DNA of 64,000 nt from Paragordius varius (lineage: Eukaryota > Animalia > Nematomorpha): assembly GCA_964247055.1 (NCBI GenBank), contig OZ176053.1, forward strand, positions 9,114,001 to 9,178,000, written 5' to 3'. Both the position numbers and the translations under genes were made by a program. This document shows positions 1 to 64,000 of the stretch, in pieces. The notes beneath the pieces were generated by a model that was not told the DNA's origin, did no database searches, and was given only the letters and a program-made list of their open reading frames with translations. Within the stretch, counting starts at the first letter, position 1. Each line of letters begins with the position of its first letter.

Positions 1-619
1 AAAGTGATGGTTGATTGTTGTAAGGTGATGGTTGATTGTTCGAAATATTTATATTTCCATGTGTATTATTATTTGATTGTTAAAAATGATGGTTGATTGT
101 TAGAAATATTTATATTTGCATGGGTCTTATTATTTGATTGTTAAAAAGTAATGGTTGATTGTTGAAAGATGATGGTTGATTGTTCGAAATATTTATATTT
201 CCATGAGTACTATTATTTGATTGTTCAAAAGTCATGGTTGATTGTTGGAAATATTTATATTAGCATGGGTAATATAATTTGATTGATGAAAAGTGATGGT
301 TGATTGTTGGCAATATTTATATTAGCATGGGTAATATTTTTTGATTGTTGAAAAGTGATGGTTGATTGTTGGAAATATTTATATTGGCATGGGTAATATT
401 CCATGATTGTTGAAAAGTGATGGTTGATTGTTTTTATATTTGCATGGGTAATATTATTTGATTGCTGAAAAGTGATGGTTGATTGTTATAAATATTTATA
501 TTAGCATGGGTAATTTTATTTTGTTGAAAGGTGATTGTTGATTGTTAGAAATATTTATATTAGCATGGGTAACTTTATTTTGTTGAAAAGTGATGGTTGA
601 TTGTTCGAAATATTTATAT
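1..619. repeat. Degenerate tandem minisatellite, unit about 58-62 bp (GAAAAGTGATGGTTGATTGTTGGAAATATTTATATTAGCATGGGTAATATTATTTGATTGTT-like), about 10 units, truncated by window start
   Basis: GTGATGGTTGATTGTT and AATATTTATATT(A/T/G)GCATGGG recur at roughly 60-bp spacing with no unique spacers. Confidence 0.9.
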
Positions 620-1913
620 TGTGAGATTTGCATTGTCTTATTTTTATATATTTATATTATATATCCATTAGTTACTCGAAATTTTGTTATCATGCAAATT
701 ATGTTCTTTTAAAAATAGTATATATAGACTACACAAAACCGAATAATATTTCAAGTTTTACTACTTATAGTTTTGTTACCTAAGTAAAGAACAATTTGGT
801 AAGAAAGTACAGTCAATGTAGTTCGTGTCAGTAAACAAGCCAAGCCTATGTAAAAACCCCACTTACCAATGGGATCCAAATGCTGCAATATGGGAACGCC
901 TACACATTGATATAGCTGGACCAGTTGACGGGTATTTTTGGTTGTTGTTGATTGATAGCGCATCAAAATGGTCGAAACCGTTTATGTTAAAACGGGTTAC
1001 TTCGGTAAATATATTGCAAAACAGCCAGGTTTGGGCTTCCGAGGACGGTAATAAGTGATAACGCTTCTTAATTCAATAATTCGTACTTTTCATCAACCCT
1101 TACAAACTTGGGAATTAAGCACGTGAGGGTAACCCTCTATCATCCTAAAAGTAGTAGGATGGTAGAAAGGTTAGTGGCGACCCTAAAGGGCAAGTACAGA
1201 AAAATAATACTACTTTATGGTCTTACCGTAACTCAATTCACACTACCACAAAAGAAACCCCCTACCAACTACTCTTTAAACGAGTCTCCCAAACACCCCT
1301 GACTTGGATTAACACAACAACAGTCTTAGACGCACCCCGTTTGAGTCGTGAATTTTCAATAGACCAACGCATAATGATGAAAAACGAACAAAGTCATGGA
1401 TGGCGAGCCGGCGATGTTTTTGATAGAACTGGTCCCCTTTCGTACAGTGTGTGGGATCAGGAAAACCAGAAGATTGTCAGAAAGCACGCGGACCAGTTGA
1501 GACACGGAGACCCACCCCCCAACTCAACTGCACCTGTCACTCAAAACAATTGTAATGATAGTAATAACGACAATAACAGTAATAATGATGGTAACTGTAT
1601 TGATAATAATAATAATAGTAACGACAATAATAATGATAAAATTATTAATAATAATAATGAAAGTAATGATAATATTAATAGCAATAATGTCAATAGTAAT
1701 GAAAATCCGCACGAGCGTCGTTACCATGAGAGAATTCGGCGGAAGCCAGTCCGGTTCTCCTAAGGATGAAGTGATGTTACATGCAAATTTGAAATATATA
1801 TTTTGGTTGTATATTATAATTTTCTGTGAGATTTGAAATGTTTTATTTTTATATTTTTGTATTATATATCCATTAGTTACTCGAAATTTTATTGTTATCA
1901 ATTATGTTCACTT
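620..1913 (+). mobile_element. Ty3/gypsy remnant A: partial LTR (620-783), degenerate integrase (about 785-1763), polypurine tract, truncated 3' LTR (1772-1913)
   Basis: CxxC (QCSSCQ); rve-type WERLHIDIAGP; VRVTLYHPKSSRMVERLV; C-terminal GPLSY..RKHADQLR and RRYHERIRRKPVRFS*; several frameshifts. AAGGATGAAG precedes TG at 1772. The LTR block (TGTGAGATTTG...CCATTAGTTACTCGAAATTTT) recurs at 620, 1826 and inverted at about 2900-2990. Confidence 0.88.
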
Positions 1914-3087
1914 TATAATTCCTTCGCTGCTTTCCAACTTTTCTCGTGTTTTTCCGACCAGTTCCAACTAACGTTCTTACTTGTTAAACTATGTATATCA
2001 CTTACAATCAATTGAAGCTTGGGTATAAATCTTTCATGGAACGTTAAAAATCCTAAAAAACTTCTTAAAGATTTTTTATCCACAGGTTTTTTAAAATCAT
2101 TGATTGCTTTTAGTTTATTCTTACAAGGACTCATACCTTTATTACTTATTTCAAATCCCAGATAACTTACTGAAGGTTCACCAATTTTTATTTTATCTTT
2201 TCTTAATCTACCTGCTAATTCTAACCGATTTAAAACATTATTAAGAATTATTAAATGCTCCTATTCAGATTTACCAGTTACTAAAACATCATCCTAATAT
2301 GCACAAGTGCCGGGACAATCTTTTATTACCTGGTCCATGACTAGTGAAAAATTATTGGTGCTGTTGACTGTCCGAAAGGCATCCTTTTGTAGCGGAAACA
2401 TCCTCTTTGGGTTGAAATTGTAGAGGGTGTTGCGACTCTTTAGCCATCGGCCTGGGGAGGTAAGCGTCTTACAGATCAATATTTGGCTCAATGTAACAGC
2501 CTAATTCCTCTTTAAATAGATTGGGAAAATTTTCAATAATTTTATTAATTTTAAAAAAAAATTAATTAGTGCTTTAGGAATGTCGATGATGAATCTCGTG
2601 ATCCAATCCAAGCCACAAATAGGTGCCATTGACATTTTTTCTTTCAATACACAACATTCTGCCTCCCCCAAGTTTTGCCCATTTATTTGCACTGTTACTG
2701 TTGTTATGCCCAGTAGTGGCACTATACTATTAATGTAGGCTTTTACTGGCGGTATGGGTCTAATATTTGGCTTGCCAACTTGTTTCCAGGTTTTAAAGCT
2801 GACGTCTTGCCCACCAGATGTAAAAGGTAACAAAAGTATAAGTCGTAAAACTTGAAAGATATTTATTCGGTTTTTTGTATTCTATATATACTATTTTTAA
2901 GTGAACATAATTTGCATGATAACAATAAAATTTCGAGTAACTAATGGATATATATTACAAAAATATAAAAATAAGACAATGCAAATCTCACAAAAAACTA
3001 TAGCATACATACAAATTATATATTTAAAATTTGCTAACAGACGCACATGCATGTTAAAATTATAACTATTAAAAAGTATAACTATCA
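1913..3087 (-). mobile_element. Ty3/gypsy remnant B: 5' LTR (3087-2819, TG...CA), PBS (TGGTGG 2816-2811), gag-deleted protease and RT fragments
   Basis: Protease-like SFKTWKQVGKP...LLG...APICGLDWI; RT VMDQVIKDCPGTCAY*DDVLVTG (YLDD broken by TAG); thumb region KKSLRSFLGFLTFHERFIPKL...WNWSEKHEK. Confidence 0.88.
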
Positions 3088-3149
3088 CGAAATTTTAATA
3101 AATTGACATTATTTGTAATTCGACGATATATTTTTAATTCAACGATATA

Positions 3150-3782
3150 TTCTTTAGAAACTAATAAACCTATGCCATATGAGCTTATTTAAAGTTCATA
3201 ATATTACCCGTAACTAGGTAAAAATTAAGGTCAGGCCTTTTTTTGTTAGCCGTTAATTTGGGGCCTTACCCCTAAAATTACACCATAATATAACGATTAT
3301 TTAGTGTTGAGGTATTTTTTCGAATAACCCATGAGACGATGGTTTCAAAGATAATTCCAAATATCCCTATAAAGGCAAAAAATTTAACTTAGCGCTTTTT
3401 CCATATAGGCCTATCGGTAGGGGTCTACCGGTTTAAAACTGAGACGCCATACAAAAATGACGTAGCTTTGGAGCTAATTTTCAAAAAATTTAAGAAGCCA
3501 TACGAATTCAATAAAGGCTTTAAATATTACCCATAAAAAGGTAAAAATTATAGTATAGCGGTTTTTTCCGTTAGCCGTCAATTTGGGGCCTTTACACAAG
3601 TAAACAATATTTTAGTATGAATGCACTGTTTTGAAAATCCTATGACATCATAGCTATTAAATAATGTTTCGAAATAATCCACATATGTGGATCATTTTTT
3701 GTCCCTTTTTTCAAATAGCCCTTCTCCCCCAGAAGTCCGAAGGACTTCCTCGGGTTGCATAGCAGCACGAGATTTACGCTAG
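3150..3782 (+). mobile_element. Non-autonomous Helitron, 5'-truncated copy
   Basis: 3' end: GAAGTCC-GAA-GGACTTC hairpin, GTTGC-ATA-GCAGC hairpin, then ...TTTACGCTAG|T. Similar to the copies at 36217-39615, 10609-10920 and 60664-61264. Start coordinate approximate. Confidence 0.75.
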
Positions 3783-4927
3783 TATATATATACAATATTT
3801 TGTTTTGTTTGATTTGCGATTTAATAAACTAACAGAAATAATAAATACAGTTTAAAGTCTCTTTTTTCCTTTATTATATTGGAATGTAAAGAATTAAATT
3901 GTTATCACTGTCAGCCTTGGGCAGTCGAGTGTTAAAAAACTAAAAGAGATGCTGCCAAAAAAGTATGAGATTAAAATTTGACACTTTTGGTTCAATATTT
4001 TAAATACTTTTTTAAATGTTCGAATTTGAAATTATTGGGGCGAATAAACCACCGCAAAAGTACTGAACTCTAAGCATTCATTGACTTTTATAAATAGTTT
4101 GATATCGCAGAGCGATTTGAAAATTGAATATCTTAAAAAGTATTTAATCTATTAAGCCGAATTTAATAATATGGTTTTTTGGCATTTTAGGCGCTTGATT
4201 AAAAATTTGTTTACAAATATAAAATTGTAAAAAATCCTTATCTCAAACTTTTAGCCGCCAAATTTCTATTTTCAAATATTTTAAATCGTTAATACAATAG
4301 GCAAATAAATATATACGGTTGGAAAATACAAAAAATTACCTCTAAAAAGTTTCCAGGCTACAATTTACCAAATCAGCTGTTTTTTCGATCTTGTTTTGGA
4401 GCTGTCCCAATTTTAGACTCTGGAAGTTACAAAACTGTAAAAAGTATAAGCTTTTGTATCTAAAATAAGGTATAGTGTGATGAAAAGCCACACTTGACTG
4501 TAAATCAAGCATCGCGAATCGAGCAATTTTACTTAAGCCACCAAGTGTACACCTGAAGATCGGTGATAACAATACACTTAAGTCAAGTCTTTGTTTATAA
4601 ATGTAACATTTATATAGCCTTCTTTTGAGGGAAAATTAAGACCCCTAATTTTAAATTTGAACGTCTAACAAAGTTAATAAATTTTTGATAAAATTAAGGA
4701 CCCTTAAAGTTAAATATAGACGATATTTTGCAGAAAGGTATTTAAAGTAGTAAGCCAAATCCAAAAATAAGCTTTATTTAGCTTTTTAGGCGCATGATCT
4801 ATTTTTAAATTGTAAAAAAATCGTCGGAAAATCTTTCGCCTATTTTTTTATTTGAACTTTTTGGAATCACTAATTTAACAGGCATAAATATATATTTTGA
4901 TTAGAAAATGTAAAGATTTAACTTTAA

Positions 4928-6451
4928 CACTTCGATTCAAATTGGGTAGCTAAATGCCCCAGATAATATTAAAGTTGATATTTTTAAAAAACTGAAAGAA
5001 ACGGTTCAAATTTAAATTTATGCTACTATCCTAATAAAAACTATATAAATAGGTCAAAATATCTAAAATTTAGTTTTTTAAAAAATCCACCTGAAACTAT
5101 TTAGGCGCCATTTTTATTATGCAATGTTTATTTGATTTTAAGGTAAAATCAATTTTACTCTTTTATTAAAATTACAATTAACCTTAATATATAGAGAAAA
5201 ATGGTATATTTTATAAATTTAGCTAACGCACACATGCCATGTAGGCTAAACTTTTATATTTGTGTTTTAACTCTGATTAAGTTATTAAGTATTTTCGAAT
5301 GAATTTTTTTACATTTCCGTTCATTAATGTTATATAATGCATTTGCCAATTTATTCCATATTTTCAAATTTAATTTTAAACAAGCCTGGGAATATACAAC
5401 TACCCCAATTTGAATCAAATGGCTGAATAAATGTGTTGCATCCAAATTTAAAAAGCTCTCAGAATGCATTTTATCATCAAGTGATTGTCATCTGTGTCAA
5501 AGTGTTTTAGAGCTGTCCCACTAAATGTAAAAAATATGAGTTTTTTTGTAGTACACGAGAAAGATGTTTGGTGATTGAATTTTAACTAAAATAAGTTTCG
5601 TAGTGGTTTATTCAAGATTGCTGGGATATAAAACTATCCCCAAACGTCATCGCGAAACACGTTGTATTTTCCCGACTAAATATAAGCCCTCGTTTTCTTT
5701 GATCTGCGAGCCTTAAATAAAAAGCTTCTTAAGGCCAATTTGTTTGTCAAATCCTGCAAACAATAAGTCAACAAAAGTTTAAAAAATGGAGGCTTTAAAA
5801 ATAATTTTTAAATTATGCATAAAATACTTATATCACAAATATATACCAATTTAATTACAAAAGTGCTTTATCTTTTTTAACACTTGGATACAACACATTC
5901 CTTTTAGTCCTTCGATTCAAATTGAGGTAGTTAATTACCCCAGGCCTGTTTAAAATTATCTTTAAAAAATATGGAAGAAATCGAAACCATGTCAAAATTT
6001 TGCACTTATATAACATAAATAAACCGATATTTATAAAAACATTTATTTAAAAATACTTGATATTACGTATTTTAAGATAAAACCAAAAGGTAAAAATTTA
6101 GTCAACGCGGCATGTGAGCTAAAATTGACAAATAATATGAAATATACCGCTCTTTCTATTTCTATCAATGTTTGATGCAATTTAAATTAAAAATTAGCTT
6201 TAATTTTACCCTTAAAATTAAATGAAGACGATATTTCACAAAAATTTTGTAAAATAAAAATGGCGTCGAAATAGTTTGACATGGAACTTTTTTTAAAAAA
6301 CAAAACTTTATTTAGAAATTCTGGCATATTTATATATTTTTTATTAGGATAGAAGCATAAATTTAAATTGGGACCGTTTCATTCAGTAGTTTTTTAAAAA
6401 TCCTAATTTAAATTTAGTCTGGGGTATTTAGCCCCAATTTGAATCGAAGTG
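4928..6451. mobile_element. Two inverted copies (about 4928-5425 and 5908-6451) of a roughly 500-bp piggyBac-like MITE; outer ends flanked by TTAA
   Basis: TTAA|CACTTCGATTCAAATTGGG at 4924-4946 and CCCAATTTGAATCGAAGTG|TTAA at 6433-6455. Related termini at about 5385-5420 and 5910-5945. 4960-5260 is a diverged reverse complement of about 6100-6430. Confidence 0.65.
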
Positions 6452-6549
6452 TTAATTACAATATATTTTTTGATCTTCCTACAGTTTGTCATTTTTACTT
6501 TTCCCTATTTGTATTGTTTTGGAGTGCGGTTATTTCGAATTTGAATAAA

Positions 6550-9500
6550 ATGTCTAGAAATGGAGAAAAGCAACAAAACTTTACACCACGATCGTACCAG
6601 GTATATAATTTAAATTATTTAAGCTTGAATTACTATCAAAAGCGAAAAAGAAAAATACAATAGCCTTTTTAAATACGGGAACTGGAAAAACATACATAAG
6701 CATACTATTAATTATGGACAAATCAGAGGAAATTAGAATAAGTTGGGAAAAAGGTGGAAAACGAACGTTTTTTATTGTTAATTCAGGTTAGTTTGTGATT
6801 TATTTTTAGTTCCGCTGGTTCATCAACAAGGAAATTATATAAGGGAATTTACTTCTTTAAGGGTTGGATTGTTTACAGGTTCTATGGCTGTTGATTTATG
6901 GACATCAGATGAATGGAGTCAGCAATTTATTAAATATGAAGTAATCCTACTCTATTCTTTTATATCAAAGCCTGATTTTTTATTTAATATCTATGTCCAC
7001 AATGAAGGATTCCATAATTCCTCCTTGATATAAAAATAATTTTCTCTAAATTTACCAAGTATTGTTGAATAAAATTTTTTATATATTTCGGTTTATTAAT
7101 GTTATATAAGTGCAAATATTGCCATAGTTTCGATGATTTAGTCTTTTTTATGAATCTAATCATACTTAAAGTAAATTTTTGGTAGAAACGCAATCTATTT
7201 TGTATTTTAATACTATGCAGCCTTTTTGTTAACCCACATGTTCCTTATTTATGCCTTTTTTATCTTAGGTTTTAGTCATGACGGCTCAAATTTTTTTAAA
7301 CATTTTGAATCACGGCTTCCTCAAACTATCTCGTGTTAATCTTATTGTATTTGATGAGTGTCATCACGCAATCAAAAATCACCCATACAAAAAAATTATG
7401 GAGCTAGTTATGGATGAAAGCTTTTGCGTTCCGGCCAATAGGCCACACATTTTAGGGTTAACAGCCAGTGTTATTAATAAAAAATGTGACCATAGCAAAA
7501 TTGATGATAATATAAAGCGTTTGGAATTAACTATGAATAGTAGTGTGGAAACAACAGAAAATCGAGTAGATATTAACAAGTACAATAATCGACCCAAGGA
7601 GTTAGTTTACGTGTACCAAACGGTTACACATGCATTTTATGGTTGGATCAATGAATATATCATAGGTTATTAGTAGTTATTTAAATTTCATATACAGAGT
7701 CTTGCTGATATATAACGTCGAGGGTTGCTTTATATATGCAATGATTTCCTTTGTTATTAATTAACCAATTAATAATCCTTACTACGAATGGTTTTGATTT
7801 TGTTTATCTATTAAATGCTTCATTTATGTTTCTGATGGGATTTATACGTTTTTTGAAATCTTGTTATTAACTCATTGATTTTCTATGATATTATAATTTT
7901 TAATTTAAATAGATTTCGAACATATACGTTATAAAAATGATTAATAGTTATTGATTGTTATTTGGTTCTCTTTTGCGATTTTATCCGTCGTTTGGGCAAA
8001 AATTCTCTAATTTTAAAAATGAGTTGATAAAGGAGGTTTTGTTAAAATTATACGCAACTTCAGCTTTGATGCAAATTATCAAAGAAATTTATATAAGCCT
8101 TAGATTATTTTTTTAACGCGGTATATTTGGTAAACTCTAAATATTTAGAGAATATTTTATAGTAAAACAATTAAAAATTTTTGCCCCAAAATAACAAAAA
8201 TATAATTTAAATTTATAGCCAAAGTGTACTTTTTAGCTTGTTATTTCCAGGACTCTCACAAATAATCTAGATAAAACATTTTGCATTTAGAATTATCTTA
8301 ATGACAAAATTACAAATAACATTTCTTTTCCCTCGATTATATCTATTTTTATTCGACTTTATAAATTTTAGCTAATAGTTAAAAAATTGAAATATGTTTT
8401 CTATTATTTTAACGGTATTTATTATTTTCATATTTATAATCCCCTGCTTTTACCTATGAAATGATAAAAAAACAATTATTTCATGTACCGATTTTTATAG
8501 CACAGTATAATTGATTATCCTTCGTTTTTCCATTATTCAAAAATTGTTTTTTTAAATATTTAATTGTAATTTAATGTAAATTTCTGTACATATCATAAAT
8601 TAATGATTCATGTTTACAAAAACTAGTTTATGGTTAATGCATAACTTTGAATTAATTTAATCATAACTCGATATTAAACCATATATCTATTATGTAGCAA
8701 TGTTAAAAAAAGGTCTAGTCAATTTTTATCCCCCAACAATAACGAATAATGATGCGGTACAAAAGAAAAAGTTTATTGAAGATTTTAGATTGCTAAAAAG
8801 CAATAAATTTACACTCCATATCACGATATTGAATTATCTCATAAACATCGCCAACTCATATGGTCCATGGTGTGCATTAATGGTAAATTCTATCATTTTA
8901 AAATATTTCTAGGATATTTTATGATTATAAAATCATTTTATTAGGAAACACAAATAATATATGCACAGACAAAATTAATTTATTACACATTCATGTTTTT
9001 TTCTCTGGCGGCATATCAATGACTTTTTGTATTAAATACAGTCATGTAGACTTTATTTTGTTAAAAATTTACTTTTTTTCGTTAATAGGGTATTAATATT
9101 TGGTTAAGAATATAAAAACAAGAGCTATATGGTATACCATATCATATTCTTTAAAAAAGAAAAAGAAGTGTGGGGGAAGGGCGTCAGAAATCTTTGGTTA
9201 AAAATGAAAATACACTAACTTCTTACCCTTCACTTAAAATTATTGTATAAAAGGGTTAGGAAAATCGTAATTTTTATCTCAATTATAATTTTTTTGTTTT
9301 GATATGGGAACGATTTAAAATATGCTATATTAAATAATCATAAAATTAAATTCTTTAAAAAATATATCAAAACTATTGTAAAATTTTCCACTTTTATAAC
9401 ATTAATAAACATAAATATATAAAAAATTTATTCAAAAATACTTGATATTAGTTATTTTAAGCTAACAAATAGTAAAAATTTAGTCAACGTGTGTGAATGG

Positions 9501-12500
9501 TAAAATTGAAAAAATAATACAAATAAACCGCTTTATCCATTTCTATCAATGTAAGATGTAATTAAATTAAATTTAATTTTACCCTTAACACTTAATGAAG
9601 ACTACATTTTGCAAATATTTTGTAAAATAAAAATGGCGTCGAAGTTGTTTCACATGTAACTTTTTTTTTCCAAACAAAATTTTATTTAGATATTTTGGCA
9701 TATTTATATAATTTTTATTAGGAAAGAAGCATAAATTTAAATTGGGACCGTTTCTTTAACTAGTTTATTAAAAATACTAACTCAAATTTAGTCTGGGGTA
9801 TATTTGGATACCTCATTTTAGGTGTTAAATAAAAATTTTATCAAAAAAATTAATATATAAAATTTTGGAAAAAATTATCAAAAATATTACCATTCCCCTC
9901 AATATTAAAGATTTTCATTTTTTACCAAAGATTTCTGACGCCCTTCCCCCCCACTTCTTTTACTTTTTTAAAGAATATGATATGATATATATAGCTCTTG
10001 TTTTTATATTCTTTACCAAATATTAATAACCAATTAACGAAAAAAAGTAAATCTTTAACAAAATAAAGTCTACATGACTGTAAATTATCTGTGGTGTGTG
10101 TGTGTGTCTGATAATAAAAATGCATATTACTAATTTAATTAAATGATTTATATGTTTAAATTGCAATAATATCACCTAGTAATTAAATTTGATTCTTGAT
10201 TTTTATTACATTTGTGTTCCTTTTTATAAAAAAAATTAATGGTAAAGAATTCAAACTGGTGTAGATATTTTTATTATAAAAATCAATTGTAATATAGGGT
10301 TAGATAAAAGGCGTACACATAAACCAAGCTATGTAAAATGAAAGGGACCATTATTTATTCAATATGCCAGTAATGACCCACTTAGTTGAACTTCTGTTCC
10401 ATTATTCTGTTTACCCAATAATTTTCATCGAATTAATGTTAGGCCCAATTAGATCTTAGTATTTTTTGGTAGCTAAAAATTTCATTCTTTATTTTTATGA
10501 CAAACTTTGATCTGTATTATCTCAGTATGCGATTTTTTGATGACCCTTTTATGGTTTTAGTTTTTGTAAAATGTTTACATGAATTTATGGTTATTTTAAT
10601 CTTTGGTATCTATATATTTATAAAAATGGAAAATGCTGGTTTTGTGATCTGTTTCCGGAAAACCGGTCATTCAAATCCAAATATCGAAAAAATATAGTTA
10701 ATGAATGCCCCGAAATTAAAATCTATTTTTTCCCCAAGTAAACAATAGATTTATGAATGCACCGTTTTAAAATTCCTATGAGATCATAGCTATTAAATAA
10801 TGTTTCGGAATAATCCACATATGTGGATCATTTTATTGTCCCTTTTTTGTAATAGCCCCCCCCCCCCTTCCCCCCCGGAAGTACGAAGGACTTCCTCGGG
10901 CTGTTTAGCAGCACGATTTACTCTTTTTATAAAATTTAGTGTTTAAATATGAGAATACAGCAGTATCATCTACATATAAAAACACCCTCCCCCCCATATT
11001 AGCATTTTATAGATTAAAGCCTGGAGAGTAGACATGCAGTTTGTATTAATCAAATTTTATAATCATGTTTTCAATTATATAATGGCTGACTAAAATTCTA
11101 ATACCATTTATTTATTTAGATCTTAGAATTTTTATTTTGGCTCTTAGTGGTCGCTTTTTTACATACCTATTCATACTTTATACACATATGTTGTATGATT
11201 GGAGGAAATTTAGAAAATTTTGTTGATTCAAAAACCAATATACAAAATTGTTTAGGCAGCCAAAATTTTCGCCCGTGACGCATGTGATATTCAATCTCGA
11301 ACCGATGACATAGATATGGTTAATGCCTATTCTAACGTTATTTCCTTCATTAATAACGTTGTAATTAAAATGAATGCCATTGTTAAAAGGAAGCTTTCTA
11401 TGCGTGAATTACTTTTGCTAAGCACTGGAAAATTGCAAACATTAATACAAATTCTCCAGACATATTCGACCAAAATTCAAGAAAATCAATCAAGTGAAGG
11501 TAATTGTAAATAGTTTAAAATTATACAAGATTTTACAATTATAATATTTTTGTCTGATAAAAAACTAATTAAGTTTTTTAAAATATTACTTTTTACTAAT
11601 ATGAACGAGTCTATTTCTTTGTATTAATTTTGGTCATTAAAGGTATTATTTTGGTTATAATATAAATTGTATATTTACAGTTTTGTTGTTAACTAATTAT
11701 TTTGATAAATATCATGAACCAATTTTTTTTGAGTTAATTTTATAAAATTTATTTTATTTTATGTGTTAGAGGGTCATCGTTTCACTGCCATTGTGTTTGT
11801 ACAAACAAGATTTACTGCTATATTGCTCAACTTGTATATTAGTATGGTTGCTAAATTGAGCGATAAACTTTCATTTTTGAAGTAATGTATATACACTCAA
11901 TATTTTTTTTCAACATAAGACGGACCGTTGAAAAATTTGAAATTACGTTTTAAATAGATGCATAAATGATGTTTTGGCCTTTGTTACATATACTGCCGTA
12001 ATTGGAAATTAATTGAGATTAATATTTACAGTTTTTATGTAAAACAATAATATTAAATCTAACCTATGTGATATTCATAAATAATTTTTATGGATTCTAG
12101 ATCGAATTAAAAGAGCTTAATGTCTTTTTTTTATAAAACAATGTATCCCTTCCGCTCTTTTTTTGAATTCATTACAAACATACTATGCATAACTATTTTA
12201 TATTTTTTATTATACAGACCCGGTTATATTATTGGACACGGAGTTCAGACAAACAAAAAAGTGTGCAAATCATCCATTATGCTCCATAAAATGCAAGAAG
12301 ATGTTCTCAATAGATTTCGTCATGGCGAACTCAACATTTTAATTGGAACAACGGTCATTGAAGAAGGGATTGACATACCAAAGTTTGTTTTGTTGTGTTA
12401 AAAATTATGATTTTCAATAAACGTTACCCTAAATAAATTTGACACATACTAGATACTATTTTAGAGTTGCGTATTTAATCTAAAAAATAACCGTTACTCT

Positions 12501-15500
12501 GCAGCAATTTACATCATTAACACAAAATTATATAATGTTTTAAAAAGAAAATTAACAATAATATTTATATGGTATTAATATATTTTCATAAAATAATTAA
12601 ATTATAGTTTCGTCTTTAAAAAAGCTTTATATATGTATCTCATATTGTTTAACATTAAATTATTTGACAAAATTTAGAAAATAACTTAACATTCTTAACT
12701 AATTAGTGGTACTTATCATTTTTACGGGATGATATTTCTTTGTAATTTGCAGACTATTAGTTTTTATATAATGTTTTTAAATAAACTGTTAATATTATAT
12801 ATTTATAATTAATTTAAAATAATACACTATTTAATATTATATATTTATAATTAATTTAAAATAATACACTATTTAACTTAGTTAAATAATATCCATTCAT
12901 CCCCTAAGATACTTTTTTATTAGATGTAATCTTGTTATACGATTTGATCCACCAAACAATTTCCGTTCCTACGTACAGAGTCGAGGGAGAGCCCGTGCTG
13001 AAGGCTCCTATTACCTGATCATGATTGCCGATAAGTTTCGCAAAAGCATGTTTGCGGATTTGCGCCAATATGCCAGGATCGAAAAAGTATATATTTTGAC
13101 TTCTTTCTTTCTTTCTCATAATAGCTGTTTTAGCAAAATATCAGTATATATTAATAAAACTTATGGTGGTTACCATCATTTTTCTTATACTCGACAGGAG
13201 GCCATCCAGCATAAAATTTATAAGTATTTAATGTTATAAAATTTAAACCTTTAATAATGTGGATTTATATGGAATACGGTATAATATTTTGTAAAAAAGT
13301 GTTTATTTAATATCTTAATTCAATAACGCTAAAAAATTAATAATTAGCACAAAATCCATTCTTGCTTCATTTATAATGTTTGATCTATTGTAGCGTTTTC
13401 TTTCAAGTATCCTTTGAGTATTATCTTTATGATTTCTTAAGAATCAATTATCCAATCTGTTTTTTTCCCTAAAGAATTGATTAGGCGCTAAAAGAGTTTT
13501 TTTCGATATCTTAGGGTTTAACAACTGAATGTTTTAACCGTGCTGGCCCAGCGCCCGAAGACTCTATGACGTTCCATAAAATCGATCAAATGGTGGCTCC
13601 TTATCAACCAATTTTAGGTGAGGGGAAACCGCGGGTCACACTTACTTCAGCTATTAGTTTGGTTAATTGGTAATAAATTTATATTCTGTTTGTGTTCATA
13701 TTTTTTCAAATAGTTTTAATTGAAATTTTAATTATTATAAAACTTTCCTCCCTTTGGTATCATAGGTATTGCTCAAGATTACCTTCAGATGCTTACACAA
13801 AACTATACCCAATTTGCAAAACTAAAGTTGTTGAAATTGTTCAAACTTATAATGGTATGGGCATATTATTGACTTAATGCATTTAAGAAAATCATAAATA
13901 TATTTTATGTATTAAACAGAAAAATGCGTTAAAACAGTATTTGTAAAAATTCTCTTAATGTTCTTATTGCGTAACATAAAGTTCATTTAGATCAGGAGTG
14001 TCAGCTTCGCGGTGAACTTTATTTATGCAAAGAACCCAGTGGGCCGCATTCAAAATATATAAGGGCTCTCTAATAAATATTTTTTAGATTTTAATATAAA
14101 ACATTAAAATGCGTACACAGTATAACTAGCTTATCAATCGATGGATTTATTGGAAAATTTATTTGGTAAATTAATATTTTGCCAGCATATTTTTAAAAAT
14201 TATGGATTTATAAATTTTTCGCGGGCTGTGTGTGGGACAACCCTGATTATCGATCCATAAATTTATTTATTTTCTAATTTGACTTTGTTGATATACAACA
14301 CAAAAGAATTTTATCTTTAAATTTATTTAAAGAGCAATGTAATAATTTGCTCTTTCTCTCACAACAAATTTCAAAAAAAATGGATAAGTAAAAAATTTTA
14401 TATTGTTTGCGTATAGATGGTGGTGTAGATAACAATGTTAAACTTACCAAATTTCAAACAACCCTTAAACTCCCTATCAATTCTGTGCTAAAAGCCCCAA
14501 TTATCGGTGAACCGATGGATTCTCCTAAATTGGCACAAATGGCTGCGGCTCTTAAAGCATGTGAATTATTGCACAAAGCCGGTAATATATAAACTCAATA
14601 TAATATCATAATAATCCGCTTTACATTTGATTGTCAATGGCTGGATTTTTTTGTGAACTAACAGCAGAGGGCACTCTTAGATGATTTGTAAAAACATCTA
14701 GTTCCCAATGATTTTGTTCACAAGGTCATGTAAAAAGTACAATTCTTGCCATAACTTTTTCACCATGTATTCGAAAGATTATGGTTAACATTAATTTTAA
14801 AGTCTAAACAGTGCTGCTACCACTATACCAGAAATGTATGCTAGAGCCCTTTTGTGGAACCTTTTTAGGCTTATACACTGACATCTTTTGTTTATTTTAT
14901 GTTTTTTGTTACTAAAGTTCACTTGTATTAACCAATAGGCAAATCAACGAATCTGACCACATTTATCTAATACTAATCTGATTATTGGAAATAATGTATA
15001 TATATCCGATTAAATATTTAGGTGAATTAAATGACCATCTCCTACCACTCAACAAGGATGCCTATGTTGTCGAACGTGAAGAATTACAGGAATTGGTGAA
15101 AAGTGGTAGTCCTTTACCCGGAACTACGAAACGCAAGCAATTATATCACAAGAGGGTGCGAGATGATCAACTTTAATTTTTACATTTATATATTTTAGTA
15201 TTTATTTAATTAATTTTGATGATTTCATGTGCATTTATATGCATTAGCAATATTTTAAATTATCCTCCAAATAAATTTAATATATTTTTTATCTGTGCTT
15301 AGCAAGGTACATGTAAACTTGTTAATATTTAAAAGATTAAAACTTGAATATATTTTCAAATTCCTGTATAGTTTTCACAAAGTTTGCAAAATGCTATGCC
15401 AATACCAAATGAGCCTTGTTACATGTATGAAATTCAAATGAACCTTAATCATCCAACTCCACAAATACTTAATACCCATGGTCGTAGGTTGTATCGACCA

Positions 15501-18500
15501 GAAAAATATTCTAAAAATTTGGCAATATTAACTAAAAATCCACTATCCACAGTAAAAATAAAAATTGATTTAATTTATTTTCTTCATTAATCACAAAATG
15601 AAGTTAACTCTTTAATATAATGACCTTTTATAAATGGGATCTATCATGATATACCACCTTATTAATAGATAACATTTTTTACGTATTTTTATGGAGGCTA
15701 TAAAAATTATCATAATTTTGTTTATGCTAGATACCTCAATTTCCTATTTATACACGGGCAGGAGAGGTTCATGTGAAAAAGTTTTTGTTATCTGATAAAT
15801 TAATACTCAAAGAATCTCAGATCGAAATGATAAAATCATTTCATCATTATATGATCAAAAATGTTTTGCGTTTGGACAGTAAAAATATGATGTTTGAAGC
15901 AGAAAACAGTCCTTACAATTTTCTAATAACGATTGTGGGTTAGTTTATTTTTTATAACTCGCCATTTTTTTATTATCAATTTTTATTTGTAATTTAACCT
16001 TGTATAATATAATCTTTTATCATTTCCAGATCGTACTACCAAGAATGATAACCACCACATTGATTACAAATTTATGGAATACGTTTTTGCTAAGGAAAAA
16101 GAACCCTTACCTGATCTTAGTAATCCGTCGAGACCCAAGTTTTTGTTTCAACAAAACGAGTAAGAAATTATCATACGTTAATTCATATAGCATTTCCGAC
16201 AATAATCTTACCTCAAATTTTCTACAAACTTTATAAAAAATTTACTTGTACCTTCTCACAAACCATTATAATTATTTAATACCATATAAAATTATATTTA
16301 TTAATACTTTGTTAAATATCTTTTATATTGTAAGTAAAAAAGGTTAATTTTTAATCATTTTTATATAACGGGTTGTGATGCGGTTTTTCCTGCTATGCCA
16401 ATCATAATAAAGAAAGCTAACTATAATTATTTTGACTAATTTAGCTTTATAGATGCCGTAGTGTCCCCATTGTATCGTCAATCCGATCGACCCATGTATT
16501 ATTTTGTGGCTGAAATTATGAAGGACATGACACCCAAAAGCGTTTTCCCAAAAAATAGTGTTATGCGTATGATGGATCGTGGCACATTGGATGACAAAAA
16601 AATTGTATAAATTATGATGGTGTATATATCATTAAGTGTGGTGCTATTTGTTGTTTTTTTTTCAACCTTTACTACACTATATTTAAAATACATACCTAAC
16701 ATTGTCATGCAGTATATACAACAACGAGATATATTGTTGGGCATAAAGTTATATTTTTCGCCTTTTCTTGTCATTAAACAGTAATGATACTCTTTTCCAT
16801 ATATGCTATATGCTATCTGGTAATATTTAATGGATTGATAGATAGATTGCTGTTGTCAAGGGGTCCCTTGGCATCCCGTCGTAACGGGGTTTAGGTGTTT
16901 GATCATTGCATTGAAGGATTTTTATTTAACCTGTAGGTTTGGGTAATATTTTTGTCCCATGTTTTTGCTGGACGACCAACTCTGTTGTTTGTTTGGCTTT
17001 AATGAAAAGCAGAATTTATTTTTGCTAATACTGTAATTGACACTTGATTTATTATCTCATTGTATAAGAGTACATCCTTATTTAATTTTTTGCTATCATA
17101 CATTTTTTAATTAAACGATATCTAATGCTATAAGAAGGGAAGCAAAACATAAAAATATTACTAAATAAAAAAGGATATAAAAATATACCAAACGATATAA
17201 TATATACTCAAAATCTTTTAAGGCAATCACTCGTTTTTAATAAAAATTTCAAATACTAATAATAGGAAATCGCTGAGAACGGTGATGCAGAAAATGAATC
17301 GGGCCAACTCACGGAATCAAATGAGACAACATTTCTCAATTACTATTTTAATCGTTATGGCATTCAACTTACAAACGATACACAAAATCTACTAGATGTA
17401 GACCATACAGTTGGCAGACTGAATTTGTTAGCACCAAGATTCATGACCAAGTATTAGAGAGACCTTTTCTTAGCATTCCCATTTTTCTGGACCGGTTTTT
17501 GACCTGTTAAATAATAATTTATGATTAGAGAATATATTAATATCACAATCGGCAACATATGTTGGAACTAAACAAAAAATTCATTTTATAGTTTTTACAT
17601 TAAAGTGGAATATTGCGTTAAATGAAGGCGTGAGGATATGGTAGGTAGGGCGCAGGACTACACTACCTGCCAGAGTTCAAATCCCGAAACTACGCAATTT
17701 TATCATCATCATTGTCCGCCCTGGGTAGGCGTGTGCTAAAGCCTTCATATGTCCGGATAAAATTTAGTCCTTACCCCTTAATATAAAAAAGGAAAAAAGA
17801 GACTCTAAACTATATTTTTTTAATTATGTTATCAACGTCTGTTAAAAAGTCGGTTATCTGGTCATGAATGCATCCCTCACCGGTCACCACAAATTTCCAT
17901 AATTTTTGTATTTAATAAAGAATTCTTAAATATAATAAAAAAATAAACTTATCAAGGATTGGCGGATTTTCATGGGACCTCTTATAGCTAAGAGATTTTT
18001 TATAATGCTAAATATATGTATACATCTAAAAAATAATTATATAATATTTTGGCATTACAAGTTGGTATTATCTTCAAATAAATGATGAGAATTCGATAAG
18101 GAATTATAGATACACTTATGTGTGGCAAATTGATCAAGACTATATATCCATTGTTATCAATATTATATCATATTGATAGAAATTACGAACACCAAATATG
18201 AACATCTTATTTTACTTAATTCGCATCAATTCATATATTGAAAAAGGGATACCTATACATGTATTGCCGGAATATTATAAAATGATTTTTTGCGATTGTA
18301 CCTATTTATACATTATTACATTAGTCGAAAATTTCTTATTTCTTCATGATTAAATGTTTGATAGGCAAGGTACCTTTTTGCCCGCATCCTCGGACAAAAC
18401 TAAACGATCGAAGCGAGATGATATAAACCAAAAACAAATTTTGGTGCCTGAATTGTGTAGAATCCATCCGTTTCCTACACCTTTGTGGCACAAAACTGTA

Positions 18501-21500
18501 TGCATTCCTGCTATTGTTCATCGTATAAATTATCTGCTGATATGCGATGAAATTCGTCAAAAATTGGCAAATAATGCCCTTCTGGGTAAACTAATACGAT
18601 ATTGACCACTTGATTATATATTACAAAACGCAGCTGTTTTTGGTTTCGGTTCTATTTTTAGTGAAAAATATTTTATTTTTATATCTAAGTAAGTAGTCAA
18701 AAATAACTTACTATCGGGAAAATATGCCATACTATTTTTTTAAGAAAAACTAACTAATTTATTTGTGCCTAAATTAAAATACAATATCTCTCATATAAAT
18801 TATTTTACTTCAACCATAAATTAAACGCAAATCTTTTTAAAAACATTTAAAAAATTAAATACAACTCCTGTAATAAACGTAAACCATTTAATACTCTATC
18901 ATGATACATTATCTGATCAATGATTTATATATAGCATATAGTTAGTATATAAATTTTAACAAATTTAAAATACGGTATATCTTGGCCAATTTTACCCGCC
19001 AATGATCCATTAAAAATTTAAAAAATGTGAATTTTACATCAAAAATCCGTTAAAATATAACAAGAATAATTTATATATTTCATATATTTGTCATTATGAG
19101 ATAGTTAATTCTTTTTCTGTTATATAATTAATTTTACCCCCTTTTGCACCATGTCATAAAGGAGCGTTAGAATTTCATACTTTATTTTAAAAACATAACT
19201 TATGTGTCATTATAGGCCCGGCCGATTTAGATGAAGTTCGTGGTGACGAATTTCCCAAACTGGATTTTGGGTGGAAACGTTTGTGCGAAATATATCTTGC
19301 TGGCGAAATTACCCACAATGAGGAAATAAATGAGTTTAATGATGGTGAAGAAAATAATCAAGATGTTAAAAATGAAAATTTGGACTCTGAAGAAAGTATG
19401 TTACATTATAAGAAGTTGAATGTTACAATTATATCTGTTTCTTTTATGAATATTCATTATAAGCAGTTTAAAATCGTAAATAAATGTCTTTTTTATATAT
19501 TCAACTTTATTAGATGATGCTAAAGTATCAACCGATTTATTGGATCATATGGTAAGAGAAATAACATCGGTAAATGATTTGGACCAAAATGAAACCACAT
19601 ATGAGTATGCTAATGGAGATACAGTAAATCAGATTAAACAAGAAAAAATGGATATCAATAATGATGACGTACCCCTGCTTCATAAAACAAATAGCATGCA
19701 ACAGTTTGAGGCATATCCCACACAAATTGCTGTACATATTTGTTTATCCCATAACTTTTATTAAAAAAATTCATCAAATCTTCTTACCTTTTTATTTATT
19801 TTTCATTTTCGTTTCGAATTTCATACTTATACTATATTTATTATTAGTTTTTAATTTTGCTCATTATATATGCTTTATATAAATTTTATTTTTTGTCAGG
19901 AAAAAGCAGCACCCAAAGTTGTTCATGTTAAGCCTTATCAACCCTTTAATGATGAAAATGCATCTCAAATTGATATTGTCCAAGGTACTTTTTAATTATT
20001 TTACATATTTTATACCCATTCACTACCCCTATCTTTTACATGTATAAAATTTTTACTTATATAATAGAGCCCAAGCCAGATCCTGAAAAACTTGGGAACA
20101 AATTAGTAAATATTAACTTTCTTTACCCAACAAAAGCTATATATTACTATTTTTTTATTTAGGCTTCTATGTAATTATATTTTTATTATCAGGATGATGG
20201 AATCGTTAGAAAAAATGTCAATGACAATACTTTTAATAACGATCGATTAAGTGATGATCCAGTAATAGTTTGCATAAGTCCTTTACATTATAAAATTGTT
20301 TGCAATAAGGAAAATACCGGTTATAATAAAAAAGTCAATAGCTTTTGCAATATTAAAAATGATTTTGCAATAAAACAAGAGGCAAAAAACGAAGATTTTG
20401 AACAAAGTATTGTGAATAAATATGATCAGCATAATTTAAATGACTTAGAGGGTACGACAAATGATACTAGTTTAGATATTTCGTCTTATTTTAATGCACT
20501 CATGGATACTGATGAAAATAATAATGACTCTTGTTTTAAACAAAATAAACCAACAATTAATATATCTACTACACCAACGTCTTATGAGAGAAAGAAAGGA
20601 GAATGTATTCGTGATATAACTAACATGGTTTCCAATGATGGTAAGATTTCCTCCAATGATTTGTCAGATTCTTTTACTGTCAAATTACCAGAAAAGGATA
20701 TGAGTACTATTCATAACTATAAGATAAACGGAGATGCGCACGTAAAGCAATCCACACCTTACACCAAACATGCAAACAAGTCTTATCGACAATACTTGAC
20801 CGAAAAGGGTAATCGAGTAACCAATCATTTCAAAAGAGTTGGAAAAAGTTTTGATAATACACCACGGAAACGATTTTTAGGTTCATATATGGATTTAGAT
20901 TCGTATCTGTCATCATCTAAACCTTCATCCCTTTTGAGAAAAAAATATTTACAAAATCATCATCATTCTAATCGAAATGCCTTGCATAAAACAACGGCTA
21001 TTAAGAACGATTATAGTGATGGAAGGCGCCGTAATACGCATTCACCAAAGAGAAGTTTGCTTGGCCAGAGACCCTATTTTCCTGATAAATAAATCTTAAC
21101 TTTTCCTACATAAAAAATGTATTTCGAATTGATTTACTTTAATGTTTTATTATATACACCATACCGCAATAATACACATTTATGCAATTTTTTGGTAATA
21201 GCGTGTCCTCCGGCTTCATAAATGCTATCAATATTGTATTACCCCATTTCCAACATTTATTAAAACTTTAGAACGATATCACAAGTCTTCTCCTTTCTTC
21301 CTCTCATAACTCAATAGTATCGCCACTAGTTATAACCGTGAACTGAACACGTCCATACTCCATATATTATTTCGCTACACATTTTTTGTCATCCAAAATA
21401 AAATAATTCAATACTTTTACAAAAAAATTAAACCTTTTCCTTCTCTTAACAGTTCTATTAAACCGATAAATATGTTTTAGATTAAACAAAACTCCTTATC

Positions 21501-24500
21501 TGATACAACAAAAACATCAAAAACTAATGGTGATGTGAGTTATGATGAGTTAGAGAGGGGAAAAGCATTAAATAATAATCAATTACCCATTAAAAAAACT
21601 AATGCGTCTCGTACATTGATTGATTTTGATAAAATGACCACGTTCGATATTGATAGTTATTTGAAGTGGGAGGAAACGGATTACAAATATGTGAATGCTC
21701 AATTACAAACATCAGATGATGGTTATGTGCTCACTGATCAAATTGGTAAATATTTTTTTTATCAAATCACATATTTTTATTATATATTGTTTTACATTTC
21801 AATTCCAATATTCTACAAAAATTTTGTAAAAACGGTTTTATTATAAATTGTCATCAAACGGCCAGGAATTATTAGTTGCATAAAAATAAATTCAGTTATT
21901 AGTTTATTTTATAACAAAAATAATTTGTTAAAATATAATATGATGTAAATTAAGCCGTTTGAATTATAATATGTTAATCGAATGTTTAAAATTGTTAAAA
22001 GAGAGGTTCATGAGATAACTTATTGATACGATTAATATACGGATATTTAGTAGTTATGATTTTATATAGGGCAAAATTAGGCATACATCATATACCTATA
22101 GTTTTTTTTTAAACACTGTGAAACCATGTAGGACAATTTAACATAATATACTTTCTAAAAAATACATGAGGCAAGAAAGACCAAAAAATCCTAATTACCA
22201 ATTTATAAAGCCCATATAACCAATAATATGGCTGTTTATAGCACATTAAATATTTTGGATAATTTTTGCGGTGTACGTTGGAAGTCTTTATTATATCAAT
22301 CGATTCGATATGTAGAATTAAAAAGTTGACTTCCCATAAACCTCCGGTTAAATCACTGAAATTTGAAATTTTTAAAAAACCAAGATAAAGAATCACTAAA
22401 AACTCTGGTTTATGCAATGCATATTCAATTAAATTAAAATAGTTTTTTATTAATTAATATTTTGTAATAAATTTATTGTCAATATTCGGATATAAAAACT
22501 TTATAAAGGAGATAATTAAATGTTAAAAGTTTTTTGAGAATATAAAATGTATTTTATAATTATGTACAATTATTACCTTAAAAGTTAGGATGCAAATTAC
22601 CTCTAGGTTCTATAAAATATTATTTTAAAAGCGATACGTACGTATATTCTTTATTATGTAGATCACGCGTAGATACAAAATAATAGCTGATACCTATTCT
22701 ATTTTTATTGTGCGAAAAAATGCTATTTCTAATTTTGGCTATAAATAGTATTGTATTATTTAAACGCATATATCATTTCGATATATGTATTAAGGAGCTA
22801 TCGAAGCATAAGATTTACATATATAATATGTGCGGATCGTGTATAGAAATCAACATTATTGTTTTTAGTTATTTTTGAAAATTAGAACACAGCGTACAAA
22901 ATCACGGGCTGCAAAAAATATGATTAAATATCCGTTTGCACTTCAAGTTGGATCTTAAAATTTTTAAATTTTGATTAAATTATAATTTATGCATGTATTT
23001 TTTTATTTTATTATTTTTAACATAATTTTCTTTTATTATATATTTATTCATTTAAAAATTAAAATATTTATTTGAAAACCACTATTTTATTTCAAACTAA
23101 TTTTTATCCAATTTAAAAAATTTATTAACTTTATGTTTTTGATGAAAAATTGTATAATAACCCAGAAAACTTATATATTTTTTAATTGAAAGCTTATATA
23201 TATCCAAAATAATTTTTATTAATTAATAAGGATATACGGTTTCTTAATGATTAAAGGTTGATATCGATTTATAATTTATGTTATTATAGAAAATAGGTTA
23301 AAAACGATAAAAATAGATGAATAATTTATGATTTGATTGATAAAAGTTAAAAATAAAACAAAAAAATCAAAGGACCAACTTGAAGTGTACAAAGACACTC
23401 TTGAAGTGCAAATGGTATATATATATATATATTGATAGGAAATTTAGTGCTTTTTTGCGAGTAATTTGGAAAAGTAATTTACACTTGTGTTAAATGCTCC
23501 ATATCAAAAAATAGTAAAATTTGAGGAGGACATTTTGTTAAATAATATTTTTGGTGAAATGCTTCATTCCAAAATTCACTAAAATATATCATGAATTATA
23601 TATAAAAAGCAGAACAATAATTTTATTAAAATTTTTATTTTTAGATGCGGGCTTTAAAAGTTCCAAAGATTTTCTTTTGTCTAAAACGGGCAGGTTCTTT
23701 TAAATTAAACGGAAAAATACCGAGACAGTACGATAAAAATTATAAATATATGCTAAATTATCTTGACAAAAAATATATTTTTAGCAAAATTTTTTATTAA
23801 ACGTCATAACACTGTGCGCAAAAAAGGGGGGTAAAAAATAAACGAACATGAGTTTTATCTAGAATAATAAGAGATCCCTTGGAAAATGAGATCCCAAAAT
23901 TTAGGGGCAAAAAATCGCCCAAAAATGGAATTTTTTCATTTTTGACCAGAAGTAGCTTTTTGTCCATATTTTTAAAACTTATTGAGCTAAAACTTTTATA
24001 TATTATATAAAACCTATTATATCTTAAGAAAAATACATTAAATATTTTAAAGTATCAATTAATTTTTTAATTCTACAGAAATTCGTAAATTACATTGTCG
24101 AAATTGAAAAAATTATTTGTAAAAACTCCATTTATTGTTATTATTATTTAGGATTATGACTTGCATTAAACACAAAGAGTTGGTATGTTTAATAAAGACT
24201 ATGTAGCTTTTTAAGTCCCTCAAAAAATTTGTATTTTTTGGAATATTTTCGTTTTTTTATTTTATTTTCCTCATATCCTTCTTGTTTCATAACAACATAA
24301 AGGCGCAATTTTTAAATGCGAATACAGAAAAAACCAGCAAAACTCCAAAATTATGAAATTCCCATTACATTACTTTGGATAAATGTTTTATACACTATTT
24401 AATCCATAGATAATATTAATTAAAAACCTTTTGATATGCAGAAGGCATCGGAAATATAAATTTTGCTCATCAAATAGTTACCTGCTATACACTATATTTA

Positions 24501-27500
24501 TCTTATTAGGGAAAATTCTATCTGTAAAGAATAATATTAATGGCAGATTGAGTTTCACGTGTATTTTCTTCATATAATTTTAGTTACAAAATAGAATTAT
24601 TCTTGCACCAAAATTATTATGACATTTTTAAATAATCTACTTCCAGAAATCTATTGCTCAAATTCTATATTAAACATTAAATATCCCAAACATCGAACAA
24701 AGTCTAAAGATAAACCGCTTAGGATATGCAGGCCATATCCACCGGCATCCATGGGAACACCCCTTACAATACATGCTTAACTACACCGCTTCAACAAAAA
24801 TAATAGATACCGACCCTTTAAAGATTGGTCAAAAACGTTAAATGAAGATATGATGATTTGCAACTTAAACATTAATGATGCGCTCGATCGCACTTCTTGA
24901 AGAAAAAAAATACGACAAGCTTCAAATCTGAAGATATAACCCAACAACAACAGTTCAAATACATATAAGAATTTCCTTTTATTTATTAACAATGAATACA
25001 TTAGATTAGTCAGACATAAAATGATTCCAATAGTATTCACCAATCATGTGGATACTATTGGAACTATTATATTTTTTTCTATATGTTTTAGCGTTTGATG
25101 GAACCGTTCTCCACCCTGGTCTGTAGCCCTCCACCGGGGGAATTTATCCAGATGTTTATCCATAAGATCCAGTTTTATGGACATATTAGCACCTAAAAAT
25201 AAATATAACATTAAATGTTAAAGATAAGTTTTAAAAATCAAATATTTACCTAGGACTTTATAGGAGTCTACCACTTCGGCTCCTAGAGAGAGATAATTCA
25301 TAGATTTATAATTTCCTAAAAATTCTCTACTGAAAGTTCTAAAAGCATTAAATGCTCTTTTTTTCAGCAGGATTCATTAGGTTTTACAAGACCTCCGATT
25401 CAAATAGTCTTTCTATTTGAGGGCCTGTTAATTAACCTGCGGCCAATTTGGATGGATTGATTTTGAACATATTTAAATAAAAAATGTAGGCTGGTCCTCC
25501 CTTGTGCATATTAATTATATAAGTGCGGGCTAGCCCCAATTTAATATGTAAGGGAGGAATCATCATGTTATCCACATCAATCAATGGGATTCTGTCCAGG
25601 CTATAAGTACCTTGTGTATTTTAAATTAAAATATACCTATGACATCATCCGTTCTAGGTTGGTATAAATGGTTTGAATTATAATGGTTTGCCTTATCTCT
25701 GGATTTAAACAGGCAAAAAAGGCAGGCGTACGTAGGGTAACCGCCCTTCAAACCGCGGCATATGGATAAAACCTAAAAATTATTTAATGTCTCTTATAAT
25801 CAGCAATCAATGAGTAGTGATTGCGATTTTGACACTTTTCCAACATTTTTTATATAGATCATAGTTTTCTTTCTTCCCATATAGTTTAGCTTTATAGGCT
25901 AGGATAATGGGCGGTTATTTAGATTCCTTATTGAATAGTTCAATCCCTATCATCTGTATAGCTGATTGCCAATTTATCAATCAAAGCTAGCAGGACAATA
26001 CAATATGCTATATTGTTTTCACATTTATATACATCAAAATGGTTATTTCGTTGTCTGTATTGACTTTTTTTTCACATCAATATTCACTTTCATATTAATT
26101 ATTTTTTCTGTCAGTATTCCGGTTTGCCTAATACTTGGCAAAACTATGATCTATAGAAAAAATGTTGGAAAAGTGTCAAAATCGCAATCACTACTCATTG
26201 ATTGCTGATTATAAGAGACATTAAATAATTTTTAGGTTTTATCCATATGCCGCGGTTTGAAGGGCGGTTACCCTACGTACGCCTGCCTTTTTTGCCTGTT
26301 TAAATCCAGAGATAAGGCAAACCATTATAATTCAAACCATTTATACCAACCTAGAACGGATGATGTCATAGGTATATTTTAATTTAAAATACACAAGGTA
26401 CTTATAGCCTGGACAGAATCCCATTGATTGATGTGGATAACATGATGATTCCTCCCTTACATATTAAATTGGGGCTAGCCCGCACTTATATAATTAATAT
26501 GCACAAGGGAGGACCAGCCTACATTTTTTATTTAAATATGTTCAAAATCAATCCATCCAAATTGGCCGCAGGTTAATTAACAGGCCCTCAAATAGAAAGA
26601 CTATTTGAATCGGAGGTCTTGTAAAACCTAATGAATCCTGCTGAAAAAAAGAGCATTTAATGCTTTTAGAACTTTCAGTAGAGAATTTTTAGGAAATTAT
26701 AAATCTATGAATTATCTCTCTCTAGGAGCCGAAGTGGTAGACTCCTATAAAGTCCTAGGTAAATATTTGATTTTTAAAACTTATCTTTAACATTTAATGT
26801 TATATTTATTTTTAGGTGCTAATATGTCCATAAAACTGGATCTTATGGATAAACATCTGGATAAATTCCCCCGGTGGAGGGCTACAGACCAGGGTGGAGA
26901 ACGGTTCCATCAAACGCTAAAACATATAGAAAAAAATATAATAGTTCCAATAGTATCCACATGATTGGTGAATACTATTGGAATCATTTTATGTCTGACT
27001 AATCTAATGTATTCATTGTTAATAAATAAAAGGAAATTCTTATATGTATTTGAACTGTTGTTGTTGGGTTATATCTTCAGATTTGAAGCTTGTCGTATTT
27101 TTTTTCTTCAAGAAGTGCGATCGAGCGCATCATTAATGTTTAAGTTGCAAATCATCATATCTTCATTTAACGTTTTTGACCAATCTTTAAAGGGTCGGTA
27201 TCTATTATTTTTGTTGAAGCGGTGTAGTTAAGCATGTATTGTAAGGGGTGTTCCCATGGATGCCGGTGGATATGGCCTGCATATCCTAAGCGGTTTATCT
27301 TTAGACTTTGTTCGATGTTTGGGATATTTAATGTTTAATATAGAATTTGAGCAATAGATTTCTGGAAGTAGATTATTTAAAAATGTCATAATAATTTTGG
27401 TGCAAGAATAATTCTATTTTGTAACTAAAATTATATGAAGAAAATACACGTGAAACTCAATCTGCCATTAATATTATTCTTTACAGATAGAATTTTCCCT

Positions 27501-30500
27501 AATAAGATAAATATAGTGTATAGCAGGTAACTATTTGATGAGCAAAATTTATATTTCCGATGCCTTCTGCATATCAAAAGGTTTTTAATTAATATTATCT
27601 ATGGATTAAATAGTGTATAAAACATTTATCCAAAGTAATGTAATGGGAATTTCATAATTTTGGAGTTTTGCTGGTTTTTTCTGTATTCGCATTTAAAAAT
27701 TGCGCCTTTATGTTGTTATGAAACAAGAAGGATATGAGGAAAATAAAATAAAAAAACGAAAATATTCCAAAAAATACAAATTTTTTGAGGGACTTAAAAA
27801 GCTACATAGTCTTTATTAAACATACCAACTCTTTGTGTTTAATGCAAGTCATAATCCTAAATAATAATAACAATAAATGGAGTTTTTACAAATAATTTTT
27901 TCAATTTCGACAATGTAATTTACGAATTTCTGTGGAATTAAAAAATTAATTGATACTTTAAAATAATATTATGTATTTTTCTTAAGATATATTAGGTTTT
28001 ATATAATATATAAAAGTTTTATCGTGTTTGCTCCATAAGTTTTAAAAATATGGACAAAAATCTACTTCTAGTCAAAAATGAAAAAATGGAAGATTTCCAT
28101 TTTGGGGCGCTTTTTGCCCCTAAATTTTGAGAGTCTCATTTTTCAAGGGATTTCTTTTTCTAGATAAATCTCATGTTCGTGTATTTTTTTGTGCGCACTC
28201 TGTTAGTAACGGTATAAAAACGATTTAAGATATATTAACTTTTCTATAACCTCGGAATTTTTGATTTAAATTCTTCAAAAATATTATATAAATTATGTTT
28301 ATTTAAAAAAATCGCCTAAATTAGAAAGCAAAAAACCTTTAAATTAAAATTCTGGAGTAGTAGAAATGTTTACTATTATCGAATTGTATAGAAAGGGTGA
28401 TTTATAATATCTTAAGGCTTTTTATATACCTTTTCCATTATACCTTAAATAAGTACGTTTCATATAAAAATTTTTAAAAATTAATGTTTTAAAGAGTGCA
28501 TTTTTCCAAAAATATTTTTTTTATGTTTGAGCACATAATTAAAATTTTTATCCCGCTATCTGTGCATTTTTGTGTTTATTTCAAGAGAAATGCCGAACGA
28601 AAAATGGCACTTTCGGAATCCACATCTAATTATTAAAAATTTTTAATAATATTTATTGTTCTTCTTATATATAATTGATATATTTTGGAGATTTTTTTGG
28701 AATGAAACATTTTCACCACAAAAAAATATTTAACAAAATGTGCCCCAAATTTTGCACTCTTATATAGAGCACTTACAAAAGTGTAAAATACTTTTTTAAA
28801 TCATTAAGGGCCCAAACCAAAAGCATCATGATAATCCTGATACATTTTCTTATCAGATGTATATTTTTCATCAGAATTGGACACTGTTATTGTACGATAA
28901 AATCTCGGCTTTTTTGTATACGACTGGAGTAGTTAATGCGCCAAACGGGATATATGGAAGAACAAAATTTCCATATTAAATATCTTGCACTAATTAAATA
29001 AAAATTCATATATATTTTATGTATCGTCAGGGCAATTCAATATATTTAATTATAAGGATATCAACATTTGTTTATTGTACTAATATTTGATCAAAGCAGA
29101 GTTATTGACATTATGTTGTTGTTTTATCATATATCGAAGTCTATTTGTTGCAAAAGTATAAATTCAGCTTGTACAGTTTGGTTTGGTCGGTTACATTGTT
29201 TCTTGGTTCCTTTAGTCAAATTATCAATCCAACGCGTTCAGCACCTAATATTTTAGAACCTTCAACTTTTTCGACATGAGTTAATATTTAAACTTTTTGA
29301 ATTTAGTGACATGGCTGAAGTAAGGGAGCTTCATTTAAAGGCATGGATATGTCAGATTTGATTTTATCATGAATTATAGTGTTTTTTTATTTTCAATCGA
29401 TCTGAAGCAATTTTCTCTAAAACCACATTTTTGGAGCATTTATATATTGTGTGATTATTATTATTGTATATCAAAAAATATACAATCTTTTTAATTGAGA
29501 TGCGTACCTGAGGTTATAAAAAGCTTTCCATCGATTGAAGGCTTTGATTCTTACATTTAAGAATTAGATCAAAGTACTTGGTAAGTCGGCAACAAGGTTT
29601 TTTATAAGGCTCTTTTTTAATATGTTACCTAAGAAAGCCAGTTTATTAGATATTTTGCATATGGATATGCTTGGTTTGATATTTATCAGGTCGGTAGACC
29701 GTTTATCCATTTAATTTCCGATAAAACGTTTTAAGGCATCCAACTTTCAAAACCGTAAGATATGTGAGAAGAACATACATTTTAATATTAGCAATTTCGT
29801 AACAATTGATGATCAATTGTTTTTGAATAATGTTTTGTTGAAAACACGCTATTTTACCAAGTCGCTGTTTGATATCGTACAAGGAATCCCTCTTATTCGT
29901 TATTATTACTATTATCTCTATTTTTGGACCATTTCGAAGTTAGATATGAGATTTTTAGCTGATTTATTTGGATCCTAGTCTTGCTTTTCTTAAGATTTAT
30001 TTATACTCCACTCTCATGTGTTACACTGTGCAAAAAAGAAGGTCAATTTTTTGACAAAAACATGTTATTTCATTAGAGAATCCAACGGGAACAGACATTT
30101 TTGCACATAGCAGGGGTCGACTGCCTAGGGCTCGCAAGCCAAACTTGTCTCGCCAAAGCATTTAGAAAAATTAAAATATTTCTTATTTTTAGGTTTTTGT
30201 TTAAAAAAGAGTGCATTGCTTAATCATAGTCACATTATTATTATTATTATGCACCATGTAATGTTAATAATAAATGTTTTCCATTTTATTAATACTATTA
30301 TATTGAGGTGTGTTATTTTAATTAAGTTTTCAAGCGTAGGGCTCGCCTAAAATTTTCTATTTTGAAAACGGCTCACCTCCGAGAAAGGTTGCCGACCCCT
30401 GCACTATATTTCATTTATTTATTATCTTAATATGTATAGGCCGATCTTAACTTTTAAATATTTTGTAATGTAAATTTTAATTAGCTTCCAAGAATCTTTT

Positions 30501-33500
30501 TAAAACATTTTCATTAACTAAATATTCCAATTGGTTTTAATAAAGAATTGTTTTGGATTTATAACATTTTTACGACATTTTTAATCCATATTTTCTATCC
30601 AAACTTATGGGAGAAATAGTACATCAAATTCTTAAATACTTTATGATGAATAATTAAATTACAGATAATGTATACAAGAACATTGAGTTTTTCCATCCTA
30701 AATCACACGTTCCCTTTACTCCATTAAATCACCCACTTTGCTCATTGGACGAAAATGGGGACCTTATTATGGATAATCCATGTATGTATGCTAATATAAA
30801 AAAATATTTTACAACCTTTTTAATATTAAATAAACACCTTTATGTATTATAGTTTCACCTCCACAAATCGATCAAGAACTGAGTAATGATTCCACATCAT
30901 CAAACGTAATGCAAAAAGATAAAAATTTCATTGCAAACAATGAACCAAACACCAATTATCGTACTATACTTGAAGATGATGGAGATTATATGACTCCCGA
31001 AGAGGAAAAGGTTAATTAAATAGTGGACATTGCCATATTTTAAAATTGCTAACATTCAACCCCAATCTCTATTGTTCACAAAAAACGGTTTTGTAAACAT
31101 TTTTTTTATTATGTATTGATTGAAATCAGCTTTAAATAAAAAAGTAATTAGACCAAACTGATAATTTTTTTCTGAACGAAACACAAAAAAAAATAATATC
31201 ACAAAGTATTTTTTTATTTTATTATTTTCTAGGGAATATTGAATGTATCGGAACCAATAAGCACTTTACAAGAGGCCGAATATGAGGATGGTTATTTATC
31301 CGATGAATGTTACTACAGTCCTTCCACATCGCCGCCCCCTGAAATTGCCGAAATAATCAAAGATTTGGAACAAGATTATGCGCCATCCTCGACAATCATT
31401 GATGAAAAAACTGGTATAATAACTATTTTAATCTAGATATATAATCGTTTGATAAGTCATTTAATTTTGTGTATATGATTATATGTTTTTGCAAATATAC
31501 CTCTATTGCTGGATGTGTTTGTTAGGACGCAAAACATATACCACAAAAAATAAGAAAAAATTTGCCCCATTTAAATGTCATTGTATACCATGATTATTTG
31601 TCTCCCCGAAAATTTTTTAAAACTATGACGTTCATATTGATTTTTACATCAGCAATAACTCCAAATTTAACAGTTCTAACAACTAATCTTTCACTTATTA
31701 TTTATTGTATTTGATTTATAGAACCTGAAGCAATCGATATTAATGTTTCATTCATGCCAGCCTTTATTAGCGAAATTAAGTCATATAAAGTTCAACACAA
31801 GACACTCGATTCCATATTTATAGACAAGGAAGAGAAAAATCAAAATATGGAAGAAGGTGAATTATCCAAAGGTACTATATGCATATATTTTTATATGTAA
31901 TTGAATTATTATACATTTAATCATGTGTGCTGCATTGTACATATACCTTTTTAGTACTTGATGTATTGGACCCCTTTAATTTTAACCAAGAGGATGAAGG
32001 TATTTATAGCTATTTTATTATTATTTATATATCTAAAATATTATATTAAGCTTTTATATAAATAAAAGTTTGGCATTTTCCATTTTTAATATAACAACAG
32101 TTCTATGAATTATTAGTTTTAAAATGCCTGTTTTCATTATATATTTATTTATTCTCCTCGTAAAACTCAATAAAACATTATAACCTAATCTAATTTATAT
32201 TTTTAGAGGCTTAATTTATATTTTTTCATTCAGAATATTTATATTAAACTTTAGAGCCTAAAAAATCCGAACCATTACCCTATTATGAACGTGATGTTCG
32301 GCATGCTGTTACAACCATAGATCCTAACACAAAACAAAGAGGTTAATTTGTAAATCAATAATTACATCTTTGCAATTATGTGATTGCATAAAATTTTAAT
32401 AACTGGTTAACTTTAGGGATTTTGACTATTTTGGACCAATTTATATTTCACAAATCGATTAAGATATGGCTAAATTAGAATTCAAAGCCTATTTTCGCCC
32501 ATATATATTATTTTTTTGATTAGTCATTATACCAAACTGTCCCGATATTGGCCTTTTACTCAGGGCTATTACTATGTCTACCTCAAACGATGCATTTGAT
32601 CTCGAACGCTTAGAGTTAATTGGCGATTCTTTCCTTAAAATGGCTGTCACAGTCTATCTTTTTTGTTCTGAACCGGACAGTCATGAAGGAAAACTTAGCT
32701 ATAAGCGTAGTAAACAAGTAAATATTTTTTGATAAATATATATTTGAAACAATTGTAATCGAGGCAGAAACATTTTGTATTATAATGGTTATGCATAAAA
32801 AAATTTGGCTTTATTCTGATCTTTAATTGTACACAATTTAGATAAAATTATTTTTTTTGTTGCATCTAAAATCAGTGTCACGCATAAAAATTCAACTATT
32901 TACAGGTTAGTAATTTTAAGCTGTATCATTTGGGAAAAATACGTGGATTTGGTGAAATTTTAGTATCAACCAAGTTTGAACCAGTCGATAATTGGCTTCC
33001 TCCTGGTTATGTATCCAAACATGCTGAACAAAAAGGTAATAATATAATTTGTATACATATTTATATGGTCGTATCCTGCACTAATGCCTTCTAAAGAAAC
33101 TTTTTGCGTTTTAGGATTTTTCAGTATATGTTAATTGAAGAGGCGTAAAAGTTTGGGTTTTTTTAACATTTTCAATCTAAAAAAGATTGCATGTACACCG
33201 TCACTATGATACAGCCGCTAATATGCCGTTTTTTTTACAGTGTTCGTATGGAAAAAGATAAGTAATCCGATAATTTCCGAAATTATTTAGAAAAAAATTG
33301 GATTAACCTAACTAATTTACCATAATCATAATTTTAAAATATTTGCGCATTGTCATTAGTTAGACATTAAATTAAATTACATAGTTTTTTTTTCGTGTTT
33401 TCCACCCACCTTTTAAAAAACTACTTTATGTAGCGTGTTACAAAAGTGAAATCTCCAAAATATATGACATGAAAACCGAGCATTATCTGTCGGATAAATG

Positions 33501-34291
33501 TATAGCTGATTGTGTAGAAGCTTTCATTGGGGCTTATCTCATAAGTTGTGGAAGTTTAGCAGCTTTGGCTTTTATGCGCTGGATGGGTATTCACATTCTT
33601 TTGGGGGAACGGGAATGGCAAGTGTCTCAAGGTGGGTGGTATTTTATTTTTTTTTTAAAAAAATAATGTTAAAAGATATAAAATTTTTACTCTAAAATAT
33701 ATGCTCCATGTTTTATAAATTTATATCCATAATTGTAATATACTAGATTTAAAATCTTCGCCCAAGCATGCTCTAAATGAGAGCTGGTATGATCACGGTA
33801 AAAATATTTTAATATATTAAATTATATAATAAATTTAAATTTCAAAATAAAGTATTATAGGAGAATTGGCAACACAATATTGTATAAAACAACAAAATAT
33901 TGACATACAATTTTTATCTTACATAAATGACAAAATTTGTTTTATAACACACCCATATGTATTAGAAATTGACCAACATTAATGTGAATAAGCCAGCATA
34001 AATGTGTAAACTAATATTTTTTATTCATATTGTATAATTATTTGTGTTTTGATCAATATCAGCCATATATGAACACTTTAATTTTATAAAAATTAATTTT
34101 TTAGATATTGATGATTTATGGTCCAAAGTTACAGGGAAACTGCCACCAATTTCACCATTAATACTATCCACCCCAAATCATAACCGAAAACTTTTGAAAG
34201 TCTTTGCAAATTTAGAGCGCTTTCAGGATGTCATTGGTTACAAATTTAAAGATCCATCCTTTTTGATACAGGTTAATATCAATTATATTTA

Positions 34292-34325
<34 letters not shown>

Positions 34326-36030
34326 TAGCTCATTCAGAAACAACAATTTTTCATTCAAATGCACTTTTTACAATCTAAAAACGACACTTTTTTTTAATAA
34401 CCATTTTTTAATCAAATGGAGCATTATTTTATCCGTGTTTAGATGTAAAAATTTTGCGTTTTATTGAAAAAATGCTCTAGTCTGTAAATTGTTTTTTAAT
34501 GAAAAAATTTGTATTCTAAAATAAAATTCTAATATAAATGTATGTTTAGGCATTTACACACAGTTCCTATAGTTTACACCGGCTTACCGATTGTTATCAA
34601 AGGCTAGAATTTTTGGGAGATGCCCTATTGGATTATTTGATAACTAGACATTTGTACACACTTTCAGACCGATTCACTCCGGGTCAAATGACAGACCTGC
34701 GGTCTGCCCTCGTTAATAATATTATATTTGCCAGTTTAGCCGTAAAATTTGGATTCCATAAATATCTTTTATCATGCTCAACCAAATTATTTGCTACCAT
34801 TGATAAATTTGTCAAGGTTATTATGACTTTTTGCATTCTTGGTTATTATTCCACTAAAATTTGGACATTTTCCATTCAACCGTTTTTAAAAAAGCGATTT
34901 AGTTTGAAAATATTATATTTCAAACTCTTTTACATAGTTTTTTGGTTTTAATGCATCATATTTATATTATTTGCTTTTGTTAACTTTAAAAAAAGGTTCA
35001 AAGAGAAAAAACTTTAATTGGGAAGCGTCTGAAAAAAAGTGGGGATAACCTGGACGAAACAGATTTCTTTCCAATGCTCGATACATTTAACATGGGAGAT
35101 AACGTTTGTTTTTTATTAAATATATTTATATTTTTTTTAAAAAAATCCTAAATTTTTAAAATTCTAATTTTACAAAGTATATAAATTTTTTAGTTACTAA
35201 TTTGGGCAAATTATAATCGAGATGATGAATGGTACAGTAAGCGAATGAAAAATTTGGATCCAACAGTCAATGGAGGTTTAATTATTGTCCTTACATGTTT
35301 TATCAGCATTTGCAAAAATATGGATGATTTTTTATATACTTTATGATAAACTAAAATTCCGCAGCGCTAAAATTTGCATTGTTGAAATGTAATGTACAAA
35401 AAAACTAACCCTTCTTATAACTTATAGATTAATTACAATAATATATATTTAATCTCAATACAATAGTTAATGAAAATGGGACAATGATGTTTAAAGACAT
35501 TGAAGTACCCAAAGTTCTTGGTGATATTTTCGAATCCGTGGCAGGCGCTATATTTATGGATTCGGGCATGAGCCTTAAAACTCTTTGGCGAGTCTATTCT
35601 AGTCTCATGAGCGATGCTATCAGTATATTATTTTTTTATACCCTCCTAATTTTTGTATTCCATCTACGTGCATATTTTATTATATAAATACATTTTATAA
35701 TAGCTTATTACACAAAGCATATTCCAATGTCACCTATCCGAGAACTTTTGGAAAGTGAACCTGATCGTGTCCGTTTTATGTATTTGATAACTACTATATT
35801 TCATAATTTTTTTACAATTTTTATACTTTTTCACCTGCTTCAAAAAATATTACGTCTATAAATGTATTTTTTACAGGAAACCCGTCAAAATGAAAAGCCA
35901 TTACAAAGTTTGTGTTGAAATTTTGGGCAAGGGAAAATGGATAGGCCTTGGAAGTAACGCTAAAATTGCCAAATGTACGGCTGCCAAAACTGCTTTGGCC
36001 GGAATAAAAGGCAATATTAATATGAAATAA
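6550..36030 (+). CDS. Dcr-1: Dicer-1-like endoribonuclease, about 41 exons: 6550-6600, 6624-6786, 6810-6940, 7269-7665, 8698-8882, 11256-11499, 11770-11881, 12218-12392, 12924-13086, 13515-13669, 13766-13854, 14417-14581, 15022-15155, 15372-15551, 15731-15938, 16030-16159, 16445-16604, 17266-17450, 18365-18585, 19216-19395, 19514-~19731, 19900-19984, 20068-20105, 20193-~20741, 21481-21745, 30665-30781, 30853-31010, 31233-31413, 31722-31871, 31955-31999, 32255-32341, 32524-32717, 32906-33035, 33434-33631, 34105-34271, 34550-34816, 34996-35103, 35194-35275, 35467-35622, 35704-35779, 35877-36030
   Basis: Phase-compatible GT-AG junctions join all Dicer hallmarks in order: [138 protein letters not shown]. 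Linker exon boundaries are less certain. Confidence 0.97.
9039..10080. mobile_element. Tc1/mariner-type MITE with roughly 170-bp imperfect TIRs in Dicer intron 5
   Basis: TA|CAGTCATGTAGACTTTATTTTGTTAAA ... TTTAACAAAATAAAGTCTACATGACTG|TA. The interior (about 9390-9800) resembles the MITE at about 6020-6430. Confidence 0.8.
10609..10920 (+). mobile_element. Internally deleted Helitron copy
   Basis: A|TCTATATATTTATAAAAATGGAAAATGC 5' end; ATCCACATATGTGGAT palindrome and 3' hairpins present; terminal CTAG lost. Confidence 0.75.
16840..17100 (-). mobile_element. RTE-like LINE 3' remnant
   Basis: Minus strand reads [15 protein letters not shown] (RTE C-terminal GRP..W motif), followed by an (ATCT)n tail. 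Confidence 0.5.
17627..17780 (+). mobile_element. Probable tRNA-derived SINE
   Basis: A-box-like TGGTAGGTAGGG and B-box GTTCAAATCCC at tRNA-like spacing; local GC island; no complete cloverleaf. Confidence 0.4.
22932..23415. mobile_element. TA-flanked MITE with CC(A/G)TTTGCACTTCAAG termini (same terminus family as 56402-56772)
   Basis: CCGTTTGCACTTCAAGTTGG at left; CCAACTTGAAGTG and CTTGAAGTGCAAATGG|TA at right. Confidence 0.55.
24690..24925 (+). mobile_element. RTE LINE 3' remnant inside the left palindrome arm (mirror at 27083-27318, -)
   Basis: [13 protein letters not shown]...[14 protein letters not shown]...ALDRTS*RKKI matches the RTE RL.WAGH / RP..W / A.DR..WR pattern. Confidence 0.7.
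25960..26935 (+). pseudogene. Chapaev/CMC transposase pseudogene, catalytic half only (mirrored on - at 25073-25868)
   Basis: SIPV; LIADYK; [25 protein letters not shown]; [10 protein letters not shown]; GPQIERL; EFLGNYK; GANMSIKL...HLDKFP; DQGGERFHQ, all in the order I recall for this family. Stops and frameshifts present; introns at 26372-26397 and 26759-26815. Confidence 0.85.
29100..29880 (-). mobile_element. Degenerate RTE LINE remnant
   Basis: DIKQRLG, YGFESW, KVEG and WIDNL motifs on the minus strand in shifting frames. Confidence 0.55.
30111..30401. mobile_element. hAT (Charlie-like) MITE
   Basis: CAGGGGTCGAC ... GTTGCCGACCCCTG termini; no clean TSD. Confidence 0.6.
32524..36030 (+). 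other. Dicer RNase IIIa, RNase IIIb and C-terminal dsRBD exons
   Basis: Both catalytic signatures present (ERLELIGD / DKCIADCVE; QRLEFLGD / PKVLGDIFE); ds[13 protein letters not shown]...[10 protein letters not shown]; TAA at 36028-36030. Confidence 0.95.
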
Positions 36031-36162
36031 TCTACTTATTTTATATATAAAATTCGGTTTATCGCATTTATTTTTATGAACTTCCATTTTTAATCTTTTT
36101 TATCAAAACTAGTACATGTTTGATGCAACTGCAAATATTGTAATAAGTTTTATTATAATTAC

Positions 36163-36168
36163 AATAAA
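36163..36168 (+). terminator. Candidate poly(A) signal of full-length Dicer
   Basis: AATAAA about 130 nt after the stop and just before the Helitron at 36217; weak evidence in AT-rich DNA. Confidence 0.4.
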
Positions 36169-36216
36169 TAGATATATTTTTATCGATACTATTATTCAAA
36201 TAATCATACTCGGGAA

Positions 36217-39200
36217 TCAATATATAAAAATGGAAAATGCTGGCTTTGTGATTTGTTTCCGACAATCCGGTGGACCCATTCAAAACCAAATGTCGAAAAA
36301 AATAATCATTTATGAATGCCCCGACAATAGCTCCGCCCTTTTTTTTAATTAGGCTCCCAGTTCGGGTCCACCCCGTGTAATAAAAATTTGAAAACAAGTC
36401 CACAAAAATCGCGTCTTTGAGACAATTTTCCGTAAAACGTCTTGGACCATTCGATTTCATATAAAAATTTTTACAATTTTTTTGATTGCTAGTCGGCTCG
36501 CTTTTTAATTTAGGCCCTCTTTTTACCCCCTCGCCCCGTAAAATGCTATTATTTTCAACTAAGTCCACAAAAATAATTTTTTGAATCTATTTTTCGCATA
36601 GGTATGAGACCGTAAAAATTTAATGAAAATTCCAGGTATTCCCTGTTAAAAAATTTTAGTCGTGCCTTTCTTTTATATTAGCTGCTGGGTAAGGAAAAAC
36701 CCACTAAAAACTGCCTCGTCATATCGAAATAGCGTGCTTTTGGGGCTAGATTTGAGAACCCTGGCCATATGAGTTCGATAGCAGCTTAAGATATTACCCG
36801 TAACAAGGCAAAAATTTAGGTCGTGCGGCTTTTAAAATTAGCCCTTAATTAGGCCGATCACGCCCTGAAAAATGCGCCACTATAGAATAAATTTTTAGTT
36901 TTGAGGCAATTTTTCCAAAACCAATGATATGAAATCAATGATGATTCCAGGTATTCTCCGTAAAAAGGCAAAAATTTTAATCAACCGCTTTTTTATATCA
37001 GCCAAAGGGTAGAGATCTACCCGCCTAAAACTGCGCACCATATTGAAATTGTTTTTTTAGGAGTTAATTTTCAGAAAACATATCAGACCACATAAAAAGG
37101 AAAAAAATTAAGTGGAGTGGTTTTTTTAAATTAGCTGTTAGTTAGCCCTTTACGCCCTGAAAAATGTACTATCATTGAACTATTATTTAATTTTGAAGCC
37201 ATTCTTCCAAAAACTATTAAGAATATATGGAATGAATGAAGATTTCGGGTATTTCCCTATAAAAGCAAAATTTTTTATCGAGCGCTTATTTATATTGGTT
37301 TCTGGATATCGATACAGCGGGATTTTGGAGGCAAATTTTAAACTTATCAGGCCAAATGAGTTCAATAAGGGCTTAAAATATTACGTAAAAAATCAAAAAT
37401 TTAAATATAGCGGTTTAATCAAATTACCCCTTACTTAGCCCCTTGCCCTGAAAAATGCAGGACCATAGAATGCTTTTTGGTTTGAGGCAATCTTTCGAAA
37501 ATCCCATTAGAGCATATGGAATCAATCATGATTCCAGGTATTATCCGAATTAAGGCAAAATTTTAATCGAGCGTTTTTTTTGTTTTACCCCAGGTTCGAG
37601 GGCCACCCGCGTAAAACTGCGTCACCATATCGATACAGCATTTTGCGCATTTCAGAAAACCTATGAGACTATGTAAGTCTTAAAAATCAAATATTTTAGT
37701 ATAGGGAATTATTTCAATGATTCGCTAAGTAAAATTTTACGCTCTGAAAAAATGCGCTGCCATAGAATAATTTTGTTTTTAAGCAATATTTCATAGAACT
37801 TATAGGAACATATGGAATCCATGATAATTTCAGATATTCCCCATATAAAGGCAAAAATTTTGCCCACGCTTTTTTATACCTGCCAAAAACTACGCCTCTA
37901 TATGGAAATTGCTTTGTTTTGGAGCTAATTTACAGAAGATTTATGAAGCCATATAAAATCAAAATAAAAATTAAGGTCATATGTTTTTTTTATTAGTCGT
38001 TAATTTTGGGTCTTCATGGCAAATACGCCATCATATAACGATTATTAGTTATAAAATATTTTCTCGAATAACCCATGAGACGGTGGTATCAAAGATACCA
38101 AATATATGCCCTATCAAACTTAGCGCTTTTTCCATATAGGTCTTTGGGTAGGGATCTACTGGTATAAAACTGTGAAACCATACAAAAATGGCGTGGTTTT
38201 GGAGTAATTTAAAAAAACTTAAGAAGCCATACGAGTTCAAAAAAGGCTTTAAATAATACCCATAAAAAAGTGAAAATTATAAAATAGCGGTTTTTTCCAT
38301 TAGCCGTCAATTGGGTCTTCATGGCTAGTAAACAATGTATTAGATGAATGCACAGTTTTATAAATTTTATAAAGCACCGTGTTGATAATCCTATGAGATC
38401 ATAACTATTAAATAACACTAGACAACAAATTTTAACTTTTTTTAACTGCCATCCTTGTAAATTTAAAATTTATTTCATTAAAGTACATAATTAGTATATC
38501 TGAAAAGAAAATTGGTCTAGCATAGAAGAATTTCTTTATATTAGAGTTTATCGATTATTTTTGGCCCTGATTTTACATTAAACTCGAAATTTCGAAAATT
38601 TAAAGTTTTAGATATGAAGCCATGTATTTTATATCATTCGAAAGAGCGCAAAAAACTGAATCTTTTAAATGGTAGTAAGTCATTTAAATCAATCGGATGT
38701 AAAAGTTATTTGGATTAAAAGGGTCGAAATTTTTAATCCTTAAATAAGTCAAGAGTTTTCACAGACAAACTAATTTGAAAATCATATAAATTATTTTAAT
38801 ATAATTATTAGGTTTATATTAGTATTTAATTTAATAAAAATGTTTGAAAAAGCTTTTGGTTTGCTTTTTTAATAAAAATTATTATTATCATAAATATTTT
38901 ACCTAGTGGATACTAAAATGCATAGTTATAACTGTAAATTTATTACATAATGGCTATAAAAGATCAAAAATACCTTAAACTTTGTTTTTATCTTTAAAAT
39001 TTCGAAATTATCAGCCTTGTAAAGAAAATAAATTAATATTGATGAGAAGGTAATTTTTAAAAAAACAAAAAACTTAAAAATGGCTGTTTTGAGTGACATA
39101 AAAGCAATAAAAAATGTTTTAATCAAAAAAACTTTCTTGTGTTATCTTTTTTGGACATTCATCTCCATCTAAACAAAGTTTGAGCTATTTCCATCCATTA

Positions 39201-39615
39201 GTTTTAAAAATATAGTAATTAAAAAAATGCTCTCGCTTCGCGCGTTTGTCGCTCTTTGTGTCCAATATTAAGTGTCGATGTAATACATATTAGTATGCAT
39301 TTTATAGAGTTTTTAATACTCTTTCGAATGATATATTACAAATGGGCACTTGTATATTTTCAAAGAAAAACATTTTTTAGTAAAATTTTGATAAAGAGGG
39401 CGCATAATCATAAAAATCAAATTATACAAAATTCTTCCAACGAGTTATTATTTTTTTTCAGATTTACTTTTAAAATGATACTAAATATTAGAAATGCAAA
39501 AAACTCGAGTGGCAAAAAATTTGTTGTCTAGTGTAATGTTTCGTAATAATCCACATATATGATCACAATTTCTTTGATCCCTTTTTTTGAATAACCTGCG
39601 TAGCATTTACGCTAG
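36217..39615 (+). mobile_element. Long non-autonomous Helitron with internal degenerate repeats, split by a CACTA-ended MITE
   Basis: A|TCAATATATAAAAATGGAAAATGC 5' end and ...TTTACGCTAG|T 3' end. ATTCCAGGTATT...AAGGCAAAAATTT recurs near 36630, 36945, 37245, 37530, 37825. Confidence 0.78.
38416..39533. mobile_element. CMC-superfamily (Chapaev3/CACTA-like) MITE, copy 1, 1118 bp
   Basis: TAA|CACTAGACAACAAATTTT ... AAATTTGTTGTCTAGTG|TAA. Removing it restores CTATTAAATAATGTTTCG as in the other Helitron copies, which confirms a 3-bp TSD. Confidence 0.9.
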
Positions 39616-40050
39616 TAATATAATACAAAAAAATTCTGATTCCCTTTTTAAATTATTAAAAAGAACTATTTATACAAATGGTATATATTAAGCCTATATA
39701 AATTTCCAACTTTATTACTAATTATTTCTTCATGATTGGGGTGCAACCTGTAAATTGGTAAAAATTATTTTTTATTTTAAAAATCTCTATTAAAATTTTT
39801 ACGTTAATTTAAGTCAGCGTATATAATATATAAACGCTCCTTTTGCATTTTACAATCAAGAATATAAAACAACATTAATAATCATTATTTATAATATTTT
39901 TATCTAAAATTGTAGATTTTATTGTTTGCAATTAACTCCTACATCGGTTGGTATAGTTAATTTTCTTTTGCTCGGTTGTTCGATTTATTTGAATTTTTAA
40001 TCAATTTCGGTGAATCTATAATATATATATATATATATATATACAAATAT

Positions 40051-41209
40051 ACTGTGCGAAAAAATTTTTTTCCTGAGATAACTTAAGACCAGCGTATTCA
40101 TTTGCCGCAAAAATTTTTGTTTGTTGACAACCTAGTTTTTGAAATATTGAGAGAAAATTGAACTAGGACAAAAAGTAAAATAATGATGAAAGTTGAATAT
40201 GGCTGATTATTTTAGAAGATATTTTCTATATATAAATAGCTTAAAATCATATAGTTAGGGTTTCTATAAATTTCAGCCTAAAAGATGGCGTTTTTCTTTT
40301 AACACACTTATAAAACAAAAATTATTTAATCAAACTATATTAAAATAATTTTTTTATTATCTACCTAAACTCACTATTAAAATTTCAACATCCATATTTT
40401 ATTCAGTAAAAAAAACTTATATAGCAAAATAAAACCAAAAATTTTGTTCTTTATTTTTACATTTCTTTGTCATCCGGTATATGAGTGTATAAAAAATATA
40501 TACTGTTTTATTATGGAATCTTACATGGATGTTTAGTATATAATTTATGCAAAATACAGGATATAAAAGTAGTGGAATATCAACCAACAATCCTTATGAA
40601 TCCCTGTAACAAGTCTGTTTTAAGACAAATTAATATTTTTATTGGGATTTGTACGGATTGTTGGTTGATATTTAACTAAAATCCTATTTTGCATAAATTA
40701 TATAATTAATAATGCCCACTCATGTAAGATTCCAAAATAAAACAGAAAAACTTTTTTATACAGTCAAAAACCGGATGATAAAAAAAATGCAAAAAGAAAA
40801 AACAATATTTTTGGTTTTATTTTGCAATATAAATTTTTTTACTGAATAAAATATGAATGATAAGATTTTAATGGTGAGTTTAGGTAGTAAATAATTAAAA
40901 AAATTATTTTAATATAGTTTCATTAAAAAATTTTTGTGTTTTAAGTATGTTAAAAGAAAAACGCTATCTTTTGAGCTGAAATATTATAGAAACCCTAACT
41001 GGATTATTTTAGGCTATTTATATATTGAAAATATATCCTAAAATGACAATAAACCACTTATTTCTTTTTGCCCGAGTTCGATTTTCTCTCAATATTTCAA
41101 AATCTAGGTTGTCAAAAAATAATAATTTTTACGGCAAATGAATTCGCTGGTCATAAGCTATCTCATAAAAAAATTTGTTAAAAAATTAACCCTCTTTTTT
41201 GCACACAGT
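40051..41209. mobile_element. Foldback element with roughly 520-bp inverted arms and (C)ACTGTG(C/T)GCAAAAA termini, in TA microsatellite
   Basis: About 40050-40575 is a diverged reverse complement of about 40685-41209; homologous to 57244-58508. Confidence 0.8.
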
Positions 41210-41498
41210 ATATATATATATATATATATTGTAACAATTTAAGATTTTCTTATTTTCCTGTGATTTCTGCCCACTTTATGATAAATTTGTTTCGGGGAAT
41301 AGTTGTGGTTTATCAAATCATAAAAACCAATCTAATTTAATTTTTATAAAATAATAAAATATTTTGTAAATATGAACACTACTAGAGCAACTTTTAACTA
41401 ATCTTGATGACTTCTCCGATCAAATAAATATGAAATAATTCCCTATCTTATAATTTTTATTTGGGTGTCAAAAAATTGGTCCTTATCTAACATAAAAA

Positions 41499-41569
41499 CA
41501 GAGGCGTAGCTGGAGGGATGTAAAGAGGGGCTGATGCACGGGGCGCCAGAAATGCAAGCCACGCCTCTG
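41499..41569. mobile_element. 71-bp hAT mini-MITE
   Basis: CAGAGGCGTAGCT ... AGCCACGCCTCTG with an 8-bp TSD matching 7/8 (CATAAAAA / CATGAAAA). A longer relative lies at 52817-53050. Confidence 0.7.
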
Positions 41570-42298
41570 CATGAAAATAATATTTTGTTAAATTAAAAAT
41601 ATAGAATATGAGGTCTTTAACAGATATTCTTTTGCTAAAACAAATTATTTCAAGCTAGTTTTAATTTTTATCTTTTCACTATAGTTTTACTAACAGAATG
41701 TAAAAAAATAATTTTGATCCTCTTTTTTGCTATTTCTATAAATATATCCATGTAATAATGATAAATTAAACGGAGTTTTAATTAAAAATATAGGTAAAAA
41801 AGGAAAGTAATATGAAACCCTAGTCAATGGTAATAGCAGAATAGTTACGCGTTTGTTAGCACTCACAGTATGTAACAACAATATAACTTATTGTCTCATA
41901 TCAATTTCGTATATAAGTCCAACTTTGCAATCGGTGTAAATGTAGTGAATAATAGGAAATAAGTTGAAATTAATTACCTTACACAAGCTAAAAATTTAAA
42001 TATAAAAAGGTTTTACCCTAGTTTTCATGGTTTTTTATGAATAATTACATTTACCAAATCATAATAAATGTGGAGTATAAAACAAATAGGTTAAATAAAT
42101 AATATGGTAACAGTTTTAATAGAGGGAAAGAATGAATTGTGTTAACCGATCAAATTGTTTTGGTGATTTATCTAAAATATTGATAAGATTTTAGTTGGTT
42201 GTAAACGGTTATACGGTCTTGATTAAATTTATACCCGAGTCATACCCCCTAGTTGCCATGATATACGAAATTGCAAAAACTTCAAATGACAAACATTT

Positions 42299-45200
42299 TT
42301 AAGAATCATCTATAAATAATGACGGTATTTTTGAATTATAAAACAATAATTTTACGCTTATATTTGTATATTCTTCAGGTATCAAATATATATATATATA
42401 TATATATATAACAAGTTTCATGAGAAAATTTTATAAAATACCAATGTTTTTGAGCATTAATTTTTGGTGAGCTTGATAAGCCTGTCTATATTGAGCAATA
42501 AATTGTTTCATGTCCGTTTTACTGACTCCGATTTCCTCATCGGATTTTCCGCTCTCGTCTTCCGACATTTAAAAATTATATGACAATCAATAATAATAAA
42601 TTTTAATACATAGCCAATGGAAAAACTATAAAATTGTCTTGTTATAATAATTTTAAAAATATTAACAATAATGAGCTAATGTTATTACTAGAAATGTTTT
42701 AATTATATAGACACTTACCACAAAAGTCGGTGATCGTTTTGATAGGTTCCTTTTTTGTTTTCCGTTTGCTTTTAAATTTGGTGAATGTGAATTCAAAATA
42801 ATTCTAGAATGACAAAAATAAAAAAAATATTACATTAATCAAAATTATAAATTTTCAAAATAATTTGATGGGCCTTGTAAATGTTCAGTCACAATTGCAA
42901 ATCATAACACTAGACAACAAATTTTAACTTTTTTTAACTGCCATTCTTGTAAATTTAAAATTTAATTTATTAAAGTACATAATTAGTATATCTGAAAAGA
43001 AAATTGGTCTAGCATGGAAGATTTTTTTTATATTAGAGTTTATCGGTAATTTTTGGCCCCGATTTAACATTAAACTCGAAATTTCGAAAATTAAAAGTTT
43101 TAGATATGAAGCCATGTATTTTATATCATTCGAAAGAGCGCAAAAAACTGCATCTTTTAAATGGTAGTAAGTCATTTAAATCAATCGGATGTAAAAGTTA
43201 TTTGGATTTAAATGGTCGAAATTTTCAATCCTTAAATAAGTCAAAAATTTTCACAGACAAACTAATTTCAAAATCATATAAATTATTTTAATATTATTAT
43301 TAGGGTTATATTAGTATTAAATTTAAAAAAAATTTTGAAAAAGCTTTTGGTTTGCTTTTTTTAATAAAAATTATTATTATCATAAATAATTTACCTAGTG
43401 GATACTAAAATGCATAGTTATAACTGTAAATTTATTACATAATAGTTATAAAAGATCAAAAATACCTTAAACTTTGTTTTTATCTTTAAAATTTCGAAAT
43501 TATCAGCCTTGTAAAGAAAATAAATTAATATTGATGAGATGGTAATTTTTAAAAAAACAAAAAACTTAAAAATGGATGTTTTTAGTGACATAAAAGTAAT
43601 AAAAAATGTTTTAATCAAAAAAACTTCCTTGTGTTATCTTTTTTGGACATTCATCACCATCTAAACAAAGTTTGAGCTATTTTCATCCATTAGTTTTAAA
43701 AATATATTAATTAAAAAAAATGCTCTCGCTTCGCGCGTTTGTCGCTCTTTGTGTCCAATATTAACTGTCGATGTAATACATATTAGTATGCCTTTTATAG
43801 AGCTTTTATTACTCTTTCGAATGATATATTACAAATGGGCATTACTTGTATATTTTCATAGAAAAATTTTTTAGTAAAATTTTGATAAAGAGGGCGCATA
43901 ATCAAAAAAATCAAATTATACAAAATTCTTCCATCGAGTTATAATTTTTATTTCAGATTTACTGTTAAAATGATACTAAATATCAGAAAATATAAAAAAC
44001 TCGAGTGGCAGAAAAATTTGTTGTCCAGTGTAATTATACTTGGAAGTTTTATTCTTAACTTATATAAAGTGGACACTCTGCAGTTACTAACATCCATTTT
44101 CGGTTAACGGTATTTATTAAACAACTTTATGAGAAATCAATTATTAAGGAATGATAAGTTTATGCAGTTTCCCTGTAAAAACTTATAAAATTTCAAAGGA
44201 ATTGGCAAAAAGTTATGCCAATCGTCATGAATGCAAAATTAGTTTAACATTAGCTCTTCAATCATTTTTTTTCATTCATACTTTTATAAAATAATATTTT
44301 TGTATATAAAAATACAAACATATTTTCTATCTTTTAGGGCTATAAAAATATTTTATTATATAATGAAGTTTGAGGTAAGTTTGATTTAATTATATATATT
44401 ATTATAATATTGAAAAAATTTAGATTCTTATGAAAAAAATAGATTCTTATGAAAAAAACTAGATCTATTTTAACTCTATTTCAGTATATTTTGTTAATTT
44501 AAACAGAAAAATTTAAAACAGGTGGTAATACTACCTATCAGCTGAACTCACAATTTGTATTGTAAAAAGTCTTTTTTAGCAAATACTAAAATTTTGACAA
44601 TTGTGGTAATTTTTTAAGAAATTTAAAAAAAGAAAGCCAAATAGTAGATGAAACCTTTTGTTTTTCAGATTTACTAGGCACATTGGCAAACGGAGTGATG
44701 TTATAAGTATATTTATCTCTTAGTAGATGTATATCTTGATAAGGGAAAGGACTAAGTGCATGAATCTTCTAACATGGTATAAGTTAAAAAAAATTATACT
44801 AACTTGTATTAAATTGGGTCCAGATATAACCTTGTTCTCTGAACAGCCTATAATGCAAGTATAAAATTTAAATTAAGATTGTAACATTATATCCATGAGA
44901 TGGTATTTCGTTTTATAAATTATATTGCCGGTATTGGTATACGGATTTTTCATTTTTTTAATTTATTAGTGGTCCCTTTTTGTAGGAAGGTGGGGGCGTC
45001 ATATTTGAATTTATGATTTAATTATCTAATATTAAACCAGCGATACTCAAGCGGCGGCGCTAAAAGTGCATTTTTATGGCTCTGAATCATTAAAAAAATT
45101 TAGATATACTGTGTAAACTATAAAAATTTTATCATTATGACTCTTGAGACAAGAAAACGTTTTATTTGGCCCTTTAAAAATTTTTGGGGAGTACCAAATT

Positions 45201-48200
45201 ATTATTTTGGGTTTATTATTTTTTGATAGAATCTTATATTAAAATTATTGGCTATTTAGAACATTTCACTTCCTTAATAAAATAGTTATTGTATAATAAA
45301 AAAATAATTATTGAAATAGCCAATTAAAAATAGTACAACATTAGTGACTAGTTTGAAATTCTCATAAATTTGTATCCTAGCAAACCGCTCTATGTAATAA
45401 TAAATTTTTCAGTATTTTAAATATTATAGTTGTTTATCAGATTAATTAATACAGTCATATAATCAGTTCGATAATAAATTCCTTTTTGAGAATTCGAAAT
45501 AAGTCATTGATGTTGTACATTTTTTTGAATTGTTAACCAATAAATATTTTATCATTTCATTTCCGTGTAAAAAATATAGCAAAGTAAACTCTGTGTGATT
45601 TCCTCCATTATGGCATAAAATTGATCTGGATTTTGTGTTTTAAGTAAGGGTTTGGAAACTTCCTCCCAAAAAACAAGTGCGGCCCTTATTAAAACTTCAG
45701 AACCCCAAACGAACAAACAATCCCAAAGTCTTAGCACTGTGTCTTTGGCAAAACATGACGCAAACAAGGTGATAAACCATTGCATGGTAAAAAGATTTGT
45801 AAGCGGTGGCTCATAAAGATCGTATTCTGAAATCATATAATAAGGTAAAGTTGGTACTAAACATGAAAATATATTTTATACTCCAATGTTTTTTTATAAT
45901 CTAATCCTATTATTAAGATTTAAAATTTAATATTGGGGATAAAAATAAATTTACCGAGGCTAATGTAAAAGGCTGTTTGGGCACAGACTTTTAATAATCA
46001 AGAATTTAAACTAGGGGTGCTCGACATAAATGTCTCTACGGGTCGCATTTTTGACCTAAAAATTCGGCGGATCGCATACTCTAAAAAAATTACGATCACA
46101 TAAATATTGTTTATTCCACCAATTTTTGCTCAATTTTACTAAAATTTTATAGAAATTTTAGAATTACTTATTTAGTTGGAATATTTCAAGTTTTTTATGG
46201 GCCGCACAGATATCTCGCGGGCTTCATGTTAAGCATTCCTGATTAAACGTGGGATCCTTAATATAAACCCCTTTAATCTTTGCATATTTTCAGCATCATA
46301 AATAATAAATAAAAATTATTGAAGTATAAATATATCGAACTCGATCGATTATTTCGAAGTTTTTCCAAATGTTTCGCCAAAACGGGGGATCGCACTAACA
46401 ATAAATCTCTAAACACAGACATATCAACGGTTAATCCTGTCAGATTGTTTGAATAATATCTGGGGGGCAAGATGCTTTCAATCAAAAATATCATAACCTA
46501 TAATTAAAACATCATATTATTTAATTTATCGCCAAGAGTAGTCTCCACAATGGTGTTTTATACAAAATTTTATTATAAAATAATCTATATTAGTAAATTA
46601 TTTTGTAATTAAACCTTGAGAGCGTGTTCCTCATTTCTATGCATAACATCTATTATCAATGCAGCGATGACATTAAGACCTTGACAATATCCAATATTTT
46701 TATTCCAGCGTGCAAATGCTAGCAAAACTTTCTTTAAAATGAGCCTTTCTTCAAAGGACAGCGAAGATTTGGATAACCCTGTGGAATTTGTGCGATGGAG
46801 ATCCTGAGTGAAATAATAAAGTTTTGCCTTAATTGTACATATCTAGTCACAGTGATTTGGTCATTTTAATGTCGGAATGATACTTTTATACATAAAGATT
46901 ACCCCTGGAGATTACCTAACAAATTTTGAAAAATGGTTTATAAACTGAATAGTCATGACACTGTTTGAAAGCCAGACAAATTTATCAATTGAATTTTTTA
47001 AAATTGCACGGTTGCTGCCATACAAGTTAAAAATATATGAAAACAAAGAGGGACCTAAATTAACCGGAAATCGTTCTTTTGATAATGGTTTATCTCAACT
47101 TTTATTTAAAGTAATTAAAATTTCTACGGAAATCGCATTATGCTAACGTTATTTGAAATGTTTCATTTATAAATAGATGTAAAACGACATAGATCCAATT
47201 TAGGATAATATTGCTTGCTGTTAAATGGAATCGTTTTTTGTTTAATCCAAAACGTTTTGCGGGTTTTAAAAAAATGTTTCCGGTTTTTAATATTTTTTCG
47301 TCAAACCGTTGCGTTTCACTTCCATTTTTTTAACTGATTGCCCATTTATTTTAATAAAATTTCTTTATGGTCAATAAATTTAAACATTTTAATTTATTAT
47401 CTAAATCCCTGGTAAATCAAAAAATACTGAATTGCAAAACAATATAAACAAATTATCCACTTTATTGCAAGTTTACAAAAGAAAAAAATATTAAAATTTA
47501 ATCTTTTGAAACCGTTTCACAATGCAATTTTTATTGTTAATTACACAATTAATTCACAGTAGGTGATTTAATATTAAAATATATTGTTATAGAAGATAGA
47601 TCCGTTTTAACCGCTTCTTGAACTCTTCGAAAATAAGAGCCGATATCAGTTACAGTTTGTGACAACTGGTCAAGGTTATAAAGAAACGGTTTTACTATAT
47701 ATATATATGAAGAAGTTGTACTGAAACCGCTTTTTCGTTTTATTTGAAAGCCTCTGATAAGATCCCAAGTATTGACATTATATTTTTTAATATTGTGTGT
47801 GTGATATAGGGACAAATATAAATTACTTTTAGAATTTGTGCATCAAGGTCATAATCATCAGGATTAGTAGTTTCATTGAAACAGGATTTTTTAATTGTAT
47901 TCCATGAAATATCTTTAGATTTAAGGTAATGTTCAGCCATATTCAACCAAATCTATGTCAAGAACCAGTAAAACATGACAAAATTTAGATTGGAGATGTT
48001 AAATAAATAAATATCTATCCGTTCAATTTAATGATTCTTTTTAGTTAATATAATAATAACAAAGTTTATTAATTTAGAACTAAACAAATCAAATTTTTAT
48101 GGCATCAATAATAAAATTATAAAAAACGCAAGTATTTAAGCTGGATTAAAATAATTGTTATTGTCATATATTATATTAAAGAATACATTTGGTTAATTTT

Positions 48201-51200
48201 GAATTCATTTATTTAGTTTCGCGCAACACATTTAAAATTGTATTTCATTTTTTAAATATACCTGAGACCGAAATTCATTCGGGATTCCTTCAGGAAACGT
48301 CAAAAGACATCGAAGGGCCTGAATCCATTGTTCATATGCTAATTGATTTGTTTGTATAGGGGATAAAGAGAATTTTAATTTGGTATCTATGGCTAAAAAC
48401 ATAACAAACGTACGTGTGATACTTACATGCTTATAACAAAGTTACGATACTCAAGGCCACATGCATATACAGTAACGAGAATTATTTTAGCTACATCAGT
48501 ATTTAAATGGCTAAGGGATTCAATTTGCATGCCTGTTGTATGAAATTTTTCGTTTTCATTAGTAACATTTTTATAATTGCGGAGAAGGCATACAGTAATC
48601 GATTAAATTAACCAATGATATCAAAAATACATGGCAACAGACCTGTAAATTAAATCCCCTTTGAGCCATTTAAAACACAGATCCGGCTCCTAATAATAAC
48701 TTTCGTTATTTTCTAAATTTGGGAAACTAACTATATTTTAAAATTAGTGATGGTATGTACATCAAACACAAACAAAATTACGCATGAAAAGACCTTTTCA
48801 TATATATACTTTGTTCCAGAAGCAAAGCTCGATTAGTGATTGATTTCTGGTTCTTAGCCATTTAAATTTCAGATGAGTAATATCAATAATAATAAATAAA
48901 TTTGGAATAAATTGCTGTACATTATTTTTTATTGATCATCAAAGTGATTAGTGAATATTTCAATTAACGAAAATTAATATAATAGATGATAGGTGGAATT
49001 ATTTATGAGATCATATAATTGGAAAAATATATAAGTATCTATATCTTAATTTATAATCCATTTATATATTATGGATTTTAACAATAAGAAAAAAGTATTA
49101 AATGATATCCATTTAAAAAACAAACAATAACGACAATACTATACTTAAAATGAATAAATATTATAATAACAATATTATTGATTAAAAGGTATTTTAGTTG
49201 GTATCTAGTATGTTTATTTTGTTTGTCTTGTTTTAAAATATAACTAATACTGTTAGATATATTTTCACCAATTAAACAACTTCTATAACCAATTTTATTT
49301 CTCAACATATTTGGATTATTTTAGTAAATACAGAATGTTTTTTAACATTGAAAAAAACAAGGCAAAAAATTTACCATTCTTTTTTAGTATAAGTATGGAA
49401 GTGAAGTAAAATATTGATTTTTCAATTTATGGATTTATTAAGGCATCAAAACAAACAAAATGTAACTCTTTCGTTAAAAAAACACACCCATTATTCAAAA
49501 AACATCAGGTGTATTTATAAGTTCTTATCGATTTAACTAAGAGACTTCTGCGAAAATTTTAACAGACCCCATTTTGTTCATCTAGCATCTAGTAACACCC
49601 ATAATTTGACACCAGCTAGCGTCTTACTTTTATCATTCAGTAATCATGTCAATTTGTGCCTGAAAAAGAACACTTGTAACATGCATTGCCATCTGATGAA
49701 AAAGACTGTTGAAAGTTATCGTTTGTAAGTAGATACATATGGTGAACATACTCTATCGAATAACAAATGTAAAACATGGTTATTAAAAGACAATGAATTC
49801 TGTAGACCTCACAATTGTTAAGACAATCAAGTGCAAGACTTATTGTGTGTTGACCCAACTTAAACCCAGCAGCGATTGGCAGAAGCATTGCATGTACGAC
49901 AGCTCATATCTACAGTAATTATAAATACCAATAAACTTGGTAAATAATCTCACACAATTTGAATGAACGTCAAATCAAAAATGTCAAAGTGAATTGCAAA
50001 ATCCTGTTACACCATCAAGAAAGGAAATCTTTTTACACCGAATTGGGACGGATGATGAAAATCGGCCTTTTTTAGTAAATCCAAAGCGGAAAATGGCTTA
50101 AAACGACCGAAATCCAGTAGACATGTCTCCCTTCAGGTCTACTAGCAAAACCAGTGAAAACCCCTTTAAAATTATTCGATGCTTGTTTCGCATCCGCCGT
50201 ATTAATGGGGCACGCTCGTAGACCAACACTTTAATAACTTCGATGACTTTGGAAAATGGCTCGACGAATGATTTTCCACAAAAGACAGGCAGCTTTTCTG
50301 GCATGGCATTTATATGTTACCTGAGATATGGCCGAAATGTGAAAGTTTTTTTACCAAAAAACATGTAAAAACTTGTGAATACACCTAGTATGTGGGAATT
50401 TCAACACCGCAAATTTCGGTAGACAACAAGTGAAACCGCTTTTTTGTTTTGGGTTGTAAACCGCCTAAAATATAAGAACCGTACCTGGTTCTGTTTTTTG
50501 GCTTAAATTACTATGACTCACTAAAATAATATTAAAAAAAACTTTAACTGATTTTAATCAAAAATTGTTAGGAGGCAAATAAATTATAAATTTTAAAAGT
50601 TAAACTTCTTTTAGGAGATCGGGCTTGAAGTATGGCTGTGAACATATCATAATTCCTTTGAATGATAGCTCTTATGCGTTCTCGTCTTTTTAAACATTGC
50701 GTGAGTTTGTCAGAACGTTCACGAATCATTTTTTGCATGGCTTGACATATTTTGATTAACTCAAACATATCTACTCAAAACAAATTATTAATGTACGTAA
50801 AGCAAATATGTTCACAAAATACAATATTTGTAAATTCACTATATTTATGTACAAAACCGCTGTTTTAAGTCAATTAGTTTTATAAAATTTAAAAAAAAAT
50901 TTTATATTACAGTTCATTTTTTAATAGCTATGAAAAGTTTTTCTGTTTTGAAGGAGTTTTTACCAAAAGATTTTTGGTCCCGGTTTCATGCTTTTGATCA
51001 AACACAAGAATTTTAAAAATAGCCGCAAAAAATGAATGCTAATTTTATTGTATGATTTTCCAGAAAAATATTTTGGAACACTAGTTACATTTTTAATAAC
51101 CTTCCAAAATATAAAATGGTAATGGTTTGAAATTCACAGAAACGATTCCGGTTACGATCCCAGGTTTATTATGACTAAAGCGCTAGTTGTAATTATATTT

Positions 51201-51539
51201 TAATAAAAAGTAATAATTCAAATGATGTTTCACTAAATAAAACAACAACGGTTCACAACAGATACAATAGCTTTTAAATTTATCAAAATACATTTTCTGC
51301 AAGATTTAAAAAGTAACAATTAGGTTAAGGTTTAATGCAATTAGATTTATACCTTTTCCTTCCAATTCTTTCCGCATATAAATGAAACTGATTTCATGAC
51401 AACACATTGAATAACATGAAGAATTAAAAGTGTCATCGCTTCCGAAACTGTCGGATCGGCGTCCTTTGGCTTTGTATCCAATGGCCTTACTTGGCTGATA
51501 CAATTCTTGGAGCAAAAGTTGTAAAATTTCACTTTTCAT
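42299..51539 (-). CDS. TBC1D30: TBC1 domain family member 30-like Rab-GAP. Exons (approx.): 51539-51353, 50770-50606, 50522-50485, 48338-48262, 47952-47827, 46803-46615, 46497-46341, 45826-45538, 44768-44655, ~42805-42720, ~42560-42450, ~42309-42299
   Basis: TAILQARSPKR; EQW...GIPNEFR; QILKDLHRT; LLAFARWNKNIGYCQGLN; YEPPLTNLFTMQWFITLF; LWD...GSE; PFPYQDIHLLRDKYTYNITPF. 3' exons are tentative, and one apparent 1-bp frameshift lies at 45569-45574. Confidence 0.88.
42908..44030. mobile_element. CMC-superfamily MITE, copy 2, 1123 bp, in a TBC-gene intron
   Basis: TAA|CACTAGACAAC ... TTGTTGTCCAGTG|TAA; colinear and highly similar to copy 1. Confidence 0.9.
46012..46241. mobile_element. hAT (Charlie-like) MITE in a TBC intron
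   Basis: TAGGGGTGCTCGACAT ... CGCGGGCTTCATGTTAAGCATTCCTG, with internal GGGCCGCA-type motifs. Confidence 0.6.
49505..50388 (+). mobile_element. Internally deleted, Mos1-like mariner
   Basis: TIRs TCAGGTGTATTTATAAG / CTTGTGAATACACCTAG|TA. Broken transposase: FVPEKE, HNLNERQ...RKSF, LHRIGTDDE...VNPKRK, KWLDE*F...LFWHGIYMLPEIWPKC. Confidence 0.88.
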
Positions 51540-52131
51540 AAAAAGTTATTATATAAAAAAATAATTTTTTTATCAGAAAATATGATGGAAAAAAACTGTA
51601 AAATTTGAATAACTCCCTATTTATTTCACCAACATATAATTAATTATATATAAAATATATATTTTATTTTTTGAATATATTTACTCGTGATAATTAGGCA
51701 AACTAATTGCCAGACTGTTTAAACAGTTGGAGTTAACTGTTCGTTGAAAAAAATAAATATATATTACAAAGGTCTGTCATTATTTTTTTAAAAATATGAA
51801 TATTACATTACCATTTAAAAAAGTTTATTGTGTTTAAAAAAATATATTTTACAATTAAAAATATTATTAAAATAATCATTAAATTTTCCTAATTCATTAA
51901 TCAATATTTTACCAGTTAATAATTGTAACAACAATAATAATAATAATATTAACAATATAGATACACCTTGATTTTTATATAGACTGTCAATACAGGTAAA
52001 TCCAAAACACACAAAAAATCGATACAGCGTGGATTAAAATTAATATAATTATATATAAGGTTATAAAAATATCAAGAAAATTCTTGTATATAATATTATA
52101 TTTTTTTTCATACAATATATTTTGTGACAAC
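51540..52131. promoter_or_regulatory. Putative bidirectional promoter/5'UTR region
   Basis: Divergent start codons 592 bp apart with no recognisable TE between them; no core motif identified. Confidence 0.55.
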
Positions 52132-55100
52132 ATGAAAAAGGTTGCTAAATTGTATGATCGGGCCTTAGATAATTTTCATGATTTAAATCAATCAACTTTT
52201 AATTTACATCAATCTCATCCGTTCCAGGCACGGGCTCCTCTAAATATGATTTCTAACAAAGTTAAAACCAAAATTAAAAAGTTCAAAAATCACATTGAAC
52301 ACAACAAAGAAAATCGGCAATACAAGAAAAAAGCGTCAGCTCAACTCAAATTACATGAAGCTTGTGCCCATGGTGATTTGGATTCTGTGGAACATTTGCT
52401 TTTGAAAACGGATGTCAACGCGCTAGATGAAATGGGAAAGTATGTATTAAACTTTTTTTCAACCATTTTTTGCTTTGTTTTTATTATTTCCTAAGGTTAA
52501 ATATAATCTCTTTTATTAAGATCAAAACAAGAGTTATTGATAGGTTAGGTATTGTTTCTTTTAAATATACCTCTCAAAAATGTTTGTTCATAGAACTCCG
52601 CTTTTGATCACTTGCTACTTTGGTCATTTGGATTGCCTTAAAGCTATTTTGCAGTATTGTCCCGATTTGGATGTATGCGATAAACATGGAATGACACCCC
52701 TAATAACTGTATATTATTAATAAAAAAACTTACAAGATAAAATAAAAGAATAAAATGATCATTTTAAAAGAAACACAAATTTTGATCAATTACATTCGGT
52801 AACTCTATAATTGGTGCAGAGGAGTAACTAGAGGGGGGAAAGGGGGGCTGATGCACCGGTCGCAATAGTTGAAGGGGTGCCGGTTTTAAAATTTATTTAA
52901 TTTTATTTCAAAAAAATAGGTATTTAAAAGTTATTATTTTAAATAATACATTAAAAAATCATCCATGAGTGGGACCACGGTTTGATTTTGATTATTTTTT
53001 AAAAAATACAAGTCGCATGGAAGGGGTGCTAGAAATCCAAGCTACGTCTCAAAACATTTTAACAAACGGTTTGATATTTAATTTGAAAAAATTGCATGCT
53101 TATTTTTGCTGAAATTCGACAAATAAACACTTTATTTTAGTAGTGGTTAGTTTCATTACAAGGCTTGTTAAAATATATCCACAAATTTATTTTATCTCAC
53201 TATCTATGATTATGAGTTTTCAGATTGAATCTTTCATAAAAAATGTTTTTTTGAGTGATAGTTATGTTTAACAAAACAAAGTTTCATAATAATATCTATG
53301 GACTCCTCTATAATTATTGTTATATAGTGTCTGGCATTCAATCATCCGGATTTAGTGTATTATTTGTTGGAAAGCGGAGCCGATCCTTCAATCCAAGATG
53401 AATCAGGATCTACGGCATTGCATTACGCCCTACGTAATAAATTTAAGAAAGCAACAACATTACTGATAACCCATTTAGAAAATGTCAATGTCCGCGATAA
53501 GGTTAACTTTTGTATTTGGAAGAAAAAAATAATTAATAATAATTTGATAGGATTAATTACACGTGTTGGGTAGGGTTATTTAAGATTATTATTTTCTAAT
53601 AATTTCCAGCTACCCCTATTTTTTTGTTTTATAGGGTTAGAAATCAAAATTTAGCATGTACACTATCAATTAAAAATGGTTTCTTAAGTTTATATTATAA
53701 CGAAAATAACATTTTTACTTCTAGGAAGGAATAGCGCCGTTGCACATAGCAATTGCAAACAAAGATTTAGAATCGGTGGAAATGCTCCTAAAACACAATG
53801 CAGATCCCAATATTACAGACAACCAAAAAAAGTATCCTATTTCATTTATAATATTTTTTTAATATTGCCGTTCGGAAATTATCCAATCTTTTTTAGCACA
53901 AAAAAATGTTTTAGCGCTAGAAAATAGGTTTACTACTGTCTACAATTGGGTTTGTATTCATAGAATACAGATTAATCAAATTGTTAGTCCTAATATTGAA
54001 ACAAGATTTGACCGGCTGTTTGTTAACACAAGTAAGATGTAAATAACGCGACAGAAACGAAAAATTCATTTTATTTTTATTTAAACTATTTTATTTATCT
54101 CAATATATGTCATTTGGTTATAATCAAAAGTCTTGTTTGTACATGGAGTAATAAAATGAGCCAAGTTAAACCAAACCTATAAAAAGTTTTAAAACATAAA
54201 ATAATTACTTTTTAACAGAACACCGCTCATGTTAACCTGCTGGCTGGGTTATGAAGAAATAATACCTATTCTTATGAAATACAATGCAGATCCAAGGCTT
54301 ACATGTAACGATCAAACTGCATATGATTTTGCTTTAATAAATAGTAAGTAATATTTATCAATTTTACACGCTCCATTTAAAATTTGTTTAATTATCTCCA
54401 TCTCTTTGTATAAAGAAAATTATAGGTGCGCCGATTTAGTTAGAGGTGGAAAATCTAACATGGACCCAAACCATTCACCTTTAAGTATATATATAATTTT
54501 TAACAATACGATCAAAATTGATGTTATATTTCTTTGTATTTAAACCTAATTCTTAAATTCCAATTTTATACAAAACCAAAATTATGTTTTCAAAATAGAA
54601 CCAGTTAACAAGGTTATTACAATAGTGTCTCCCAACCACAATGATGATTCTAGTAGTTCAGACAACACCTCAGTATCGCAGGAGAAAAAACCGCTGAAAT
54701 TTCATGTAATATAAATATTAATCTGTTTAGATCAAACCATTGGAAAAGATGGATGGGTCAACAGATCTCAATAAAGTTCCAATATGGAGTGATAGTGACG
54801 GTAAATTATTTATTTTTGTAATAAAAAGATTATTATTTCAATTACTTTTAAACATTATTATAATTTTACCAAGAGGGGATCTACCTTTAAACGGCTACAT
54901 TATTTTCATCTGTTTTATTATAAAGTTATATAATGAGCGGTTATATGATCAATTTTTTAAATTCCTATTACAAAATGGTCTTCTTAATATATTTCCGAAG
55001 CATAACTTATAATTTTGCTGAAATGTCCATATTTTTCATCAAAATATCGAAACATTTATATATTTTTAGATTTATTAAATAATATTGGAGAGCCATTTGT

Positions 55101-58100
55101 TGATGATCAAGAACGGCTTGATTCACTCAGGGCAGAAAAACGAAGAATGCGCAAAAATTCCAAACCTTTGGCCCTAGAAGACGACTCAATAAATAAATCA
55201 AACACGCCTCCAGAACTTTATGAAAATTATGAAGTTTTTAAGCAACAAAAAAGTTTAAATCCCGAATTATCCAAAGATATTGAGAATATTGATATAGAAT
55301 CATCTATATTTAGTGGTGAAACAAATTCAGCTTCTTTAATTGACATTGATTCAAAAAAATTTAATTTCAATCCTAAACCGAGTAATAAACTGATAGTCAG
55401 TGAAAAATTGAGAGATCCGATCACTTATATACCAACGACTACTATAAAAGTCGACAACATTAATATCAAAAGTTTTACCAATGAGGAAAAGCCTTTTCAA
55501 TCCTTAAGTGATAAAGATGATAATGATAATATTTATAATCCCAAAAGGAAAGATTTTTTTTCAAATTCTGTTTTCTTTCCAGATGACATTAATGTACCCC
55601 AATCCAACCCTTTTAAAACTGTCATTAATGATCATTCTAATTTTAAAGAAGATAGTATCTTAGAAAACAATGATATTTTTTTGGAAACCAATAGCGAAAA
55701 GCAAATTGAACCCGCTTATGAAAAAAGTCTGGAGGACAGCGGAGAATGGTTAAATGATGAAATCATAATTGAAAAATATGATGTAAAGCACCTTGATGGC
55801 GAAAATATTTTTGAAAAATTACCCTTGCTCACTAAGATCAATGAAGGAGGCAATGGTGAAAATATTATTCCTTCCAAAGAAATTAAGAGTAATAAAAAAT
55901 ATGCTAGTGCTGACAATGGCCTAAATTACGATCAATTTGAACAAGATTTGTGGTGTTCTACTATTTTTCCATCCGGTCAAACAATTGCAACTACGAACGC
56001 AAATTTATCTTTTGTTGCTAAAGAGGTAAAACAATAATATGATTTAAAATAATTTTTTTTGTGGATTAATTTTTAAGTTAGTTTTTTATTTATGATTATT
56101 TTTTATGATAGGCTAAAGAAGTTTTAGAAGGTAATGAATTCTCTGGTATAATGAACGATATATCCAAAGATATCTCCAAAATTATGATGAAGAACAATGG
56201 GCATGATTCTAATAATGATAAGCTATGCAAACAGGTATTTTTATTTAAATTTATACATTTATTTTAGTAAAAAAATTAAACACTTCAGCAAATGGTAGAA
56301 AAATTATTTATTATTTATTTTGCAATATGTAATATTCTAATTTGAAAAATAATGCCATGAATATCCAAAAACCAATTTTTTATTTCTAACTTCATTATAT
56401 ACCATTTACAGTTCAAATTCACCCTTGAACAATTCAAATTCACCCTCGAACAATTCAAATTCACCCTCGAACAATTCAAATTCACCCTAAAAATAAATTA
56501 TGTGTTTTCGAACTAATATAACTCATTATTAATATAAAATATATCTTTATGGCATAATTAATTATTTTTTTCAGTATTATTTTATTATAAAACAAAATTT
56601 TATTTTTTGAAAATATATTAAAATATAGGTAATTTTTAATCTTAAAAAACATGTTATATATTTGAGGGTAAATTTGAATTGTTCGAGGGTGAATTTGAAT
56701 TGTTCAAGGGTGAATTTGAATTGTTTAAAGGTGAATTTAAATTGTTTAAGGGTGAATTTGAAGTGTAAATGGTATATATAAACATTATTTTTGCAGTTCC
56801 ATTTGCATTATAATGAATGATAAAAAACGTAGTCGGAATCATAGCGGGAGGCAACGCTTAACTTTTAAAAGGGTATATATGTTAATAAAGCCATTTAGTA
56901 TGCGTTAGTAGGCTTTCCAAATACGGTCAAAAAATAGAGTTTATTGCCAGAAGTTAAGTGTTTTTGATATTTCTGTTTGTAATGTATAATTTTTATATCT
57001 ATGAATATATATATATATATATATAGATGCAAATCTTAAACGAATCTATAAACCATTTGACGAAATCAAATATAAATCTCAAAAATAATAATGTGGATAA
57101 TCAAATGTCTGTTGCAACCAATATACCACAAGGGTTAGAATTCCAAATAAAGGTAAAATTTTAAATCAATAATCTAATGTTAAAATTACTCTCATTTATA
57201 ATCATGATAACTCTTCGGGATATTAACAATTTTAATATATATACACTGTGTGCAAAAAAGAGGGTCATTTTGATTTAACGAAAAAATTTTTTCTTCATGA
57301 GATAGCTTATGACCAGTGTATTCATTTGCCGCAAAAATTTTTATTTGTTGACAACAAAGTTTTTGAAATATTGAGAGAAAATTGAAATCGGGCAAAAAGT
57401 GAAAATTAGGATAATTAAGGATAATTCAAAAAATAATGATAAAATTTGAAAAATTATGGTTTATTATCATTTTAGAAGATATTTTCAATATATAAATAGC
57501 TAAAATCATATAGTTAGGGTGTTCTATAAAATTTGAGGTCAAAAGATGGCGTTTTCTTTTATCATACTTAAAGACAAAATAAATTTAATGAAACTATATT
57601 AAAATATTTTTTTTATTATTTACTACCTAAACTCACTATTAAAATCTTAACATTCATATTTTATTCAATAAAATAAACCTCTATATCCAAATAAAACCAA
57701 AAATATTGTTTTTTTTGCATTTTTTGTCATCTGGTTTATGAGTGTATAAAAAATGTATTCCGTTTTATTTTGGATTCTTACATGATTAGGAATTATAAAG
57801 TATATAATTCATGCAATATAGGATTTTAAAGTAGTGGAATATCAACCAAAAAATCCTTATAATTTCCTCTAACAAGTCTGTTTTATGACAAATTAATATT
57901 TGTATTGGGATTTGTACTTGTTGGTTGATATTCCACTAATTTTCAATCCTATTGTGCATAAATTATATACTTAATAATTCCCAATCTTGTGAGAATCCAA
58001 AATAAAACAGAATAAATTTTTTTATATACTCATAAATCAGATGACAAAAAAATGCAAAAATAATAAACAAAATTTTTGGTTTTATTTTGATAGAGAAGTT

Positions 58101-61100
58101 TAGTTTACTGAATAAAATATGAATGTTAAGATTTTAACAGTGAGATTAGGTAGTAAATAATTAAAAATAATTATTTTAATATAGTTTTATAAAAAATCTT
58201 GTGAGTGGAAAAAAGCCATCTTTTGAGCTGAAATTATATAGAAACCCTAACTATATGATTTTAGGCTATTTATATATTGAAAATATCTCCTAAAATGATA
58301 ATAAACCATAATTTTTCAAATTTTATCATTATTTTTTGAATTATCCTTAATTTTCCTTAATTTTCACTTTTTGCCCGATTTCGATTTTCTCTCAATATTT
58401 CAAAAACTAGGTTGTCAACAAATAAAAATTTTTGCGGCAAATGAATACGGTGGTCATAAGTCTCATGAAAAAAAAATTTTTTCGTTAAAAATTTTTTTGC
58501 ACACAGAGTATATAATATATATAATCTCTAATTACCATTATGTAGAATGTGCTTAACTGGATTGCAAGAGAGGAAAAATCCAATTATCGGTTTTTTATTT
58601 ATAAATATATTATTTATTTTTGGATTTGATTTGATAAAATTAGTTGAGAATTTATAATATACTATAAAAAAATCACCATTATATAATTTTACCATAGAAT
58701 TCATCTATCAGAAACAAAACTTTCGGGCTTTAACAGAATCATAGAGAAGTTTTTGGAACAAATTAAAGCCTTAACATCCAACCAAATCCAAAATGTAAAT
58801 AATTAATGTTTAAAATTAGGATATATATTTAAAAAATTTACAAGAAGAATGCGACAAAAAGGACAAGGTATTATATAAAAGACAATTATTATAGATGATT
58901 GCTAAATTGATGGAAGAAAAGTTAGAAAAAAATACTTTAAATGCAACAAAGAATGAAATTATTAGTCAATTAGAATTGGGTATTAGGAAGATACACGATG
59001 ACATGAATATTATAATGGTTAGTAATTTATTTTAATATTTCACAAGAGGCAAACCAATTTTTGTTTAAATTTAATTGATATATTAAATAATTGTCCCTAA
59101 AGAAACAACTAATTGTTTTCTCTACAAAGTTCCATCATGAGCCAAATCTATGTTCAAATTGTGTTGTTAATTATCTCGAATTCTTTGTATGTTTTGTGGT
59201 GGCTACCCGTTTATCTTGCAGAGGCAACATGGTAACATTACATTGTTTTAATTATACTTCTTGGGATTGTGCAAATATATTGTATTGAGACGTTTGCGTT
59301 CTGATGGTAGCAGTTTTATATTGAGCGTTTTTGTCAGTGCCCATGTTTCTGATCCATATTTTAATACGGTTGAATTTACCTTGGTAAATAATTTTGATAT
59401 TTTTGCGAGGTTAGTGTATCTGTTGGTTGAAATGAATTTTTAATGATTTTTTCCAATATTAACGATGCTTAATAGTTTTTTTGATTCTCATCTGCTGAAT
59501 ACTTATGCTCTAAGTTTAAGTAAACAAATTTATCAACTGTCTTTATAACTTATTGATTCGTGACTAGGACTTGTGGACATTTCATTTAACACTTTTGATA
59601 TTAGAATTAATTATTTGATGAATTGCGAAAATTAGAACATTTTTATGTCAAATTAACATTGTAAACAATGAATCGAACAAATTTTATTTACCATGGGTTT
59701 TTAATTTATTAAAAATAATCCGTCATTAATTTCATTTTATTTTAATTAACCCTCAATCCAAAAAATTCCAAACAATATTATCTATTCGAACGTATCATTT
59801 TATCATCGGTGATTGCGTCGGACAAGAAACAACAAACATATTTTGGCAAAGCCATTGCGCGAAATAATATTACCTGAATATCTAGTTTATAGATATTACA
59901 TTAAAGCTTAGAAAATGATAAAATTAATTCAATAGTTTGGTTGATGATGAAATTGCTACTAATTAAAAGCAAAACAAACCATGTTACATTTGTTCATGGA
60001 ACATGTTGTCCAAATGCATAGAAATTTGTTCACAATTTTATCGCCTCTAAAACTTTATAAATAAAATATTTATGTCTATAATTTTGTGAAATTATTTAAT
60101 AATAATTATAAAAATCAATTTATGGATACTCGGTGCATCCTCCGATTATCAATCAAATAAAGCATTGTATGCTGATCAGCATGCTCTTCTAATAAATTAA
60201 TGCCTGGGTGTTTATTTATAACCACAAAAATTGTATGTAGATTGTGGGTGGGGGTTTGGACTATGAATAAGGTGACCAGACGTCCCGCTTTTGGCGGGAC
60301 AGTCCCGCTTTTTCACACTTTGTCCCGCGTCCCGCTGCGTTTTTGAAATGTCCCGCTTTTTCACGATTATATAAAAAAAGATTTTTTTAAATACAATTAA
60401 ATTTTTTATAAAAAATTTATTTTTTTTATCCGTTTAAATTTTTTATCATTAGTTATCTTTATAATCTGTATCAATTTTAAATTAAAGTTTTTATTTTTAA
60501 ATTAAAAATATTTATTTTTTTCAAATTTATATCATATGATTATACACTTTGCTTCCTAATCCTACTGCCAACATTATCAAAAAGACAAATTAATATCACA
60601 AATCGGTAGCATATACGTTTACTCCAGAAAATTAAGGTAATAAAATATTTTTTTATATTAATACTAGCGTAAATCTCGTGCTGCTACGCAGCCAGTGGAG
60701 GTCCTTCGGACTTCTGGAGGGGTGGATGGCTATTTGAAATAAGAGACAATAAAATGATCCACATATGTGGATTATTTCGAAACATTATTTAATAGATATG
60801 ATTTTATAGGAATTTTAAAACGGAGCATTCATACTAATTAATATATTGTTTAATAAGGTGAAAAATAGATTTAAAAAATTATTTTTATGGACTTTGTTTT
60901 TTGAAAAAATGGCATTTTACGAAGGGAGCGGGTAAAAAGAGTGATTAAATCAAAAAAGCGAGACGACTATGTTCGGCGCAATCGAAAATAAGTAAACAAA
61001 AATCATATTTGAAATTTAATGGTCCAACACGTTCTCCAGAAAATTGTCTCAAAGACACGATTTTTGTGGACTTCTGTTTTCAAAAAACCCGTTTTTCACA

Positions 61101-63594
61101 CGATGTGGGCCCGAACTGGGGGCCTCTTTCAAAAAAAGGGCGAAGCTATTGTCGGGGCATTCATTAATGATTATATTTTTTCGAAGTTTGGATTTGAATG
61201 GGTCTACCGGTTTTCCGGTACCAGATCACAAAGCCAGCATTTTCCATTTTTATAAATATAAAGATTAGTTTAAAATATGAGTACAAAAAGAGGTTGTAAA
61301 TTTAACGATGATTTAATGAAAGAATTTCCTTTTATCAAAAAAACGAAGAATGAATCATTTATTAAGTGCTTTATGTTAGGGGTTCACCCTACCACATGGC
61401 GGTAAGCATAATATTACAAAGCATATGGAAACACTGAAACATAAAAAATGTTTAGAAATGGCGGCATCATATTACAAAATGAGCGATTTTTATCGTAAAA
61501 CCGCTTTTGGAGAGGAAAAAAGAATTTGGCACTAGCCCAAGGCGTTTTATCTTTTCACGCGTTAATCACAATCATTCCTTTAGATCTATGGATTGTACCT
61601 CACATGTTATTCGTGCCCGTACAAGGCTGAAGCCATTGTATGCATTGTCCTTTCGCCACATGCATTTTCTTAATACAAAAAGATTTCCTGAAAATTAATT
61701 TCATATCGCCATACTCTGATGTCTCAAATCAGGAAACAAAAATGTTTCCCACGTTAATAAAATATTTTGTCCAGAAACCGGAGTAAAATTAAAATTTTAT
61801 TTCTATACCCGGTGCGAATTCCGACATAATTTTACTTCAATAATGAATATTCTAGAAAAAATAATTTGAAAGACAAAATCATCGCATATTGCGGTGACAA
61901 CACCAATACGAACTTCGGTGGAAAAGCAAGGAGGGGAACAAAAAATAATTTTCAGTAATTAGCAGATAATCTTAATCCATTATTGACGTTGGGTGTGTAG
62001 CGCATATAACACACAACGCTATTCAAACAGCTGCTGATTTGTTACCCCTAGATGTGGAAAATGTAGTTGTTAAGGTATATTCCTATTTTTATATACACGG
62101 TACGCGTTGAAACGGTTAAGAAATTCTGTGCAACAGAAGTACAATATTAAAAAATGCTTGGATATTGTAAAACTCGTTGGTTTGCTCTTCTGCAAGCTAT
62201 CGAAGGAATTTTAAAAAATGATCCTTTAAAATCCTATTTTTTATCACAGGACAAATGTCCTACAACTTTGGAAAAGTTTTTTGAAAGTGATTCTTTATAA
62301 TATGGTTAGAATTTCTACATAATCAAGCTTCTCTCTTTCAAAATGTTATTAAATTGATAGAAGGTGACAAAACTTCATCAATCGAAGTAGCCAATGAAGT
62401 TAGAACCTATAATTCCAATGTCAAGAAAGGTTATAAAATAATTTTATACCAGTAACCATCCGCAATATTACAATTAATTTAGAAAAACAAGGCTTAATAA
62501 ATCGCCAAGATATCTTGTACCATTAAAAATGTTTTATACAAACTGTAAAGATTATTGGAAGACTAGACGGTGCAATTTAATGAAATTGATCATTTTCATT
62601 TAATAACATTAATACCAGAATTTAATTGGTGCGATGTTCAAAAATCATTTCTGCATCTCCCAAAAATTCCCAAAAAGTAACCTTTCAGATATCTTTTTTC
62701 TAAAATATCATTAGTTATAAAATATAACTTAAATTATGGACAACAGAAAAAAACACAGTTGAAAAGAAATGGTTAGAAATATTTCATCATTTTGAAACAA
62801 ACTATACCATACAATATTTTAAAAATTGTAGTTGCATTATCTTTACGTGGAACCAAAGCTGCTACTGAGCGCGTTTTTTCCACAGTAAATCAGATGTGGA
62901 CATCGGAAAAATCAAATTTAAATGTTGAAACTTTAAAGGCCGTGTTTTCTGTCAAATATAATTTGACAAATTCTTGTGAAGACTTCTACAATATTTTATA
63001 AAATGATGACAATCTGCTAAAACGCATTCACTCAAATATACCAAGGATTTAAATATTTTTTTATATATATAATGTATTTGTGTTAAAAATAAATAAATAC
63101 TACAATAATTTTTTTGTATAAAAATTTTTGGTTGTACACCCCACCCCATAACCCCCCCCCTTTCTCAGATTTGTCCCGCTTTTTCCTTCAAAAAATCTGG
63201 TCACCTTAACTATGAACCAAAATAAAAATTATTGATTAATATTTTTGTTCCGTAAAAAGTTATGTGTAGAATAATATATTTAAATATGAAATAAAAAAAT
63301 ATTTAATTTTTTAAGGAGATGGACTATGCCCACAATAGGGGTGATTAGGGTGCATTGTATAAATAATCAGATTATTTCTATATTTATCATAAAACATTTA
63401 TATTAATGAAGTTTTAATTATATAAAATATAGAACGATACCGCCATAGACGAAAGCAAAACGCAAGATATTGAACTTTTGCAAATTGTCATGAATATTGT
63501 TGATAAAATTGCAGAATTAAAATCTACTATACGCCTCAATGAATGTAGTTGTGCACACGAGTTAAGTCAAAAATACCAACAGAGCAAAGAAAAG
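52132..63594 (+). CDS. Ankyrin-repeat (about 5-6 repeats) plus low-complexity and coiled-coil protein, 3'-incomplete. Exons: 52132-52439, 52594-52708, 53328-53501, 53725-53831, 54219-54343, 54416-54484, 54599-54705, 54731-54800, 55070-56025, 56112-56234, 57027-57152, 58546-58589, 58698-58794, 58820-58867, 58895-59017, 63433-63594
   Basis: LHEACAHGDLDSV; KTPLLITCYFGHLDCL; GSTALHYA; GIAPLHIAI; KTPLMLTCWLGY. Every junction is phase-compatible. Confidence 0.88.
52817..53050. mobile_element. hAT MITE related to 41499-41569
   Basis: CAGAGGAGTAACT...GGGGCTGATGCAC... and ...AGAAATCCAAGCTACGTCTC. Confidence 0.55.
56402..56772. mobile_element. TA-flanked MITE with subterminal 21-bp tandem arrays in inverted orientation
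   Basis: TA|CCATTTACAGTTCAAATTCACCCT ... AGGGTGAATTTGAAGTGTAAATGG|TA. (AATTCAAATTCACCCTCGAAC)n occurs 3-4 times at left and 4-5 times, inverted, at right. Confidence 0.75.
57244..58508. mobile_element. Foldback element, second copy (about 580-bp arms), in an ankyrin-gene intron
   Basis: CACTGTGTGCAAAAAAGAGGG ... TTTTTTGCACACAG; self-complementary arms; homologous to 40051-41209. Confidence 0.8.
59100..59600 (-). mobile_element. RTE LINE remnant
   Basis: Minus strand VLKYGSETWALTKTLNIKLLPSERKRL matches the RTE LLYG.E.W.L motif. Confidence 0.7.
60268..63208 (+). mobile_element. hAT (Blackjack-like) transposon, 2941 bp, with a degenerate transposase (about 61270-63050)
   Basis: TIRs TAAGGTGACCAGA / TCTGGTCACCTTA; perfect 8-bp TSD ACTATGAA; subterminal GTCCCGC repeats; AYCGDNTNTNFGG; dimerisation domain AATERVFSTVNQMWTSEKSNLNVETLKA; many frameshifts. 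Confidence 0.92.
60664..61264 (-). mobile_element. Complete 601-bp non-autonomous Helitron nested in the hAT element
   Basis: On the minus strand A|TCTTTATATTTATAAAAATGG ... GCTGCGTAGCAGC hairpin ... ACGCTAG|T; inserted between A and T with no TSD. Confidence 0.88.
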
Positions 63595-64000
63595 GTAATT
63601 TAAATTTTTCAGATCGGCCCTCCAAATAATTTTTTCAGCCTGCGAAAAATTTTATAAAATACCACGATTTTATGATAAAAAGAATGCTCTAAGTCTAAGC
63701 AAAATCGATAATTTTAATAAATATTTACGCCCTTCCAGTCTTGGAATGAAAGCAAAAAATTAAAAAAATAGGAGTTATATTGTTTTCGTAATTTCTATTA
63801 AAGTGTTATGTTTGATGAAAAATATTTATTAATGCCCATATAATTTGCAAATGCGGCTTATCGGGTTTTCTGAAGCAATACAACCCGCGCAGCCATTTGT
63901 GTGAGACCTCTGGTTTAAATATATGGAGGACATAATTCACTTTTAATTTAAACTTTTTTTTACTTTCTAAGATCAAATAAATTTCACTCTCAACTATTTA

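Follow-up and report, generated by a model that had tools for sequence, protein, structure and literature searches.

A probably dead, palindromic Chapaev-like transposon derivative in a putative Dicer intron of Paragordius varius

The Dicer gene of the nematomorph Paragordius varius harbors, in a putative intron, a 4.39-kb palindrome. It probably derives from a Chapaev-like (CMC) cut-and-paste transposon and is a dead, non-autonomous element of the foldback type; the duplex that it could form in RNA would be a passive result. Its placement in the Dicer intron is most likely incidental. The analysis covered a 64-kb stretch of contig OZ176053.1, termed the window, and all positions refer to it. 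An initial annotation had described the locus as a transposon hairpin of the Mu killer type; the features now recognized are collected in Table 1.

Table 1. Features of the palindromic element and of the surrounding putative intron, in window coordinates.
Feature	Coordinates	Strand	Basis or remark
Putative Dicer intron with the element, 8.9 kb	21746-30663	+	GT/AG and reading frame
Whole palindromic (foldback-type) element, probably Chapaev-like	23810-28202	.	Symmetry alignment, termini, hallmarks in PMC4079192
Left outer terminal region	23810-24042	.	Mirrors 27966-28202 at ~89%
Left arm	24043-25868	-	3' part of a longer transposon copy, with decayed transposase pieces
Transposase pieces, left arm	25772-25629, 25620-25435, 25373-25221, 25217-25047	-	
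Mirror copy of the LINE-like fragment	24610-24838	+	
Spacer (loop)	25869-26139	-	Asymmetric; carries on the left copy's transposase upstream
Right arm	26140-27965	+	Inverted copy of the left arm, with transposase pieces
Transposase pieces, right arm	26236-26379 (CxxC), 26388-26573 (PPLHIKLG), 26635-26787, 26791-26961 (GERFHQ)	+	
LINE-like ORF2 tail fragment	27170-27398	-	Antisense to transposase; Atlas lead only
Right outer terminal region	27966-28202	.	Terminus CTG-3' rather than GTG-3'

Recognition of the palindrome relies on an inverted-repeat search of the window, which returned two near-perfect arms of 1826 nt each, separated by 271 nt. Compared base by base, the arms show exactly two mismatches, one with T opposite G (24074/27934), equivalent to a U-G wobble in RNA, and one with A opposite G (25852/26156); the distance to the arm edge is 31 nt for the first and 17 nt for the second. 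All other inverted repeats of at least 150 nt in the window are only 70-80% complementary, so that chance pairing of the arms is excluded. The initial annotation had placed arms at 24046-25868 and 26140-27962 in exact register around a 271-bp loop and had named the same two mismatch sites; no others were found, and the arms proved 3 nt longer on each side. Weaker mirror symmetry continues outwards to 23810 and 28202 (~89% identity; the alignment has 195 identical columns, 25 mismatches, and 30 gapped columns), which accounts for the outer limits of 23810-28203 given earlier. Identity rises from ~80% at the tip to ~98% beside the arm and 100% inside the arms, and four indels separate the two outer regions of ~230 nt. 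With these regions included, each arm is ~2.06 kb long, and the pair accounts for 4.12 of the 4.39 kb; the element thus consists mostly of two long inverted arms, as in foldback elements.

The hallmarks of Chapaev transposons are invariable 5'-CAC...GTG-3' termini and a transposase with C(2)C, LH, and H(4)H motifs in addition to DDE; the target duplication spans 3-4 bp, and in Chapaev3 it is TWA between A and T (PMC4079192). The left end of the element reads A/TAA/CACTGTGCGCA, and the right end, read on the minus strand, C/TAA/CAGAGTGCGCA. The left terminus, CACTGTG, fits the 5'-CAC rule, and the right terminus, CAGAGTG in the minus-strand reading (...CACTCTG-3'), is one base off with CAG in place of CAC; the two termini differ at two of seven positions. 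The flanks, A/TAA on the left and TTA/G on the right, are both TWA and are reverse complements of each other, not a direct duplication, and the right neighbor is G rather than T. Since the flanks form no direct duplication and the right terminus ends in CTG, insertion as a single unit can only be presumed.

The arms contain the pieces of a decayed transposase. In a protein homology search, the pieces are colinear with one transposase protein family (30 matches, best E 8e-6), further alignments of the pieces reach E values of 2e-10, 7e-9, and 4e-10, and the transposase profile scores 59, 37, and 21 bits in the arms and 14 bits in the spacer. The element retains CLFC, PPLHIKLG, and GERFHQ, with the H(4)H motif decayed to KHLDKF; the motifs of the homologue P0030 are CYLC, PPLHIRLG, and HSHLDH. 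In-frame stops fall within conserved blocks, as in a block of 14 residues that aligns with KLKAGVLNGPQLRSL of P0030, and frameshifts also break the pieces, the stops and frame changes being identical in both arms. The N-terminal ~185 profile positions are absent from the element, in agreement with the N-terminal half previously reported as missing, and PPLHIKLG, GERFHQ, and the colinear family alignment are in keeping with the earlier reading of a Chapaev/CMC transposase part in the arms. The loop had also been read as continuing the transposase upstream. A continuation does exist, at 26071-25943 (profile positions 186-225, E 0.004), but it lies on the minus strand and belongs to the left copy. 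Apparent 'SIPV' and 'CID' matches that would make the spacer a continuation of the right plus-strand copy were rejected, with a BLASTP E value of 3.9 and the profile match on the minus strand.

Searches of other resources added little to the naming of the sequences in the arms. A Pfam search with nine element pieces and eight homologues gave nothing useful, and no curated profile names the transposase family; the Atlas was uninformative for a transposase piece, an exact-protein look-up of one arm ORF returned no record, and a homologous-protein search with a 62-aa transposase piece returned no candidate. The LINE-like fragment has an Atlas lead to endonuclease-reverse-transcriptase / DUF6451 clusters and no match in Pfam; the label RTE, which it had been given at the outset, goes further than this lead.

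No second DNA or protein copy of the element sequences is present elsewhere in the window, and the earlier statement that CMC and RTE families are both abundant in it was not upheld. Judged by depth, the sequences are multi-copy only genome-wide, the summed contig depth of arms and spacer being 2,000-20,000 versus about 350-900 in the unique flanks. A comparison with read contigs was made at 85% likeness for the half-stretch 20300-26160, with short DNA-type contigs built from 31-letter words. It revealed numerous related genomic copies, most of them 85-95% identical to the element, and was swamped by these paralogues (~6,000 short contigs per run). No contig in this comparison spans the palindrome, the structure of which rests on the assembly, and among the contigs listed neither the fold-back joints nor the 25852 variant appeared. 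A possible second inverted junction, joining 25159 to 26043, was observed in a paralogue.

The element is flanked by the Dicer_dimer and RNase IIIa exons of a plus-strand Dicer gene that appears intact. Upstream of it the plus strand encodes DEAD/ResIII, Helicase_C, and Dicer_dimer, and downstream two Ribonuclease_3 domains and Dicer_dsRBD. The 8.9-kb intron of the initial annotation is consistent with these borders (donor TTG/GTAAAT, acceptor TTACAG/AT, phase 1, frame continuous), and as a putative intron it is defined by GT/AG and frame; Dicer_dimer and RNase III domains on the same strand on either side place the element inside the transcription unit, as had been proposed. The putative intron is long and transposon-filled. 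The RNA fold is predicted to be a single long duplex with 2052 arm-to-arm pairs, a longest helix of 1809 bp, and an energy of -3447 kcal/mol, in line with the earlier suggestion of long dsRNA (here about 2050 predicted base pairs) in the Dicer pre-mRNA.

In structure, the element comprises a 5'-truncated minus-strand copy that begins near 26139 and reaches its 3' terminus at 23810. Opposite this copy, its 3' 2.06 kb is repeated in inverted orientation from 26140 to the terminus at 28202. This is the inverted partial-transposon architecture recognized at the outset, with the 3' part duplicated in inverted orientation and the N-terminal part of the transposase missing. The palindrome would either have formed in place or have arrived as one unit. 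Over the inner 1826 nt the two copies have been kept, or were recently made, virtually identical, and the outer ~230 nt have diverged. We infer that the arm identity most likely stems from arm-to-arm gene conversion; the rise in identity from ~80% at the tips to 100% inside, together with mismatches near the arm edges, fits conversion that fades towards the borders. Because arm-to-arm gene conversion yields the same result, near-identical arms need no selection. As a passive consequence, the Dicer pre-mRNA should be able to fold into a near-perfect duplex of ~2 kb, which would probably be discarded with the intron, and part of which may be diced or edited. A TIR-primed template switch, in which the outer 230 nt would represent the 5' and 3' TIRs of the parent, was given less weight; the tips are the least identical parts, the opposite of normal TIRs.

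Two other histories of the palindrome have to be considered. It is possible, although unlikely, that two family members, each 5'-truncated, inserted head-to-head at nearby TWA sites and that gene conversion later homogenized their interiors, with no stage as one mobile foldback unit and no single inverted-duplication event. A divergence of ~11% plus four indels, as in the outer 230 nt, is what family members typically show; the TAA and TTA flanks are both TWA sites with no direct duplication, and the differences between the two termini point the same way. However, such a history requires two truncated insertions face to face within 4.4 kb, and the junction at which a paralogue may also be inverted points to a mechanism that recurs or to a palindromic family that is mobile. 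An assembly artefact is quite improbable. In that case either the palindrome itself would be the product of a fold-back chimeric long read, or the arms would owe their near-identity to consensus building or polishing that homogenized two copies of greater divergence, so that true differences survived only close to the anchored edges. In favor of an artefact, no contig crosses the palindrome in the comparison, and neither of the two remaining mismatches is more than 31 nt from an arm edge, a pattern expected from homogenizing polishing. The depth of the T at 24074, moreover, is only about half the diploid value in samples X1 and X2, and X4 lacks this T. Against a chimera, the 271-nt spacer is asymmetric, native transposon sequence that a fold-back read would lack, the outer ends are distinct, diverged with indels, and enter different unique flanks, and the Dicer exons on either side run in the same direction. 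The junction of left flank and terminus is crossed by contigs from two samples, and the variant of right-copy type at 23988 is present in samples X1 and X2.

The remaining question is whether the hairpin has a function. Read-through from the Dicer promoter could yield a 2-kb dsRNA, the siRNAs from which would silence the Chapaev-like and LINE families in the manner of Mu killer, and/or processing of the hairpin could truncate the Dicer pre-mRNA and set Dicer dosage in the manner of MIR838. The element lies within the Dicer transcription unit, its predicted fold is one long duplex, the numerous related copies would provide targets, and plants offer a precedent of hairpins in Dicer introns with proposed feedback (PMC4429486). 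Such a role is nonetheless doubtful, as gene conversion would already account for the arm identity. Intronic duplexes, moreover, are nuclear and usually discarded or edited. The strongest form of the proposal, a retained working hairpin-RNA gene in which each pre-mRNA would give a 2-kb duplex diced to siRNAs against both families and cleavage would couple Dicer output to substrate load, is very improbable.

The probable foldback-type derivative shares features with several known systems. Like foldback or palindromic DNA transposons, it has two long inverted arms with a short spacer and a broken transposase in the arms, it is intronic, and its near-identical arms are consistent with concerted evolution. 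Unlike them, it is least similar at its tips (~80%) and identical in its interior, and with TAA and TTA flanks and a degenerate right terminus its mobility as a unit is presumptive. In maize Mu killer, part of MuDR is duplicated in inverted orientation and read through from a flanking promoter, and its hairpin transcript, siRNAs, and heritable silencing have been demonstrated. The Dicer element is likewise an inverted partial duplication of an autonomous-type transposon within reach of an external promoter, which would read through it, and has no functional transposase; in contrast with Mu killer, it duplicates the 3' part rather than the 5' end, is intronic, and is described here from DNA sequence. 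Long intramolecular duplexes from inverted repeats in Pol II transcripts also arise at the hpRNA endo-siRNA loci of Drosophila, which are dedicated transcripts with known targets, and in intronic inverted repeats, the dsRNA of which is edited by ADAR. The present locus resembles both in this respect and differs from the hpRNA loci as an intronic transposon palindrome recognized in genomic sequence. In plants, MIR838 lies in intron 14 of Arabidopsis DCL1 and miR1047 in intron 7 of Physcomitrella DCL1 (PMC4429486). As in these two cases, the Dicer gene itself carries an intronic hairpin, given the borders set by GT/AG and frame, and the enzyme could cut its own pre-mRNA. The plant hairpins are short stem-loops of miRNA type with detected small RNAs, whereas here a 2-kb transposon palindrome is found in an animal genome.

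If the element is no more than it seems, it provides a clean example of near-perfect arm identity within diverged tips. To our knowledge, precedents for a Dicer transcript as a substrate of Dicer exist only in plants, in the form of the DCL1 intron miRNAs. By its position, the locus would be a convenient natural test of whether RNAi in this animal draws at all on long intronic palindromes, and of whether Dicer's own transcript is a substrate.

The arms of the palindrome, located by a repeat search of the window at 24043-25868 and 26140-27965, are 1826 nt each and lie 271 nt apart. Aligned base by base and exactly in register (i + j = 52008), the arms depart from perfect complementarity at only two positions: 24074/27934, a T opposite G that would form a U-G wobble in RNA, and 25852/26156, an A opposite G. 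Such pairing is beyond chance, as all other inverted repeats of at least 150 nt across the 64-kb window are only 70-80% complementary. Beyond the arms, mirror symmetry runs on to 23810 and 28202 (195 columns identical, 25 mismatched, 30 with a gap), with identity rising from ~80% at the tips to ~98% beside the arms. The spacer is without symmetry, 100 of 136 mirrored positions differing, which is the random level. The arms, mismatches, and outer limits of the initial annotation were all recovered, and the palindrome, as assembled, is real in sequence. Elsewhere in the window, a small hairpin-shaped repeat (40426-40612/40636-40822) has 187-nt arms, 70% complementary, around a 23-nt spacer; a related inverted copy pair of 175 nt (40322-40496/58018-58192) is 80% complementary.

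The element lies between Dicer domains (table), and the RNase III catalytic motifs of the gene read intact. A putative intron donor, GT after 21745 (TTG/GTAAAT), and acceptor, AG ending at 30663 (TTACAG/AT), keep the reading frame continuous across the borders. Together with same-strand domains on both sides, these signals place the element in a putative intron of 8.9 kb that belongs to the Dicer transcription unit and would be transcribed with the gene. Between the PAZ-side exons and the large intron, a long Asn-, Ser-, and Lys-rich open stretch (20175-21092, +) has no Pfam match; presumably it is a Dicer linker exon particular to this species. An ORF-like fragment with a shared 12-residue motif, found at 10473-10694 and 36113-36349 (+) in or beside the gene, is probably another dispersed repeat family.

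Coordinates of Dicer domains and transposase pieces (P0012 and P0030 are library proteins homologous to the transposase pieces)
Feature	Position	Strand	Evidence
DEAD/ResIII	7269-7670	+	Pfam; upstream of element
Helicase_C	12886-13236	+	Pfam; upstream of element
Dicer_dimer	14392-14589	+	Pfam; upstream of element
Transposase piece in spacer	26071-25943	-	profile positions 186-225, E 0.004
Transposase piece	26236-26379	+	P0012 residues 305-337, E 4e-10
Transposase piece, PPLHIKLG	26388-26573	+	30 library matches, best E 8e-6
Transposase piece	26635-26787	+	P0030 residues 444-488, E 7e-9
Transposase piece, GERFHQ	26791-26961	+	P0030 residues 475-520, E 2e-10
Ribonuclease_3	32520-32729	+	Pfam; downstream of element
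Ribonuclease_3	34550-34948	+	Pfam; downstream of element
Dicer_dsRBD	35791-36027	+	Pfam; downstream of element

The transposase pieces of the right arm (+) and left arm (-) all match a single protein family and are colinear with it. A profile from eight homologues, run against every six-frame segment of the window, matched only these pieces and one in the spacer. Because the spacer piece is on the minus strand and colinear with the left arm, the left copy is the longer one and presumably the original; the loop does continue the transposase upstream, as had been proposed. The N-terminus is missing as claimed, over about the first 185 profile positions. Stops within conserved blocks and several frame changes, the same in both arms, mark the coding sequence as dead. 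Element pieces and homologues were searched without finding a Pfam model for the family; C(2)C and LH motifs occur in the remnant and homologues and H(4)H in the homologues, all three characteristic of Chapaev transposases (PMC4079192). The homologues P0012, P0026, P0030, and P0016 represent a transposase-like family widespread in animals (CxxC … PPLHIKLG … NFLGN … GERFHQ, zinc-finger N-terminus) with no Pfam match except a sub-threshold zf-AD in P0030 (23.7 bits, cut-off 28), and the long members looked up are nameless singleton clusters from Logan contigs. An antisense stretch at 27170-27398 resembles a LINE ORF2 protein tail, with an Atlas lead to endonuclease-reverse-transcriptase/DUF6451 clusters; on that lead the annotated fragment is LINE-like, and its RTE label is tentative.

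Termini of Chapaev elements read 5'-CAC...GTG-3', and in Chapaev3 the target duplication is TWA, set between A and T (PMC4079192). The left end of symmetry, A/TAA/CACTGTGCGCA, fits these hallmarks fully, beginning CACTGTG (reverse complement CACAGTG), while the right end, C/TAA/CAGAGTGCGCA in minus-strand reading, departs from them by one base. Both flanks, TAA and TTA, are TWA sites but do not form a direct repeat. The transposon nature of the element and its decay are evident.

Searches for sequencing runs with the locus yielded DNA-type contig sets, two samples being from one organism and others from the very close 'organism B', and no RNA run. Summed depth is ~350-900 in the unique flanks and 2,000-20,000 over arms and spacer, contributed by thousands of contigs, most of them 85-95% alike, indicating multi-copy families in the genome. 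The window holds no second copy of the arm or spacer sequences, contrary to the proposal that CMC and RTE families abound there. In three runs (X1, X2, and X4, compared with 20300-26160 at 85% likeness), a joint 25159->26043 at single-copy depth, with a 28-30-nt side, connects antisense transposase (25003-25159) to spacer sequence. As an inverted junction within the same family, at different breakpoints, it suggests another palindromic derivative elsewhere in the genome, and hints that such palindromes may form repeatedly. In the same intron, 22848-23435 is an extremely high-copy repeat (summed depth 1e5 to 1.4e6; unique sequence has ~400). Strand-switch and short-skip joints are numerous in it, and it resembles a small foldback/MITE-like or a satellite family present in very many copies.

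The element is probably an incidental palindromic transposon remnant. The identity gradient and the placement of the mismatches (one 31 nt, the other 17 nt from an arm edge) lead us to infer that gene conversion would have kept the arms alike. Homogenising polishing would fit both observations as well, and all contigs are too short to span an arm, so that the palindrome rests on the assembly. Contigs of both samples cross the junction of left flank and terminus; the left arm alone has T at 24074, which one sample shows at roughly half the diploid depth and which was not seen in the other, and position 23988 shows a variant characteristic of the right outer region. An assembly problem is considered quite unlikely. 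At 20300-22450, over Dicer exon and intron, second-sample contigs and one first-sample contig differ from the assembly by ~1.5% plus indels, implying allelic diversity far above the 0.1% arm divergence. The palindrome may have arisen by in-place inverted duplication, by two facing insertions, or by arrival as a mobile palindrome; two insertions are a rather improbable origin, one compatible with an incidental remnant.

A ViennaRNA fold of 23760-28260 (plus strand) gave one hairpin of 2052 arm-to-arm pairs, with a longest uninterrupted helix of 1809 bp and -3447 kcal/mol. That Dicer pre-mRNA with this intron could form a duplex of ~1.8-2 kb is correct as a prediction, and the duplex would presumably form in vivo. 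The Mu-killer-like role envisaged initially, a working hairpin or Dicer-feedback locus, is quite unlikely beside the incidental remnant favored here; with small-RNA data behind it, such a role would deserve notice. The idea of a hairpin in Dicer's own intron has plant precedents, namely MIR838 (DCL1 intron 14) and miR1047 (PpDCL1 intron 7), described in PMC4429486. The element shares its architecture with foldback or palindromic transposons and with Mu killer, and adds an example of that known design.
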